Shown here one piece after another: positions 1 to 46,703 of a DNA stretch of 46,703 bases. Location of the stretch: sequence record NC_049947.1. The stretch is one strand, 5' to 3'. Positions within the stretch are counted from its first letter, which is position 1, and every line of letters begins with the position of its first letter. The position numbers and the translations under genes were made by a program. The notes under the pieces were generated by a model that saw only the letters and a list, made by a program, of their open reading frames with translations, did not search any database and had not been told where the DNA came from. The DNA is from Escherichia phage 1H12.

Positions 1-12
1 GGGGCGGCGACC
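1..12. other. cos: left cohesive end (12-nt cos overhang sequence)
   Basis: Window starts with gggcggcgacct, the canonical lambda left end, and ends with cgacaggttacg, the lambda right end. Confidence 0.85.
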
Positions 13-190
13 TCGCGGGTTTTCGCTATTTATGAAAATTTTCCGGTTTAAGGTGTTTCCGTTCTTCTTCGTCGTAACTTAATGTATTTATTTAAAATAC
101 CCCCTGAAAAGAAAGGAAACGACAGGTGCTGAAAGCGAGCTTTTTGGCCTCTGTCGTTTCCTTTCTCTGTTTTTGTCCGTGGAATGAGCA
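13..190 (+). promoter_or_regulatory. cosB: cosB region (terminase small-subunit binding sites) upstream of nu1
   Basis: Sequence between the cohesive end and nu1 is near-identical to the lambda cosB region as recalled; individual R and IHF sites not mapped. Confidence 0.6.
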
Positions 191-710
191 ATGGAAGTCA
201 ACAAAAAGCAGCTGGCTGACATTTTCGGTGCGAGTATCCGTACCATTCAGAACTGGCAGGAACAGGGAATGCCCGTTCTGCGAGGCGGTGGCAAGGGTAA
301 TGAGGTGCTTTATGACTCTGCCGCCGTCATAAAATGGTATGCCGAAAGGGATTCTGAAATTGAGAACGAAAAGCTGCGCCGGGAGGTTGAAGAACTGCGG
401 CAGGCCAGCGAGGCAGATCTCCAGCCAGGAACTATTGAGTACGAACGCCATCGACTTACGCGTGCGCAGGCCGACGCACAGGAACTGAAGAATGCCAGAG
501 ACTCCGCTGAAGTGGTGGAAACCGCATTCTGTACTTTCGTGTTGTCGCGGATCGCAGGTGAAATTGCCAGTATTCTCGACGGGCTCCCCCTGTCGGTGCA
601 GCGGCGTTTTCCGGAACTGGAAAACCGACATGTTGATTTCCTGAAACGGGATATCATCAAAGCCATGAACAAAGCAGCCGCGCTGGATGAACTGATACCG
701 GGGTTGCTGA

Positions 711-736
<26 letters not shown>
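191..736 (+). CDS. nu1: terminase small subunit Nu1
   Basis: ORF 191..736; protein MEVNKKQLADIFGASIRTIQNWQEQGMPV matches lambda Nu1 with an N-terminal HTH. Confidence 0.95.
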
Positions 737-4417
<3,681 letters not shown>

Positions 4418-4437
<20 letters not shown>

Positions 4438-5737
4438 TCTCCCGCATATTGCCAGTATGGCCTTTAATGAGCCGCTGATGCTTGAACCCGCCTATGCGCG
4501 GGTTTTCTTTTGTGCGCTTGCAGGCCAGCTTGGGATCAGCCGCCTGACGGATGCGGTATCCGGCGACAGCCTGACTGCCGGAGAGGCACCCGCGGCGCTG
4601 GCGTTATCCGTTGATGATGACGGACCACGACAGGCCCGCAGTTATCAGGTCATGAACGGCATCGCCGTGCTGCCGGTGTCCGGCACGCTGGTCAGTCGGA
4701 CGCGAGCGCTGCAGCCGTATTCGGGGATGACCGGTTACAACGGCATTATCGCCCGTCTGCAACAGGCTGCCAGCGACCCGATGGTGGACGGCATTCTGCT
4801 CGATATGGATACGCCAGGCGGGATGGTGGCAGGGGCATTTGACTGCGCTGACATCATCGCCCGTGTGCGTGACATAAAGCCGGTATGGGCGCTGGCCAAC
4901 GACATGAACTGCAGTGCAGGTCAGTTGCTTGCCAGTGCCGCCTCCCGGCGTCTGGTCACGCAGACCGCCCGGACAGGCTCCATCGGCGTCATGATGGCTC
5001 ACAGTAATTACGGTGCTGCGCTGGAGAAACAGGGTGTGGAAATCACGCTGATTTACAGCGGCAGCCATAAGGTGGATGGCAACCCCTACAGCCATCTTCC
5101 GGATGACGTCCGGGAGACACTGCAGTCCCGGATGGACGCAACCCGCCGGATGTTTGCACAGAAGGTGTCGGCATATACCGGCCTGTCCGTGCAGGCTGTG
5201 CTGGATACCGAGGCTGCAGTGTACAGCGGTCAGGAGGCCATTGATGCCGGACTGGCTGATGAACTTGTTAACAGTACCGATGCGATCACCGTCATGCGTG
5301 ATGCACTGGATGCACGTAAATCCCGTCTCTCAGGAGGGCGAATGACCAAAGAGACTCAATCAACAACTGTTTCAGCCACTGCTTCGCAGGCTGACGTTAC
5401 TGAGGTGGTGCAAGCGACGGAGGGCGAGAACGCCAGCGCGGCGCAGCCGGACGTGAACGCGCAGATCACCGCAGCGGTTGCGGCAGAAAACAGTCGCATT
5501 ATGGGGATCCTCAACTGTGAGGAGGCTCACGGACGCGAAGAACAGGCACGCGTGCTGGCCGAAACCCCCGGTATGACCGTGGAAACGGCCCGCCGCATTC
5601 TGGCAGCTGCACCACAGAGTGCACAGGCGCGCAGTGACACTGCGCTGGATCGTCTGATGCAGGGGGCACCGGCACCGCTGGCTGCAGGTAACCCGGCATC
5701 TGATGCCGTTAACGATTTGCTGAACACACCAGTGTAA
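4418..5737 (+). CDS. C: head maturation protease / minor capsid protein C
   Basis: GTG start at 4418 in frame with ORF 4304..5737; MTAELRNLPHIASMAFNEP matches lambda gpC (ClpP/S49-like). Confidence 0.9.
5132..5737 (+). CDS. nu3: capsid scaffolding protein Nu3 (in-frame internal start within C)
   Basis: ATG at 5132 in the C frame (MDATRRMFAQKV...), as in lambda. Confidence 0.8.
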   Translation: MDATRRMFAQKVSAYTGLSVQAVLDTEAAVYSGQEAIDAGLADELVNSTDAITVMRDALDARKSRLSGGRMTKETQSTTVSATASQADVTEVVQATEGENASAAQPDVNAQITAAVAAENSRIMGILNCEEAHGREEQARVLAETPGMTVETARRILAAAPQSAQARSDTALDRLMQGAPAPLAAGNPASDAVNDLLNTPV

Positions 5738-5746
5738 GGGATGTTT

Positions 5747-6079
5747 ATGACGAGCAAAGAAACCTTTACCCATTACCAGCCGCTGGGCAACAGTGACCCG
5801 GCACATACGGCAACCGCGCCCGGCGGATTGAGTGCGAAAGCGCCTGCAATGACCCCGCTGATGCTGGACACCTCCACCCGTAAGCTGGTTGTGTGGGATG
5901 GCACCACCGACGGTGCTGCCGTTGGCATTCTGGCGGTTGCTGCTGACCAGACCAGCACCACGCTGACGTTCTACAAGTCCGGCACGTTCCGTTATGAGGA
6001 TGTGCTCTGGCCGGAGGCTGCCAGCGACGAGACGAAAAAACGGACCGCGTTTGCCGGAACGGCAATCAGCATCGTTTAA
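5747..6079 (+). CDS. D: head decoration protein D
   Basis: ATG at 5747; [22 protein letters not shown] matches lambda gpD. Confidence 0.95.
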
Positions 6080-6134
6080 CCTTACCCTTCATCACTAAAG
6101 GCCGCCTGTGCGGCTTTTTTTACGGGATTTTTTT

Positions 6135-7160
6135 ATGTCGATGTACACAACCGCCCAGCTGCTGGCGGCAAATGAGAAGAAATTTAAGTTTGATCCGCTG
6201 TTTCTGCGTCTCTTTTTCCGTGAGAGCTATCCCTTCACCACGGAGAAAGTCTATCTCTCACAAATTCCGGGACTGGTAAACATGGCGCTGTACGTTTCGC
6301 CGATTGTTTCCGGTGAGGTTATCCGCTCCCGTGGCGGCTCCACCTCTGAATTTACACCGGGATATGTCAAGCCGAAGCATGAGGTGAATCCGCAGATGAC
6401 CCTGCGTCGCCTGCCGGATGAAGATCCACAGAATCTGGCGGACCCGGCTTACCGCCGCCGTCGCATCATTCTGCAGAACATGCGAGACGAAGAGCTGGCC
6501 ATTGCTCAGGTCGAAGAGATGCAGGCCGTTTCTGCCGTGCTTAAGGGCAAATATACCATGACCGGTGAAGCCTTCGATCCGGTTGAAGTGGATATGGGCC
6601 GCAGTGTGGCGAACAACATCACGCAGTCCGGCGGTACGGAGTGGAGCAAGCGTGACAAGTCCACGTATGACCCGACCGACGATATCGAAGCCTACGCGCT
6701 GAACGCCAGCGGTGTGGTGAATATCATCGTGTTTGATCCGAAAGGCTGGGCGCTGTTCCGTTCCTTCAAAGCCGTCAAGGAGAAGCTGGATACCCGTCGC
6801 GGCTCTCATTCCGAGCTGGAGACAGCGGTAAAAGATCTGGGCGAAGCGGTGTCCTATAAGGGGATGTATGGCGATACGGCGATCGTCGTGTATTCCGGAC
6901 AGTACGTGGAAAACGACGTCAAAAAGAACTTCCTGCCGGACAACACGATGGTGCTGGGGAACACTCAGGCACGCGGTCTGCGCACCTATGGCTGCATTCA
7001 GGATGCGGACGCACAGCGCGAAGGTATTAACGCCTCTGCCCGCTACCCGAAAAACTGGGTGACCACCGGCGATCCGGCGCGTGAGTTCACCATGATTCAG
7101 TCAGCACCGCTGATGCTGCTGGCTGACCCTGATGCGTTCGTGTCCGTACAACTGGCGTAA
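6135..7160 (+). CDS. E: major capsid protein E
   Basis: ATG at 6135 in frame with ORF 6108..7160; MSMYTTAQLLAANEKKFKFDPLF matches lambda gpE. Confidence 0.95.
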   Translation: MSMYTTAQLLAANEKKFKFDPLFLRLFFRESYPFTTEKVYLSQIPGLVNMALYVSPIVSGEVIRSRGGSTSEFTPGYVKPKHEVNPQMTLRRLPDEDPQNLADPAYRRRRIILQNMRDEELAIAQVEEMQAVSAVLKGKYTMTGEAFDPVEVDMGRSVANNITQSGGTEWSKRDKSTYDPTDDIEAYALNASGVVNIIVFDPKGWALFRSFKAVKEKLDTRRGSHSELETAVKDLGEAVSYKGMYGDTAIVVYSGQYVENDVKKNFLPDNTMVLGNTQARGLRTYGCIQDADAQREGINASARYPKNWVTTGDPAREFTMIQSAPLMLLADPDAFVSVQLA

Positions 7161-7201
7161 TCATGGCCCTTCGGGGCCATTTTCTCTCTGTGGAGGAGTC
7201 C

Positions 7202-7597
7202 ATGACGAAAGATGAACTGATTGCCCGTCTTCAGGTGCTGGGTGAGCAACTGAACCGTGATGTCAGCCTGACGGGGACGAAAGAAGAACTGGCACTCCGT
7301 GTGGCAGAGCTGGAAGAGGAGCTTGATGACACGGATGACGCTGCTGGTCAGGACACATCTGTCAGCCCGGAAAATGCGCTGACCGGACATGAAAATGAGG
7401 TGGTATCAGCGCAGCCGGATACCGTGACTGATACGGCTGATCTGGTCACGGTTGTGGCACTGGTGACGCTGCATACTGATGCACTTCACGCCACGCGGGA
7501 TGAGGCTGTGGCATTTGTGCTGCCGGGAACGGCGTTCCGTGTCTCTGCCGGTGTGGCAGCTGAAATGACAGAGCGCGGCCTGGCCAGAATGCAATAA
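7202..7597 (+). CDS. FI: DNA packaging protein FI
   Basis: ATG at 7202 (MTKDELIARLQV...) after an RBS; one codon shorter than lambda FI. Confidence 0.9.
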   Translation: MTKDELIARLQVLGEQLNRDVSLTGTKEELALRVAELEEELDDTDDAAGQDTSVSPENALTGHENEVVSAQPDTVTDTADLVTVVALVTLHTDALHATRDEAVAFVLPGTAFRVSAGVAAEMTERGLARMQ

Positions 7598-7608
7598 CGG
7601 GAGGCGCT

Positions 7609-7962
7609 GTGGCTGATTTCGATAACCTGTTCGATGCTGCCATTGCCCGCGCCGATGAAACGATACGCGGGTACATGGGAACGTCAGCCACCATGACATC
7701 CGGTGAGCAGTCCGGTGCTGTGATACGTGGTGTTTTTGATGATCCTGAAAATATCAGCTATGCCGGACAGGGCGTGCGCGTTGAAGGCTCCAGCCCGTTC
7801 CTGTTTGTCCGGACTGATGATGTGCGGCAGCTGCGGCGCGGCGACACGCTGACCATCGGTGAGGAAAACTTCTGGATAGACCGGATTTCGCCGGATGATG
7901 GCGGAAGCTGTCATCTCTGGCTTGGGCGGGGCGTACCGCCTGCCGTTAACCGTCGCCGCTGA
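7609..7962 (+). CDS. FII: head-tail connector protein FII
   Basis: 117-aa ORF with GTG start; lambda gpFII position and sequence. Confidence 0.9.
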   Translation: MADFDNLFDAAIARADETIRGYMGTSATMTSGEQSGAVIRGVFDDPENISYAGQGVRVEGSSPFLFVRTDDVRQLRRGDTLTIGEENFWIDRISPDDGGSCHLWLGRGVPPAVNRRR

Positions 7963-7973
7963 AAGGGGGATGT

Positions 7974-8552
7974 ATGGCCATAAAAGGTCTTGAGCAGGCC
8001 GTTGAAAACCTCAGCCGTATCAGCAGAACGGCGGTGCCCGGTGCCGCCGCAATGGCCATTAACCGCGTTGCTTCATCCGCGATATCGCAGTCGGCGTCAC
8101 AGGTTGCCCGTGAGACAAAGGTACGCCGGAAACTGGTAAAGGAAAGGGCCAGGCTGAAAAGGGCCACGGTCAAAAATCCGCAGGCCAGAATCAGGGTTAA
8201 CCGGGGGGATTTGCCCGTAATAAAGCTGGGTAACGCGCGGATTGTCCTGTCCCGACGCAGGCGTCGTAAAAAGGGGCAGCGTTCAGCCCTGAAAGGTGGC
8301 GGCAGCGTGCTTGTGGTGGGAAACCGTCGTATTCCCGGCGCGTTTATTCAGCAACTGAAAAATGGCCGCTGGCATGTTATGCAGCGTGTGGCCGGGAAAA
8401 ATCGTTACCCCATTGATGTGGTGAAAATTCCGATGGCGGTGCCGCTGACCACGGCGTTTAAACAGAATATTGAGCGGATACGGCGTGAGCGTCTTCCGAA
8501 AGAGCTGGGCTATGCGCTGCAGCATCAACTGAGGATGGTAATAAAGCGATGA
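7974..8552 (+). CDS. Z: tail completion protein Z
   Basis: 192-aa ORF; lambda gpZ order and sequence. Confidence 0.9.
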   Translation: MAIKGLEQAVENLSRISRTAVPGAAAMAINRVASSAISQSASQVARETKVRRKLVKERARLKRATVKNPQARIRVNRGDLPVIKLGNARIVLSRRRRRKKGQRSALKGGGSVLVVGNRRIPGAFIQQLKNGRWHVMQRVAGKNRYPIDVVKIPMAVPLTTAFKQNIERIRRERLPKELGYALQHQLRMVIKR

Positions 8553-8944
8553 AACATACTGAACTCCGTGCAGCCGTACTGGATGCACTGGAGAAGCATG
8601 ACACCGGGGCGACGTTTTTTGATGGTCGCCCCGCTGTTTTTGATGAGGCGGATTTTCCGGCAGTTGCCGTTTATCTCACCGGCGCTGAATACACGGGCGA
8701 AGAGCTGGACAGCGATACCTGGCAGGCGGAGCTGCATATTGAAGTTTTCCTGCCTGCTCAGGTGCCGGATTCAGAGCTGGATTCGTGGATGGAGTCCCGG
8801 ATTTATCCGGTGATGAGCGATATCCCGGCACTGTCAGATTTGATCACCAGTATGGTGGCCAGTGGCTATGACTACCGGCGCGACGATGATGCGGGCCTGT
8901 GGAGTTCAGCCGATCTGACTTATGTCATTACCTATGAAATGTGA
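8549..8944 (+). CDS. U: tail terminator protein U
   Basis: 131-aa ORF overlapping the Z stop; lambda gpU. Confidence 0.9.
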
Positions 8945-8951
8945 GGACGAT

Positions 8952-9692
8952 ATGCCAACACCAAATCCTCTGGCACCGGTGAAAGGGGCCGGGACCACAC
9001 TGTGGGTTTATAAGGGGAACGGTGACCCTTATGCGAACCCGCTTTCAGACGTTGACTGGTCGCGTCTGGCTAAAGTTAAAGACCTGACGCCCGGCGAACT
9101 GACCGCTGAGTCCTATGACGACAGTTATCTCGATGATGAAGATGCGGACTGGACCGCGACCGGACAGGGGCAGAAATCTGCCGGAGATACCAGCTTCACG
9201 CTGGCGTGGATGCCCGGAGAGCAGGGGCAGCAGGCGCTGCTGGCGTGGTTTAATGAAGGGGATACCCGAGCCTATAAAATCCGCTTCCCGAACGGCACGG
9301 TCGATGTGTTCCGCGGCTGGGTCAGCAGTATCGGTAAGGCGGTGACGGCGAAGGAAGTGATCACCCGCACGGTGAAGGTCACCAATGTGGGCCGTCCGTC
9401 GATGGCAGAAGATCGCAGCACGGTGACGGCGACAACCGGCATGACGGTGACACCCGCCAGTGCTTCCGTAGTGAAAGGGCAGAGCACCACGCTGACCGTG
9501 GCATTCCAGCCGGAGGGCGCAACCGACAAGAGCTTCCGTGCGGTGTCTGCGGATAAAACAAAAGCCACCGTGTCGGTCAGTGGTATGACCATCACCGTGA
9601 AAGGTGTTGCTGCAGGCAAGGTCAACATTCCGGTCGTATCCGGTAATGGTGAGTTTGCTGCGGTTGCAGAAATCAACGTCACCGCCAGTTAA
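8952..9692 (+). CDS. V: major tail tube protein V
   Basis: ATG at 8952 ([22 protein letters not shown]...), 246 aa as in lambda gpV. Confidence 0.95.
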
Positions 9693-9707
9693 TCCGGAGA
9701 GTCAGCG

Positions 9708-10130
9708 ATGTTCCTGAAAACCGAATCATTTGAACATAACGGTGTGACCGTCACGCTTTCTGAACTGTCAGCCCTGCAGCGTATTGAGCATCTCGCCCTG
9801 ATGAAACGGCAGGCAGAACAGGCGGAGTCAGACAGCAACCGGAAGTTTACTGTGGAAGACGCCATCAGAACCGGCGCGTTTCTGGTGGCGATGTCCCTGT
9901 GGCATAACCATCCGAAGAAGACAAAGCTGCCTTCCATGAATGAAGCCGTTAAACAGATTGAGCAGGAAGTGCTTACCACCTGGCCCACAGAGGCAATTTC
10001 TCATGCTGAAAACGTGGTGTACCGGCTGTCCGGTATGTATGAGTTTGTGGTGAATGATGCCCCTGAACAGGCAGAGGACGCCGGGTCTGCAGAGCCTGTT
10101 TCTGCGGGAAAGTGTTCGACGGTGAGCTGA
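9708..10130 (+). CDS. G: tail assembly chaperone G
   Basis: 140-aa ORF MFLKTESFEHNGVTVTLSEL matching lambda gpG; slippery GGGAAAG at 10106..10112 near its 3' end. Confidence 0.95.
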   Translation: MFLKTESFEHNGVTVTLSELSALQRIEHLALMKRQAEQAESDSNRKFTVEDAIRTGAFLVAMSLWHNHPKKTKLPSMNEAVKQIEQEVLTTWPTEAISHAENVVYRLSGMYEFVVNDAPEQAEDAGSAEPVSAGKCSTVS

Positions 10131-10546
10131 GTTTTGCCCTGAAACTGGCGCGTGAGATGGGGCGACCTGACTGGCGCGCCATGCTTGCCGGGATGTCATC
10201 CACAGAGTATGCCGACTGGCACCGCTTTTACAGTACCCATTATTTTCATGATGTTCTGCTGGATATGCACTTTTCCGGGCTGACGTACACCGTGCTCAGC
10301 CTGTTTTTCAGCGATCCGGATATGCATCCGCTGGATTTCAGTCTGCTGAACCGGCGTGAGGCTGACGAAGAGCCTGAAGATGATGTGCTGATGCAGAAAG
10401 CGGCAGGGCTTGCCGGAGGCGTCCGCTTTGCCCCGGACGGAAATGAAGTTATCCCCGCTTCCCCGGATATGGCGGGCATGACGGAGGATGACGTAATGCT
10501 GATGACAGTATCAGAAGGGATCGCAGGAGGAGTCCGGTATGGCTGA
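10112..10546 (+). CDS. T: T portion of the G-T tail assembly fusion (made by -1 programmed frameshift from G; full product 9708..10546)
   Basis: ORF in the -1 frame beginning at the GGGAAAG slippery heptamer, as in lambda G/GT. Confidence 0.85.
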   Translation: MFDGELSFALKLAREMGRPDWRAMLAGMSSTEYADWHRFYSTHYFHDVLLDMHFSGLTYTVLSLFFSDPDMHPLDFSLLNRREADEEPEDDVLMQKAAGLAGGVRFAPDGNEVIPASPDMAGMTEDDVMLMTVSEGIAGGVRYG

Positions 10547-10772
10547 ACCGGTAGGCGATCTGGTCGTTGATTTAAGTCTGGATGCGGCCAGATTTGACGA
10601 GCAGATGGCCAGAGTCAGGCGTCATTTTTCCGGTACGGAAAGTGATGCGAAAAAAACAGCGGCAGTCGTTGAACAGTCGCTGAGCCGACAGGCGCTGGCT
10701 GCACAGAAAGCGGGGATTTCCGTCGGGCAGTATAAAGCCTGCCATGCGTATGCTGCCTGCGCAGTTCACTGA
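10539..10772 (+). pseudogene. H: tape measure protein H, N-terminal fragment (first ~66 codons match lambda gpH, then frame is lost)
   Basis: MAEPVGDLVVDLSLDAARFDEQ...GQYKA matches the lambda gpH N-terminus; an extra nucleotide near 10737-10741 (gcctgcc versus lambda gccgcc) shifts the frame to a stop at 10770..10772. Confidence 0.7.
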
Positions 10773-13119
10773 CGTGGCCACGCAGCTTGCAGGCGGGCAA
10801 AGTCCGTGGCTGATCCTGCTGCAACAGGGTGGTCAGGTGAAGGACTCCTTCGGCGGGATGATCCCCATGTTCAGGGGGCTTGCCGGTGCGATCACCCTGC
10901 CGATGGTCGGGGCCACCTCGCTGGCGGTGGCGACCGGTGCGCTGGCGTATGCCTGGTATCAGGGCAACTCAACCCTGTCCGATTTCAATAAAACGCTGGT
11001 CCTTTCCGGTAATCAGGCGGGACTGACGGCAGATCGTATGCTGGCCCTGTCCAGATCCGGGCAGGCGGCAGGGCTGACGTTTAACCAGACCAGCGAGTCA
11101 CTGACGGCGCTGGTGAATGCCGGTGTGCGTGGTGGTGAGCAGTTTGAGGCAATCAGCCAGAGTGTGGCGCGTTTCTCCTCTGCATCCGGCGTGGAGGTGG
11201 ACAAGGTCGCTGAAGCCTTCGGGAAGCTGACCACTGACCCGACGTCTGGGTTGACGGCGATGGCGCGCCAGTTCCATAACGTGACGGCGGAACAGATTGC
11301 GTATGTTGCTCAGTTGCAGCGTTCCGGCGATGGGGCCGGGGCATTGCAGGCGGCGAACGAGGCCGCAACGAAAGGGTTTGATGACCAGACCCGTAAACTG
11401 AAAGATAACATGGGTACGCTGGAGACCTGGGCAGACAAGACTGCACAGGCATTCAAATCCATGTGGGATGCGGTGCTGGATATTGGTCGCCCGGACTCCT
11501 CTGCAGATATGCTCGCCAAAGCTGAAAAGGCTTTTGATGAAGCGGATAAAAAATGGCAGTGGTATCAGAGCCGAAGCCACCGGCGCGGTAAAACGTCAGC
11601 ATTTCTTGCCAATCTCCGGGGGGCATGGGAGAAGAGAGAGAATGCGCGACTTGGGCTTTCAGCCGCCACGTTGCAGGCAGATCTTGAAAAGGCCAGTGAG
11701 ATGGCAGCAAAAGATCGGGCCGAGTCTGAGGCATCACGGCTGAAATATACCGAAGAGGCGCAGAAGGCTTACGAACGCCTGCAGACACCGCTGGAGAAAT
11801 ATACCGCCCGCCAGGAGGAACTGAATAAGGCACTGAAAGACGGAAAAATCCTGCAGGCAGATTACAACACGCTGATGGCGGCGGCGAAAAAGGACTATGA
11901 AGCGACGCTGAAAAAGCCGAAGCAGTCCGGCGTGAAAGTGTCTGCGGGCGATCGTCAGGAAGACAGTGCTCATGCTGCCCTGCTGACGCTTCAGGCAGAA
12001 CTCCGGACACTGGAGAAGCATGCCGGAGCGAATGAGAAAATCAGCCAGCAGCGCCGGGATTTGTGGAAGGCGGAAAGTCAGTTCGCGGTACTGGAGGAGG
12101 CGGCGCAACGTCGCCAGCTGTCCGCACAGGAGAAATCCCTGCTGGCGCATAAAGATGAGACGCTGGAGTACAAACGCCAGCTGGCTGCACTTGGCGATAA
12201 GGTCACGTATCAGGAGCACCTGAACGCGCTGGCGCAGCAGGCGGATAAATTCGCACAGCAGCAACGGGCAAAACGGGCAGCCATTGAGGCGAAAAACCGG
12301 GGGCTGACTGACCGGCAGGCAGCGCGGGACGCCACGGAACAGCGCCTGAAGGAACAGTATGGCGATAATCCGCTGGCGCTGAATAGCGTCATGTCAGAGC
12401 AGAAAAAGACCTGGGCGGCTGAAGACCAGCTTCGCGGGAGCTGGATGGCAGGCCTCAGGTCAGGCTGGAGTGAGTGGGAAGAGAGCGCCACGGACAGTAT
12501 GTCGCAGGTTAAAAGTGCAGCCACGCAGACCTTTGATGGTATTGCACAGAATATGGCGGCGATGCTGACCGGCAGTGAACAGAACTGGCGCAGCTTCACC
12601 CGTTCCGTGCTGTCCATGATGACAGAAATTCTGCTTAAGCAGGCAATGGTGGGGATTGTCGGGAGTATCGGCAGCGCCATTGGAGGTGCTACCGGTGGCG
12701 GCTCATCAGCGTCAGGTGGTGCAGCCATTCAGGCCGCTGCGGCGAAACTCCATTTTGCGACCGGAGGATTTACGGGAACCGGCGGCAAATATGAGCCAGC
12801 AGGGATTGTTCACCGTGGTGAATTTGTCTTCACGAAGGAGGCAACCAGCCGGATTGGCGTGGGGAATCTTTACCGGCTGATGCGCGGCTATGCCACCGGC
12901 GGTTATGTCGGTACACCGGGCAGCATGGCGGACAGTCGGTCGCAGGCGTCCGGGAAGTTTGAGCAGAATAACCATGTGGTGATTAACAACGACGGCACGA
13001 ACGGTCAGATAGGGCCACAGGCGCTGAAGGCGGTTTATGACGTAGCCCGTAAGGCGGCAATGGATGTTGTGACCGGGCAGATGCGTGATGGTGGTCTGTT
13101 CTCCGGAGGTGGACGATGA
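10744..13119 (+). CDS. H: tail tape measure protein H (main body, 791 aa)
   Basis: MRMLPAQFTDVATQLAGGQSPWLILLQQGG continues lambda gpH from residue ~68; C-terminus ends GGLFSGGGR as in lambda. Confidence 0.9.
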   Translation: MRMLPAQFTDVATQLAGGQSPWLILLQQGGQVKDSFGGMIPMFRGLAGAITLPMVGATSLAVATGALAYAWYQGNSTLSDFNKTLVLSGNQAGLTADRMLALSRSGQAAGLTFNQTSESLTALVNAGVRGGEQFEAISQSVARFSSASGVEVDKVAEAFGKLTTDPTSGLTAMARQFHNVTAEQIAYVAQLQRSGDGAGALQAANEAATKGFDDQTRKLKDNMGTLETWADKTAQAFKSMWDAVLDIGRPDSSADMLAKAEKAFDEADKKWQWYQSRSHRRGKTSAFLANLRGAWEKRENARLGLSAATLQADLEKASEMAAKDRAESEASRLKYTEEAQKAYERLQTPLEKYTARQEELNKALKDGKILQADYNTLMAAAKKDYEATLKKPKQSGVKVSAGDRQEDSAHAALLTLQAELRTLEKHAGANEKISQQRRDLWKAESQFAVLEEAAQRRQLSAQEKSLLAHKDETLEYKRQLAALGDKVTYQEHLNALAQQADKFAQQQRAKRAAIEAKNRGLTDRQAARDATEQRLKEQYGDNPLALNSVMSEQKKTWAAEDQLRGSWMAGLRSGWSEWEESATDSMSQVKSAATQTFDGIAQNMAAMLTGSEQNWRSFTRSVLSMMTEILLKQAMVGIVGSIGSAIGGATGGGSSASGGAAIQAAAAKLHFATGGFTGTGGKYEPAGIVHRGEFVFTKEATSRIGVGNLYRLMRGYATGGYVGTPGSMADSRSQASGKFEQNNHVVINNDGTNGQIGPQALKAVYDVARKAAMDVVTGQMRDGGLFSGGGR

Positions 13120-13445
13120 AAACCTTCCGCTGGAAAGTGAAACCGGGTATGGATGTGGCTTCGACTCCTTCCGTCAGGGAGGTGCGCTTTGGTGATGGCT
13201 ATTCCCAGCGAGCGCCTGCCGGGCTGAATGCCAACCTGAAAACGTACAGCGTGACGATTTCTGTCCCCCGTTGGGAGGCCACGGCGCTGGAATCGTTTCT
13301 GGCAGAGCACGGAGGCTGGAAAGCCTTTCTGTGGACGCCGCCTTATGACTGGCGGCAGATAAAGGTGACCTGCGCAAAATGGACGTCGCGGGTCAGTATG
13401 CTGCGTGTTGAGTTCAGCGCAGAGTTTAAACAGGTGGTGAACTGA
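13116..13445 (+). CDS. M: minor tail protein M
   Basis: 109-aa ORF overlapping the H stop; lambda gpM. Confidence 0.9.
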   Translation: MKTFRWKVKPGMDVASTPSVREVRFGDGYSQRAPAGLNANLKTYSVTISVPRWEATALESFLAEHGGWKAFLWTPPYDWRQIKVTCAKWTSRVSMLRVEFSAEFKQVVN

Positions 13446-14143
13446 TGCAGGATATCCGGCAGGAAACACTGAATGAATGCACCCGTGCGGAGCAGTCGGC
13501 CAGCGTGGTGCTCTGGGAAATCGATCTGACAGAGGTCGGTGGTGAACGTTATTTTTTCTGTAATGAGCAGAACGAAAAAGGTGAGCCTGTCACCTGGCAG
13601 GGGCGGCAGTATCTGGCGTATCCCATTCAGGGGAGTGGTTTTGAACTGAATGGCAAAGGCACCAGTACGCGCCCCACGCTGGCAGTCTCTAACCTGTACG
13701 GCATGGTCACCGGGATGGCGGAAGACCTGCAGAGTCTGGTCGGCGGAACGGTGGTCAGGCGTAAGGTTTACGCCCGTTTTCTGGATGCGGTGAACTTCGT
13801 CAACGGAAACAGCGATGCCGATCCGGAGCAGGAGGTGATCAGCCGCTGGCGCATCGAGCAGTGCAGCGAACTGAGCGCGGTAAGTGCCTCCTTTGTACTG
13901 TCCACGCCGACGGAAACGGATGGTGCTGTTTTTCCGGGGCGCATCATGCTGGCCAACACCTGTACCTGGACCTATCGCGGTGATGAGTGCGGTTATAGCG
14001 GTCCGGCGGTCGCGGATGAATATGACCAGCCGACGTCCGATATCACGAAGGATAAATGCAGCAAATGCCTGAGTGGCTGTAAGTTTCGCAATAATGTCGG
14101 CAACTTTGGCGGCTTCCTTTCCATTAACAAACTTTCGCAGTAA
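13445..14143 (+). CDS. L: minor tail protein L
   Basis: 232-aa ORF; lambda gpL with the C-terminal Cys cluster. Confidence 0.9.
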   Translation: MQDIRQETLNECTRAEQSASVVLWEIDLTEVGGERYFFCNEQNEKGEPVTWQGRQYLAYPIQGSGFELNGKGTSTRPTLAVSNLYGMVTGMAEDLQSLVGGTVVRRKVYARFLDAVNFVNGNSDADPEQEVISRWRIEQCSELSAVSASFVLSTPTETDGAVFPGRIMLANTCTWTYRGDECGYSGPAVADEYDQPTSDITKDKCSKCLSGCKFRNNVGNFGGFLSINKLSQ

Positions 14144-14148
14144 ATCCC

Positions 14149-14892
14149 ATGACAGAGACAGAATCAGCGATTCTGGCGCACGCCCGGCGATGTGCGCCAG
14201 CGGAGTCGTGCGGCTTCGTGGTGAGAACGCCGGAGGGGGAAAGATATTTTCCCTGCGTGAATATCTCCGGTGAGCCGGAGGATTATTTCCGGATGTCGCC
14301 GGAGGACTGGCTGCAGGCAGAGATGCAGGGTGAGATTGTGGCGCTGGTCCACAGTCATCCCGGTGGTCTGCCCTGGCTGAGTGAGGCCGACCGGCGGCTG
14401 CAGGTGCAGAGTGATTTGCCGTGGTGGCTGGTCTGCCGGGGGGCGATTCACAAGTTCCGCTGTGTGCCGCATCTCACCGGGCGGCGCTTTGAGCACGGGG
14501 TGACGGACTGTTACACGCTGTTCCGGGACGCTTACCATCTGGCGGGGATTGAGATGCCGGATTTTACGCGGGAGGATGACTGGTGGCGTCACGGTCAGAA
14601 TCTCTATCTGGATAATCTGGAGGCAACGGGGCTGTATCAGGTGCCGTTGTCAGCGGCGCAGCCGGGCGATGTGCTGCTGTGCTGCTTTGGTTCATCGGTG
14701 CCGAATCATGCCGCTATTTACTGTGGTGACGGCGAGCTGCTGCACCATATTCCTGAACAACTGAGCAAACGAGAGAGGTATACCGACAAATGGCAGCGAC
14801 GCACACACTCCCTCTGGCGTCACCGGGCATGGCACGCATCTGCCTTTACGGGGATTTGCAACGATTTGGCCGCCGCATCGATCTTCGTGTGA
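14149..14892 (+). CDS. K: tail tip assembly protein K
   Basis: 247-aa ORF with HSHPGG motif and a C-terminal Cys-His region; the classic lambda K annotation starts at the internal Met (14293). Confidence 0.85.
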   Translation: MTETESAILAHARRCAPAESCGFVVRTPEGERYFPCVNISGEPEDYFRMSPEDWLQAEMQGEIVALVHSHPGGLPWLSEADRRLQVQSDLPWWLVCRGAIHKFRCVPHLTGRRFEHGVTDCYTLFRDAYHLAGIEMPDFTREDDWWRHGQNLYLDNLEATGLYQVPLSAAQPGDVLLCCFGSSVPNHAAIYCGDGELLHHIPEQLSKRERYTDKWQRRTHSLWRHRAWHASAFTGICNDLAAASIFV

Positions 14893-15461
14893 AAACGGGG
14901 GCTGAAGCTATCCGGGCGCTGGCCACACAGCTCCCGGCGTTTCGTCAGAAACTGAGCGACGGCTGGTATCAGGTACGGATTGCCGGGCGGGACGTCAGCA
15001 CGTCCGGGTTAACGGCGCAGTTACATGAGACTCTGCCTGATGGCGCTGTGATTCATATTGTTCCCAGAGTCGCCGGGGCCAAGTCAGGTGGCGTATTCCA
15101 GGTTGTCCTGGGGGCTGCCGCCATTGCCGGATCATTCTTTACCGCCGGAGCCACCCTTGCAGCATGGGGGGCAGCCATTGGGGCCGGTGGTATGACCGGC
15201 ATCCTGTTTTCTCTCGGTGCCAGTATGGTGCTCGGTGGTGTGGCGCAGATGCTGGCACCGAAAGCCAGAACTCCCCGTACACAGACAACGGATAACGGCA
15301 AACAGAACACCTATTTCTCCTCACTGGATAACATGGTTGCCCAGGGCAATGTTCTGCCGGTTCTGTACGGTGAAATGCGCGTGGGGTCACGCGTGGTTTC
15401 TCAGGAGATCAGCACGGCAGACGAAGGGGATGGTGGTCAGGTTGTGGTGATTGGTCGCTGA
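14790..15461 (+). CDS. I: tail tip assembly protein I
   Basis: 223-aa ORF overlapping K; lambda gpI. Confidence 0.9.
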   Translation: MAATHTLPLASPGMARICLYGDLQRFGRRIDLRVKTGAEAIRALATQLPAFRQKLSDGWYQVRIAGRDVSTSGLTAQLHETLPDGAVIHIVPRVAGAKSGGVFQVVLGAAAIAGSFFTAGATLAAWGAAIGAGGMTGILFSLGASMVLGGVAQMLAPKARTPRTQTTDNGKQNTYFSSLDNMVAQGNVLPVLYGEMRVGSRVVSQEISTADEGDGGQVVVIGR

Positions 15462-15521
15462 TGCAAAATGTTTTATGTGAAACCGCCTCCGGGCGGTTTT
15501 GTCGTTTATGGAGCATGACGA

Positions 15522-18500
15522 ATGGGTAAAGGCAGCAGTAAGGGGCATACCCCGCGCGAAGCGAAGGACAACCTGAAGTCCACGCAGCTGCTGAGTGTGA
15601 TCGATGCCATCAGCGAAGGGCCGGTTGAAGGTCCGGTGGATGGATTAAAAAGCGTGCTGCTGAACAGTACGCCGGTGCTGGACAGTGAGGGGAATACCAA
15701 TATCTTCGGTGTCACGGTGGTGTTCCGGGCAGGTGAGCAGGAGCAGACTCCGCCGGAGGGGTTTGAATCCTCCGGCTCCGAGACGGTGCTGGGTACGGAA
15801 GTGAAATATGACATGCCGATCACCCGCACCATCACGTCGGCAAACATCGACCGTCTGCGCTTTACTTTCGGCGTGCAGGCACTGGTGGAAACTACCTCAA
15901 AGGGGGACAGGAATCCGTCGGAAGTCCGTCTGCTGGTTCAGATACAGCGTAATGGTGGCTGGGTGACGGAAAAAGACATCACCATTAAAGGCAAAACCAC
16001 CTCGCAGTATCTGGCCTCGGTGGTGGTGGATAACCTGCCGCCGCGCCCGTTTAATATCCGGATGCGCAGGATGACGCCGGACAGCACCACAGACCAGCTG
16101 CAGAACAAAACGCTCTGGTCGTCATACACCGAAATCATCGATGTGAAACAGTGCTACCCGAACACGGCACTGGTCGGCGTGCAGGTGGACTCGGAACAGT
16201 TCGGCAGTCAGCAGGTGAGCCGTAATTATCATCTTCGCGGGCGCATTCTGCAGGTGCCGTCGAACTATAACCCGCAGACGCGGCAATACAGCGGTATCTG
16301 GGACGGAACGTTAAAACCGGCATACAGCAACAACATGGCCTGGTGTCTGTGGGATATGCTGACCCATCCGCGCTACGGCATGGGAAAACGTCTTGGTGCG
16401 GCGGATGTGGATAAATGGGCGCTGTATGTCATCGGCCAGTACTGCGACCAGTCGGTGCCGGACGGCTTTGGCGGCACGGAGCCGCGCATTACCTGTAATG
16501 CGTACCTGACCACACAGCGCAAGGCGTGGGATGTGCTCAGTGATTTCTGCTCGGCGATGCGCTGTATGCCGGTATGGAACGGGCAGACGCTGACGTTCGT
16601 GCAGGACCGACCATCAGATAAGGTGTGGACCTATAACCGCAGTAATGTGGTGATGCCGGATGATGGCGCGCCGTTCCGCTACAGCTTCAGCGCCCTGAAG
16701 GACCGCCATAATGCCGTTGAGGTGAACTGGATTGACCCGGATAACGGCTGGGAGACGGCGACAGAGCTCGTGGAGGATACGCAGGCCATTGCCCGTTACG
16801 GTCGTAATGTCACGAAGATGGATGCCTTTGGCTGTACCAGTCGGGGGCAGGCACACCGCGCCGGGCTGTGGCTGATTAAAACGGAACTGCTGGAAACGCA
16901 GACCGTGGATTTCAGCGTCGGCGCAGAAGGGCTTCGCCATGTACCGGGCGATGTTATTGAAATCTGTGATGATGACTATGCCGGTATCAGCACCGGTGGT
17001 CGTGTGCTGGCGGTGAACAGCCAGACCCGGACGCTGACGCTCGACCGTGAAATCACGCTGCCATCCTCCGGTACCACGCTGATAAGCCTGGTTGACGGAA
17101 GTGGCAATCCGGTCAGCGTGGAGGTTCAGTCCGTCACCGACGGCGTGAAGGTAAAAGTGAGCCGTGTTCCTGACGGTGTTGCTGAATACAGCGTATGGGG
17201 GCTGAAGCTGCCGACGCTGCGCCAGCGCCTGTTCCGCTGTGTGAGTATCCGGGAGAACGATGACGGTACGTATGCCATCACCGCCGTGCAGCATGTACCG
17301 GAAAAAGAAGCCATCGTGGATAACGGGGCGCACTTTGACGGCGACCAGAGCGGCACGGTGAATGGTGTCACGCCGCCAGCGGTGCAGCACCTGACCGCCG
17401 AAGTCACCACAGACAGCGGGGAATATCAGGTGCTGGCGCGATGGGACACGCCGAAGGTGGTGAAGGGCGTGAGCTTCCTGCTTCGCCTTACCGTGGCAGC
17501 GGACGACGGCAGTGAGCGGCTGGTCAGCATGGCCCGGACGACGGAAACCACATACCGCTTCAGGCAACTGGCGCTGGGGAACTACAGGCTGACAGTCCGG
17601 GCGGTAAATGCGTGGGGGCAGCAGGGCGATCCGGCATCGGTATCGTTCCGGATTGCCGCACCGGCAGCGCCGTCGCAGATTGAGCTGACACCGGGGTATT
17701 TTCAGATAACCGCCACGCCCCATCTTGCCGTTTATGATCCGACGGTACAGTTTGAGTTCTGGTTCTCGGAAAAGCGGATTGCGGATATCAGGCAGGTTGA
17801 AACCACAGCCCGCTATCTTGGCACGGCGCTGTACTGGATAGCTGCCAGTATCAATATCAAACCGGGCCATGATTATTATTTTTACATCCGCAGTGTGAAC
17901 ACCGTTGGCAAATCGGCATTTGTGGAGGCTGTTGGCCAGCCGAGTGATGATGCATCCGGCTATCTGGATTTTTTCAAAGGCGAGATAGGGAAAAGCCATC
18001 TGGCTCAGGAGCTGTGGACGCAGATTGATAACGGTCAGCTTGCGCCTGACCTGGCTGAAATCAGGACGTCCATTACGGATGTCAGCAATGAAATCACGCA
18101 GACCGTCAATAAGAAACTGGAAGACCAGAGTGCGGCAATTCAGCAGATACAGAAGGTTCAGGTTGATACAAATAATAACCTGAACAGCATGTGGGCTGTG
18201 AAGCTGCAGCAGATGCAGGACGGACGCCTTTATATCGCGGGTATTGGTGCCGGTATTGAGAACACCCCTGACGGCATGCAGAGTCAGGTGCTGCTGGCGG
18301 CGGACAGGATTGCGATGATTAATCCTGCGAATGGCAATACAAAGCCGATGTTTGTTGGGCAGGGCGATCAGATATTCATGAACGAAGTGTTCCTGAAATA
18401 TCTGACGGCTCCCACCATTACCAGCGGTGGCAATCCCCCAACGTTTTCACTGACACCTGATGGTCGACTTTCTGCGAGAAATGCGGATATCAGCGGTAAC

Positions 18501-19004
18501 GTGAATGCGAACTCCGGGACGCTCAATAATGTCACGATTAACCAGAACTGTCGGATTCTGGGAAAACTGTCAGCTAACCAGATTGAAGGTGATATTGTCA
18601 AAACGGTGGGAAAAGCCTTTCCGAGAAATGGCAGTTATGCCAGCGGTACAATAACGGTCACTGTGTACGATGACCAGGCTTTTGACCGTCAGATAGTCGT
18701 CCCCCCCGTTCTGTTTCGCGGTGGTAAGCATGAAAACTTCAACAGCAACAACCAACAGTCATACTGGTATTCAACCTGTAAGCTGCAGGTGCTGAAGAAC
18801 GGACAGGAAATCTTTCAGCAACCCGCGACGGATGTCAGCAGGGTATTTTCATCAGTCATTGATATGCCTGCCGGACACGGCCATGTCACCCTGACTTTCA
18901 ATGTTTCTTCATATGGTGCAAATAACTGGACGCCAACGACCAGTATCAGCGACCTTCTTGTTGTCGTGATGAAGAAATCAACAGCCGGCATCAGTATCAG
19001 TTGA
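15522..19004 (+). CDS. J: tail tip / host specificity protein J (central fiber)
   Basis: 1160-aa ORF; lambda gpJ-like over most of its length but with a divergent last ~150 residues (receptor-binding region). Confidence 0.95.
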
Positions 19005-19023
19005 ATTTTAAAACCCAAATTCG

Positions 19024-19049
19024 GGCACCAGAAATGGTGCCTTTTTTAT
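19024..19049 (+). terminator. putative rho-independent terminator after J
   Basis: Hairpin ggcacc-agaaat-ggtgcc followed by a T-run. Confidence 0.55.
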
Positions 19050-19062
19050 TTGTGGAGTGAAT

Positions 19063-21084
19063 ATGGCAGTACAGATTTCAGGTGTGCTGAAAGACGGTGC
19101 AGGAAAACCGATACAGAACTGCACCATTCAGCTCAAAGCAAAACGTAACAGCACCACAGTTGTGGTGAACACGGTGGCCTCAGAAAATCCGGATGAAGCC
19201 GGACGTTACAGCATGGATGTTGAGTATGGCCAGTACAGCGTCGCCCTGCTGGTTGAAGGTTTTCCGCCTTCACATGCCGGGACCATCACCGTGTATGAGG
19301 ATTCTAAGCCGGGGACATTGAATGATTTTCTGGGCGCTGCAACAGAAGATGATGTTTGTCCGGAGGCACTGTATCGTTTTGAAAAGATGGTGGAAGAGGC
19401 GGCACGCAACGCTGAAGCCGCCTCTCAGAGCGCAGCGGCAGCAAAGAAATCAGAAACAGCAGCGGCATCGTCCAGGAACGCGGCGAAAACATCAGAGACG
19501 AATGCAGGTAACAGCGCGAAAGCGGCAGCTTCTTCAAAAACAGCCGCACAAAACGCAGCAACAGCGGCAGAACGTTCAGAGACAAATGCCCGTGCGTCAG
19601 AAGAAGCCTCCGCAGACAGTGAAGAGGCTTCCCGCCGTAATGCAGAGTCAGCCGCTGAAAATGCCGGAGTCGCCACCACAAAAGCGCGGGAGGCCGCAGC
19701 AGACGCAACAAAGGCCGGGCAGAAAAAGGATGAGGCTCTGTCGGCAGCGACACGAGCTGAAAAGGCGGCAGACCGCGCAGAAGCCGCAGCGGAAGTGACT
19801 GCAGAGCCCTGTGCGAATATAGTGCCGCCGCTGCCTGATGTGTGGATACCGTTTAACGATTCACTGGATATGATTACGGGTTTTTCGCCATCTTATAAAA
19901 AGATAGTTATTGGTGACGATGAAATAACAATGCCAGGCGACAAGATTGTTAAGTTTAAACGTGCTTCAACAGCAACGTATATTAATAAGTCCGGCCAACT
20001 CAAGCTTGCTGAAGTTGACGAACCGCGATTTGAGCGCGATGGCTTATTGATTGAAGGACAGAGGACAAATTATCTGAGGAACTCAAATAAACCAGACTCA
20101 TGGACTGTTCATTCCGCACTGAATAAAACATTTGGCACTGATAAACAGGGGTTCAATTATGCCACGGTGACACCCACGGAAAGTATAGTGGGAACAACAG
20201 GTGGCTATACTGTGCATGGTGTGGTTGCAGCAGACAGATTCCCGCTGGCAAGTGGTGAATGTTTCACTTTTTCGTGCCGGGTTAAAGGCGCTAAAGCACG
20301 ATGCAGGTTAAGAGTTTCAGTTATTATTGGTGGAACAGATACCTTCTCTGCTGACTCTTATCTTGATCTGGATACCCGGATCGCAACAGTAAGCGGTAAT
20401 ACATCCCTTATAACAGCCAAAGCTGAACAACAGGGCGAGTGGACCTACTATGAGGCCACTTATACAGCTAATACGGACATTGATACCGTTAACTGTGCTT
20501 TTTATATGACAAATAAAATAAGTAATGAGCCATTCTATGATGACTCAACATTAACCATGACGACGCCGCAAATTGAACTGGGCAATACGGCATCGTCATT
20601 TATTGTAACTACAATGCCAACAACACGCGCAAGTGATGTAGTTACTATCCCATCGCAGAATAACCTGTCAACACGGCCTTTTACGGTATTGTGCGAAGTA
20701 AGCAGGAACTGGAGTACACCGCCCAATGTTGCGCCAAGGATATTTGATGTTGGAGGGCACAGTATTGATGATAATTATTTATCGCTGGGGTTTGTTGCAA
20801 CAGGAAAGATAAGCGCCAACGTAGGAATGGTTCAGCCACAAATTGCCTCAGATGGAGAAAGGTTCATTGTGGGTGTGAGAGCTAAATCTGATTTATCAGT
20901 AAATGCAATATGCAATGGTAATTATACAACAAACCTTAATGGTAAAATATTTGGAGTTACAGCAACATCGTACCGGTTTGGTGGGCAGACCGCAGCAGGA
21001 ACGCGTCATTTGTTTGGACACATCAGAAATTTCAGAGTCTGGTTTAAAGAATTAAATGACAGGCAAATCAAGGAGGCAGTATGA
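19063..21084 (+). CDS. stf: side tail fiber protein (lambda Stf-like N-terminus, unrelated C-terminal domain)
   Basis: MAVQISGVLKDGAGKPIQNCTIQLKAKRNSTTVVVNTV matches the lambda Stf N-terminus; Ala/Ser-rich low-complexity middle; C-terminal ~430 aa not lambda-like. Confidence 0.85.
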   Translation: MAVQISGVLKDGAGKPIQNCTIQLKAKRNSTTVVVNTVASENPDEAGRYSMDVEYGQYSVALLVEGFPPSHAGTITVYEDSKPGTLNDFLGAATEDDVCPEALYRFEKMVEEAARNAEAASQSAAAAKKSETAAASSRNAAKTSETNAGNSAKAAASSKTAAQNAATAAERSETNARASEEASADSEEASRRNAESAAENAGVATTKAREAAADATKAGQKKDEALSAATRAEKAADRAEAAAEVTAEPCANIVPPLPDVWIPFNDSLDMITGFSPSYKKIVIGDDEITMPGDKIVKFKRASTATYINKSGQLKLAEVDEPRFERDGLLIEGQRTNYLRNSNKPDSWTVHSALNKTFGTDKQGFNYATVTPTESIVGTTGGYTVHGVVAADRFPLASGECFTFSCRVKGAKARCRLRVSVIIGGTDTFSADSYLDLDTRIATVSGNTSLITAKAEQQGEWTYYEATYTANTDIDTVNCAFYMTNKISNEPFYDDSTLTMTTPQIELGNTASSFIVTTMPTTRASDVVTIPSQNNLSTRPFTVLCEVSRNWSTPPNVAPRIFDVGGHSIDDNYLSLGFVATGKISANVGMVQPQIASDGERFIVGVRAKSDLSVNAICNGNYTTNLNGKIFGVTATSYRFGGQTAAGTRHLFGHIRNFRVWFKELNDRQIKEAV

Positions 21085-21359
21085 AAGATTTAACTTTGAA
21101 ATTTCCTGGTAACAGAGAGTTTAAATCCTTCCTGTCATCTCTTGACTGGGAGGAGGATGAAGACCTCCAGAATAAACTGTTAGTCGATGAAATTGGTTTC
21201 ACCTACACAGAAACAGGGGTAACAGAAGAGGGAGAACCTGTCTGTGTCCGGAATGACGGTTATTTTGTCAACATTCGCATTCTTGATGACTTGTTTGATG
21301 TTTCTGTATTCTCTGATTATGTCGTGGAGCTGGAAACACCGCTTCGGGAATGGAGCTGA
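21081..21359 (+). CDS. hypothetical acidic protein, start overlaps stf stop (possible fiber assembly factor)
   Basis: 92-aa ORF whose ATG overlaps the stf TGA (ATGA); no recognisable lambda Tfa sequence. Confidence 0.5.
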   Translation: MKDLTLKFPGNREFKSFLSSLDWEEDEDLQNKLLVDEIGFTYTETGVTEEGEPVCVRNDGYFVNIRILDDLFDVSVFSDYVVELETPLREWS

Positions 21360-21371
21360 AAGGAGGAAATA

Positions 21372-21665
21372 ATGGATATAAGCCCCTTACTTCATGCACT
21401 TTGTGCTGTGGCTGCGCAGATACTGGTTGGTCTTTTTACCGGAAACTGGGCTTACGGAGCGATAGCCGGTTGTACGTTCTTCATTGCGCGTGAACATACC
21501 CAGGCAGAATATCGCTGGATTGAAATGTTCGGGCATGGCAAGCGAATGAATATGCCGTGGTGGGGCGGTTTTGATCCGCGAGCTTGGGATGTGGCAAGCC
21601 TGATGGATTTTGCTGTGCCGGTGGTGGCGTGTCTGCTGGTCTGGCTGTTGGTTAATCGTGGGTGA
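21372..21665 (+). CDS. hypothetical small membrane protein (two predicted hydrophobic helices)
   Basis: 97-aa ORF with RBS ggaggaaat 4 nt upstream; hydrophobic N- and C-terminal segments. Confidence 0.5.
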   Translation: MDISPLLHALCAVAAQILVGLFTGNWAYGAIAGCTFFIAREHTQAEYRWIEMFGHGKRMNMPWWGGFDPRAWDVASLMDFAVPVVACLLVWLLVNRG

Positions 21666-21756
21666 AAAAAGGTGAGCTGTATATGCAACGGAGGAAGAAA
21701 CCCCGTTGCTGGAAGCCAGGAAAAAGTATCGGGTGTTGCTGTCCTCGGATGTTGTG

Positions 21757-22614
21757 CTAATTGGGTGATAACAGATCCTGTGTATGGGAGTTTCCCTTTT
21801 TGCGTGCGTTGATGCTGGTAACGGCAAACGTCATGATGAACAAAACCGCGAATAAGACGACAATCGTCGGAGCTGGTGCGCTGTCGATAAAAAAGGACAA
21901 CCAGACACCAGTCATTGACACTATTACCGATATGCCAGTCGCCAGTAGGAGCGCAATATGAAAGCGTTGTGTCAGGAGTACCGCAATGGCGCCAGGCGCA
22001 ATGAGCAGAGAAATGGAGAGAATGATACCTACCGCTTTCAGCGTCGCCACAATGGTCAGAGAGACCATGCACAGCAGCCCATAATGCAGCCATCTCGTAT
22101 GCAAACCGCTTACCTGCGCCTGTTGATAATCAAAGCTGAACAGCAAAAAATCCCGCCATTTTACGCTAATAACAAGTGTAACCAGCCCGGCAATAATCAT
22201 CGTCTGGATTATATCGCCGATGGTTATCCCGAGCATGTCGCCGAAAAGAATATGGTCAAGATGTACGTCTGGTTTGACTGCAATATACAAGATCAGACCT
22301 GCGGCAAACATGCCAGAAAAAACAATCCCCATCACTGTATCTTGCTTGATTCGGCTGTTGTCTTTCAGGTATCCCGTCGCCACCGCGCAGAATACTCCGG
22401 CGACGAATGCCCCTGTAGCCAAAGGTAACCCCAGAATCCAGGCAAGCACGATGCCAGGAAAAACCGCATGACTCATCGCGTCACCCATCAGTGCCCAACC
22501 TTTCAGGACCAGAAAGACCGACAGCAGCGCACAGGGTATGGAAACTACCAGTGAAATCAGCAGTGCGTGACTCATAAAGGTGAACTGCAGTGGCTCCAGT
22601 AATAATGCCATCAT
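21757..22614 (-). CDS. sitD: manganese/iron ABC transporter permease SitD
   Basis: 285-aa polytopic membrane ORF; ABC-3 metal permease family; fourth gene of a sitABCD-like operon. Confidence 0.85.
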   Translation of the reverse strand: MMALLLEPLQFTFMSHALLISLVVSIPCALLSVFLVLKGWALMGDAMSHAVFPGIVLAWILGLPLATGAFVAGVFCAVATGYLKDNSRIKQDTVMGIVFSGMFAAGLILYIAVKPDVHLDHILFGDMLGITIGDIIQTMIIAGLVTLVISVKWRDFLLFSFDYQQAQVSGLHTRWLHYGLLCMVSLTIVATLKAVGIILSISLLIAPGAIAVLLTQRFHIALLLATGISVIVSMTGVWLSFFIDSAPAPTIVVLFAVLFIMTFAVTSINARKKGNSHTQDLLSPN

Positions 22615-23468
22615 GAGCGATCCTCCAGCGCCTTATGCGCACGCCGACGATTTGCCAAAAGCCCATGGGTGGGCGCAAAGACAAATGCTAAAAGAAACAG
22701 CAGTGTCTGCGCCACCACGATGATTCCACCTGTCGCGCCGTCCAGAAAGTAACTGACCCACGCGCCGAGGAAACTGGTTACACTGCCAATAGTTACAGCA
22801 ATCATGAGCAGGCGGGGAAAACGATCGGTTAACAACCATGCTGTTGCACCGGGAGTCACCACCAGACAGATCACCAGAAAGGCACCAACCGTTTGCAGCG
22901 CCGCAACGGTCGAAACCGACAGCAGGGTGAAGAAGAGGAGTTTTAATCTGCCCGGATGCAATCCAATAGCACGGGCGTGATTCTCGTCGAAAAAGGTCAC
23001 CATAAGATCTTTCCATTTGAAAAAAAGCACGATGATCGAGAGAATGCCAATGATAGTGAGTTGCAGGATATCCGCCGGATCGATTGCCAGAATATTGCCC
23101 AGGACGATGGTCTGAATGTTCACAGATGTCGGGTTCAATGACACCATAAACAGCCCCAGGCCAAAAAAGGACGAGAAGATCAGACCGATGATGGCATCTT
23201 CTTTTAAGCGGGTGCGTTGGTTAAGAAACAGCATGCTGCCCGCAGCCAGTCCGCCGGAAAAGAAGGCTCCCAGAGAAAACGGAAGCCCCAGCATATATGC
23301 CCCCGCAACACCCGGGACAATAGAGTGCGACAACGCATCGCCAATCAGCGACCAGCCTTTTAGCATCAGATAGCATGACAGGAAAGCGCAGAGACCGCCG
23401 ACCATCGCCGAGACCCACATCGCATTGAGCATATATTCATAGCTGAAGGGTTCCAGTAGCACGTTCAT
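22611..23468 (-). CDS. sitC: manganese/iron ABC transporter permease SitC
   Basis: 285-aa polytopic membrane ORF, stop/start overlap with neighbours. Confidence 0.85.
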
Positions 23469-24292
23469 CTTTCTTCCCTCTGCACCGCTGACGGTCGATG
23501 AGCCACAAAAGGGCGTTCATCGTCAGTAATAATGCTTTCTTCCGAGCCGTTAAGTGTGACATGGCGCAGTACGCCGCTAAAAGCCAGCTCTAGGTTCTCG
23601 GCTGTAAAAGTGGTGTCTGTCGGCCCGCTTGCCAGGACGGTGCCTTTGACCATGACCGTATAATCGCAAAATGTCGTGACGGATCCGAGATTGTGTGTTG
23701 AGACAAGCATCGTTTTGCCTTCCGCGCGTAACTCCCTCAACAGGCTGATGATTTTGGCTTCGGTTTTCACATCAACGCCAGTAAAAGGTTCATCCAGCAG
23801 GATCACATCACCCTGCTGTGCAATCGCTCTCGCCAGAAAGACGCGTTTCTTTTGTCCACCGGAAAGCTCGCCGATTTGTCGATGGCGAAAATTCACCATA
23901 TCGACACGTTCCAGCGCATCGGTGACAATTTGACGATCCCTCTTTTTGGCGATACGCAACATACCCATATGCCCATAGCGGCCCATCATCACCACATCTT
24001 CCACCAGTACAGGAAATGACCAGTCAACATCTTCTGACTGAGGGACGTAGGCAACCAGGTTTTTCTGTAACGCCTGTCGCGTGGGAATACCCAGAACAGA
24101 TATCTTTCCGCTGGTCAGACGCACAAATCCCATAATCGCTTTAAACAACGTCGATTTTCCGGAACCGTTTACCCCAACCAGAGCGGCAATAGATCCACTT
24201 GGTACTGTGAAGGATGCATCGCGCAGTGCTGTGTGCCCGTTACGCCAGGTGACAGTAACATCATTAACGACAATGCCTGCAGATTGCATCAT
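23465..24292 (-). CDS. sitB: manganese/iron ABC transporter ATP-binding protein SitB
   Basis: 275-aa ORF with Walker [10 protein letters not shown] and an ABC signature motif. Confidence 0.9.
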
Positions 24293-25206
24293 TATTTCTC
24301 CCTTTTCCCAGCTTTAATTCCCTGTACCAGCGTACTGGTAGTAACCTTAAGAAGGTCGATATACGTCGGTACCGGGCCGTTTTCTGTGCTCAGGGAATCG
24401 ACATAGAGCACACCGCCGTAGTGTGCGCCGGTTTCACGCGCAACCTGACGCGCTGGTTTATCGGAAATCGTACTCTCGCTAAAGACTGCCGGGATATGAT
24501 TTTTCTTAACTATATCAACAACCTTACGTACCTGCTGCGGTGTTCCTTGTTGATCGGCATTAATCGGCCACAGATAAAGCTCTTTTAGCCCCAAATCGCG
24601 TGCGAGATAAGAAAAAGCCCCTTCACTGGTGACCATCCATCGCTGATTCTCAGGGAGTTCCGTAATCTGCTTACGCAGGGGGGCAAGGGTTTGGGTAATC
24701 TTGGCTTTATAAGTATCGGCATTGCGTTGGTAGGTTTGTGCATTTGCCGGATCGTATTTTATCAACGCATCACGAATATTATCGACGTAAATCAGAGCAT
24801 TATCTGGCGACATCCATGCATGGGGGTTAGGTTTGCCCTCATAGGGTCCTTCGGTGATCCCTACAGGCGTCACACCCGAAGAGACAATTACTTCTGGAAC
24901 CCCATTGAGATGCTGGTAAAAGCGTTGGAACCACAATTCCAGATTCATACCATTGGCGAGAATCAGTTGTGCCCCCTGCGCACGTTTAATATCGCCAGGG
25001 GTAGGCTGATACTCATGAATTTCTGCACCAGGCTTGGTTATGGATGAGACTTCTGCAGCATCTCCCGCCACGTTTTTGGCCATATCCGCGATGATGGTAA
25101 ATGTTGTAATGACCTTGAATTTTTCAGTTGCACTTGCCTGAAATGCGATCGAGCAGGTGAGTGCGAGCCCCCCCAAGAGCATGGTTACTTTTTTTATCGA
25201 GTGCAT
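24292..25206 (-). CDS. sitA: manganese/iron ABC transporter periplasmic substrate-binding protein SitA
   Basis: 304-aa ORF with an N-terminal signal peptide; TroA/PsaA-like metal-binding protein. Confidence 0.85.
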
Positions 25207-25238
25207 AATTTAGTACCTATAGTGAGCAAAATTAGAAC

Positions 25239-25260
25239 AAACATAGCAACGGCTATGTTT
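25239..25260 (-). promoter_or_regulatory. putative MntR box in the sitA promoter
   Basis: Near-perfect inverted repeat AACATAGC-aacg-GCTATGTT 33-54 bp upstream of the sitA start, resembling the MntR operator as recalled. Confidence 0.6.
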
Positions 25261-25280
25261 TATAGCACAGCCTATACAAA

Positions 25281-25299
25281 ATGAAAATGATTATCATTA
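25281..25299 (-). promoter_or_regulatory. putative Fur box in the sitA promoter
   Basis: tgaaaatgattatcattag matches the Fur 19-mer consensus GATAATGATAATCATTATC at about 16 of 19 positions. Confidence 0.6.
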
Positions 25300-25607
25300 G
25301 CAGCTTTGAGGCCCAAAACAGGGATTAGGTTGTTTCCTGCTGGCGACGCGTTATTGAGGAAAAAAGTAAGGCAGCTAGTAGGCTTTGAAATAACGTTTTG
25401 CGGTTGGCTGATGCAATTTCGAGAGTGCATGTATTGAATGATTTCTAGCCGTTACTGATTTTCGTATTTTTTGTATGGGAGGATTTGCACCTCCCCCCAC
25501 CGAGCCTCCATGACTTTACTCCACTGTCTCTAGGGCTGCTGTGTGCCAGGAGCGGAAGCAGGGGGGGCCAGAGACTCCTTAAAAGTTGATAGCTCGTTTT
25601 GCAGGGA

Positions 25608-25690
25608 GACTTACACGGTAAGCGTTATTCCGAAGAGCTTAAAATTGAAGCAGTCAAACGGGTTGTTGAGCGTGTTTATGCGCTGCCATC
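25608..25690 (+). mobile_element. possible remnant of an IS3-family transposase orfA (N-terminal fragment only)
   Basis: Frame translating to GKRYSEELKIEAVKRVVERV resembles the conserved N-terminus of IS3-family OrfA; no intact ORF or inverted repeats found. Confidence 0.3.
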
Positions 25691-25893
25691 TGATTAATCG
25701 ACGGAAGCAGTTCCGTTTGGTCTATGATGCAGTTGTCCGGCAGGCGCTCTGTGACGCAAAAGAACGATAGGAGTAGCATTGAAGTGAACGAGGTTATGCT
25801 TGTCTTATATTATCCTCTATTTTAAAAACATCAGCTGGTTGTGTAAGAGTTTTTATTGTTTTATCTTGTTGACTTTGCTTTTATGAAAACAGA

Positions 25894-26664
25894 GTGATTG
25901 ATACAATGAAAACCTTAAGTGGGAAAGAGTTTAGGAAATTATTTAATCGTTATGAGACAGGATTCTATCTAAGTGAGTTTGAATACTTAAAGGACTTTGA
26001 TCCTTTGTTTCCTGAATGCGTAGGGAAAGAATTAAAGTTGGGTTATAAACGAAAAGTTGATGTATGGTGCGAAGAGGATGCTGCGCTATATGCAGAATTT
26101 ATAGCTACAAAAGAAAGGCTGAAAAGAGGCCGGTTAATCCTAAAAATAAACCAAGTGTGGTCGCGTGTATATCCTGCTTATATTTATGCAATTGAAGAAA
26201 GAATAAATGTCAGGGCAAAGGGGAGAGAGTCATTTAAGTATGAAACTGTGCAAGAAAAACAATGTAAACTTTCCATAATGTTAGATGGTCTGAAAGACCT
26301 TGAATGTGAAATAGCTATGATTTCAAGTGAGTTTGAAATTGAAAAACACTCTATGCACTATTTTTATATGATTTTTGATATTGAACGCTATATAAATGAC
26401 TGCAGTTACTTTGTTTTTTCTGCTGCTAAAGTTGTTAAAGGCGTGATTCAATGCATTGGTTACATTGACAAAAATAACAAAGCAAGTTGCGATGAATTTT
26501 ATTCAGGCAGCTATGAATGCTTGGATGATGATCAGGAAACACTGAACTATTTAAATGAATCATGCGCAGAGGGTATAGACGCTGATAAAGATCTCATCAG
26601 GAAGAATGAGTTATTAGCCTTATCCCTGAAGGAATTGTATCAACTTCTCGTTTCAAAAAAATAA
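25894..26664 (+). CDS. hypothetical protein (AT-rich orphan cargo gene, soluble, Cys-rich)
   Basis: 256-aa ORF in a low-GC island between the sit operon and attP; GTG at 25894 or ATG at 25906; no family recognised. Confidence 0.6.
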   Translation: MIDTMKTLSGKEFRKLFNRYETGFYLSEFEYLKDFDPLFPECVGKELKLGYKRKVDVWCEEDAALYAEFIATKERLKRGRLILKINQVWSRVYPAYIYAIEERINVRAKGRESFKYETVQEKQCKLSIMLDGLKDLECEIAMISSEFEIEKHSMHYFYMIFDIERYINDCSYFVFSAAKVVKGVIQCIGYIDKNNKASCDEFYSGSYECLDDDQETLNYLNESCAEGIDADKDLIRKNELLALSLKELYQLLVSKK

Positions 26665-26990
26665 CAAGTAATACGGCGAGCGATATGACGTGCCATGGGA
26701 TATCCGCACCCAGCAGCATGTTGTCTCCACGATGTCCGCAGTTCGCTCATAATAGACATTCACTACAGTTATAGTAGAAGGTATGCATGCTGCTGAGTGG
26801 GGAAAGTGTGAAAGAAAAGAAGACAGCTGCTTTGTTTGTCGTCACGTTTATCTTCATTGGCTATGCAAGTCGTAATACAAGGCGGGACAAAACTGAGACA
26901 CATAAGGCCTCGCAATGGCTTGCAAGGCCACACATGTATTGAGATGTTAATAAAATGTAGACTTGTAATTTTGATATAAATGGTAGAGAA

Positions 26991-27003
26991 AATCTTTCCC
27001 CAA
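26991..27003 (+). repeat. arm-type repeat (ctttccccaaaa), putative Int arm-binding site on the P arm
   Basis: Copy of the ttccccaaaa motif that recurs three times in tandem next to int. Confidence 0.45.
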
Positions 27004-27123
27004 AATAAAAACGAACGTCAATGAAATCAAACGGTTGAATAAAGTTGATTTTGGCTAATACAAAGACAAGAAAATAATATTTATGATTAAATATCAGCGA
27101 GTTGAATACATAATTTTTATATA

Positions 27124-27288
27124 CTGTTACGCCATATGGGCTGGACTGAAGCCGCAGACCTGATTGTTAAAGGTATGGAAGGCGCAATCAACGCCAAGAC
27201 TGTAACCTATGACTTCGAACGTCTGATGGAAGGCGCTAAATTGCTGAAATGTAGCGAGTTTGGCGACGCGATCATCAAGAACATGTAA
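27124..27288 (+). other. icd: attP core region carrying the 3'-terminal ~55 codons of host icd (isocitrate dehydrogenase)
   Basis: Translates to [53 protein letters not shown], the Icd C-terminus with a few substitutions; no upstream icd sequence, so it is a phage-borne att fragment. Confidence 0.8.
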
Positions 27289-27310
27289 TCACTACATGTG
27301 TTAAATATTT

Positions 27311-27335
27311 AAACGGGCGTGTTATACGCCCGTTG
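27311..27335 (+). terminator. icd-type rho-independent terminator carried within attP
   Basis: Hairpin gggcgtgtta-tacgcccg followed by ttgtttt, directly after the icd stop. Confidence 0.6.
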
Positions 27336-27351
27336 TTTTATGATGATGTAA

Positions 27352-27392
27352 AATCTTCCCCAAAACTTTCCCCAAAACCCTTCCCCAAAACT
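27352..27392 (+). repeat. three tandem arm-type repeats (cttccccaaaac), putative Int arm-binding sites on the P' arm
   Basis: cttccccaaaac ttt ccccaaaac cc ttccccaaaac immediately next to the int gene. Confidence 0.6.
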
Positions 27393-27401
27393 GGCTATTT
27401 T

Positions 27402-28544
27402 CTATGCTGTTTTGATATCTACGATAACCCAGTCTTTACCACGATCATCATTGTATCGGTCGGTCATTTTTCTGGATTTATGGCCTAACAACTTTTGCGT
27501 ATCCAGACCCTGTTCCCGATATAACCGTTCTGACAGAGATCGCTGCTCATGAAATGTGGGCGCAGTTCCTTGCTCCCATTTTATGCCACATTTTTCCCTG
27601 GCCTTTTTAAAAGCCGTTGTCAGAGTATTTGCAGAAACCTGGTCTCCTCTGTTTGCTTGAGAGGTAGTGTGACGGTAATGGACCAGATATTTACTAACAA
27701 CAGCATCCCTGCACTGAGATATAACTTCACGAAGGGTAATATTCAGAGCATCGCATTTCAGGTTAAGCGGAATAGCAAGTTTTGAACCGGTTTTTTCCTG
27801 AGTAATGTGCAACATGTCGTCCCAGATATCAGAGAATTTCAAATTGCAGATATCACCTAAACGTTGTCCAGTAACAAGAGCAAGTAGCATGCCGCATTTT
27901 AAATAGGGCTGCCGTCTGCTTACGCTTTCAAATATTGCCTGCCATTCGGGCAGTGACAATCTTTGGCGGTTTACTCGATTTCGCGGTTGTTTTGTTGCCT
28001 GCGCTGGGTTAAATCCTGGCGGAACATGTCCTGCGTGTTGTGCTTCTTTGAAGACGTCGATCAACACCATTCTCACGACTTGCGCCATCCTGTTATGACC
28101 TTCAGCCTTTACAGCATCAATTATTTCGGCAATATCAAGTGCGGTAATATCCTTGAGGTGTTGCATTCCACAATGCTCACGGAAAAGACGAATGGGTTTG
28201 CCTTTTTGCCGATAGGAGTTGGGTCTTAGTTCATTATGTTGCAGCCTGTCCTCCTGGATAGAAATATATTTATCAAGCCATTCTGTCACCGTAATTTCTG
28301 AGCGCCTGCCTTTCATTCTTTCCAGACGCTCATTGACGCTTAATATTTGTCGGGTACGTTGTTCAGCAATAATGGTATTTGCTTCAGTAGCAACTTGTTT
28401 TGCTTCATTCTCATCAGTTCCTAAGCTATGAAAACGACCGGATAGTGGATGTTTGTATTGCCAATATACCTTTCCGGTTCGCTTATCTAATTTGCAATAT
28501 AAATTGGGTATAGAGATTTTGTGAGATCGGGGTCTAGCAGCCAT
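27402..28544 (-). CDS. int: tyrosine site-specific integrase (icd-targeting)
   Basis: 380-aa ORF with a C-terminal tyrosine recombinase catalytic region (HxxR...Y), adjacent to attP. Confidence 0.9.
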   Translation of the reverse strand: MAARPRSHKISIPNLYCKLDKRTGKVYWQYKHPLSGRFHSLGTDENEAKQVATEANTIIAEQRTRQILSVNERLERMKGRRSEITVTEWLDKYISIQEDRLQHNELRPNSYRQKGKPIRLFREHCGMQHLKDITALDIAEIIDAVKAEGHNRMAQVVRMVLIDVFKEAQHAGHVPPGFNPAQATKQPRNRVNRQRLSLPEWQAIFESVSRRQPYLKCGMLLALVTGQRLGDICNLKFSDIWDDMLHITQEKTGSKLAIPLNLKCDALNITLREVISQCRDAVVSKYLVHYRHTTSQANRGDQVSANTLTTAFKKAREKCGIKWEQGTAPTFHEQRSLSERLYREQGLDTQKLLGHKSRKMTDRYNDDRGKDWVIVDIKTA

Positions 28545-28770
28545 CAGCGATTATCCGTTGGAGTTTTGGGTTTGCGTTTATTGGGAGTTGCGGTTCTGCA
28601 AGCGTTCCTACAAAACGGGAATTTCGGTCAATCATCCAGTAGCGACCAACTTTTATAGCGGGTGGGGCCATCATTTTCCCTTGCGCGTATTTTTTCAGAA
28701 CTCGCTCACTTGGTGCTAAGTCCCCAAATTCTTCTTTAGCCCAGTCCTGTAAAGTGATTAGTCGAGACAT
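28534..28770 (-). CDS. xis: excisionase
   Basis: 78-aa ORF overlapping the int start; small basic DNA-binding protein at the canonical position. Confidence 0.75.
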   Translation of the reverse strand: MSRLITLQDWAKEEFGDLAPSERVLKKYAQGKMMAPPAIKVGRYWMIDRNSRFVGTLAEPQLPINANPKLQRIIADGC

Positions 28771-28909
28771 TTGTCCTCCTCTTAGCTGCTGAGGGAGTTT
28801 GTGACCGATATATCTGACATGATATTAAGCTCATGGCAGGTACATCTCTTGACTGGTCATAGAGATAAATTTAATGCTGAGAAATGCAGTATTGAATTTA
28901 TCAATTTTT

Positions 28910-29149
28910 CTATTTCCTGCGTATGGCACGTAACTTCTTAATGTGTTCTGCCGTTTCGATCTCTTCTGCTATCCGATCTGCATCAGCTTTATTCACAGGT
29001 TCAAAGTCATGATTAAAGCGGAACATGCTGGCGATACATGTTCTGCCTTTTCGGATGTAGTGAACTTTGTTGTAGGTAGAACGCAGGATTTTGCAGGGAG
29101 TGCCGTGGTGGTCGACGTACCAGGTGTTAGGAAAAATGATTCTGAGCAT
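28910..29149 (-). CDS. hypothetical protein
   Basis: 79-aa ORF in the region between xis and exo. Confidence 0.45.
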   Translation of the reverse strand: MLRIIFPNTWYVDHHGTPCKILRSTYNKVHYIRKGRTCIASMFRFNHDFEPVNKADADRIAEEIETAEHIKKLRAIRRK

Positions 29150-29196
29150 TTTTACACCTCAGTTGGACGATGTTGAAATTTGCTGCTTTGAGGCCA

Positions 29197-29415
29197 TCAC
29201 AATCCCCATTGTTTGTTCTTAAGTTCGATCTCCTCCTGGCAACTTGCACAAGTCCGACAACCCTGAACGACCAGGCGTCTTCGCTCATCTATCGGATCGC
29301 CACACTCACAACAATGAGTGGCAGATACAGTCTGGTAGTTCAGACGACGCATTTTTATTGCTGTATTGCGCTGTAATTCTTCGATTTCTGATGCTGAATC
29401 AATGATGTCTGCCAT
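29197..29415 (-). CDS. DksA/TraR-family C4 zinc-finger protein
   Basis: 72-aa ORF with CxxC...CxxC (CCECGDPIDERRRLVVQGCRTCASC). Confidence 0.75.
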   Translation of the reverse strand: MADIIDSASEIEELQRNTAIKMRRLNYQTVSATHCCECGDPIDERRRLVVQGCRTCASCQEEIELKNKQWGL

Positions 29416-29513
29416 CTTCCATTAATCCCTGAATTGTTGGTTAATACGCTTGAGGGTGAATGCGAATAATAAAAAAGGAGCCTGTAGCTCCCTGATGATT
29501 TTGCTTTTCATGT

Positions 29514-29813
29514 TCATCGCTCCTTAAAGACGCCGTTTAACATGCCGATCGCCAGGCTTAAATGAGTCGGTGTGAATCCCATCAGCGTTACCGTTTCGCG
29601 GTGCTTCTTCAGTACGCTACGGCAAATGTCATCGACGTTTTTATCCGGAAACTGCTGTCTGGCTTTTTTGATTTCAGAGTTAGCTTGACGGGCAATGCTG
29701 CGAAGGGCGTTTTTCTGCTGAGGTGTCACTGAACAAGCCCCATGCCGGAAAGCATAAGCACACAGAATATGAAGCCCGCCGCCAGAAAAATGCATTCTGT
29801 TGTTGTCATGCAA
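29514..29813 (-). CDS. hypothetical protein (lambda early-left small ORF-like; start uncertain)
   Basis: 99-aa ORF in the position of the small lambda ORFs between xis and exo. Confidence 0.5.
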   Translation of the reverse strand: MHDNNRMHFSGGGLHILCAYAFRHGACSVTPQQKNALRSIARQANSEIKKARQQFPDKNVDDICRSVLKKHRETVTLMGFTPTHLSLAIGMLNGVFKER

Positions 29814-29997
29814 GCTCTCTCTCGTTTGCCTCTGCTTTCGCCGCCATCATTTCCAGCTTTTGTGAAAGGGATGCGGCTAACGTATGAAATTCTTCGTCTG
29901 TTTCTGCTGGTATTGGCACAAACCTGACTCCAATTTGAGCAAGGCTATGTGCCATCTCAATGCTCGTTCTTAACTCAACAGGAGATGCTTTGTGCAT
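29806..29997 (-). CDS. hypothetical protein (lambda orf63-like)
   Basis: 63-aa ORF, same size and position as lambda orf63. Confidence 0.55.
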   Translation of the reverse strand: MHKASPVELRTSIEMAHSLAQIGVRFVPIPAETDEEFHTLAASLSQKLEMMAAKAEANERELA

Positions 29998-30158
29998 ACA
30001 GCCCCTCGTTTATTATTTATCTCCTCAGCCAGCCGCTGGGCTTTCAGTGGATTTTGGATAACAGAAAGGCCGGGAAATACCCAGCCTCGCTTTGTAACGG
30101 AGTAGACGAAAGTGATCGCGCCTACCCGGATATTATCGTGAGGATGCGTCATCGCCAT
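29970..30158 (-). CDS. hypothetical protein (lambda orf60a-like)
   Basis: 62-aa ORF immediately before exo in transcription order. Confidence 0.5.
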
Positions 30159-30829
30159 TGCTCCCCAAATACAAAACCAATTTCAGCCAGTGCCTCGTCC
30201 ATTTTTTCGATGAACTCCGGCACCATCTCGTCAAAACTCGCCATGTACTTTTCATCCCGCTCAACCACGACATAATGCAGTCCTTCACGCTTCATACGCG
30301 GGTCATAGTTGGCAAAGTACCAGGCATCTTTTCGTGTCACCCACATGCTGTACTGCACCTGGGCCATGTAAGCCGACTTTATGGCCTCGAAACCACCGAG
30401 CCGGAACTTCATGAAATCCCGGGAGGTAAACGGGCATTTCAGCTCAAGGCCATTGCCGTCACTGCATAAACCATCGGGAGAGCAGGCGGTGCGCATACTT
30501 TCGTCGCGATAGATGATCGGGGATTCAGTAACATTCACGCCGGAAGTGAATTCAAACAGAGTTCTGGCGTCGTTCTCGTACTGTTTTCCCCAGGCCAGCG
30601 CCTTAGCATTAACTTCCGGAGCCACACCGGTGCAAACCTCAGCCAGCAGGGTGTGGAAGTAGGACATTTTCATGTCAGGCCACTTCTTTCCTGAGCGGGG
30701 CTTTGCTATCACGTTGTGAACTTGTGAAGCGGTGATGACGCCGAGCCGTAATTTGTGCCACGCATCATCTCCCTGCTCGATAGCTCTCACGTCGATCCCG
30801 GTACGCTGCAGGATAATGTCCGGTGTCAT
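30149..30829 (-). CDS. exo: lambda exonuclease (Red-alpha)
   Basis: 226-aa [38 protein letters not shown], near-identical to lambda Exo. Confidence 0.95.
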
Positions 30830-31611
30830 GCTGCCACCTTCTGTTCAGTGGCTTTTTGTTTCAGGAATCCAAGAGCTTTCACTGCTTCGTCCTGTGTCAG
30901 TTCTGACGATGCACGAATGTCGCGGCGAAATATCTGGGAACAGAGCGGCAATAAGTCGTCATCCCATGTTTTATCCAGGGCGATCAGCAGAGTGTTAATC
31001 TCCTGCATGGTTTCATCGTTAACCGGAGTGATGTCGCGTTCCGGCTGACGTTCTGCAGTGTATGCGGTATTTTCGACAATGCGCTCGGCTTCATCCTTGT
31101 CATAGATACCAGCAAATCCGAAGGCGAGACGGGCACACTGAATCATGGCTTTATGCCGTAACATCCGTTTGGGATGCGACTGCCACGGCCCCGTGATTTC
31201 TCTGCCTTCGCGAGTTTTGAATGGTTCGCGGCGGCATTCATCCATCCATTCGGTAACGCAGATCGGATGATTACGGTCCTTGCGGTAAATCCGGCATGTA
31301 CAGGATTCATTGTCCTGCTCAAAGTCCATGCCATCAAACTGCTGGTTTTCATTGATGATGCGGGACCAGCCATCAACGCCCACCACCGGAACGATGCCGT
31401 TCTGCTTATCAGGGAAGGCGTAAATTTCTTTCGTCCACGGATTAAGGCCGTACTGGTTGGCGACGATCAACAATGCGATGAACTGCGCATCGCTGGCATC
31501 ACCTTTAAATGCCGTCTGGCGAAGAGTGGTGATCAGTTCCTGTGGGTCGACAGAATCCATGCCGACACGTTCAGCCAGCTTCCCTGCCAGCGTTGCGAGT
31601 GCTGTACTCAT
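30826..31611 (-). CDS. bet: recombination protein Bet (Red-beta)
   Basis: 261-aa [40 protein letters not shown] matching lambda Bet. Confidence 0.95.
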
Positions 31612-31616
31612 CCGTT

Positions 31617-32033
31617 TTATACCTCTGAATCAATATCAACCTGGTGGTGAGCAATGGTTTCAACCATGTACCGGATGTGTTCTGCCATGCGCTCCTGAAA
31701 CTCAACATCGTCATCAAACGCACGGGTAATGGCTTTTTTGCTGGCCCCGTGGCGTTGCAAATGATCGATGCATAGCGATTCAAACAGGTGCTGGGGCAGG
31801 CCTTTTTCCATGTCGTCTGCCAGTTCTGCCTCTTTCTCTTCACGGGCGATCTGCTGGTAGTGACGCGCCCAGCTCTGAGCCTCAAGACGATCCTGAATGT
31901 AATAAGCGTTCATGGCTGAACTCCTGAAATAGCTGTGAAAATATCGCCCGCGAAATGCCGGGCTGATTAGGAAAACAGGAAAGGGGGTTAGTGAATGCTT
32001 TTGCTTGATCTCAGTTTCAGTATTAATATCCAT
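31617..32033 (-). CDS. gam: host-nuclease (RecBCD) inhibitor Gam
   Basis: 138-aa ORF matching the long form of lambda Gam. Confidence 0.9.
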
Positions 32034-32131
32034 TTTTTATAAGCGTCGACGGCCTCACGAAACATCTTTTCATCGCCAATAAAAGTGGCGATAGTGAATT
32101 TAGTCTGGATAGCCATAAGTGTTTGATCCAT
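31988..32131 (-). CDS. kil: host cell-division inhibitor Kil
   Basis: Internal ATG gives a 47-aa product [47 protein letters not shown], as lambda Kil. Confidence 0.8.
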
Positions 32132-32264
32132 TTTTTGGGACTCCTGGCTGATTAAGTATGTCGATAAGGCGTTTCCATCCGTCACGTAATTTACGGGTGA
32201 TTCGTTCAAGTAAAGATTCGGAAGGGCAGCCAGCAACAGGCCACCCTGCAATGGCATATTGCAT
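32100..32264 (-). CDS. cIII: CIII, FtsH (HflB) protease inhibitor that stabilises CII
   Basis: Reverse-strand translation gives [54 protein letters not shown] (54 aa, below the ORF-track cutoff), matching lambda CIII. Confidence 0.8.
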   Translation of the reverse strand: MQYAIAGWPVAGCPSESLLERITRKLRDGWKRLIDILNQPGVPKNGSNTYGYPD

Positions 32265-32336
32265 GGTGTGCTCCTTATTTATACATAACGAAAAACGCCT
32301 CGAGTGAAGCGTTATTGGTATGCGGTAACGCCGCGC

Positions 32337-32705
32337 TCAGGCGGCTTTGATAGTCATATCATCTGAATCAAATATTCCTGATGTATCGATATCGGTAATT
32401 CTTATTCCTTCGCTACCATCCATTGGAGGCCATCCTTCCTGACCATTTCCATCATTCCAGTCGAACTCACACACAACACCATATGCATTTAAGTCGCTTG
32501 AAATTGCTATAAGCAGAGCATGTTGCGCCAGCATGATTAATACAGCATTTAATACAGAGCCGTGTTTATTGAGTCGGTATTCAGAGTCTGACCAGAAATT
32601 ATTAATCTGGTGAAGTTTTTCCTCTGTCATTACGTCATGGTCGATTTCAATTTCTATTGATGCTTTCCAGTCGTAATCAATGATGTATTTTTTGATGTTT
32701 GACAT
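32337..32705 (-). CDS. ea10: Ea10-like protein
   Basis: 122-aa ORF MSNIKKYIIDYDWKASIEIEIDHDVMTEEK matching lambda Ea10. Confidence 0.85.
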   Translation of the reverse strand: MSNIKKYIIDYDWKASIEIEIDHDVMTEEKLHQINNFWSDSEYRLNKHGSVLNAVLIMLAQHALLIAISSDLNAYGVVCEFDWNDGNGQEGWPPMDGSEGIRITDIDTSGIFDSDDMTIKAA

Positions 32706-32722
32706 CTATTCATATCCTCACA

Positions 32723-32752
32723 GATAAAAAATCGCCCTCACATTGGAGGGCA
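32723..32752 (-). terminator. putative rho-independent terminator in the leftward early transcript (tL-like)
   Basis: Hairpin gccctc-acattg-gagggc with a U-run on the reverse strand. Confidence 0.55.
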
Positions 32753-32965
32753 AAGAAGATTTCCAATAATCAGAACAAGTCGGCTCCTGTTTAGTTACGA
32801 GCGACATTGCTCAGTGTATTCACTCGTTGGAATGAATACACAGTGCAGTGTTTATTAGTATGCCTGTCTTTTAACCACATCAGGCTCGGTGGTTCTCGTG
32901 TACCCCTACAGCGAGAAATCGGATAAACTCTATTCACCCCTACAGAGAGCAAAAGAGAAACGCCG

Positions 32966-33547
32966 ATGAACAACTCATGGTGGCAGGAACTAATGCATTT
33001 TTTCCTGCAAGGAATGACACTTAAACAGTTGATTCATATGCTAATCATCCTGATCATATTGATTATTGTTATGCCTGTAAGCGTAAAAGAATGGATAAAC
33101 CTGCATAATCCAGAAATCCTTCCTCATTACTGGATGTATTACATCCTGTTGTTTTGCGTTAGCTATGTGCTTAACGGCGTTGTTAATTCCGCTTATCACG
33201 CTGTGACTGTAAGAATTGAGATATTCGCTGCTCAGAAGCGCAAATCTAAAGAAGAGAAATACGTGCAAGATTTGTTTGATTCGTTAACTCTTGGAGAAAG
33301 AGCGTATTTGGCATTCGCTGTAGCCGCTAATAACCAGCTAAAGACAGAAAAGGGAAGCCCTGAAGCAATCTCATTGCTCGAAAAAGGGCTTCTTATTCGG
33401 GTACCTTCTGCTACTGGATATCCTGAAATCGACCGTTTTGTTATCCCGGAACGCTATAGAAATGAGTGCTACATTAGGTTTGCTGGGAAGAAAGACAGTC
33501 TTATGGATGAACTTATCGCTCAGGATAAGCATGGCAAAAACAAGTAA
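32966..33547 (+). CDS. sieB: superinfection exclusion protein B
   Basis: 193-aa ORF with an N-terminal membrane segment (MNNSWWQELMHFFLQGMTLKQLIHMLIILIILIIV), matching lambda/Rac SieB; transcribed opposite to the early-left operon. Confidence 0.85.
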   Translation: MNNSWWQELMHFFLQGMTLKQLIHMLIILIILIIVMPVSVKEWINLHNPEILPHYWMYYILLFCVSYVLNGVVNSAYHAVTVRIEIFAAQKRKSKEEKYVQDLFDSLTLGERAYLAFAVAANNQLKTEKGSPEAISLLEKGLLIRVPSATGYPEIDRFVIPERYRNECYIRFAGKKDSLMDELIAQDKHGKNK

Positions 33548-33563
33548 TTAGCAAATGAATTTA

Positions 33564-33872
33564 TCATCTCGCCGTCAGTTGTTTTGATTTCCGGTAGCCT
33601 GCCGCGTAAATAGCTACGTTTGGCAGGCAAACACTTCCACTGCATTCATCTACTTTCTTGCAGCGAAGGCTTCCGAGTGATATTGCTTTTTCAGAAAGGC
33701 TTAACCGCTTTCTCGGGTCTTCCTGAACAGGTTCCTCACTGTCTGTGCCGAAGATCGAATCGATGATGTTGCAGATGGAATCACGCTCGATGGCCAGCTT
33801 TCTGCGCCGCTCATGACGGCGAGTTTTGGCATTTCCTGCAAATGTTGATTTTCCGTACACGATTACCGTCAT
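33564..33872 (-). CDS. N: antitermination protein N (P22 gene 24 type)
   Basis: Internal ATG gives MTVIVYGKSTFAGNAKTRRHERRRKLAIERD..., an arginine-rich motif closely resembling P22 gp24. Confidence 0.8.
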   Translation of the reverse strand: MTVIVYGKSTFAGNAKTRRHERRRKLAIERDSICNIIDSIFGTDSEEPVQEDPRKRLSLSEKAISLGSLRCKKVDECSGSVCLPNVAIYAAGYRKSKQLTAR

Positions 33873-33990
33873 GATGTTTTCCTCATGTGAAATGGCTTTG
33901 GTGGTGATGCGCCAGATGCTGATCTTCTGGTTGCTGTCGTTACTGCTGCAATTCACATCACCCCAAACCCATCTCGTTTGGTATCTGTTC

Positions 33991-34023
33991 GCGCTTTGTC
34001 AGCGCATCATCGAAGTTAAAGAG
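33991..34023 (-). promoter_or_regulatory. nutL: nutL (boxA and boxB), P22-type
   Basis: Reverse strand reads boxA-like gctctttaa then boxB hairpin gcgctgacaaagcgc upstream of N. Confidence 0.6.
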
Positions 34024-34288
34024 CCTGCCAATCTGTTCCGTTTGGCTGCCAGCGTCCTGCTGATGGCGATTATAATGAACCAATAGTTCGATATTATCAA
34101 GAACTATAAGTACGAATTGTTTGTGGTTCATTAACTTAATGAGATATGTTTTTGATATGTAAAGGAATTTATTTTTGTAAAGATTGAAGATTGGTCAGTA
34201 GGAGAGAAAGAATTGTTTGCTGGCGTGTTAGTTCGTGGGTTAGCACATGTGCGGATGTTAAATAAGGTAGACGATCGTGAGGAAAAGA

Positions 34289-34311
34289 AAAACCGGCGCT
34301 GAGGCCGGGTA
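34289..34311 (-). terminator. putative rho-independent terminator after the 299-aa gene
   Basis: Reverse strand: cccggcc-tcagc-gccgg then tttttcttttcc, starting 4 nt past the stop codon. Confidence 0.55.
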
Positions 34312-34314
34312 TAA

Positions 34315-35214
34315 TTATTTGATTATTTCTTTTATAAAGACTTCTTTCGGTTGGTATTTTTTATCTGATGATTTGAGCTGGTACGTTATTGTTATATCAG
34401 CACGTACAGAAAATTTACCTGCAAAATCTGATGGGTTTACGTTGGGGCCAAGAACCATATTTACTCTTCGATCTATTAATCCAGGGATAACAGCAGCCCA
34501 ACCTTTCTCTGGATTGTCGAGGTCTAATGCACGGATTTCAACATCAACATCAAAATGATCCTGAGTATATGACTCTGGTGTGAAGACAACTTCAGTTGGG
34601 GCTTTTTTAATGGTTTCAGCGGGAATGGTCACTGTACCACCCCCTGTACCTATGACCATCGTAGATCCTTCGTCTGCCCTAGCTGGGGCAAGCGTCTTAA
34701 TGGAACTTTTGGCAAGAGTCTTCTTATTGGTTACCGTGCTTTCTATGATTGCTTGAAGACGGTCAGGTGAAATATTAGCCTCACCGGCACCAATATTGAT
34801 GATTGTATTGTTATTTGCTTCAAAGTGGGAGGTGTTGCTTGGAGCCATAGCCTTAGTTGCTAGAACTAAGCCATATCCAACCAGACCAATAACAACAGCA
34901 CCAACGAGAGCGTTTCTCATTTTCCCATTTCCGATCTTTGCATGAGCGCCAGCAAGAAACTTGTCCATTTCTTCTTGGCTACCAAAGAGGAGTTTAATAA
35001 CAATATCTTCATAAAGGCTTCCTGCTTCTAATCGCGCAACATGCACCGATATATCAAGGATATTAGCCCCTGTCAGTTCCTGCAAAACACCTTCTGATTG
35101 TTTTGCGATGGCCTCCCACCCTTGAAGGGAGGTAATCACATCTTTGATGCTTACAGGTTCTTTAGTTGAATAATATATGTTTTCGGTAAAGGTTAAAGAT
35201 AATTCTTGGGACAT
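34315..35214 (-). CDS. hypothetical single-pass membrane protein at the rexAB-equivalent position (candidate phage exclusion / abortive-infection protein)
   Basis: 299-aa ORF with RBS gaggg 5 nt upstream; one hydrophobic segment (~residues 100-122, NALVGAVVIGLVGYGLVLATKAM); AT-rich; lies between cI and the pL/nutL/N region. Confidence 0.65.
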   Translation of the reverse strand: MSQELSLTFTENIYYSTKEPVSIKDVITSLQGWEAIAKQSEGVLQELTGANILDISVHVARLEAGSLYEDIVIKLLFGSQEEMDKFLAGAHAKIGNGKMRNALVGAVVIGLVGYGLVLATKAMAPSNTSHFEANNNTIINIGAGEANISPDRLQAIIESTVTNKKTLAKSSIKTLAPARADEGSTMVIGTGGGTVTIPAETIKKAPTEVVFTPESYTQDHFDVDVEIRALDLDNPEKGWAAVIPGLIDRRVNMVLGPNVNPSDFAGKFSVRADITITYQLKSSDKKYQPKEVFIKEIIK

Positions 35215-35343
35215 CCGAGCCCTCGCTGTTTCTTTCGATTTGCTGTGTTAAGCTAATATTTTAATATCCATGTTTCTGTTTGCTTGCAGTGTGTTTCTCA
35301 CCACCATCCAAACGTACTGGTTACTAGCTATGTGATGATGAAG

Positions 35344-36051
35344 TCATGAACTTTTCAGCCATTCCCTGGCCTCGATGTCATCTAGGTGGCGAGATTGCTT
35401 CAGAATACCAGCTACATACTCCACCTTTGCTACTTGATGATAAGGCAACGTTATTGGCCTGTGGTCTTGGTTGATGCTTGTAAATTGGTATTCTCCGTCT
35501 CTGTCATAGCCAAGAACCTTGATCATGTTGTGCCCTTCAATGGTTCTGACAAACACCTCATCACCTGGGAATACTTTGGTGTTAGGCTCAATGAGTACAT
35601 ATTCTCCTGATTTTATTCTGGGCCACATGCTGTCTCCTTTTACACGAAGACCAAAGGCATCTGGATCATCGCTATAAATCTTGAGCCACCCATCGCGCTC
35701 TTCGGTCATCTCGATGGCACCATCAACACCAAGAATTGCCTCACCAACCACGCGCACTAACCCTTTTTTTAATTTGCCAACAATTGAAAAAGTATCTTCA
35801 TCATTCGCTCCATTTAACGAAGTGCCGTGCTGAAGCCAAACAACATCAACGTTTAGAAATTTCGCAAGCGCATTCATTTTTTCCTGGCGTGGTAAAGACT
35901 CAGCATTAAACCATTTGCTAACGCCTTTGGACGAAAGAGAAAGGGCACGGGCTATGGCCATTCCCCTACCATGTTCATCAAGACCAGCTTCTTTACAGGC
36001 TTGCGCTAGCCGCTGGGCGAATTCTTTGCGCACTTTTTCATTCTGAACCAT
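35344..36051 (-). CDS. cI: CI prophage repressor (HTH plus S24 LexA-like autopeptidase)
   Basis: 235-aa ORF with an N-terminal HTH and C-terminal S24 Ser/Lys region (GDSMWPRI...K), divergent from cro. Confidence 0.85.
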   Translation of the reverse strand: MVQNEKVRKEFAQRLAQACKEAGLDEHGRGMAIARALSLSSKGVSKWFNAESLPRQEKMNALAKFLNVDVVWLQHGTSLNGANDEDTFSIVGKLKKGLVRVVGEAILGVDGAIEMTEERDGWLKIYSDDPDAFGLRVKGDSMWPRIKSGEYVLIEPNTKVFPGDEVFVRTIEGHNMIKVLGYDRDGEYQFTSINQDHRPITLPYHQVAKVEYVAGILKQSRHLDDIEAREWLKSS

Positions 36052-36129
36052 GAGTACGATACTAAAGCACTTGCAAAAACTTTCAGTTCAACCATAATGC
36101 GTACTGAAAGTACGAAAAAGGACATTCCT
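36052..36129. promoter_or_regulatory. OR: OR operator / pRM-pR divergent promoter region
   Basis: Intergenic between divergent cI and cro; perfect palindrome cgtactgaaagtacg (36100..36114) and related half-site actttcagt (36079..36087). Confidence 0.6.
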
Positions 36130-36357
36130 ATGCAAAATCTTGATGAGCCGATTAAAGGTGTCGGCATCCCTGAAGTTGCGAAGGCTTGTGGAGTTAGCGA
36201 AAGGGCTGTCTATAAGTGGCTCAAAAACGGCTTCCTCCCTAAGACTGAGTTTTTTGGGAAAACGAAATACGCATCAAAAATCGAAGAGATTTCTGGTGGC
36301 AAATATCAAGCAAGCGAAATGCTTGAAATAAGCAAAAAGAACCTTCTGGCAGCATAA
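36130..36357 (+). CDS. cro: Cro repressor
   Basis: ATG at 36130 after RBS aaaaagga; 75-aa HTH protein (GIPEVAKACGVSERAVYKWL), divergent from cI. Confidence 0.8.
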   Translation: MQNLDEPIKGVGIPEVAKACGVSERAVYKWLKNGFLPKTEFFGKTKYASKIEEISGGKYQASEMLEISKKNLLAA

Positions 36358-36363
36358 GTAACA

Positions 36364-36398
36364 CCGCTCTTTATCAATCTGCACCGCCGACAACGCGG
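36364..36398 (+). promoter_or_regulatory. nutR: nutR (boxA and boxB), P22-type
   Basis: boxA cgctcttta followed by boxB hairpin accgc-cgacaac-gcggt. Confidence 0.6.
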
Positions 36399-36463
36399 TA
36401 ACTAATTAAGAACTCATCGAAAGATGCGTATTAGTGATTATTTACCTATGGAAATAGTAAGAA

Positions 36464-36763
36464 ATGGAACAAACAAATTACAGCAAACTATCACAGCGCG
36501 ACGTTGATCGCGCAGAAACAGATTTACTTATCAACCTGTCAACGCTTACTCAGCGCGGTCTGGCAAAGATGATTGGCTGTCATGAATCGAAGATAAGCAG
36601 AACAGACTGGAGGTTTATAGCTTCGGTCTTGTGTGCTTTTGGCATGGCATCAGACATCAGTCCGATTAGCAGAGCTTTTAAGTATGCGCTTGATGAAATC
36701 ACCAATAAAAAACGCCCGGTGTGCAAGACCGAGCGTTCTGAACAAATCCAGATGGAGTTCTGA
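36464..36763 (+). CDS. cII: transcriptional activator CII
   Basis: 99-aa ORF; C-terminus TNKKRPVCKTERSEQIQMEF matches lambda CII. Confidence 0.85.
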   Translation: MEQTNYSKLSQRDVDRAETDLLINLSTLTQRGLAKMIGCHESKISRTDWRFIASVLCAFGMASDISPISRAFKYALDEITNKKRPVCKTERSEQIQMEF

Positions 36764-36785
36764 GGTCATTACTGGATCTATCAAC
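36707..36785 (-). ncRNA. oop: OOP antisense RNA (antisense to the 3' end of cII)
   Basis: Reverse strand reads gttgatagatccagtaatgacctcagaactccatctggatttgttcagaacgctcgg...caccgggcgttttttatt, matching lambda OOP including its terminator. Confidence 0.6.
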
Positions 36786-36795
36786 AGGAGTCATT

Positions 36796-37695
36796 ATGAC
36801 AAATACAGCAAAAATACTCAACTTCGGCAGAGGTAACTTTGCCGGACAGGAGCGTAATGTGGCAGATCTCGATGATGGTTACGCCAGACTATCAAATATG
36901 CTGCTTGAGGCTTATTCGGGCGCAGATCTGACCAAGCGACAGTTTAAAGTGCTGCTTGCCATTCTGCGTAAAACCTATGGGTGGAATAAACCAATGGACA
37001 GAATCACCGATTCTCAACTTAGCGAGATTACAAAGTTACCTGTCAAACGGTGCAATGAAGCCAAGTTAGAACTCGTCAGAATGAATATTATCAAGCAGCA
37101 AGGCGGCATGTTTGGACCAAACAAAAACATCTCAGAATGGTGCATCCCTCAAAACGAGGGAAAATCCCCTAAAACGAGGGATAAAACATCCCTCAAATTG
37201 GGGGATTGCTATCCCTCAAAACAGGGGGACACAAAAGACACTATTACAAAAGAAAAAAGAAAAGATTATTCGTCCGAGAATTCTGGCGAATCCTCTGACC
37301 AGCCAGAAAACGATCTTTCTGTGGTTAAACCGGATGCTGCAATTCAGAGCGGCAGTAAGTGGGGAACAGCAGAAGACCTGACCGCCGCAGAGTGGATGTT
37401 TGACATGGTGAAGACCATCGCGCCATCAGCCAGAAAACCGAATTTTGCTGGGTGGGCTAACGATATCCGCCTGATGCGTGAACGTGACGGACGTAACCAC
37501 CGCGATATGTGTGTGCTTTTCCGCTGGGCCTGCCAGGACAACTTCTGGTCCGGTAACGTGCTGAGTCCGGCCAAACTCCGCGACAAGTGGACCCAGCTCG
37601 AAATCAACCGTAACAAGCAACAGGCTGGCGTGACAGCCGGAAAACCAAAACTCGACCTGACAAACACTGACTGGATTTACGGGGTGGATCTATGA
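36796..37695 (+). CDS. O: replication initiator O
   Basis: 299-aa ORF MTNTAKILNFGRGNFAGQERNVADLDDGYARLSNMLLEAY matching lambda gpO. Confidence 0.95.
   Translation: MTNTAKILNFGRGNFAGQERNVADLDDGYARLSNMLLEAYSGADLTKRQFKVLLAILRKTYGWNKPMDRITDSQLSEITKLPVKRCNEAKLELVRMNIIKQQGGMFGPNKNISEWCIPQNEGKSPKTRDKTSLKLGDCYPSKQGDTKDTITKEKRKDYSSENSGESSDQPENDLSVVKPDAAIQSGSKWGTAEDLTAAEWMFDMVKTIAPSARKPNFAGWANDIRLMRERDGRNHRDMCVLFRWACQDNFWSGNVLSPAKLRDKWTQLEINRNKQQAGVTAGKPKLDLTNTDWIYGVDL
37144..37275 (+). repeat. ori: replication origin inside O: four iterons plus adjacent A/T-rich segment
   Basis: Four ~18-bp repeats of the type atccctcaaaacgaggga followed by A-rich sequence. Confidence 0.8.
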
Positions 37696-38393
37696 AAAAC
37701 ATCGCCGCACAGATGGTTAACTTTGACCGTGAGCAGATGCGTCGGATCGCCAACAACATGCCGGAACAGTACGACGAAAAGCCACAGGTACAGCAGGTAG
37801 CGCAGATCATCAACGGTGTGTTCAGCCAGTTACTGGCAACTTTCCCGGCGAGCCTGGCTAACCGTGACCAGAACGAACTGAACGAAATCCGCCGCCAGTG
37901 GGTTCTGGCTTTCCGGGAAAACGGGATCACCACAATGGAACAGGTTAACGCAGGAATGCGCGTAGCCCGTCGGCAGAATCGACCATTTCTGCCATCACCC
38001 GGGCAGTTTGTTGCATGGTGCCGGGAAGAAGCATCCGTTATCGCCGGACTGCCAAACGTCAGCGAGCTGGTTGATATGGTTTACGAGTATTGCCGGAAGC
38101 GAGGCCTGTATCCGGATGCGGAGTCTTATCCGTGGAAATCAAATGCGCACTACTGGCTGGTTACCAACCTGTATCAGAACATGCGGGCCAATGCGCTTAC
38201 TGATGCGGAATTACGCCGTAAGGCCGCAGATGAGCTTGTCCATATGACTGCGAGAATTAACCGTGGTGAGGCGATCCCTGAACCAGTAAAACAACTTCCT
38301 GTCATGGGCGGTAGACCTCTAAATCGTGCACAGGCTCTGGCGAAGATCGCAGAAATCAAAGCTAAGTTCGGACTGAAAGGAGCAAGTGTATGA
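37692..38393 (+). CDS. P: replication protein P (DnaB helicase loader)
   Basis: 233-aa ORF matching lambda gpP. Confidence 0.95.
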   Translation: MKNIAAQMVNFDREQMRRIANNMPEQYDEKPQVQQVAQIINGVFSQLLATFPASLANRDQNELNEIRRQWVLAFRENGITTMEQVNAGMRVARRQNRPFLPSPGQFVAWCREEASVIAGLPNVSELVDMVYEYCRKRGLYPDAESYPWKSNAHYWLVTNLYQNMRANALTDAELRRKAADELVHMTARINRGEAIPEPVKQLPVMGGRPLNRAQALAKIAEIKAKFGLKGASV

Positions 38394-38680
38394 CGGGCAA
38401 AGAGGCAATTATTCATTACCTGGGGACGCATAATAGCTTCTGTGCGCCGGACGTTGCCGCGCTAACAGGCGCAACAGTAACCAGCATAAATCAGGCCGCG
38501 GCTAAAATGGCACGGGCAGGTCTTCTGGTTATCGAAGGTAAGGTCTGGCGAACGGTGTATTACCGGTTTGCTACCAGGGAAGAACGGGAAGGAAAGATGA
38601 GCACGAACCTGATTTTTAAGGAGTGTCGCCAGAGTGCCGCGATGAAACGGGTATTGGCGGTATATGGAGTTAAAAGATGA
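38390..38680 (+). CDS. ren: Ren protein
   Basis: 96-aa ORF matching lambda Ren. Confidence 0.85.
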   Translation: MTGKEAIIHYLGTHNSFCAPDVAALTGATVTSINQAAAKMARAGLLVIEGKVWRTVYYRFATREEREGKMSTNLIFKECRQSAAMKRVLAVYGVKR

Positions 38681-38753
38681 CCATCTACATTACTGAGCTA
38701 ATAACAGGCCTGCTGGTAATCGCAGGCCTTTTTATTTGGGGGAGAGGGAAGTC

Positions 38754-39194
38754 ATGAAAAAACTAACCTTTGAAATTCGATCTCCAGCACATCAGCAAAA
38801 CGCTATTCACGCAGTACAGCAAATCCTTCCAGACCCAACCAAACCAATCGTAGTAACCATTCAGGAACGCAACCGCAGCTTAGACCAAAACAGGAAGCTA
38901 TGGGCCTGCTTAGGTGACGTCTCTCGTCAGGTTGAATGGCATGGTCGCTGGCTGGATGCAGAAAGCTGGAAGTGTGTGTTTACCGCAGCATTAAAGCAGC
39001 AGGATGTTGTTCCTAACCTTGCCGGGAATGGCTTTGTGGTAATAGGCCAGTCAACCAGCAGGATGCGTGTAGGCGAATTTGCGGAGCTATTAGAGCTTAT
39101 ACAGGCATTCGGTACAGAGCGTGGCGTTAAGTGGTCAGACGAAGCGAGACTGGCTCTGGAGTGGAAAGCGAGATGGGGAGATCGGGCTGCATGA
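38754..39194 (+). CDS. ninB: recombination protein NinB
   Basis: ATG at 38754 after RBS gagggaag; MKKLTFEIRSPAHQQNAIHAVQQILPDP matches lambda NinB. Confidence 0.85.
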   Translation: MKKLTFEIRSPAHQQNAIHAVQQILPDPTKPIVVTIQERNRSLDQNRKLWACLGDVSRQVEWHGRWLDAESWKCVFTAALKQQDVVPNLAGNGFVVIGQSTSRMRVGEFAELLELIQAFGTERGVKWSDEARLALEWKARWGDRAA

Positions 39195-39718
39195 CTATCA
39201 AATCAAATACGCCAGCACACGACAAGGACTGCTGGCAAACGCCGCTTTGGCTTTTTGATGCACTGGATATTGAGTTTGGATTCTGGCTGGATTCGGCAGC
39301 GAGCGACAAAAATGCTCTGTGTGCTCACTGGCTAACTGAGGCCGACGACGCGCTCAATTCTGAGTGGGTAAGCCACGGTGCAATCTGGAATAACCCACCG
39401 TACAGCAATATCAGGCCGTGGGTGGAAAAAGCCGCTGAGCAGTGCATACAACAGCGACAGACGGTAGTTATGCTTGTGCCAGAGGATATGTCAGTCGGAT
39501 GGTTCAGCAAGGCTCTGGAGAGTGTCGACGAAGTTCGCATTATCACTGATGGACGGATTAATTTTATCGAACCATCGACAGGGCTGGAGAAGAAGGGAAA
39601 CAGCAAAGGCTCCATGCTGCTGATTTGGCGACCGTTCATCAGTCCTCGACGGATGTTTACTACCGTATCCAAAGCGGCATTGATGGCGATCGGGCAGGGC
39701 GTCAGGAGGGCGGCATGA
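39191..39718 (+). CDS. phage Dam-like DNA N6-adenine methyltransferase
   Basis: 175-aa ORF with the NPPY catalytic motif; start overlaps the ninB stop. Confidence 0.7.
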
Positions 39719-39891
39719 GGCGACAGCGACGAAGTTTCACCGACATCATCTGCGAAAACTGCAAATACCTTCCAACGAAACGCTCCAGAAATAAACGCAA
39801 GCCAATCCCAAAAGAATCTGACGTAAAAACCTTCAATTACACAGCTCACCTGTGGGATATCCGGTGGCTAAGATATCGTGCGAGGAAATGA
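39715..39891 (+). CDS. ninE: NinE protein
   Basis: 58-aa product [30 protein letters not shown]; lambda NinE-like. Confidence 0.7.
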
Positions 39892-40235
39892 CAATGGATT
39901 ATTCACAGTTAAGTGATTTTGAAATTAACAGAATGGTAGGAGACATAATTTTTAAAGGCCTTTGGGCAAGTAAACCGGAAACATCAGGGAATAACACCAA
40001 CAAATGGTATTACGGAAATGCTGATACAACTTTTGAGCCATTAAATCATTTGCCTGACTACTGCAATGATCCGAGCGCTTCATGGCCGATTATTGAGAAA
40101 TACAGGATTTCTATCTTAGACCAGTTAACTGAATGGTGTGTGGATGCAAAAGGCGTAAGCCCAATATTTGATACCAGACCTCTCCGCGCCGCCATTATTG
40201 TCTTTCTCCTGATGCAGGAGGCCAATAATGCTTAG
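39888..40235 (+). CDS. hypothetical nin-region protein
   Basis: ATG at 39888 after RBS gaggaa, overlapping the ninE stop. Confidence 0.55.
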
Positions 40236-40422
40236 CCCATCTCAATCCCTTCAATACCTGAAAGGAAGCATAGAGCGGGCTTCAATGTGCACAGAGTGGA
40301 TTCTATCTAGGTTTAGCGCATACAGAAGATTGCCGGTAAAGGGCATGCCAAGCAAGTCGATGCTGCATATGCAAAAGAATGCGCGCGGGAAGGTATGGCG
40401 AGAACGCAGGTTATCTGGCTGA
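40228..40422 (+). CDS. ninF: NinF-like protein (diverged C-terminus)
   Basis: 64-aa ORF starting [10 protein letters not shown] like lambda NinF. Confidence 0.5.
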
Positions 40423-40441
40423 AAGAGGGGGTAATTAAGGC

Positions 40442-40804
40442 GTGAATACTTACCACATCACACTACCCTGGCCTCCGAGCAATAATCGCTATTATCGCCA
40501 TAATCGCGGGCGCACGCACGTCAGCGCAGAGGGGCAGGCATACCGCGATAACGTCGCCCGAATCATTAAAAACGCAATGCTGGATATCGGCCTGGCGATG
40601 CCTGTGAAAATCCGCATTGAGTGCCACATGCCGGATCGCCGTCGCCGTGACCTGGATAATCTGCAAAAAGCCGCTTTTGACGCACTCACCAAAGCAGGTT
40701 TCTGGCTGGATGATGCTCAGGTCGTTGATTACCGCGTTGTGAAGATGCCTGTTACCAAAGGTGGGAGGCTGGAATTGACCATCACCGAAATGGGGAATGA
40801 ATGA
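40442..40804 (+). CDS. rusA: Holliday junction resolvase RusA
   Basis: 120-aa [31 protein letters not shown] matching DLP12 RusA. Confidence 0.9.
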
Positions 40805-40941
40805 TGTTTGAGTTTTATATGGCAGAACGTCTTCGCCACCGCTGGGTGCGTCTGCGCTTATATCGTTTCCCCGGTTCTGTTTTGACCGATTACCGAATAC
40901 TGAAGAATTACGCCAAAACACTGACAGGAGCAGGAGTATGA
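40801..40941 (+). CDS. ylcG: small protein YlcG-like
   Basis: 46-aa [28 protein letters not shown] directly after rusA, as in DLP12; below the ORF-track size cutoff. Confidence 0.55.
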
Positions 40942-41026
40942 AGTCAGAGATAACAATCAACTAATACTGTTTTGCTGATTTTTGCTTGTAATTGGCGTTC
41001 TGGTCTGATTTTTGTGGAGTAAGTTG

Positions 41027-41404
41027 ATGCGTGATATTCAGATGGTTCTTGAGCGTTGGGGAGCGTGGGCGGCTAATAATCATGAAGATGTGACCTGGTC
41101 GTCCATTGCCGCCGGTTTTAAGGGATTAATTCCTTCAAAAGTAAAATCTCGCCCGCAATGTTGTGACGATGACGCGATGATCATTTGCGGGTGCATGGCC
41201 CGTCTGAAAAATAACAACAGCGATTTGCATGATTTGTTAGTGGACTATTATGTCGGCGGCATGACTTTTATGGCGCTTGCGCGTAAGCATGGTAGATCTG
41301 ATTGTTGGATTGGCAGGATGCTCCAAAAAGCTGAGGGCGTAGTGGAGGGCATGCTGATGGTGTTGGATCTCAGATTGGAGATGGATGCTGATTGTTTGAG
41401 ATAA
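41027..41404 (+). CDS. Q: late-gene antiterminator Q (DLP12 QuuD / phage 82 type)
   Basis: ATG at 41027 after RBS ggagtaag; [33 protein letters not shown]. Confidence 0.8.
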
Positions 41405-41495
41405 TTAAAGGAAAAGTTGCTGTCTGGTTATCATTAGACTAATGTTTCAAATGTTAGAATCGCAACGTAGTTATGATCATATAACAGCTTGTTCC

Positions 41496-41526
41496 CTGAT
41501 TTAGCCAGCCTCCCCAAAGGCTGGTT
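41496..41526 (+). terminator. putative tR'-like rho-independent terminator after the pR'/qut region
   Basis: Hairpin ccagcc-tccccaaa-ggctgg followed by tttttttt. Confidence 0.6.
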
Positions 41527-41560
41527 TTTTTTCTAATAAGTATCAATCCGGTTAGGTATT

Positions 41561-42085
41561 TTATTGTTTGACCCATAATAGTTCATTGACATTGAATCCC
41601 AATTTTTGAGCAGTACGCACATAGTCTGCTTTTACATTATCTGGAATAGTTGGAGTCCGTGCCAGAATCCATAGGTATTCTCTGTTCGGACCACTGACAA
41701 GAGCATATTTATACTCATCATCCAGTTTGATTACATTATAGCCACCATAGAAGGGGCCAAAAAACGAAACCTTCAACGCTGCAGTTGTATTATCTCCTGT
41801 AAAGTATGCTTTACCTTCGCTCTCGCTCCATTTGTTTTTCGTTGGGTCATATCCACGATTAAGTACACTAATCCCTCCGTCGTTCCGTTTCCCATAAGTG
41901 GCGCTGACCTGTTCCAGACCACGTTCAAATCGGTTCTCAAGCCGAGCTATTTCATACCATTTTCCGAGGTAGCGGTTGGTGTCAAAATTTGTAATCGGCT
42001 GCACACCTTTAGGTGGTGTCGGGGCCTTACATGCTATCAGAGTGAAAGAGAGTGCAATGCCAGTCAACACAGGCCATAACTTCAT
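41561..42085 (-). CDS. blc: outer-membrane lipoprotein, bacterial lipocalin Blc family
   Basis: 174-aa ORF with lipoprotein signal and lipobox LIAC; YLGKWYEIARLENRFERG and SFFGPFYGGYNVI match lipocalin motifs. Confidence 0.75.
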   Translation of the reverse strand: MKLWPVLTGIALSFTLIACKAPTPPKGVQPITNFDTNRYLGKWYEIARLENRFERGLEQVSATYGKRNDGGISVLNRGYDPTKNKWSESEGKAYFTGDNTTAALKVSFFGPFYGGYNVIKLDDEYKYALVSGPNREYLWILARTPTIPDNVKADYVRTAQKLGFNVNELLWVKQ

Positions 42086-42277
42086 AATATATCCTGTACT
42101 TTTGATAGTTGAGAGTAAGTATTAAAGATAGATGATTACTACCGATCACTTAAAGAACTTTCCTACTATATTAGGAATAGTCCATAACAAAAAAATTGTC
42201 AGTGATGACGGCAGAAAGGCAGTTTAGGTCGTGTACTACACTGTTAACCTGTTAATGAATTAGTCAAGGGGTAGGCA

Positions 42278-43237
42278 ATGATAAAAAAACCTGTCGTTGG
42301 GATCAGTGGTTGTTTGGCCGGTTCTTCTGTCCGTTTTGATGGTGGTCACAAAAGAGCTAGCTTTTTAATGGACAAATTACTGGAATGGGTAACATTCAAA
42401 CCAGTATGTCCGGAAATGGCTATAGGGCTTCCAGTTCCGCGTCCTGCTCTACGTCTTGTTCGCTCGGCGCAAGGAAATATACGGATGTGTTTCAGCCACG
42501 ACCAGAATGAGGATGTTACAGAGAAAATGACAGAGTTTAGTCGTTCTTATCTTGACAAATTAAAGGATGTATCGGGATTTGTGGTTTGTGCAAAATCTCC
42601 TAGCTGTGGTATGGAACGCGTGCGTGTATATGATGAAAATGGTAATCGTGGTCGTAAAGATGGAGTGGGACTATTTACGAGCACGTTGATGGAAAGGTTT
42701 TCCTGGCTACCGGTTGAAGAGGATGGGCGACTACATGATCCAGTGCTTCGTGAAAACTTTGTTGAAAGAGTATTTGCTTTACATGAGCTCAATCATCTTT
42801 ATAAAGCGAAATTATCAAGAAGGGAATTATTAGCTTTTCATAGCCGTTATAAGCTTCAGTTGTTGGCGCATAGCCAGGCCGGTTATAAAGAGATGGGGCC
42901 ATTTGTGGCTGCAATACATGAGTGGGCAGACCTTGAATCATACTTTGAGGTGTATCGTGAGAAGCTGATGGCGATTCTCAGAAAACCTGCATCACGTAAA
43001 AATCACACGAATGTGCTGATGCATATACAGGGATATTTTAGTAACTGCTTAAATACACGTCAGCGTAAAGAGTTGAGCGATGTTATACTTAACTATCGAG
43101 CTGGCACGCTACCTCTTCTTGCGCCATTAACTTTGCTGAAGCATTACTTGGCAGAGTATCCTGATGATTATTTGCTTATACAGAATTACTTCCACCCCTA
43201 TCCTGATGAACTGGCTCTAAGACTCTTGGTGAACTAG
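42278..43237 (+). CDS. DUF523 (TudS-like) / DUF1722 (YbgA-like) two-domain protein
   Basis: 319-aa ORF; N-terminal GISGCLAG...VCPE Cys pattern typical of DUF523, C-terminal half YbgA-like. Confidence 0.6.
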   Translation: MIKKPVVGISGCLAGSSVRFDGGHKRASFLMDKLLEWVTFKPVCPEMAIGLPVPRPALRLVRSAQGNIRMCFSHDQNEDVTEKMTEFSRSYLDKLKDVSGFVVCAKSPSCGMERVRVYDENGNRGRKDGVGLFTSTLMERFSWLPVEEDGRLHDPVLRENFVERVFALHELNHLYKAKLSRRELLAFHSRYKLQLLAHSQAGYKEMGPFVAAIHEWADLESYFEVYREKLMAILRKPASRKNHTNVLMHIQGYFSNCLNTRQRKELSDVILNYRAGTLPLLAPLTLLKHYLAEYPDDYLLIQNYFHPYPDELALRLLVN

Positions 43238-43546
43238 GCGTTTGGAATGCACCAACAAGATGATTTTCTCCTTAGAGAATGTTTACAATCGTAAAAACTT
43301 CACTATGATATCTATAGTTGTACAGTTTGTAAAAAAATTCGGTTCATGCTTAAGGTAATGTTAATATGTTAATTAATGATTAATAATCAAGCAAGCCAAA
43401 AATAGTTCTGTTTAATCTAGTATTACATAAATATTTTAAAGAAAATATCAAAGTTCATGATGATATAATGAGGTTTTTCTCATTGAAAATATGGCAATTT
43501 TAATATTTCCACCTATACTTACTTAACTCAAATCTAATTATGTCAG

Positions 43547-44287
43547 GTGGATGGTATGCCATGCATATGTTCTATCATTTTGGTTTTGAACTCGTTTGAT
43601 ATCCGGCTTGGTAAAGAAAAAATCTCTCTAAAAAAAGGAAGTGTTGTTGCTATAGAATACAATTTAAAAGTTTTCTTTTCTTCAAATAAAGATAATATAA
43701 TGATCGTGGATATTGAAGAGAAAACAGTTAATGACTTCTTTAAAAACAATACACTCTCACCTTTTTCTGTAAGAAGATTTTATTCAGCATACTTGATAGT
43801 AAACTGTACAGACTATTCATTGTTAAAGAACTTGATAGGTTGCTTGAATTGTGATGGTGAAACTACGGCTGTAGTTAAAAATTCAATATTATTTGCATGT
43901 CTTGCTATTTTATCCTCGGAAAAAATGTTTCAGAGTTTTTTGTTTGGGTGTCTTAATAGTTTAGGAAGCAAAGTTAAGGCTATTATTCACTCGGACATAT
44001 CTGCAGCATGGAGACTTTGTGATATTTCTTCAAGACTATGTCTGAGTGAAAGTTTGTTAAAAAGAAAACTAAAACACGAAGGCTTATCATTTAGCAAATT
44101 AATTCTTGAAGAACGAATGGTGATGGCTGAAAGGTTATTAAGCTACAATTTCTATCCTGTTGGGAAAGTTGCTAAAATATGTGGTTATGAAAGCGCGTCA
44201 TATTTTATAAGTGTTTTCAGAAGATATTTTGGTGTTCCCCCCCATGAATATTCATCAAGATTTTTTTTAGAAAAAGGCAAGATGTAA
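43547..44287 (+). CDS. AraC-family transcriptional regulator (AppY-like)
   Basis: 246-aa ORF in a very AT-rich island with a C-terminal AraC-type HTH (KVAKICGYESASYFISVFRRYFGVPPHEY). Confidence 0.75.
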   Translation: MDGMPCICSIILVLNSFDIRLGKEKISLKKGSVVAIEYNLKVFFSSNKDNIMIVDIEEKTVNDFFKNNTLSPFSVRRFYSAYLIVNCTDYSLLKNLIGCLNCDGETTAVVKNSILFACLAILSSEKMFQSFLFGCLNSLGSKVKAIIHSDISAAWRLCDISSRLCLSESLLKRKLKHEGLSFSKLILEERMVMAERLLSYNFYPVGKVAKICGYESASYFISVFRRYFGVPPHEYSSRFFLEKGKM

Positions 44288-44349
44288 CGTGATGCGTTTT
44301 GATGATTTTGTAATTTTCATATTTGATGATTATATGATGCTTTCAGCTA

Positions 44350-44378
44350 CGCCAGAATAATCGCTGGCGTTTTTCTTT
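44350..44378 (+). terminator. putative rho-independent terminator after the AraC-family gene
   Basis: Hairpin cgccag-aataat-cgctggcg followed by ttttt. Confidence 0.5.
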
Positions 44379-44454
44379 TCTAATGTAACTTCTGTATCTT
44401 TCCCTCTTTCATTCCAAACCGTGTACACCATCCGTTATTCGCGGAGGTGAGGCT

Positions 44455-44670
44455 ATGAAATCCATGGACAAGTTAACAACGGGCATTGCCTACGGCACCT
44501 CTGCAGGCAGTGCTGGCTACTGGTTTTTACAGTGGCTTGATCAGGTCAGTCCGTCACAGTGGGCGGCGATTGGAGTGCTTGGAAGCCTTGTGTTGGGTTT
44601 TCTCACTTATCTGACAAACCTTTATTTCAAGATTAAAGAAGATAAGCGTAAGGCTGCGAGAGGTGAATAA
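44455..44670 (+). CDS. S: pinholin S (phage 21 S21 type, dual-start Met1/Met4)
   Basis: 71-aa [43 protein letters not shown], near-identical to phage 21 S21. Confidence 0.9.
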
Positions 44671-45167
44671 TGTCGCCATCATTACGCAAGGCTGTAGCAG
44701 CTGCTATTGGTGGTGGGGCTGTTGCCATAGCGTCTGTGCTCATCACTGGTCCGAGTGGTGACGATGGTCTGGAAGGTGTCAGCTACATACCATATAAAGA
44801 TATTGTTGGTGTATGGACTGTATGTCACGGGCATACAGGAAAAGACATCATGCTCGGTAAAACGTATACCAAAGCAGAATGCAAAGCACTCTTGAATAAA
44901 GACCTTGCCACTGTCGCCAGACAAATTAACCCGTACATCAAAGTCGATATACCGGAAACAACGCGCGGCGCTCTTTACTCATTCGTTTACAACGTGGGTG
45001 CTGGCAATTTCAGAACATCGACGCTTCTTCGCAAAATAAACCAGGGCGATATCAAAGGCGCATGTGATCAGTTACGTCGCTGGACATATGCTGGCGGTAA
45101 GCAATGGAAAGGTCTCATGACTCGTCGTGAGATTGAGCGTGAAATCTGTTTGTGGGGTCAGCAATGA
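44670..45167 (+). CDS. R: SAR endolysin (signal-anchor-release lysozyme, phage 21 R21 type)
   Basis: 165-aa ORF with an N-terminal Gly/Ala-rich SAR segment followed by a T4-lysozyme-like domain. Confidence 0.9.
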
Positions 45168-45625
45168 ACAGAGTAACCGCGATTATCTCCGCTCTGGTTA
45201 TCTGCATCATCGTCTGCCTGTCATGGGCTGTTAATCATTACCGTGATAACGCCATTACCTACAAAGCCCAGCGCGACAAAAATGCCAGAGAACTGAAGCT
45301 GGCGAACGCGGCAATTACTGACATGCAGATGCGTCAGCGTGATGTTGCTGCGCTCGATGCAAAATACACGAAGGAGTTAGCTGATGCGAAAGCTGAAAAT
45401 GATGCTCTGCGTGATGATGTTGCCGCTGGTCGTCGTCGGTTGCACATCAAAGCAGTCTGTCAGTCAGTGCGTGAAGCCACCACCGCCTCCGGCGTGGATA
45501 ATGCAGCCTCCCCCCGACTGGCAGACACCGCTGAACGGGATTATTTCACCCTCAGAGAGAGGCTGATCACGATGCAAAAACAACTGGAAGGAACCCAGAA
45601 GTATATTAATGAGCAGTGCAGATAG
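45164..45625 (+). CDS. Rz: i-spanin Rz
   Basis: ATG at 45164; [30 protein letters not shown] matches lambda Rz. Confidence 0.9.
45384..45566 (+). CDS. Rz1: o-spanin Rz1 (embedded in the +1 frame of Rz)
   Basis: 60-aa lipoprotein with lipobox and proline-rich region (VVVGCTSKQ...PPPPPAW), as lambda Rz1. Confidence 0.85.
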
Positions 45626-45656
45626 AGCTGCCCATATCGATGGGCAACTCATGCAA

Positions 45657-45950
45657 TTATTGTGAGCAATAGACACGCGCTTCCAGCGGAGTATAAATGC
45701 CTAAAGTAATAAAACCGAGCAATCCATTTACGAATGTTTGCTGGGTTTCTGTTTTAACAACATTTTCTGCGCCGCCACAAATTTTGGCTGCATCAACAGT
45801 TTTCTCCTGTCCAATTCCCGAAACGAAGAAGTGATGGGTGATGGTTTCCTTTGGTGTTACTGCTGTCGGTTTGTTTCCAACAGTAAACGTCTGTTGAGCA
45901 CATCCTGTAATAAGCATTGCCAGAGCGGCAGAAAACAACATTTTTTTCAT
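45657..45950 (-). CDS. bor: Bor lipoprotein (serum-resistance-associated outer-membrane lipoprotein)
   Basis: Internal ATG gives a 97-aa product MKKMLFSAALAMLITGCAQQTFTV matching lambda Bor. Confidence 0.85.
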   Translation of the reverse strand: MKKMLFSAALAMLITGCAQQTFTVGNKPTAVTPKETITHHFFVSGIGQEKTVDAAKICGGAENVVKTETQQTFVNGLLGFITLGIYTPLEARVYCSQ

Positions 45951-46309
45951 CTTATTATCCTGCATTGTTAAAAACGGCAGAATCCTATGTGACAACAATT
46001 AAACGATAGTTAAATGGATTGATGAAAATTAAAACTATATAGGTGGATGCTCAGCCTATTGGAGGAGGGGGGCACTCAGAATCCTGTGGAATGAAATAAA
46101 CCGCTCTTTCTGTCCATTACCCTTTTAGCTGCGCTGTATCGTCGCCGTATTCCCGCATTAACCATGACCGTAGCCCGACGGGGAATTCCTTCTGCGTGAG
46201 TGTGCGGGAATAATCAAAAACGATGCACACCGGGTTTTACTGTGCTGACAGACGCAGGGTTACCCTCATAGTCGCTTTTCCGGTGCGATGGTGGAAGAAA
46301 CCGGGATGT

Positions 46310-46504
46310 TTATTCATCATCACTTTGGATTGATGTACATGCTCTCTTTTCTGACGTTAGTCTCCGACGGCAGGCTTCAATGACCCAGGCTGAGAAATTC
46401 CCAGACCCTTTTTGCTCAAGAGCGATGTTAATTTGTTCAATCATTTGGTTAGGAAAGCGGATGTTGCGGGTTGTTGTTCTGCGGGTTCTGTTCTTAGTTG
46501 ACAT
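46310..46504 (-). CDS. hypothetical small basic protein (possible ribbon-helix-helix DNA-binding protein) near the right end
   Basis: 64-aa ORF with an Arg/Thr-rich N-terminus; lambda right-end ORF-like. Confidence 0.5.
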   Translation of the reverse strand: MSTKNRTRRTTTRNIRFPNQMIEQINIALEQKGSGNFSAWVIEACRRRLTSEKRACTSIQSDDE

Positions 46505-46691
46505 GAGGTTGCCCCGTATTCAGTGTCGCTGATTTGTATTGTCTGAAGTTGTTTTTACGTTAAGTTGATGCAGATCAATTAATACGATACCTGCGTCATA
46601 ATTGATTATTTGACGTGGTTTGATGGCGTAGATGCACGTTGTGACATGTAGATGATAATTATTATCATTTTGTGGGTCCTTTCCGGCGATC

Positions 46692-46703
46692 CGACAGGTT
46701 ACG
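46692..46703. other. cos: right genome end adjoining cosN
   Basis: Terminal cgacaggttacg is the canonical lambda right end; joined to the window start it recreates cosN. Confidence 0.8.

What the first reader, a model, noticed from the sequence alone, without database searches (positions are those of the whole stretch)
34289..35343. Uncharacterised 299-aa single-pass membrane protein in the rexAB slot between cI and pL/N
In lambda the segment between cI and the pL-nutL-N region holds the rexA-rexB exclusion system. Here it holds one AT-rich 299-aa ORF (34315..35214, minus strand) with a good RBS, its own terminator 4 nt past the stop, a ~100-aa N-terminal domain, one hydrophobic helix and a ~175-aa C-terminal domain. 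I recognise no family. Position, repressor-linked expression, membrane anchoring and foreign base composition suggest a prophage-encoded exclusion or abortive-infection function; this is the best candidate here for an undescribed system.
Basis: partly seen in the sequence, partly recalled or inferred. Interest (0 to 1): 0.85.

Follow-up and report, generated by a model that had tools for sequence, protein, structure and literature searches.

The report
Unknown membrane protein beside prophage repressor
A lambda-like phage carries, in the place where lambda keeps its rexAB exclusion genes, a conserved single-pass membrane protein from a large, completely uncharacterised family. Its family usually sits just behind prophage repressor genes, which makes it a good but untested candidate for a new way prophages protect their hosts from other phages.

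Summary
ORF 34315..35214 (-) encodes a 299-aa protein between cI (35344..36051) and oL/pL-nutL-N, with an RBS, one transmembrane helix and an intrinsic terminator.

The gene is real:
- dN/dS is 0.02-0.10 against close relatives.
- 663 clusters at 50% identity match, all about 300 aa.

Predicted topology is N-in/C-out: a ~100-aa cytoplasmic alpha/beta domain, the TM helix, an invariant ANNNxIINIGAG juxtamembrane motif, a helical linker and a periplasmic five-stranded barrel carrying RAxDxD..GW.

Context across 31 non-redundant loci:
- 17 lie co-oriented downstream of a CI-type repressor (10 directly), in phages of Enterobacterales, Pseudomonas, Accumulibacter and a cyanobacterium.
- Others sit antisense between Q and the lysis genes, after a spanin gene, beside an integrase, or after a satellite-type primase.
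- Most carry their own terminator.

It is therefore a mobile, lysogeny-expressed single-gene moron in a known exclusion and abortive-infection hotspot. Best reading: an envelope-level superinfection-exclusion or defence protein. Function is inferred, not shown.

The parts
34315..35214 (-). orf299: 299-aa bitopic membrane protein, phrog_4506, RefSeq WP_000076839/WP_000076840 'hypothetical protein'
   Evidence: ORF list. phrog_4506 at E 1e-170. Homologues. dN/dS 0.02-0.10. RefSeq annotation.
34915..35214 (-). N-terminal domain, aa 1-100: beta-alpha-beta-beta-alpha, predicted cytoplasmic. Conserved residues YYST..PV.I, L30, G65-S66-L67, F77.
34843..34911 (-). Single transmembrane helix, aa ~102-124 (ALVGAVVIGLVGYGLVLATKAMA), with near-invariant G115
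   Evidence: Hydropathy peak 2.24. 168 of 191 family members have exactly one segment above 1.6. G115 is at least 90% conserved.
34783..34818 (-). Juxtamembrane motif A133-N-N-N-x-I-I-N-I-G-A-G144, invariant among 33 relatives down to 30% identity
   Evidence: Alignment A1 invariant columns. Still the majority consensus in 191 sequences.
34324..34572 (-). C-terminal five-stranded beta-barrel, aa 215-297, predicted periplasmic. Conserved I227-R-A-x-D-x-D233, G238-W239, R250.
35220..35224 (-). Ribosome-binding site GAGGG, 5 nt upstream of the ATG
   Evidence: Read from the sequence. Conserved in cassette copies L025-L028.
35215..35343 (-). 129-nt cI-orf299 spacer with no terminator or promoter-like match. 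The last ~50 nt travel with the gene as part of the cassette.
   Evidence: Scan. Upstream alignment. The lambda cI-rexA spacer is 112 nt.
34283..34308 (-). Intrinsic terminator, a 5-bp all-GC stem plus T tract, 6 nt after the stop. Functional analogue of lambda's terminator at the end of the immunity operon.
   Evidence: Scan. A terminator is present just after the stop in 22 of 35 representative family loci, with the same CCCGGCC..CCGGG stem at different insertion sites.
35344..36051 (-). cI repressor (HTH + S24 peptidase), upstream gene of the presumed operon
34072..34135 (-). oL operator-like repeats and pL-like promoter (TTGATA-17-CATTAT)
   Evidence: Repeats D3, D14 and I17 shared with the oR region 36044-36116. 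Promoter scan.
33991..34026 (-). nutL: boxA-like GCTCTTTAAC and P22-type boxB GCGCTGACAAAGCGC
   Evidence: Sequence read. The boxB identity with P22 is from my own knowledge.
33564..33872 (-). N antiterminator with P22-type arginine-rich motif
   Evidence: ORF and annotation. ARM sequence GNAKTRRHERRRKLAIER.

Best explanation
orf299 is a self-contained lysogeny-expressed cargo gene (a moron).

Expression. In this phage it is transcribed with cI from the repressor promoters and ends at its own terminator just before oL/pL.

Product. It is a bitopic inner-membrane protein. A ~100-aa alpha/beta domain faces the cytoplasm. One TM helix crosses the membrane. A ~175-aa portion faces the periplasm: an invariant Asn/Gly-rich juxtamembrane helix, a helical linker and a small beta-barrel.

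Proposed role. I propose that it protects the lysogen against other phages by acting at the inner membrane. The version I favour is superinfection exclusion: the periplasmic barrel and juxtamembrane motif bind a conserved envelope or injection-route component, so that incoming phage DNA cannot cross the inner membrane. In this version the cytoplasmic domain and the glycine-rich TM helix serve oligomerisation or anchoring.

What is shown: the gene, its conservation, its position, its terminator, the single TM helix, the lack of any known family, and the recurrent repressor-linked context.

What is inferred: co-transcription with cI, the topology, any anti-phage activity, and the stage at which infection is blocked.
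For: Position and signals:
- It sits exactly in the lambda rexAB slot with near-identical spacing.
- No terminator or promoter lies between cI and the ORF.
- This slot is a documented hotspot that holds the abortive-infection systems rexAB and bstA (PMC8585504).

Context, 31 non-redundant family loci:
- 17 lie co-oriented within four genes downstream of an HTH/S24 or CI-type repressor, 10 of them directly adjacent. These include relatives of only 24-38% identity in Pseudomonas, Accumulibacter and cyanobacterial phages.
- Copies of the cassette at 94% identity or more sit behind different repressors.
- Other insertion sites are classic moron or defence-cargo sites: antisense between Q and the lysis genes with a conserved TTGCGT-17-TATATT promoter-like element, after a spanin-like gene (DUF2514), beside an integrase, and after the primase of an AlpA-primase island.
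- 22 of 35 representative loci have their own terminator.

Protein:
- It always travels alone, is always ~300 aa and is never fused to another domain.
- There is a single TM helix, and the flanks carry 3.2 K+R on the N side against 1.1 on the C side. 164 of 191 members follow N-in.
- The strongest conservation is in the predicted periplasmic part.
- Selection is strongly purifying.

Precedents, from my own knowledge apart from the papers cited: membrane-anchored prophage proteins encoded next to the repressor block DNA entry, for example lactococcal Sie2009, S. thermophilus Ltp and HK97 gp15.
Against: - No experiment exists, and there is no homology to any known exclusion or defence protein. 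PADLOC gives 0 hits, and the PHROG matches are all 'unknown function'.
- The family HMM gives negative bit scores against RexB and SieB, and no RexA match was reported even at E up to 1000.
- Known injection blockers are small and need no 100-aa conserved cytoplasmic domain. That domain is unexplained in the favoured version.
- Deep conservation and dN/dS of 0.02-0.10 in every domain contrast with the rapid diversification typical of proteins that recognise phage parts.
- 8 of 31 loci have no interpretable context.
- The phage already carries sieB.
- The topology rests on the positive-inside rule only.
- I could not read Brenes & Laub 2025, a screen of E. coli prophage defences, so prior characterisation there is not excluded.
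Confidence: 0.45

Rival explanations
1. Abortive infection by a single protein. The cytoplasmic N-terminal domain, or the periplasmic domain, senses infection. The glycine-rich TM helices then oligomerise and the Asn-rich juxtamembrane helix lines a pore that collapses membrane potential. This would work like RexB or other TM effectors, killing the infected cell before phage release.
For: - It sits in the same slot as the two best-known repressor-linked Abi systems, rexAB and bstA.
- Small-residue and glycine motifs and a near-invariant G115 lie in the TM helix, followed by an invariant polar NNN..N..GAG helix.
- A conserved cytoplasmic domain could act as the sensor.
- TM proteins in defence systems are usually regarded as suicide effectors (PMC9122126).
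Against: - One TM helix per subunit and a 175-aa folded periplasmic portion are not needed for a depolarising pore.
- No partner sensor gene is ever linked.
- There is no similarity to RexB or to any PADLOC effector.
- Oligomerisation was not tested.
Confidence: 0.2
2. Lysogenic conversion unrelated to phages. The protein changes envelope physiology of the lysogen, for example stress tolerance, cell-wall or membrane homeostasis, or modulation of a host membrane complex. It is carried because it raises host fitness.
For: - Invariant periplasmic motifs and uniform purifying selection across hosts from enterobacteria to a cyanobacterium suggest binding to a universal envelope component rather than to a phage part.
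- Moron sites also carry non-defence cargo such as bor, lom and stx (my own knowledge).
Against: - The family was recovered here in phage, prophage or satellite-like contexts, although about a quarter of the loci could not be interpreted and no host-chromosome survey was made. It prefers the repressor operon.
- There is no link to any host pathway gene.
Confidence: 0.2
3. A regulator of the prophage's own lysis-lysogeny switch. The architecture resembles anti-sigma factors such as RseA: cytoplasmic domain, TM helix, periplasmic sensor. The protein could tether or release a cytoplasmic factor in response to envelope signals and so tune induction, as RexA biases the lambda switch.
For: - The N-in bitopic layout with ~100 aa inside and ~175 aa outside matches the membrane-tethered regulator layout (my own knowledge).
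- The gene is in an operon with the repressor.
- RexA has a reported role in the switch (PMC11077077 abstract).
Against: - Nearly identical cassettes sit behind unrelated repressor types and at sites far from the repressor, including antisense in the late region and in a satellite-like island with no repressor nearby. The protein therefore does not co-evolve with a cognate repressor.
- The N-terminal domain has no HTH or anti-sigma fold.
Confidence: 0.08
4. The ORF is not a functional gene but a chance ORF or a decaying remnant.
For: Occasional inactivated copies exist: an IS1 insertion in E. coli EECO1006 and split ORFs in L030 and L060.
Against: - dN/dS is 0.02-0.10 with synonymous sites near saturation.
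- 663 homologous clusters have conserved length.
- The AF2 model is confident, with pLDDT 86.
- The RBS and terminator are conserved.
Confidence: 0.01

Closest known systems
Lambda RexA/RexB
   Same: Same slot: downstream of cI, same strand, ending at a terminator ~175 nt before oL. Presumed expression from the repressor promoters. A membrane component is involved.
   Different: Rex needs two genes: cytosolic RexA of 279 aa and RexB of 144 aa. RexB's four TM helices are from my own knowledge. Here one 299-aa single-pass protein stands alone. There is no sequence relationship: the family HMM scores below zero bits against RexB and reports no RexA match.
BstA of Salmonella prophage BTP1 (Owen et al. 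2021, PMC8585504)
   Same: A single-gene cargo downstream of the prophage repressor with its own Rho-independent terminator. Its family is spread over diverse Gram-negative prophages, and the repressor-linked architecture is conserved.
   Different: BstA localises to sites of phage DNA replication inside the cell (abstract). Its KilA-N-like DNA-binding domain is from my own knowledge. orf299 is membrane-anchored, has no KilA-N or other Pfam domain and has no PADLOC hit.
Membrane-anchored superinfection-exclusion proteins: lactococcal Sie2009, S. thermophilus Ltp, HK97 gp15, T4 Sp/Imm, P22 SieA
   Same: Prophage- or phage-encoded proteins of the cytoplasmic membrane or its outer face that block DNA entry. 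Several are encoded beside the repressor or as morons. These descriptions are from my own knowledge; P22 SieA is covered in PMC10883804, listed.
   Different: All are much smaller (~60-170 aa) and lack a conserved 100-aa cytoplasmic domain. There is no sequence relationship: the PHROG scan returned only unknown-function families.
PdpSau of Staphylococcus aureus prophages (PMC10127798)
   Same: A single membrane-anchored prophage accessory protein that gives abortive infection against lytic phages (abstract).
   Different: It comes from Gram-positive phages. Its location at the lysis-module moron site is from my own knowledge. I did not compare PdpSau directly, and no scan here suggested a relationship.
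phrog_4506
   Same: orf299 is a full-length member: E 1e-170, residues 1-299 on profile positions 1-300.
   Different: The PHROG carries no function or category, so membership names the family but explains nothing.

Membership tests
Lambda Rex exclusion system | Homology to RexA and RexB | tested here: not met
   Family HMM against lambda proteins with all filters off: RexB -1.2 bits, RexA not reported even at E up to 1000. No PHROG or PADLOC match.
Lambda Rex exclusion system | Two-gene organisation: sensor plus multi-pass membrane protein | tested here: not met
   One gene lies between cI and the terminator. Family members travel alone in 31 non-redundant loci.
Lambda Rex exclusion system | Position downstream of cI in the repressor operon, ending before oL/pL | tested here: met
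BstA family | BstA/KilA-N-type N-terminal domain in a soluble protein | tested here: not met
   No Pfam domain at E up to 10 apart from chance-level hits. One TM helix is present. 0 PADLOC families.
Known superinfection-exclusion families (SieA, SieB, Imm, Sp, gp15, Cor/Llp) | Sequence membership in the corresponding phage protein families | tested here: not met
   A scan of all 38,880 PHROGs gave only phrog_4506, phrog_3243 and phrog_7211, all of unknown function. The family HMM scores -2.7 bits against the window's own SieB. That the PHROG library contains those reference families is from my own knowledge.
Known anti-phage defence systems (PADLOC-DB 2.0.0) | Match to any defence or candidate-defence protein model | tested here: not met
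   0 families at E up to 10. Neighbours in other loci also gave none. Systems described after 2023 were not covered. The accession is absent from the DefensePredictor supplements, several of which were truncated when stored.
Moron (autonomous cargo gene of temperate phages) | Present in some but not other related phages, at different insertion sites | tested here: met
   Present in 150 of 5426 complete E. coli genomes. At least five kinds of insertion site.
Moron (autonomous cargo gene of temperate phages) | Own terminator | tested here: met
   Window. 22 of 35 representative loci.
Moron (autonomous cargo gene of temperate phages) | Own promoter | tested here: inconclusive
   A conserved TTGCGT-17-TATATT element lies upstream of the antisense Q-lysis copies. 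No promoter-like site occurs in the window's 129-nt spacer. These are consensus matches only.
Moron (autonomous cargo gene of temperate phages) | Base composition different from the flanking phage genes | tested here: not met
   41% GC, the same as the surrounding 39-45% immunity region.
Moron (autonomous cargo gene of temperate phages) | Expressed from the prophage during lysogeny | not testable with these tools
   Inferred from operon geometry only. It needs RNA-seq of a lysogen.
Bitopic N-in/C-out inner-membrane protein | Exactly one TM helix and no signal peptide or lipobox | tested here: met
   Hydropathy. 168 of 191 members have one segment. The N terminus is a folded polar domain.
Bitopic N-in/C-out inner-membrane protein | Orientation | tested here: inconclusive
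   The positive-inside rule favours N-in in 164 of 191 members. This is a prediction only and needs PhoA/LacZ fusions.

The most novel reading that the evidence does not exclude
orf299 founds a new class of one-protein, outside-in phage sensors. The conserved periplasmic barrel and juxtamembrane motif would detect a tail tip or tape-measure protein, or the envelope damage made during genome injection. The signal would cross the single TM helix to the conserved cytoplasmic domain, which then triggers a response such as pore formation, growth arrest or release of a factor. This would be transmembrane signalling of phage attack before any phage gene is expressed, carried by prophages from enterobacteria to cyanobacteria.
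Probability: 0.12. Interest if true: 0.85.

Novelty: new variant of a known kind. Interest (0 to 1): 0.6.

Why it matters
The cI-N slot of lambdoid phages gave biology rexAB and, more recently, bstA. This gene is a third, unrelated occupant, and it belongs to a family of several hundred sequence clusters with no name, no domain and no structural relative. It follows prophage repressors across very distant phages.

If it blocks or aborts infection, it would add a new protein architecture to prophage-encoded immunity: substantial conserved domains on both sides of the inner membrane. It would also mark about 3% of complete E. coli genomes, among them clinical isolates, as carrying it, which is relevant to phage-therapy host range.

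The test is cheap, because one gene of 900 bp can be cloned and plated against standard phage panels. If the gene has no anti-phage effect, that would be a useful reminder that a position in a defence hotspot is not evidence of defence.

Tried and rejected
Searches that found no known family or fold:
- Pfam, NCBIfam and PADLOC on the protein.
- Pfam on 94 diverse members and on 7 further members. Only chance-level hits came back: DUF1206, ApeA_NTD1, PycTM.
- PDB by sequence with phmmer and with the family profile: nothing.
- Foldseek against PDB: no hit at E 0.001 or below, TM-scores 0.19 or less.
- BFVD: only uncharacterised phage proteins, one of them DUF6575.
- afdb50 was unavailable.
- Rfam on 33400-36500: nothing.

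Rejected leads:
- The UniRef name 'Baseplate protein J-like' on one homologue has no Pfam support.
- The 57-aa ORF 33958-34131 overlaps oL/pL and nutL and is not a gene.
- The second 302-aa protein in Serratia locus L013 is unrelated.
- The GYG in the TM helix is not a channel filter. Only G115 is conserved.

Literature:
- No paper mentions WP_000076839, WP_000076840, A0A234Z8H0 or phrog_4506.
- The accession is absent from the DefensePredictor supplements.
- SNIPE, HepS and the Fc02 exclusion genes are different proteins.
- Brenes & Laub 2025 could not be obtained.
- The alignment A2 was too divergent for the search for related loci, so A1 was used instead.

Full report
WHAT THE WINDOW IS. 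The window is essentially identical to Escherichia virus Lambda_2E9 (LR595860, 46,702 bp) and to eight sister isolates. It is a lambdoid temperate phage. The gene order around the finding is int, xis, exo, bet, gam, kil, ea10, sieB (+ strand), N, the ORF in question, cI, then cro, cII, O, P and ren on the other strand.

THE OBSERVATION.
- The ORF runs from 35214 to 34315 on the minus strand and encodes 299 aa.
- GAGGG lies 5 nt before the ATG.
- A GC-only 5-bp hairpin with a T tract follows at 34308-34283, starting 6 nt after the stop.
- The 129-nt spacer after cI has no terminator-like or promoter-like site.
- Downstream, sequences at ~34072-34135 repeat the operator-like elements found between cI and cro, and they include a TTGATA-17-CATTAT promoter match.
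- Then come a boxA-like element and the boxB GCGCTGACAAAGCGC (34005-33991), followed by N with a P22-type arginine-rich motif.
- In lambda itself the cI-rexA spacer is 112 nt and rexB ends 173 nt before oL3. Here the figures are 129 and 179 nt.

The gene therefore occupies the rexAB slot precisely. The ORF is 41% GC against 50% for the window, but the whole 32-37 kb immunity region is 39-45% GC.

IT IS A REAL, CONSTRAINED GENE.
- Against cassette copies of 94-97% protein identity, dN/dS is 0.02-0.10 in every domain, with synonymous sites approaching saturation.
- The exact protein is on at least 1000 contigs.
- The gene is in 150 of 5426 complete E. coli genomes at 99% identity or more.
- A word-indexed search found 56 clusters at 90% identity.
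- A full HMM search of 1.84 billion representatives found 663 clusters at E 0.001 or below, 286 of them at 1e-30 or below. Nearly all are 290-335 aa and matched end to end, so there are no domain fusions.
- Rare copies are broken by IS1 or by frameshifts.

NO KNOWN FAMILY.
- Pfam, NCBIfam and PADLOC give nothing significant.
- The only strong hit is phrog_4506, function unknown.
- None of 94 diverse members hits a Pfam family above noise.
- RefSeq, UniProt and the phage records call the protein hypothetical.
- A profile search of all PDB sequences finds nothing.

ANATOMY OF THE PROTEIN.
- Residues 1-95 fold as beta-alpha-beta-beta-alpha. Conserved residues are L30, G65-S66-L67 and F77.
- Residues ~102-122 are the only hydrophobic helix (peak hydropathy 2.24). 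It is rich in small residues, and G115 is almost invariant.
- After a short variable linker comes A133-NNN-x-IINIGAG-144. This motif is invariant in 33 sequences down to 30% identity and is modelled as a helix.
- Residues 150-205 are short helices.
- Residues 215-297 form a five-stranded barrel carrying IRAxDxD (227-233), G238-W239 and R250. W239 and P206 are invariant across 94 sequences whose mean column identity is 25%.
- Across 191 members, 168 have exactly one TM segment. The 15 residues before it carry 3.2 Lys+Arg on average against 1.1 after it, and 164 members follow this bias.

The predicted topology is therefore N-in/C-out. It remains a prediction.

CONTEXT ACROSS THE FAMILY. I combined annotated phages, contigs that carry homologues and 50 IMG/VR loci. 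I called genes crudely, clustered the neighbours and checked key neighbours against Pfam. The result for 31 groups at 90% identity is:

| Context of the family gene | Groups |
|---|---|
| Co-oriented within four genes downstream of an HTH_3/Peptidase_S24 or Phage_CI_repr repressor | 17 (10 directly adjacent) |
| Antisense between antiterminator Q and the holin-lysozyme genes | 3 |
| After a DUF2514 spanin-like gene | 1 |
| Beside an integrase | 1 |
| After the Toprim/DUF927 primase of an AlpA-primase island in Serratia | 1 |
| Uninterpretable | 8 |

- The repressor-linked groups include Pectobacterium prophages with a different switch (YdaS/YdaT), Pseudomonas phages at 24% identity, Mu-like elements of Accumulibacter, and a cyanobacterial phage.
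- Copies of the E. coli-type cassette at 94% identity or more follow different repressors.
- About 50 nt upstream of the gene, and the CCCGGCC..CCGGG terminator, move with it.
- The antisense copies share a TTGCGT-17-TATATT element upstream.
- 22 of 35 representative loci have a terminator right after the stop.
- In two loci, an HSDR_N protein and a Hypoth_Ymh protein share the slot with the family gene.

This is the behaviour of a single-gene moron designed for expression in the lysogen.

INTERPRETATION. The cI-N interval is described as a hotspot of mosaic diversity that carries rexAB in lambda and bstA in BTP1, and bstA homologues also follow repressors (PMC8585504). The accessory position of satellites is a validated reservoir of defence systems (PMC9122126). 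By position, autonomy and membrane location, the most likely role is protection of the lysogen against other phages.

I favour an envelope-level block to genome entry for two reasons. The best-conserved parts are predicted to face the periplasm, and membrane-anchored, repressor-linked exclusion proteins are the commonest precedent (my own knowledge). However, the conserved cytoplasmic domain is not explained by that model. An abortive-infection pore or a transmembrane signalling mechanism remains open.

Strong purifying selection and conservation across phyla suggest that the partner is a conserved envelope component rather than a variable phage protein. This also keeps a non-defence envelope function alive. 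A role as a regulator of its own repressor is unlikely, because the cassette is indifferent to repressor type and also sits far from any repressor.

VERDICT. The protein family is new to every library searched. The kind of element, a repressor-linked prophage cargo gene in an exclusion hotspot, is known. Interest is moderate to high because the experiment is simple and the family is large.

Noticed in passing
window 32966-33547 (+): A sieB-type superinfection-exclusion gene (193 aa, hydrophobic N-terminal half) lies antisense between N and ea10. The phage therefore already carries one recognised exclusion gene besides orf299.
   Followed up: partly
window 33958-34131 (-): A 57-aa ORF (the record LR595860 instead annotates a 195-nt ORF on the opposite strand just beside it) overlaps the oL/pL operator-promoter region and nutL. 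It is almost certainly not a gene.
   Followed up: partly
window 33564-34026 (-): N carries the P22-type arginine-rich motif GNAKTRRHERRRKLAIER, and nutL has the matching boxB GCGCTGACAAAGCGC. The record calls cro 933W-like. The immunity and antitermination modules thus appear to have mixed ancestry.
   Followed up: no
E. coli EECO1006 NZ_CP090319 2225178-2227009 (hit H23); loci L030 5498-6404 and L060 6016-6908: orf299 is interrupted by an IS1 element in one complete E. coli genome. It is split into two ORFs in two viral contigs. Loss of the gene is therefore tolerated now and then.
   Followed up: partly
L058 3917-5914 and L064 (same arrangement): Between the HTH gene and the orf299 homologue sit a 385-aa HSDR_N protein and a 263-aa Hypoth_Ymh protein. 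This may be a further cargo or defence pair in the same repressor-linked slot.
   Followed up: partly
L010, L014, L035, L043, ~60-110 nt upstream of the homologue: The copies inserted antisense between Q and the lysis genes share a conserved upstream block containing TTGCGT-17 nt-TATATT. It is a likely dedicated promoter that the cI-linked copies lack.
   Followed up: partly
L004/L005 (Accumulibacter Mu-like element) 6508-8900: Here the homologue follows a 161-aa gene that clusters with repressors (no Pfam hit) and a 289-aa protein of unknown function. It directly precedes the Mu-like protease and capsid genes, an unusual layout for a transposable phage.
   Followed up: no
E. coli genomes: Two of the 151 places lie on plasmids rather than chromosomes. 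They may be phage-plasmids or prophage fragments and were not examined.
   Followed up: no
protein P0014 (Kluyvera intermedia homologue): Its UniRef cluster name is 'Baseplate protein J-like domain-containing'. No Pfam Baseplate_J match exists at E up to 1, so the name looks like an annotation error.
   Followed up: yes

What the first reader, a model, noticed from the sequence alone, without database searches (positions are those of the whole stretch)
39191..39718. Dam-like N6-adenine methyltransferase inserted in the nin region
A 175-aa ORF with the NPPY motif overlaps the ninB stop in the position where lambda carries ninC/ninD. A phage-borne orphan adenine methyltransferase could protect phage DNA from restriction or alter host methylation-dependent regulation.
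Basis: partly seen in the sequence, partly recalled or inferred. Interest (0 to 1): 0.45.

Follow-up and report, generated by a model that had tools for sequence, protein, structure and literature searches.

The report
Known phage GATC adenine methyltransferase gene
This is an intact copy of a small, already characterised phage DNA adenine methyltransferase (identical to the Shiga-toxin phage VT2-Sakai protein that is almost certainly M.EcoVT2Dam, reported to methylate GATC); it sits where phage lambda carries ninC and ninD, and it is common and ordinary.

Summary
A 175-aa ORF (39191-39718, +) has NPPY at residues 68-71. Its ATG overlaps the ninB stop (ATGA) and its stop overlaps the ninE start.

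- It scores far above the curated cut-offs of Pfam PF05869 "Dam" (218 bits against 28) and NCBIfam TIGR01712 phage N-6-adenine-methyltransferase (266 bits against 97).
- Homology to lambda stops exactly at the ninB stop and resumes 7 nt into ninE. The gene therefore substitutes for ninC+ninD as a mosaic module; it is not an insertion.
- No nuclease gene is adjacent, so it is an orphan.

It is not new:
- The protein is 175/175 identical to VT2-Sakai orf32, the only annotated methyltransferase of that phage, so almost certainly M.EcoVT2Dam (GATC; Radlinska & Bujnicki 2001).
- It also matches the phi24B "dam", whose expression follows prophage induction.
- Copies at 95% or more nucleotide identity occur in 242 phage records and in 1566 of 5426 complete E. 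coli genomes.

"Dam-like" holds by reported specificity only. There is no PF02086 match. The predicted fold is a bare catalytic core closest to PCIF1, M.TaqI and HsdM-type enzymes.

Likely role (inferred): N-dependent, lytic-phase methylation of replicating phage DNA that host Dam cannot keep up with, as shown for its relative T1 Dam.

Verdict: already known, low interest.

The parts
39191..39718 (+). dam: phage orphan N6-adenine DNA methyltransferase, 175 aa (M.EcoVT2Dam type)
   Evidence: ORF. PF05869 at 218.4 bits against a cut-off of 28.1. TIGR01712 equivalog at 265.9 bits against 97.05. 175/175 identical to VT2-Sakai NP_050531.1. 100% nucleotide identity to the annotated methyltransferase CDS in LR595860.1 and other records.
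39392..39403 (+). Codons for N68-P69-P70-Y71, the catalytic motif IV (NPPY) of amino-methyltransferases
   Evidence: All four residues are invariant in 44 homologues of 59-86% identity. In the model they lie at the end of strand 64-68.
39233..39304 (+). Codons for residues 15-38 ([24 protein letters not shown]): N-terminal 'TP' helix plus first strand with LDxAAS. Read here as motif X plus a degenerate AdoMet-binding motif I (inference).
39551..39613 (+). Codons for residues 121-141 ([21 protein letters not shown]): conserved excursion between the last core strands, a candidate DNA-contact element in a protein with no separate target-recognition domain (inference)
   Evidence: G121, R122, F125, K139 and G140 are invariant; N137 and S141 are at least 90% conserved. 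In the model this stretch lies between strands 114-119 and 141-146. The role is inferred only.
38754..39194 (+). ninB (Orf recombination mediator), upstream gene; its stop overlaps the dam start
   Evidence: PF05772 E=2e-54. 98.7% identical to lambda up to its stop codon. Annotated.
39715..39891 (+). ninE, downstream gene; its start overlaps the dam stop
   Evidence: PF05322 E=3.4e-42. 95% identical to lambda ninE from window 39722.
38706..38737 (+). tR2-like intrinsic terminator between ren and ninB, upstream of dam
   Evidence: Terminator scan: 8-bp stem with 6 GC pairs, followed by TTTTTATTT. It lies in the stretch that is 98.7% identical to lambda. Its equivalence to lambda tR2 rests on established lambda knowledge.
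33564..33872 (-). N antiterminator gene, needed (by lambda precedent) for transcripts from PR to read through tR2 into ninB-dam-ninE
   Evidence: PF25694 N_peptide E=4.9e-41, full length.
36071..36098 (+). Promoter-like site between the repressor gene and cro (candidate PR), the presumed source of the dam transcript
   Evidence: TTGCAA-16-CATAAT, 9 of 12 matches. This is a consensus match only; the number of such sites in the region is no higher than in shuffled sequence.

Best explanation
The gene encodes an intact, minimal (175 aa) S-adenosylmethionine-dependent DNA N6-adenine methyltransferase of the phage 'Dam' family (PF05869/TIGR01712). Its protein is identical to the methyltransferase of Shiga-toxin phage VT2-Sakai, which is almost certainly the enzyme reported as M.EcoVT2Dam to make G(m6A)TC.

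Shown here: family membership; an intact NPPY catalytic motif; a class-I methyltransferase core fold with no separate recognition domain; orphan status; an exact module swap for lambda ninC+ninD; and translational coupling (ATGA overlaps) within the ninB-dam-ninE run downstream of a tR2-like terminator.

Taken from the literature: GATC specificity for M.EcoVT2Dam and for the 33%-identical T1 Dam, and induction-linked expression of the identical phi24B gene.

Inferred: the gene is silent in the lysogen and is transcribed from PR once N lets RNA polymerase read through tR2. During lytic replication the enzyme flips the adenine of GATC into the NPPY pocket and methylates it. This completes methylation of phage DNA that is replicating faster than the scarce host Dam can follow. 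Packaged genomes are then fully GATC-methylated. That would protect them from restriction enzymes blocked by m6A at GATC (MboI/DpnII type) and from MutH nicking, make the phage independent of the host's Dam status, and modestly raise progeny yield.
For: - Family: PF05869 at 218.4 bits, TIGR01712 equivalog at 265.9 bits with full model coverage, phrog_111 'DNA methyltransferase'.
- Catalytic motif: NPPY is invariant, along with 38 other invariant columns, in 44 homologues.
- Identity: 175/175 identical to VT2-Sakai NP_050531.1, the only annotated methyltransferase in that phage.
- Specificity: M.EcoVT2Dam is 'known to target 5'-GATC-3'' (PMC6602927; also listed among phage Dam-like enzymes in PMC7556043). 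T1 Dam YP_003925.1 belongs to the same Pfam family and is 33% identical, E=2e-26. It methylates GATC in a dam- host.
- Biological effect in T1: deleting T1 dam cut burst size from about 52 to about 32 even in a Dam+ host, and progeny DNA was then only partly methylated (PMC10470545).
- Expression: the identical phi24B gene (CM2 'dam', 100% to NP_050531.1) changed expression significantly on induction and was grouped with lytic-cycle genes (PMC3342100).
- Regulation context: tR2-like terminator upstream, N gene present, lambda-identical O-P-ren-ninB upstream.
- Substrate: the genome carries 132 GATC sites.
Against: - No methylation data exist for this particular phage.
- I could not read the 2001 cloning paper. 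The equation of M.EcoVT2Dam with VT2-Sakai orf32 rests on orf32 being the only annotated methyltransferase there, and on later papers quoting 99-100% identity to 'M.EcoVT2'.
- The 2001 assay was, to my knowledge, a restriction-protection assay, which would not reveal additional off-GATC activity.
- The benefit to a phage whose host already has Dam is shown only for T1, a virulent and distantly related phage. No phenotype of a dam deletion in a lambdoid phage was found in the searchable literature.
- The authors of the phi24B study raised a possible role in lysogens instead.
- GATC is mildly under-represented in the genome (observed/expected 0.61). This neither supports nor contradicts the model.
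Confidence: 0.85

Rival explanations
1. The enzyme has relaxed or additional specificity, methylating adenines well beyond GATC. It would then act as a broad anti-restriction device, like the non-specific prophage methyltransferases Hia5 and M.EcoGII. The reported GATC activity would be only what a DpnI/MboI assay can see.
For: - The protein has no separate target-recognition domain: it is 175 aa, and 132-144 residues align to catalytic cores alone.
- No solved structure exists for the family to show how four bases could be read.
- Relaxed-specificity adenine methyltransferases are known from prophages (PMC3299994; Serratia prophage OS31 in PMC7556043).
Against: - The identical protein is reported as GATC-specific.
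- T1 Dam of the same family gives the DpnI/MboI pattern of GATC methylation.
- The paper on the Hia5-type non-specific enzymes makes no mention of VT2, HP1 or T1 Dam.
- This protein has no match to any Pfam family other than PF05869 at E<=0.01, so it is not of the Hia5/M.EcoGII type as far as that shows.
- SMRT methylomes of STEC strains carrying two copies show no extra m6A motif, although the gene is probably silent in lysogens.
Confidence: 0.06
2. Its main role is regulatory in the lysogen or at the lysis-lysogeny decision. It would supplement host Dam to stabilise lysogeny, or alter host GATC-dependent processes (SeqA binding, mismatch repair, phase-variable promoters), rather than protect phage DNA.
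For: - Host Dam is reported to be required for stable 933W lysogeny (Murphy et al. 2008, as cited in PMC3342100).
- The phi24B Dam protein was detected with antisera raised against lysogen cultures, and the authors suggested it may supplement host Dam.
Against: - The same study grouped CM2 with genes whose expression follows the lytic cycle. It attributed the signal in lysogen cultures to the spontaneously induced subpopulation.
- The gene lies in the PR operon behind a tR2-like terminator, with no promoter-like site directly upstream of it in the scan.
- In Dam+ lysogens GATC sites are already 99.9% methylated, so little is left to add.
Confidence: 0.08
3. The ORF is a decaying remnant with no activity, carried along by the nin mosaic.
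For: Disrupted copies exist elsewhere, for example a pseudogene in Stx2a_F349 (H31) and many truncated or fused database entries.
Against: - Full-length match to both curated models.
- All invariant residues are present.
- Identical to the cloned, active enzyme.
- Conserved at 59-86% identity across many enterobacterial genera with the motifs intact.
Confidence: 0.01

Closest known systems
M.EcoVT2Dam (VT2-Sakai orf32, NP_050531.1); the same protein in phi24B, Stx2 phage II and Min27, and near-identical in HK97, HK544, Sf6 and Sf101
   Same: Identical amino-acid sequence, 175/175. Same ninB-dam-ninE context. Reported GATC specificity. Induction-linked expression in phi24B.
   Different: Nothing in the protein. 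Only the phage backbone differs: here it is a lambda-like siphovirus genome with lambda O, P, ren and ninB, not a short-tailed Stx phage.
Phage T1 Dam (YP_003925.1), and by its annotation the HP1/HP2 Dam
   Same: Same Pfam family PF05869. 33% identity over 158 residues, including NPPY and the TP helix. Orphan. GATC methylation was shown in a dam- host, with a burst-size defect when deleted.
   Different: T1 Dam is 237 aa, with about 45 extra N-terminal residues and a 14-residue insertion before the GR element. It belongs to a virulent phage with different regulation.
E. coli Dam / T4 Dam / DpnM (alpha-class, PF02086)
   Same: Same reported product, G(m6A)TC. Same chemistry: AdoMet and a (D/N)PPY pocket.
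Lambda ninC + ninD (the alternative occupants of this slot)
   Same: Same position, between the ninB stop and the ninE start, with the same ATGA coupling to ninB.
   Different: Unrelated sequence and function. Lambda NinC is annotated as a PAPS-reductase-like protein. There is no homology to the dam segment.

Membership tests
Phage N-6-adenine-methyltransferase (Pfam PF05869 'Dam' / NCBIfam TIGR01712; M.EcoVT2Dam, T1 Dam type) | Score above the curated family cut-offs over the full model length | tested here: met
   PF05869 at 218.4 bits against 28.1, model positions 1-167 of 169. TIGR01712 at 265.9 bits against 97.05, positions 1-165 of 165.
Phage N-6-adenine-methyltransferase (Pfam PF05869 'Dam' / NCBIfam TIGR01712; M.EcoVT2Dam, T1 Dam type) | Catalytic (D/N)PP(Y/F) motif IV present and conserved | tested here: met
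   NPPY at residues 68-71. Invariant in 44 homologues and conserved in T1 Dam.
Phage N-6-adenine-methyltransferase (Pfam PF05869 'Dam' / NCBIfam TIGR01712; M.EcoVT2Dam, T1 Dam type) | Class-I AdoMet-dependent methyltransferase fold | tested here: met
Phage N-6-adenine-methyltransferase (Pfam PF05869 'Dam' / NCBIfam TIGR01712; M.EcoVT2Dam, T1 Dam type) | Produces N6-methyladenine in GATC | not testable with these tools
   Reported for M.EcoVT2Dam, whose presumed source protein (VT2-Sakai orf32) is identical to this one, and for T1 Dam. No methylation data exist for this phage.
Phage N-6-adenine-methyltransferase (Pfam PF05869 'Dam' / NCBIfam TIGR01712; M.EcoVT2Dam, T1 Dam type) | Orphan: no cognate restriction endonuclease gene next to it | tested here: met
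   The neighbours are NinB (PF05772) and NinE (PF05322), followed by NinX and RusA. Annotation of the whole genome lists no endonuclease partner. dam is the only real gene in the window with a (D/N/S)PP(Y/F/W/H) motif.
Canonical Dam family (E. coli Dam, T4 Dam, DpnM; Pfam PF02086, alpha class) | Sequence match to the family model | tested here: not met
   Only PF05869 was reported at E<=0.01. PDB sequence and profile searches did not retrieve E. coli, T4 or DpnM Dam chains.
Canonical Dam family (E. coli Dam, T4 Dam, DpnM; Pfam PF02086, alpha class) | Alpha-class architecture: AdoMet motif, then an inserted target-recognition domain, then DPPY in the C-terminal half | tested here: not met
Type II restriction-modification methyltransferase | Paired with a restriction endonuclease of the same specificity | tested here: not met
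   Gene neighbourhood.
Non-specific prophage adenine methyltransferases (Hia5 / M.EcoGII type) | Sequence relationship to those enzymes, and methylation of adenine in nearly any context | tested here: inconclusive
   No sequences of those enzymes were compared directly. The defining paper does not mention the VT2, HP1 or T1 Dam group. This protein matches no Pfam family other than PF05869. Specificity was not testable here.

The most novel reading that the evidence does not exclude
This 175-aa enzyme has no target-recognition domain, and no member of PF05869 has a solved structure. It may therefore read GATC in a new way, for example through the conserved residue 121-141 excursion and the N-terminal residues, possibly as a dimer. 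Alternatively its true specificity in vivo may be broader than the GATC inferred from restriction-protection assays. Either would make it a minimal model for sequence recognition by a DNA methyltransferase.
Probability: 0.1. Interest if true: 0.4.

Novelty: already known. Interest (0 to 1): 0.08.

Why it matters
It matters little as a discovery. The gene is correctly annotated in the deposited near-identical genomes. Its protein is identical to VT2-Sakai orf32, almost certainly the enzyme cloned and assayed in 2001 as M.EcoVT2Dam, and it is present in about 29% of complete E. coli genomes.

Two open points remain. First, the biological benefit of a second GATC methylase to a lambdoid phage in a Dam+ host has not been measured directly. 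It has been measured only for T1, where loss of the phage Dam cut the burst to about 60%. Second, there is no structural explanation of how so small a protein recognises its site. Both are incremental questions.

Tried and rejected
- Single-sequence AF2 model: pLDDT 43, unusable. It was replaced by a model built with an alignment.
- PDB sequence search and profile search: only chance hits, so no solved relative was found by sequence.
- Link to M.EcoGIX ('SAY' specificity, which would include GAT): rejected. M.EcoGIX is a plasmid-borne single-strand-specific enzyme of pESBL, not this family.
- Link to Hia5-type non-specific methyltransferases: the defining paper has no mention of VT2, HP1 or T1 Dam.
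- Papers not held in the library and therefore not read: Murphy et al. 2008 (PMC2223730), Murphy et al. 2013 review (PMC3837797), Fang et al. 2012 (PMC3879109). The Radlinska & Bujnicki 2001 paper is not in the library, so its content is taken from citing papers.
- Literature searches for a lambdoid dam-deletion phenotype found none.
- GATC counting (132 sites, observed/expected 0.61) is not informative about function.
- A comparison of the whole window with LR595860.1 failed because the locus file was not yet available to the script. It was not repeated, because the 528-bp gene is 100% identical and the record coordinates differ from the window by one base.

Full report
**1. Observation**

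- It runs from ATG 39191 to TGA 39716-39718 on the + strand and encodes 175 aa. NPPY lies at residues 68-71.
- The start codon overlaps the ninB stop (…GCATGACT…). The stop overlaps the ninE start (…GGCATGAGG…). The three genes are therefore translationally coupled.
- An upstream GTG (39131) would give 195 aa. However, the family models start at residues 2-4 of the ATG form, and the large sequence clusters are 175 aa.

**2. What it is**

- The protein matches Pfam PF05869 "DNA N-6-adenine-methyltransferase (Dam)" at 218 bits (cut-off 28). It matches the NCBIfam equivalog TIGR01712 "phage N-6-adenine-methyltransferase" at 266 bits (cut-off 97). Both matches are end to end. The PHROGs hit is phrog_111, "DNA methyltransferase".
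- In an alignment of 44 homologues (59-86% identity; Escherichia, Pectobacterium, Serratia, Yersinia, Providencia, Photorhabdus and others), N68-P69-P70-Y71 is invariant. So are T17, P18, D34, G121, R122, K139, G140 and the W146-R147-P148 run, among others.
- These neighbours are two to four times larger. They align 132-144 of the 175 residues, so the protein is essentially a bare catalytic core without a separate target-recognition domain.
- No PDB entry is related by sequence, or by a profile of the family.

**3. Context**

- The window is a complete lambda-like phage genome, practically identical to deposited records such as Escherichia virus Lambda_2E9, LR595860.1.
- Window 36707-39194 is 98.7% identical to lambda 38600-41084 (O, P, ren, ninB), ending exactly at the ninB stop. 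Identity resumes at 39722 = lambda 42097, seven bases into ninE. The dam segment therefore replaces lambda ninC+ninD precisely. This is a mosaic module exchange at gene boundaries, not an insertion.
- A tR2-like terminator lies between ren and ninB (38706-38737). The phage has an N antiterminator gene (PF25694, E=4.9e-41). By lambda precedent, the nin genes are then expressed from PR only after N-mediated antitermination, that is, in lytic development.
- The neighbours are NinB, NinE, NinX and RusA. No nuclease partner is present.
- dam is the only real gene in the window with a (D/N/S)PP(Y/F/W/H) motif. It is an orphan methyltransferase.

**4. Already known**

- The protein is 175/175 identical to VT2-Sakai orf32, NP_050531.1. 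That is the only annotated DNA methyltransferase of that phage.
- The VT-2 dam methyltransferase was cloned by Radlinska & Bujnicki (2001). Later papers cite it as M.EcoVT2Dam, "known to target 5'-GATC-3'" (PMC6602927; PMC7556043). I could not read the original paper.
- The same protein is the "dam" (CM2) of phage phi24B, 100% identical to NP_050531.1. Its product was detected in lysogen cultures, and its transcript changed significantly on norfloxacin induction. The authors grouped it with lytic-cycle genes (PMC3342100).
- Copies with at least 95% nucleotide identity occur in 242 phage records, mostly Stx-converting and other lambdoid phages. They also occur in 1566 of 5426 complete E. coli genomes, with up to five copies per genome, nearly always between ninB and ninE.
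- By tblastn the family is found in 1906 phage records, from Escherichia, Klebsiella and Vibrio to Lactococcus and Gordonia phages.

**5. How it most likely works**

- Chemistry (established for this enzyme class): AdoMet-dependent transfer to N6 of an adenine flipped into the NPPY pocket.
- Specificity: GATC. This is reported for M.EcoVT2Dam and for T1 Dam. T1 Dam belongs to the same Pfam family and is 33% identical.
- Role (inferred): in T1, the phage enzyme methylates GATC in a dam- host. Deleting it lowers the burst from about 52 to about 32 even in a Dam+ host. The progeny DNA is then only partly methylated by host Dam (PMC10470545).
- By analogy, and given the position of the gene in the N-dependent PR operon, the lambdoid enzyme probably tops up GATC methylation on rapidly replicating phage DNA. 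Packaged genomes would then be fully methylated.
- That state would resist MboI/DpnII-type restriction and MutH nicking, and would free the phage from dependence on host Dam. This last step has not been shown for any lambdoid phage, as far as I could find.
- The genome offers 132 GATC sites.

**6. Is it "Dam-like"?**

Only in the reported product.
- There is no PF02086 match.
- The linear order is an N-terminal TP helix, a first strand with LDxAAS, NPPY about 30 residues later, and then the remaining core. This resembles the M.TaqI/HsdM arrangement rather than the alpha-class Dam arrangement. That reading is my inference from the model.
- The T1 study likewise found no significant sequence similarity between host Dam and T1 Dam.

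**7. Rivals**

- Broader specificity is not excluded by restriction-based assays, and it is made thinkable by the missing recognition domain. Nothing positive supports it. SMRT methylomes of strains with two copies show no extra motif, though the gene is probably silent there.
- A regulatory role in lysogens was suggested by the phi24B authors. It fits poorly with the lytic expression pattern and with the 99.9% GATC methylation already present in lysogens.
- A dead remnant is excluded by full-length conservation and by identity to the active enzyme.

**8. Verdict**

The feature is already known and very common. Interest is low.

Noticed in passing
window ~21757-25206 (-): A complete sitABCD manganese/iron ABC transporter operon lies on the opposite strand, in the b-region between the tail-fibre genes and int. 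This reading comes from the annotation of the near-identical record LR595860.1. It is a host-fitness cargo in a lambda-like phage.
   Followed up: no
window 41561-42085 (-): A bacterial lipocalin (Blc) gene (PF08212, E=2.2e-43) sits immediately downstream of the Q antiterminator gene and is convergent with it. This is the region where Stx phages carry stx.
   Followed up: partly
window 42278-43237 (+) and 43556-44287 (+): Two further cargo genes lie between Q and the holin. One is YbgA-like, with 2-thiouracil desulfurase (PF04463) and DUF1722 domains. The other is an AraC-family HTH regulator. Both would fall under Q-dependent late transcription.
   Followed up: partly
window 34315-35214 (-): A 299-aa ORF lies between N and the repressor gene, the slot that holds rexAB in lambda. 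It has no significant Pfam match. It is a candidate exclusion or defence gene expressed from the prophage.
   Followed up: partly
window 40442-40804 (+), 39852-40235 (+): The rest of the nin region is also mosaic relative to lambda. RusA (PF05866) and NinX (PF10765) take the place of lambda ninF, ninG, ninH and ninI. Q is of the PF06530 type.
   Followed up: partly
window 32966-33547 (+): A SieB superinfection-exclusion gene (PF14163, E=3.2e-25) lies next to N.
   Followed up: no
whole window: Most 4-bp palindromes are under-represented against a Markov expectation, including CTAG (0.54), GATC (0.61) and GGCC (0.66). CCGG is over-represented at 1.21.
   Followed up: no

Follow-up and report, generated by a model that had tools for sequence, protein, structure and literature searches.

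The interval between the late antiterminator gene Q and the holin gene S of Escherichia phage 1H12 (NC_049947.1; the window analysed is the whole 46,703-nt stretch) holds an ordinary, well-conserved lysogenic-conversion cassette of three genes: a lipocalin gene (blc), a gene of the tRNA desulfidase family RudS (rudS) and a gene for an AraC-family regulator. We consider it likely that this is a conserved accessory (moron) cassette made of two parts of different origin, a captured divergent blc-rudS pair and a separate regulator gene, and we hold this account, including the roles of RudS and Blc, the regulator and the transcription described below, to be probable as a whole.

Gene content and borders of the cassette

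A sequence-only reading had proposed a three-gene island between Q and S. Indeed, three intact ORFs are present within 41405-44454, in the place and on the strand claimed (blc reverse, rudS and the regulator gene forward). The features of the region are:

41027..41404, plus strand: late antiterminator Q, P21/DLP12 QuuD type, left cassette border (Pfam Phage_antitermQ, 2.5e-51)
41376..41405, plus strand: candidate late promoter pR', TGGAGA, 18-nt spacer, TG-extended GATAAT (consensus scan 9/12 plus extended -10; placed by position only)
41503..41534, plus strand: candidate tR' intrinsic terminator, 9-bp GC-rich stem, then U8 (terminator scan)
41561..42085, minus strand: blc-like outer-membrane lipoprotein lipocalin, 174 aa, antisense to late transcription (Pfam Lipocalin_2)
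42086..42277, no strand: divergent blc-rudS control region with putative promoters (alignment with 19 chromosomal loci)
42278..43237, plus strand: rudS, TudS/DUF523 [4Fe-4S] desulfidase plus DUF1722, 319 aa, co-oriented with late transcription (Pfam, both domains full length)
43238..43555, no strand: AT-rich spacer, 27% GC, upstream of the regulator gene (composition)
43556..44287, plus strand: AraC/XylS-family regulator, PatE/YdeO/AppY group, 243 aa, 31% GC (Pfam HTH_18 and HTH_AraC)
44349..44378, plus strand: terminator-like hairpin, 7-bp stem and U-rich tail, between the regulator gene and S (terminator scan)
44455..44670, plus strand: holin S, P21-type, right border, where the lysis genes begin (Pfam Phage_holin_2_1, 3e-35)

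The Q ORF is open from a TTG at 41012, the Phage_antitermQ match spanning 41012/41027-41404; the protein is 88% identical (aa) to K-12 QuuD, and Q is also annotated in the near-identical phage Lambda_ev245 (both phages belong to Jouyvirus). On the other side, holin S shares 91.5% identity with K-12 EssD and is followed by the genes for lysozyme, Rz and Bor. The lambda counterpart is a gap of only 676 bp, from the end of Q at 44509 to the start of S at 45186, with orf-64 alone in it. None of the three genes is found there, which bears out the claimed insertion of about 3 kb absent from lambda. In DLP12, ev243, mEp332 and many other relatives this position, downstream of Q and its terminator and ahead of the holin gene, is occupied by a porin gene (nmpC/OmpD). 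Homology to the porin-carrying DLP12 and ev243 is lost at the last codons of Q and returns some 25 nt ahead of the start codon of S; the breakpoints coincide exactly with the end of the Q gene and the ribosome-binding site of S. Whereas DLP12, ev243 and mEp332 carry one porin gene, the cargo here is a three-gene cassette of two origins; blc lies on the reverse strand, as nmpC does in the porin-carrying phages. Stx phages carry their Shiga toxin genes as cargo of this slot. The suggestion that the genes sit in a cargo slot thus holds, given the porin gene of the close relatives. The cassette has the features expected of a moron in the Q-S slot: it lies between Q plus terminator and the lysis genes, is absent from lambda, and is replaced by other cargo in relatives. 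As a moron, blc has already been noted in more than half of related lambda-like gut phages (PMC6969025).

The island is poorer in G/C than the window as a whole (GC 0.374, compared with 0.50), and the AT-rich stretch reported around the regulator gene was recovered (GC 0.26-0.34 across 43250-44300). In the spacer at 43238..43555, promoter-like matches occur on both strands, but their number does not exceed chance expectation (consensus scan versus shuffled sequence), and the palindromes present are AT-rich ones only.

The Blc and RudS proteins

Domain searches (Pfam, NCBIfam) upheld each of the proposed lipocalin, DUF523/DUF1722 and AraC assignments. Blc matched Pfam Lipocalin_2 (PF08212) at 2.2e-43 and the NCBIfam Blc subfamily model NF007786 with 315.5 bits, above the curated cutoff of 267; E. 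coli Blc (PDB 3mbt) was hit at 2.6e-69, with 64% identity over 155 aa. The LIAC lipobox is present as had been read: the N-terminus is MKLWPVLTGIALSFTLIAC, then K. Read by eye, a signal peptide and a lipobox Cys without Asp at +2 agree with the outer-membrane sorting rule. After export and lipidation at Cys19, the protein would be tethered to the outer membrane, where, judging from the 64% identity, it may bind lysophospholipids or fatty acids and aid envelope maintenance. E. coli Blc (PDB 1qwd, 2aco, 3mbt) has the Lipocalin_2 fold family, the lipobox Cys and the length in common with phage Blc, which is a second, phage-borne copy next to the chromosomal one. Phage Blc is nonetheless nearer to the chromosomal copies adjoining rudS in Kluyvera, Enterobacter, Kosakonia and Buttiauxella (73-81% identity) than to E. 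coli's own Blc (64%).

In RudS, the DUF523 domain (2-thiour_desulf, PF04463; 3.6e-40) covers residues 7-149, corresponding to profile positions 1-141 of 141, and is followed in the same chain by DUF1722 (PF08349; 1.3e-40) at residues 192-309, profile positions 1-117 of 117. A phmmer search also matched TudS (6z92), whose Cys10/43/104 align with Cys12/Cys44/Cys110 of RudS, and these three cysteines are invariant in 66 of 66 homologues. The catalytic residues were matched to E51, R60, S111 and S113 of RudS_KT via their offset from the cysteines and the TudS alignment, their roles being taken from the RudS_KT mutagenesis table (PMC11417400). All four are present: Glu46, Arg55 and Ser107 are invariant in the 66 homologues, and at position 109, 61 of them have Ser and the other 5 Thr. 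The protein is 100% identical in 9 sequenced phages, and its UniRef100 cluster has 10 members with 'root' as common taxon.

Why a phage should carry a thio-base-related enzyme had been called unexplained; this no longer applies, as fusions of DUF523 and DUF1722 are already published as RudS tRNA 4-thiouridine desulfidases, i.e. [4Fe-4S] enzymes that erase 4-thiouridine (s4U) from tRNA (PMC11417400). The TudS/DUF523 plus DUF1722 build is common to the island protein, RudS_vir of phage 1H12, RudS_KT of Pseudomonas putida and RudS_ST (Jamontas et al. 2024, PMC11417400), and the catalytic Glu, Arg and two Ser are those of the RudS proteins in that study. The Cys12/44/110 numbering of RudS_vir and RudS_ST (Table 1 of PMC11417400) is identical to that of the island protein, and RudS_ST/ORF319 of Salmonella has the same length of 319 aa; the island protein is likely RudS_vir itself. 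Every RudS variant tested, RudS_vir included, reduced tRNA s4U in E. coli, RudS_vir staying below the other RudS proteins in tRNA desulfidation despite good protein levels (PMC11417400). From this published activity, the island protein would remove s4U from tRNA, a [4Fe-4S] cluster on Cys12/44/110 converting 4-thiouridine of the host tRNA to uridine. Removal of s4U would abolish a near-UV chromophore, the C13 crosslink of which leads to uncharged tRNA, ppGpp accumulation and growth delay; overexpression of RudS_KT lessened the UVA growth delay (PMC11417400).

Chromosomal counterparts of the blc-rudS pair

The same divergent pair is found in enterobacterial chromosomes beside MerR/MlrA-type regulators, inside clusters of photolyase and lipid-modifying genes. 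Among 72 chromosomal loci examined, about 11, mostly from Kluyvera, have blc directly beside rudS in the same divergent orientation, and about 9 show the order blc, MlrA-like gene, rudS. In 14 loci rudS is followed by photolyase, with or without an intervening MerR gene, and in 20 it ends the series SnoaL-SDR-AmOx-DUF1365-CMAS-DUF2878-DUF3833-rudS; in Buttiauxella, BLUF-EAL and a second MlrA-like gene are adjacent. Traces of this arrangement are visible in the phage control region, which we aligned with 19 chromosomal loci. Its left part aligns with the chromosomal intergenic region between blc and the MlrA-like gene: TAATACTT (42117-42124, minus strand) corresponds to the conserved CTACACTTAA, a sigma-S-like -10, and TATATT (42167-42172, plus strand) falls in the alignment on the promoter region of the MlrA-like gene. 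The conserved inverted repeat of the chromosomal loci (AAACTTrgACAAA-N8-10-TTTGTGTAAGTTT) was not found upstream of phage rudS, and the island contains no MerR-type gene by ORF list and Pfam. Membership in the light-responsive rudS operons controlled by MerR/LitR/MlrA was therefore rejected, both gene and operator being missing; judged from the alignments and gene orders, the pair derives from such a light-stress neighbourhood though it is not itself a member.

The most plausible course would be that blc and rudS were copied as a divergent pair from an enterobacterial chromosome, where they have a light or photo-oxidative stress setting: a MerR regulator of the MlrA-like kind and, in some cases, a blue-light sensor (BLUF-EAL). 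Other taxa have rudS beside photolyase and the SnoaL/SDR/amine-oxidase/DUF1365/CFA-synthase lipid-modifying cluster. GC3 of phage rudS is 0.37, compared with 0.57-0.81 in the enterobacterial chromosomal homologues sampled, and so points to none of these as its donor. While chromosomal rudS lies beside a MerR/LitR/MlrA-type regulator and often photolyase, phage rudS is without both regulator and operator and lies in the path of late transcription. With the MerR-type regulator and its operator lost, expression of the phage copy would no longer be light-gated in the ancestral way. What suggests a link of blc-rudS to light stress is gene neighbourhood only. Loss of the regulator on which a light response of the phage copy would depend counts against the light-stress account.

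The AraC-family regulator

The second part of the cassette would be a separate AT-rich gene for an AraC-family protein related to PatE, YdeO and AppY. Its start is most likely the ATG at 43556 (243 aa) rather than the GTG at 43547. A C-terminal double helix-turn-helix DNA-binding domain is recognised by Pfam (HTH_18, 2.9e-15; HTH_AraC, 1.7e-12) and by similarity to the DNA-binding domain of GadX (3mkl, 5.4e-21). The sequence-only reading had called the protein AppY-like; the AraC family is correct, but identity to AppY is only 30% (235 aa), comparable with 32% to EnvY, and PatE is nearer. The closest characterised relative found is Sakai ECs_0287 (53% identity over 235 aa, N-terminal domain included), which from its island (OI-8/Sp1) and size we assume to be PatE (Z0321/ECs0287) of E. 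coli O157:H7. The best NCBIfam match, YdeO, covers positions 1-233 of 253 with 112.7 bits against a cutoff of 348, and the protein stays under every NCBIfam equivalog cutoff. On these values an AppY or YdeO orthologue was rejected in favour of a separate family member, belonging to a narrow E. coli prophage family of 24 clusters. PatE resembles it in size, over the full length and in being an AT-rich gene on a lambdoid prophage, and AppY is likewise a prophage-borne AraC-family regulator. In contrast to the island gene, which shares the Q-S slot with blc-rudS, the PatE gene ends the prophage remnant Sp1, outside that slot and without blc-rudS. PatE activates the acid-resistance genes gadE and hdeAB, and activation of gadE/hdeA-type promoters is known for both PatE and PsrB (review PMC10877973). 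The island regulator would most likely act on host stress promoters of the acid-resistance type in the lysogen.

Prevalence and selection

Among 5426 complete E. coli genomes, 1152 gave a match to the cassette, and in 683 the match covers at least 80% of the island; the cassette is found in DLP12-like and Qin-like prophages. The order Q (plus), blc (minus), rudS (plus), regulator (plus), S (plus) is kept in 62 of 80 IMG/VR contigs, always with the same type of Q (median 98% identity). Full-length copies of blc and of rudS occur in 79-80 of these 80 viral contigs; the regulator gene may be dispensable, since about 16 of them carry it disrupted or in separate pieces. Between variants differing by dS 0.2-0.6, dN/dS amounts to 0.06-0.19 for blc, 0.10-0.21 for rudS and 0.22-0.27 for the regulator gene. 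All three genes are thus under purifying selection. The low dN/dS (0.06-0.27), together with blc and rudS being intact in nearly all contigs, speaks for function and agrees with the lysogenic-conversion cargo proposed from the sequence.

Transcription and possible roles of the cassette

The -10 element of candidate pR' overlaps the Q stop codon; the candidate promoter is conserved in other island variants, and the pR'/tR' segment differs from its DLP12 and ev243 counterparts. About 100-120 nt downstream of it, candidate tR' folds at -14.2 kcal/mol (z = -3.2), and the sole Rfam match across the region, a sub-threshold one, falls on this hairpin. The hairpin at 44349..44378 folds at -11.3 kcal/mol (z = -3.2) and is conserved in other island variants. 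Within the island, promoter consensus matches are no commoner than in shuffled sequence. We infer the following pattern of expression and benefit: lying downstream of candidate tR', the cassette would depend on its own promoters in the lysogen, which it would serve as a fitness factor; after induction, Q-modified RNA polymerase would have to traverse the cassette to reach S and would read rudS and the regulator gene in sense and blc in antisense.

It is possible, albeit rather unlikely, that RudS is instead mainly a helper of the lytic cycle (an auxiliary metabolic gene), expressed from pR' by Q-modified polymerase, which would sustain host translation after induction by UV or sunlight or reshape the tRNA pool during late expression; this is compatible with the main explanation. 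Any late transcript would include rudS and the regulator gene, both co-oriented between candidate tR' and S, the constant Q type fits, the consensus scan found no strong independent rudS promoter, the ancestral operator is lost, and loss of s4U does change the abundance of some tRNAs (PMC11417400). However, crosslinks that precede induction are beyond repair by RudS, expression late in the cycle gives the tRNA pool little time to turn over, and blc is antisense to the late transcript. Moreover, close relatives have a porin gene in the slot, so nothing in the cassette is needed for lytic growth, and the pair is kept in defective DLP12-like and Qin-like prophages that no longer make phage.

The substrate has likewise to be considered. 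On 4-thiouracil, a uracil auxotroph had a shorter lag with RudS_vir than with any other RudS variant (PMC11417400), a hint of a further or altogether different substrate. RudS might act like stand-alone TudS on free thiolated bases or nucleotides, returning 4-thiouracil or 4-thio-UMP from tRNA turnover to the uracil/UMP pool: its TudS domain lacks nothing, catalytic residues included, and TudS enzymes recycle 4-thio-UMP (PMC10611767). We nevertheless regard this as quite unlikely, as no RudS supported growth in the way TudS did and thiouracils were not considered the main substrates by the authors, who saw reduced tRNA s4U with all variants (PMC11417400); a full DUF1722 tRNA-binding domain is, in addition, kept under purifying selection.

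Protection against other phages, with Blc as a surface or superinfection-exclusion lipoprotein and RudS altering tRNAs against tRNA-targeting toxins or incoming phages, would fit the many lambdoid morons that are outer-membrane proteins, the membrane morons dominating the related phage collection (PMC6969025), and the role tRNA modifications can have as determinants for anticodon nucleases (PMC13602947). It is very improbable, though: a search against the PADLOC defence families gave no match for any of the three proteins, the anticodon loop recognised by known tRNA nucleases is remote from s4U8, Blc is close to a housekeeping lipocalin, and the chromosomal counterparts lie in stress clusters, not in defence islands. 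That the genes are decaying passenger DNA without current function, as IS1, IS2 and IS3 insertions in or near the island in several genomes, the regulator split in about 20% of viral contigs and an AT-rich, probably silenced region might suggest, is hardly credible and already disfavoured by dN/dS well below 1 in all three genes, by the intact blc, rudS and catalytic residues, and by the activity of phage RudS in E. coli (PMC11417400).

Implications for E. coli and its prophages

The kind of moron in the Q-S slot is known, and two of the three genes have been noted or tested in print, which limits the surprise; new are the divergent blc-rudS pair with its chromosomal counterparts, the regulator nearer to PatE, the prevalence in E. 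coli and the purifying selection on all three genes. The lysogenic-conversion cassette also offers a clean example of capture, in which two neighbouring genes of a chromosomal light-stress cluster were apparently taken and the regulator dropped. Two recent papers describe E. coli as lacking RudS, and the RudS literature uses it as a RudS-free null background, yet the cassette is matched in a sizeable share of its complete genomes. Tentatively, and with more doubt than confidence, we propose that about one in five E. coli strains owes an eraser of a tRNA modification to a prophage: blc-rudS would have been lifted from a light-stress regulon, freed of its light-sensing repressor and put into a late transcript, and removal of s4U would either protect the lysogen from near-UV outside the gut or, via s4U-dependent tRNA stability, secure or re-bias translation upon induction by sunlight. 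The selective benefit is uncertain because a gut bacterium sees little light. If true, this would be a phage-driven change in the tRNA modification state of the host that affects sunlight survival and phage yield at the level of strains. Differences between strains in tRNA s4U content, UVA growth delay and inactivation by sunlight could partly trace to the prophage cassette.

A three-gene cassette between Q and the lysis genes

The interval between the late antiterminator gene Q (41027-41404, plus strand) and the P21-type holin gene S (44455-44670, plus strand) holds a common cassette of morons (accessory phage genes), as the sequence-only reading had correctly proposed, and we consider it probable that it acts as an accessory stress cassette with the biochemical roles described here. 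The open reading frames give the three genes on the strands named in that reading, and Pfam identifies the flanks as a Phage_antitermQ protein on one side and the holin, followed by lysozyme, Rz and Bor, on the other.

Features of the Q-S interval
41376-41405: promoter-like site with TG-extended -10, overlapping the Q stop codon; candidate pR', by position only
41503-41534: strong terminator-like hairpin with eight U; candidate tR', by position only
41561-42085, minus strand: blc, lipocalin-family lipoprotein (Pfam Lipocalin_2, 2.2e-43)
42278-43237, plus strand: rudS, two-domain protein (Pfam 2-thiour_desulf/DUF523, 3.6e-40, and DUF1722, 1.3e-40, both full length)
43547/43556-44287, plus strand: AraC-family regulator (Pfam HTH_18, 2.9e-15; HTH_AraC, 1.7e-12)
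44349-44378: second terminator-like hairpin, 3' of the regulator gene

All three domain assignments hold, and none of these genes is found in the Q-S gap of lambda, which measures 676 bp and contains orf-64 only. The proposed lipobox LIAC is real, since the N-terminus of the lipocalin reads MKLWPVLTGIALSFTLIAC-K. The regulator indeed lies in very A/T-rich DNA, with a G/C content of 0.26-0.34 across 43250-44300 (island, 0.374; window, 0.50). PHROG has a family of unknown function for each island protein. No tRNA genes were found in the region, and the sole Rfam match, below threshold, is the candidate tR' hairpin rather than a hidden RNA gene.

Over the Q-to-lysis region (41000-44700), nine sequenced temperate coliphages of infant gut origin, among them Lambda_ev245 (genus Jouyvirus), ev066 and 2E9, match the window at 99.9-100% identity; the gene order annotated in them is Q, 'Lipocalin Blc', 'COG1683 / YbgA', hypothetical proteins, holin S, lysozyme, Rz and Bor. 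Upstream of Q (38736-40941), the annotation of a near-identical phage gives homologues of NinB, a DNA N6-adenine methyltransferase, NinE, NinX, RusA and YlcG.

Borders and transcriptional geometry

The view of the Q-S slot as a cargo site is upheld by DLP12 of K-12 and phage ev243: in each, a porin gene on the reverse strand lies between a Q and a holin that resemble those of the window (88% and 91.5% identity, respectively). When the window is aligned with these two, similarity runs out at the final codons of Q and resumes some 25 nt ahead of the start codon of S; we read the entire interval, including the promoter-terminator segment after Q, as an alternative module.

Judged by position, 41376-41405 and 41503-41534 are candidates for pR' and tR'; promoter-like matches in the region are no commoner than in shuffled sequence. 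With pR' and tR' placed there, the three genes would fall beyond tR', shielded from pR' in the lysogen, and would necessarily be transcribed by Q-modified polymerase heading to S, a statement of geometry and not of measurement. Such transcription would read rudS and the regulator in sense and blc in antisense, so that after induction the late transcript would add rudS and regulator mRNA. That RudS is a helper of the lytic cycle is compatible with an accessory stress role, and we rate it as a possibility of secondary weight. A stretch of 23 nt (TGAATAGATGTTCAAGCCTTACG) found in other island variants immediately after the 44349-44378 hairpin is missing from the window (about position 44379).

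RudS is a characterised tRNA-modifying enzyme

The thio-base enzyme, which the sequence-only reading had left unexplained, is accounted for by work from 2024, in which fusions of TudS (DUF523) and DUF1722 were named RudS (PMC11417400). RudS strips 4-thiouridine (s4U) from tRNA in vivo and in vitro by means of a [4Fe-4S] cluster, and its overexpression reduces the UVA-induced growth delay of E. coli (PMC11417400). RudS_vir, the protein of phage 1H12, lowered tRNA s4U less than other RudS proteins did and gave the shortest lag on 4-thiouracil (PMC11417400). A role of RudS in the salvage of thiolated pyrimidines would be compatible with the stress-cassette reading, though we think it rather improbable. 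Phage 1H12, type of a species in the genus Jouyvirus, thus belongs to the same genus as the near-identical relative Lambda_ev245; the function of the island's most puzzling gene is therefore already published and tested on a phage copy from that genus.

The window RudS carries Cys12, Cys44 and Cys110, as well as Glu46, Arg55, Ser107 and Ser109, the counterparts of residues whose mutation abolished activity in RudS_KT of Pseudomonas putida. Six of these seven residues are invariant in 66 aligned homologues; the seventh, at position 109, is Ser in 61 of them and Thr in the other 5. The protein is identical in all nine sequenced relatives and belongs to a UniRef100 cluster of ten members with the common taxon 'root'.

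Origin of the blc-rudS pair

In a search of one genome per species, RudS relatives turned up at 72 loci, with 68-76% identity among Enterobacterales and 45-54% among Vibrionaceae and Shewanella; the neighbouring genes were typed by tblastn and Pfam.

Recurrent layouts at RudS loci
Layout 1, 14 loci: rudS, sometimes a MerR gene, then photolyase, SnoaL, SDR, FAD amine oxidase
Layout 2, 20 loci (Klebsiella, Serratia, Pectobacterium, Yersinia, others): SnoaL-SDR-amine oxidase-DUF1365-cyclopropane-fatty-acid-synthase-like-DUF2878-DUF3833-rudS
Layout 3, about 9 loci (Kosakonia, Buttiauxella, Enterobacter, Raoultella): blc (opposite strand), MlrA-like MerR regulator, rudS
Layout 4, about 11 loci (mostly Kluyvera): blc back-to-back with rudS, about 115 bp apart

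Next to one Buttiauxella locus lie genes for a BLUF-EAL blue-light sensor and for a further MlrA-like protein, and in Photobacterium sp. Ph5 (L061, 6001-8246) a tandem pair of rudS paralogues, whose products are 53% and 49% identical to phage RudS, lies upstream of a MerR gene and a photolyase. The occurrence of rudS in light-responsive operons was already noted in the RudS paper (PMC11417400); new from these loci is the recurrent pairing of rudS with a copy of blc. Phage Blc is 73-81% identical to the rudS-linked copies as opposed to 64% to E. coli Blc, which rules out E. coli blc as the source and argues that the pair was captured as a unit from such a chromosomal neighbourhood. Among the chromosomal matches no donor species can be named: the best reach only 76% (RudS) and 81% (Blc) and have a much higher GC3 (0.57-0.81 in the sampled enterobacterial rudS homologues versus 0.37 in the phage gene); alternatively, rudS may have long resided in A/T-rich phage DNA. 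Two 'Candidatus Nanosynbacter' MAG contigs (L058, 3209 bp; L077, 2113 bp) hold pieces of the cassette (Q, blc, rudS, araC, S; 82-98% amino acid identity), almost certainly through binning contamination.

The first ~100 bp of the phage blc-rudS spacer align with the DNA that separates blc from the MlrA-like gene on chromosomes. Here the -10-like element of blc (42117-42124, minus strand), TAATACTTA in the phage, is aligned to chromosomal CTACACTTAA (19 loci), a sigma-S-like -10 located some 35 nt ahead of the start codon in all chromosomal rudS-linked blc copies, and a phage TATATT is aligned to the promoter region of the MlrA-like gene. The sequence upstream of chromosomal rudS contains an inverted repeat that is conserved between loci, AAACTTrgACAAA-N8-10-TTTGTGTAAGTTT, and then a TATACT -10 (L012, L033, L037, L041, L059 and other loci; ~40-90 nt upstream of rudS, locus positions ~5910-5960). 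This repeat is likely an operator and a candidate target of the neighbouring MlrA-like regulator. No inverted repeat of the MerR/MlrA operator type was found in the phage intergenic region, where the chromosomal palindrome cannot be aligned; as the regulator gene is likewise absent, the phage has lost the MerR-type regulator and its probable binding site. An 11-nt palindrome, GTGTACTACAC (42231-42241), was considered as an operator and is taken as chance because it is not conserved in the other island variant.

The AraC-family regulator

The regulator family is narrow, with 24 clusters in a search of 5.8 billion proteins, essentially all from E. coli. The closest characterised relative reached is ECs_0287 of the O157 Sakai prophage Sp1 (53% identity across 235 residues), which we take to be PatE (Z0321, OI-8). 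PatE activates gadE, gadBC and hdeAB and lowers LEE expression (reviewed in PMC10877973). With 30% identity to AppY (32% to EnvY), and with YdeO as best curated model, matched over its full length at a score far under cutoff, the earlier label 'AppY-like' is sound as to the AraC family and loose as to AppY; by sequence, the affinity is with PatE. As to PsrA/PsrB, a 50-kb stretch spanning most of Sakai prophage Sp6, the carrier of effector genes associated with OI-50, gave no tblastn match to the regulator. The gene has 31% G/C and follows a spacer of 27% G/C; low G/C of this kind is typical of horizontally acquired, H-NS-silenced regulators. It is not present in the chromosomal blc-rudS neighbourhoods and so was acquired separately.

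Prevalence and conservation

Matches to the island occur in 1152 of the 5426 complete E. coli genomes, nearly always on the chromosome, and cover at least 80% of it in 683; the island resides in DLP12-like and Qin-like prophages, each time between a Q and a holin. E. coli has been said to lack RudS (PMC11417400, PMC13602947), which these matches contradict: the absence is true of K-12, not of the species. blc is already listed as a moron in more than half of the lambda-like phages of a phage-collection paper (PMC6969025). In several E. coli genomes the island contains or adjoins IS1, IS2 and IS3 elements. In E. coli MB20 (L003, 3362-9288) the cassette belongs to a Qin-type prophage and neighbours relBE, hokD and ydfU; it is accompanied by a remnant of the matching Q 3' end, with one IS3 interrupting Q and another between rudS and the regulator.

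Of the 80 best IMG/VR contigs, 62 have Q (+), blc (-), rudS (+), araC (+) and S (+), all full length; blc is full length in 79 and rudS in all 80, with a split or incomplete regulator gene in about 16. Comparisons of island variants (dS 0.2-0.6) put dN/dS at 0.06-0.19 in blc, 0.10-0.21 in rudS and 0.22-0.27 in the regulator gene. An anti-phage or exclusion role, although compatible with the stress-cassette reading, is very unlikely, none of the three proteins matching a PADLOC family. Decay is scarcely credible, the pattern of substitution being that expected of functional genes and not of debris.

Proposed role

In the lysogen, remnant ancestral promoters would give low-level expression of an outer-membrane lipocalin and a tRNA s4U eraser, which would blunt near-UV damage signalling and aid envelope upkeep, and the PatE-like regulator would tune host stress genes. 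In any particular ecological benefit we have far less confidence than in the overall reading. Taken together, our analysis adds to the picture of this cassette a captured blc-rudS pair that has lost its regulator and probable operator, a predicted transcriptional geometry, a PatE affinity of the regulator, and a frequent presence in a species reported to be without RudS.

Follow-up and report, generated by a model that had tools for sequence, protein, structure and literature searches.

The lysis cassette of Escherichia phage 1H12 is most probably a functional cassette of the phage 21 type, predicted to consist of a pinholin, a signal-anchor-release (SAR) endolysin and a two-component spanin, and is carried by a mosaic lambdoid phage (our probability for this reading, about 0.95). 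No sequence feature was found that speaks against it. The DNA studied, here called the window, was the whole of NC_049947.1 (46,703 nt), and the cassette occupies 44455-45625. The window is a cos-to-cos genome, both ends of which are lambda-like cos ends, and is 99.98% identical to the deposited phage Lambda_2E9 (LR595860). Its first letters are GGGGCGGCGACCTCG, with a G that the left end of lambda lacks, and its length exceeds that of LR595860 by one base; the record's way of writing the cohesive end probably accounts for this difference.

The ORF listing and the sequence place four genes on the plus strand: S (44455-44670, 71 aa), R (44670-45167, 165 aa), Rz (45164-45625, 153 aa) and Rz1 (45384-45566, 60 aa), the last lying within Rz in its +1 frame. 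Each of the four reading frames is intact. The S-R overlap is a single base (TAATG) and the R-Rz overlap four bases (ATGA), as would be expected of a co-translated cassette. The bor gene (45657-45950, minus strand) adjoins the cassette on its right and is not a lysis gene. The other ORFs on either strand of 44455-45625 were short and overlapped S, R, Rz or Rz1, and we saw no support for any of them. PHROGs assignments agreed with Pfam for the cassette proteins, and the Pfam and PDB matches were so far above threshold that they represent homologies and not chance.

A preliminary description of this DNA had recognised a phage 21-type lysis cassette at this position, with a 71-aa S21-like holin that has a Met1-Lys-Ser-Met4 dual start and an endolysin that has an N-terminal SAR segment. 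It had proposed an alignment with phage 21 S21 and R21 as a check, and had named the lack of a SAR segment and an alignment to lambda R as findings that would tell against it. Our alignment with phage 21 (OL657228) showed that 67/71 residues of S (94.4%) and 161/165 residues of R (97.6%) are identical; a Gly/Ala-rich segment is present at residues 8-27 of R, and R does not align to lambda R. The description of S and R was thus borne out, with the pinholin action of S and the release of R predicted from likeness to phage 21.

S belongs to the family PF04971 ('Bacteriophage P21 holin S'; E = 3e-35, 120 bits against a cut-off of 26). The four substitutions relative to phage 21 S (I7L, S8T, R61K and R64K) are conservative, and the two genes are only 88.4% identical at the DNA level. 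The protein has the layout of a class II holin, that is, about 70 residues with a weak first transmembrane domain (TMD1), a normal Gly/Ser-faced TMD2 and a charged C-terminal tail of 13 residues. TMD1 (residues 8-28) is weakly hydrophobic, with a mean hydropathy of 0.34 and Gly, Ala, Ser or Thr at 12/21 positions, and TMD2 (residues 36-58) is a normal membrane helix with a mean hydropathy of 1.5 that contains G40xxxS44xxxG48. From the 94% identity, S would form nanometre-scale holes that depolarise the membrane and retain soluble endolysin; holes of this scale, without release of soluble endolysin, are known for S21 68 (PMC9636201; PMC9239132).

The S protein starts with MKSMDK, Met1 being at 44455 and Met4 at 44464, and the positive charge of Lys2 is, as read from the sequence, present in the longer product only. 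Initiation of S at Met1 is predicted to yield the antiholin (71 aa) and initiation at Met4 the pinholin (68 aa). A pair of Met codons, two or three codons apart, was found in 46/46 distinct S21-family N-termini from IMG/VR; the family members had been retrieved with a mid-gene pattern, so that this test of the dual start was not circular. Among the IMG/VR loci L005-L168, many S21-family holins have uncharged or acidic extensions (MYQM, MNQM or MDQM) and not MKSM, indicating that the extra positive charge to which the antiholin role of the longer form is ascribed is not universal. A subgroup of the family in the same loci has a small ORF (MTQDYELVVKG...) between holin and endolysin. The S21-family cassettes of 933W and Stx phages share the holin family and the conserved double Met start with the window but have this small ORF between S and the endolysin, often together with the uncharged MYQM, whereas S of the window abuts R.

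R is assigned to PF00959 (Phage_lysozyme; E = 1.3e-45) and matches the PDB entries 3hde, 3hdf and 4zpu (RrrD; E = 5e-110) at E values of about 1e-110 over residues 1-165. Entries 3hde and 3hdf are listed just as 'Lysozyme'; we take them to be R21, given the near-identity to phage 21 R. The former is full length, and the latter is without the N-terminal SAR segment. The substitutions relative to R21 (P2S, I18V, N31D and M98T) are conservative, and P2S and I18V are the sole differences within the N-terminal segment. Together with the four changes in S, the four in R could shift the timing of lysis.

A SAR domain has been described as a weakly hydrophobic segment of about 20 residues, about half of which are Ala, Gly or Thr, and the lysozyme triad as E-X8-D-X5-T (PMC9239132). 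In the composition of its segment and in its triad, R agrees with this definition of a SAR endolysin (PMC9239132): residues 8-27 hold Gly, Ala, Ser or Thr at 13/20 positions, lack Cys and are preceded by R6 and K7, and the triad E35-X8-D44-X5-T50 is present as a 16-residue motif that begins at residue 35. R is accordingly classified, on its sequence, as a putative SAR endolysin of the R21 type, with the T4/GH24 lysozyme fold. In the same study, 'the definitive test' of a SAR endolysin is that it is exported, is tethered and is then released by depolarisation or a pinholin (PMC9239132); for R, the 97.6% identity suggests Sec-dependent export, tethering and release by depolarisation or by the pinholin.

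The SAR segment and the lysozyme fold would also suit an endolysin of the P1 Lyz type, in which a disulfide cages the catalytic Cys and a thiol of the SAR domain brings about activation, and R indeed had weak PDB matches to 1xjt and 1xju (E = 6e-8 and 1e-7). Both are listed just as 'Lysozyme', and we take them to be P1 Lyz. The Cys residues of R are at positions 52, 71, 132 and 160 only, and this absence of Cys from residues 1-51 separates R from the P1 Lyz type. Disulfide regulation of that kind was rejected because the SAR segment holds no Cys; given the 97.6% identity to R21 as well, we consider it extremely improbable. R21 itself is reportedly regulated through refolding of the SAR segment and not through disulfide exchange, as Sun et al. 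are said to have described in 2009.

Parts of the genome around S and R resemble lambda, and a lambda-type cassette would have a canonical holin that makes large holes, paired with a soluble transglycosylase in the cytoplasm. The 92-99% identity of Rz, Rz1 and bor to their lambda counterparts and the alignment of 57% of the genome with lambda would fit such a cassette. However, S and R showed no similarity to lambda S and lambda R in BLASTP (E = 22 and E = 1.9, respectively) and no DNA match either, lambda DNA homology is absent from 39889-45163, S falls within the P21 holin family, and R has an N-terminal hydrophobic segment. On the phage 21 identities and the BLASTP comparison with lambda S and R, lambda-type lysis genes were rejected, and we regard their presence here as vanishingly improbable. 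The S-R-Rz-Rz1-bor genes of lambda have the same right-end position before cos and likewise comprise a dual-start holin, an endolysin and embedded spanins. They differ in that the lambda holin is of class I, with 107/105 aa, three TMDs and large holes, whereas S of the window is of class II, and in that lambda R, a soluble transglycosylase of the cytoplasm, has no SAR segment (lambda mechanism, PMC9636201).

The remaining products of the phage 21-type cassette are close to both phages. Rz is identical to phage 21 at 150/153 residues (98.0%) and to lambda at 152/153 (99.3%), Rz1 at 60/60 (100%) and 59/60 (98.3%), and Bor at 96/97 (99.0%) and 89/97 (91.8%), respectively. Rz (PF03245, E = 2.6e-54) has an N-terminal TMD with a mean hydropathy of 2.4-2.6 and Cys residues at positions 99 and 152. 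Rz1 (PF06085, E = 2.9e-20) has the lipobox VVGC with Cys20, a further Cys at position 29, and 10 Pro within the 41-residue stretch from Cys20. The arrangement is that of an embedded two-component spanin: an N-terminal TMD in Rz, Rz1 wholly inside Rz, and a frame offset of 1. Rz is therefore annotated as the predicted inner-membrane (i-) spanin subunit and Rz1 as the predicted outer-membrane lipoprotein (o-) spanin subunit. Bor (PF06291, E = 6.4e-31; lipobox ITGC) is an outer-membrane lipoprotein.

Our genome-wide nucleotide comparison showed that 56.9% of the window aligns with lambda (NC_001416), mostly at 95-99% identity. The aligning blocks are the head and tail genes (2-18018, 95-97%), the recombination genes exo-bet-gam (29220-32856), the end of cII with O, P, ren and ninB (36699-39194), ninE, where the homology ends at 39888, the stretch from the Rz start codon through bor (45164-46004), and the cos end (the final 411 bases of the window). 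The tail fibre genes, the b region, int, the immunity region, the right nin region, Q, S and R gave no lambda DNA alignment. The preliminary description had spoken of a lambda backbone; that wording covers about 57% of the genome, namely the head, tail, recombination and replication genes, and the database entry for the near-identical phage places it in Jouyvirus, alongside phage 21. On these alignments, 1H12 is best described as a putative mosaic lambdoid phage, with lambda-like head, tail, recombination and replication genes.

The same description had treated the lysis module as a swap, with Rz/Rz1 and bor remaining lambda-like. That S and R are unrelated to their lambda counterparts stands, but the non-lambda block is far larger than these two genes. 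Lambda homology ends at ninE (39888) and restarts precisely at the first codon of Rz (45164), which gives a foreign block of 5.3 kb (39889-45163). Besides S and R, this block holds other nin genes, a Q of the short DLP12 type, its own late promoter region and 2.9 kb of cargo. Rz, Rz1 and bor do have 92-99% identity to lambda, but those of phage 21 are lambda-like as well, and of the 32 informative sites across Rz-bor, 19 match phage 21, 7 match lambda and 6 match neither phage. Because Rz, Rz1 and bor are common to lambda and phage 21, likeness to lambda does not imply a junction with lambda ancestry at this point. Phage 21 is collinear with the window over 44424-46238 at 95.6% DNA identity, from S through bor and beyond, and this collinearity continues for about 230 bases past bor, where lambda is only 67-82% identical. 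The Rz-bor stretch is slightly closer to phage 21 than to lambda and travels here with the phage 21-type block.

These data also bear on whether S and R alone were exchanged into a lambda ancestor, with junctions flanking both genes. The restart of lambda homology at the first codon of Rz is what such an event would leave on the right, but on the left lambda homology stops 4.6 kb upstream of S, and Q, the promoter region and the cargo are non-lambda too. The phage 21 homology that runs past bor and the 19 to 7 division of sites likewise argue against it, and among the phage matches no relative was found in which lambda Q and lambda upstream sequence directly abut S21. We consider an exchange of S and R alone very unlikely.

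Several further regions of the window were noted. The right nin region (39191-39718, plus strand, and 39852-41404) differs from that of lambda in that a Dam-type adenine methylase replaces ninC and ninD; NinX, rusA, ylcG and the short Q follow, as in DLP12-type prophages. Downstream of the tail fibre genes, the b region carries a four-gene sitABCD-like Mn/Fe ABC transporter operon (21757-25206, minus strand), so annotated in the near-identical record, with SitA matching the ZnuA family (E = 9e-86). It also carries a 256-aa ORF (25894-26664, plus strand) that has no Pfam match and whose sole match is phrog_20520, a family without an assigned function. A 299-aa ORF (34315-35214, minus strand) has the repressor on one side and the N-like gene on the other, where lambda has rexAB. 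It had no Pfam or PADLOC match, its sole match being phrog_4506, likewise without an assigned function, and it is a candidate for an exclusion gene expressed in the lysogen. Adjoining the right cos end, a 64-aa ORF (MSTKNRTRRTTTRNIRFPNQMIEQ...; 46310-46504, minus strand) matches phrog_949, another family without an assigned function; it is intact in lambda (NC_001416, 48109-48303; 60/64 identical), the reference record of which annotates no gene there. An Rfam scan of the whole window gave a sole match, the lambda cIII thermoregulator (32219-32277, minus strand; 88.5 bits), and nothing near the cassette.

In a megablast search of the phage collection with 44300-46000, nine deposited genomes were 100% identical (Lambda_2E9, Lambda_4B5, Lambda_2G7a and six Lambda_ev isolates), and phage 21 itself (OL657228) came next at 95.8%. 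Phage 434 and many other sequenced lambdoid phages in this collection carry the same cassette. The S-R pair was found at at least 80% coverage in 3743/5426 complete E. coli genomes, usually annotated as essD and rrrD, and the whole Q-cargo-S-R block in 890/5426.

The chromosomal copies raise the question of whether the cassette, like essD-rrrD in the defective prophage DLP12, might have decayed or become cryptic and no longer drive lysis. Thousands of E. coli chromosomes carry these genes under the names essD, rrrD and rzpD, and many of the copies presumably belong to prophages that are defective too. The window, by contrast, has four intact reading frames with coupled overlaps in a complete cos-to-cos genome, the identical cassette recurs in nine deposited phage genomes, and the near-identical record annotates no other holin or endolysin gene. 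A cryptic remnant is therefore exceedingly improbable in our view. The prophage cassette essD-rrrD-rzpD/rzoD-borD of the DLP12 type, with rusA-ylcG-quuD upstream, has the same order as the window (rusA-ylcG-Q-cargo-S-R-Rz-bor), R matches the RrrD structure 4zpu, and RefSeq names the matching genes essD, rrrD and rzpD. Typical essD-rrrD copies differ in being about 90-93% identical in DNA to S-R of the window, the cargo is a different one, and DLP12 is defective whereas the window is a complete phage genome. The cargo in K-12 DLP12 is nmpC.

The late-gene antiterminator Q (41027-41404, plus strand) has 125 aa and was identified by PF06530 (E = 2.2e-51) and phrog_79 ('anti-termination protein Q-like'). 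It is of the short DLP12/QuuD-like type, not lambda Q, and is just distantly related to phage 21 Q: the PDB chains of Q21 match it over residues 8-90 only (E = 2e-8), and the Q region has no DNA homology to lambda or phage 21. Q presumably activates transcription of the lysis genes. Downstream of Q, we read from the sequence a candidate late promoter with an extended -10 element, TGtTAGAAT (41452-41460, plus strand). A scan for two-hexamer promoters gave nothing convincing after Q or directly upstream of S, the counts being no higher than in shuffled sequences, so that the proposed late promoter is a reading of the sequence only. The phage 21 Q-binding repeats ATTGAGCA/AATGAGCA are absent here, and no late control elements of lambda or phage 21 precede the cassette. 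About 100 nt after Q, a terminator-like hairpin followed by a T run (41503-41536, plus strand) is a candidate tR'; it has a 9-bp stem with 5 GC pairs and a T8 tail, and none of 200 shuffled sequences folded as well (z = -3.6).

Between this hairpin and S lie 2.9 kb of cargo (41561-44287), which, judged from position, appears to be inside the late transcription unit and outside the lysis machinery. Pfam and NCBIfam matches identified a blc lipocalin (41561-42085, minus strand), a YbgA-like protein of 319 aa with 2-thiouracil desulfurase and DUF1722 domains (42278-43237, plus strand) and a YdeO/GadX-like AraC regulator of 243 aa (43556-44287, plus strand), over the gene of which the GC content drops to 26-33%. 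This regulator could be a relative of other AraC-type regulators carried by prophages, for example PatE or PsrA/B. A PADLOC scan of the cargo and two unassigned ORFs gave no credible match, and a tRNA scan of the window gave none. The cargo occupies the slot between the late terminator and S in which Stx phages carry stx. Homology to phage 21 begins at 44424, 31 nt before S, and homology to several other phages begins just about 11 nt before S, which indicates that the cargo slot ends right at the ribosome-binding region of S.

A second terminator-like hairpin with a T run marks the end of the cargo (44349-44380, plus strand), 75 nt upstream of S. It has a 7-bp stem with 5 GC pairs, followed by TTTTTCTTTT, and again 0/200 shuffled sequences folded as well (z = -3.2). 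This candidate terminator would keep transcription of the cargo in the lysogen out of the holin gene. A more speculative proposal is that Q-dependent late transcription boosts the cargo on induction, with the terminator at 44349-44380 shielding the holin in the lysogen, and that the AraC regulator rewires acid-stress or virulence regulation of the host in the approximately 16% of E. coli genomes with this block; we consider this proposal rather unlikely.

The ribosome-binding site of S may itself be structured. An RNA hairpin is predicted at 44426-44449 (plus strand), the 3' arm of which contains the Shine-Dalgarno sequence GGAGG of S (44443-44447); the fold of 44424-44475 has a predicted energy of -15.4 kcal/mol (z = -2.3). 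Such a hairpin was predicted for the window, phage 21 and 13 further upstream variants (for 14/14 upstream variants), with one compensatory change from A-U to G-C, and the MAFFT alignment was structurally too inconsistent for a formal count of pairs. Shuffling of the upstream bases left the Shine-Dalgarno sequence largely paired (mean 0.6-0.8), and the observed pairing was reached by between 3 and 112 of 200 shuffled sequences. Since base composition alone gives much of the pairing, we rate the hairpin as suggestive, not demonstrated, and translational control of the S dual start by this predicted structure is possible. An effect of RNA structure on start choice in S21 was reportedly described by Barenboim et al. 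in 1999.

Phage 21 provides the closest known counterpart. Its S21-R21-Rz21-Rz1-bor genes (OL657228) have the same order, lengths and overlaps as those of the window, the encoded proteins are 94-100% identical, and the MKSM dual start, the SAR segment and the catalytic triad are shared. The two differ upstream: in phage 21 there are its own Q, the Q-binding repeats and, at the position of the cargo, two tRNA genes, and in the window the short DLP12-type Q and the 2.9 kb of cargo. The lambda-phage 21 hybrids hy21, which are routine in the study of S21 and R21, likewise combine a lambda body with the phage 21 lysis genes (PMC12642591); unlike the window, a natural mosaic with another Q and extra cargo, they are laboratory-made and carry Q21.

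What we obtained directly here is sequence identity, domain features and gene order, and the steps of the mechanism come from the phage 21 literature. In phage 21, the pinholin S21 68 accumulates in the inner membrane, and S21 71, with its extra N-terminal positive charge, is the antiholin; SAR endolysins are exported by Sec, tethered in an inactive state, and released and refolded on depolarisation, with a slow spontaneous leak; and the spanins deal with the outer membrane after the endolysin has acted (PMC9636201, PMC12642591). Late in infection of 1H12, RNA polymerase modified by Q would start at the late promoter downstream of Q, pass tR', the 2.9 kb of cargo and the second terminator, and so reach S-R-Rz/Rz1. 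S would be translated from two starts, the 68-aa product being the pinholin and the 71-aa product, with its extra N-terminal Lys, the antiholin that delays triggering. R would be exported by the host Sec system and held inactive at the inner membrane by the N-terminal SAR segment, which is weakly hydrophobic. When the programmed time comes, the pinholin would form many nanometre-scale channels and the membrane would depolarise, whereupon the SAR segment would leave the bilayer and refold into the body of the enzyme, the E35/D44/T50 site would become active, and the cell wall would be degraded. The Rz-Rz1 complex would then disrupt the outer membrane. Given protein identities of 94-100% with conservative substitutions only, we consider it very likely that these steps apply to 1H12.

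The cassette itself is already known in every respect and holds nothing new, and its significance beyond correct annotation is little. Its products should be named pinholin/antipinholin S, SAR endolysin R, i-spanin Rz and o-spanin Rz1, and not 'lambda S/R'. With lambda homology resuming exactly at a start codon, 1H12 offers another case of module exchange at gene boundaries in lambdoid phages. Lysis by 1H12 should be triggered by depolarisation and, because SAR endolysins release spontaneously, should be somewhat leaky, a property that would be relevant only to work on these isolates.
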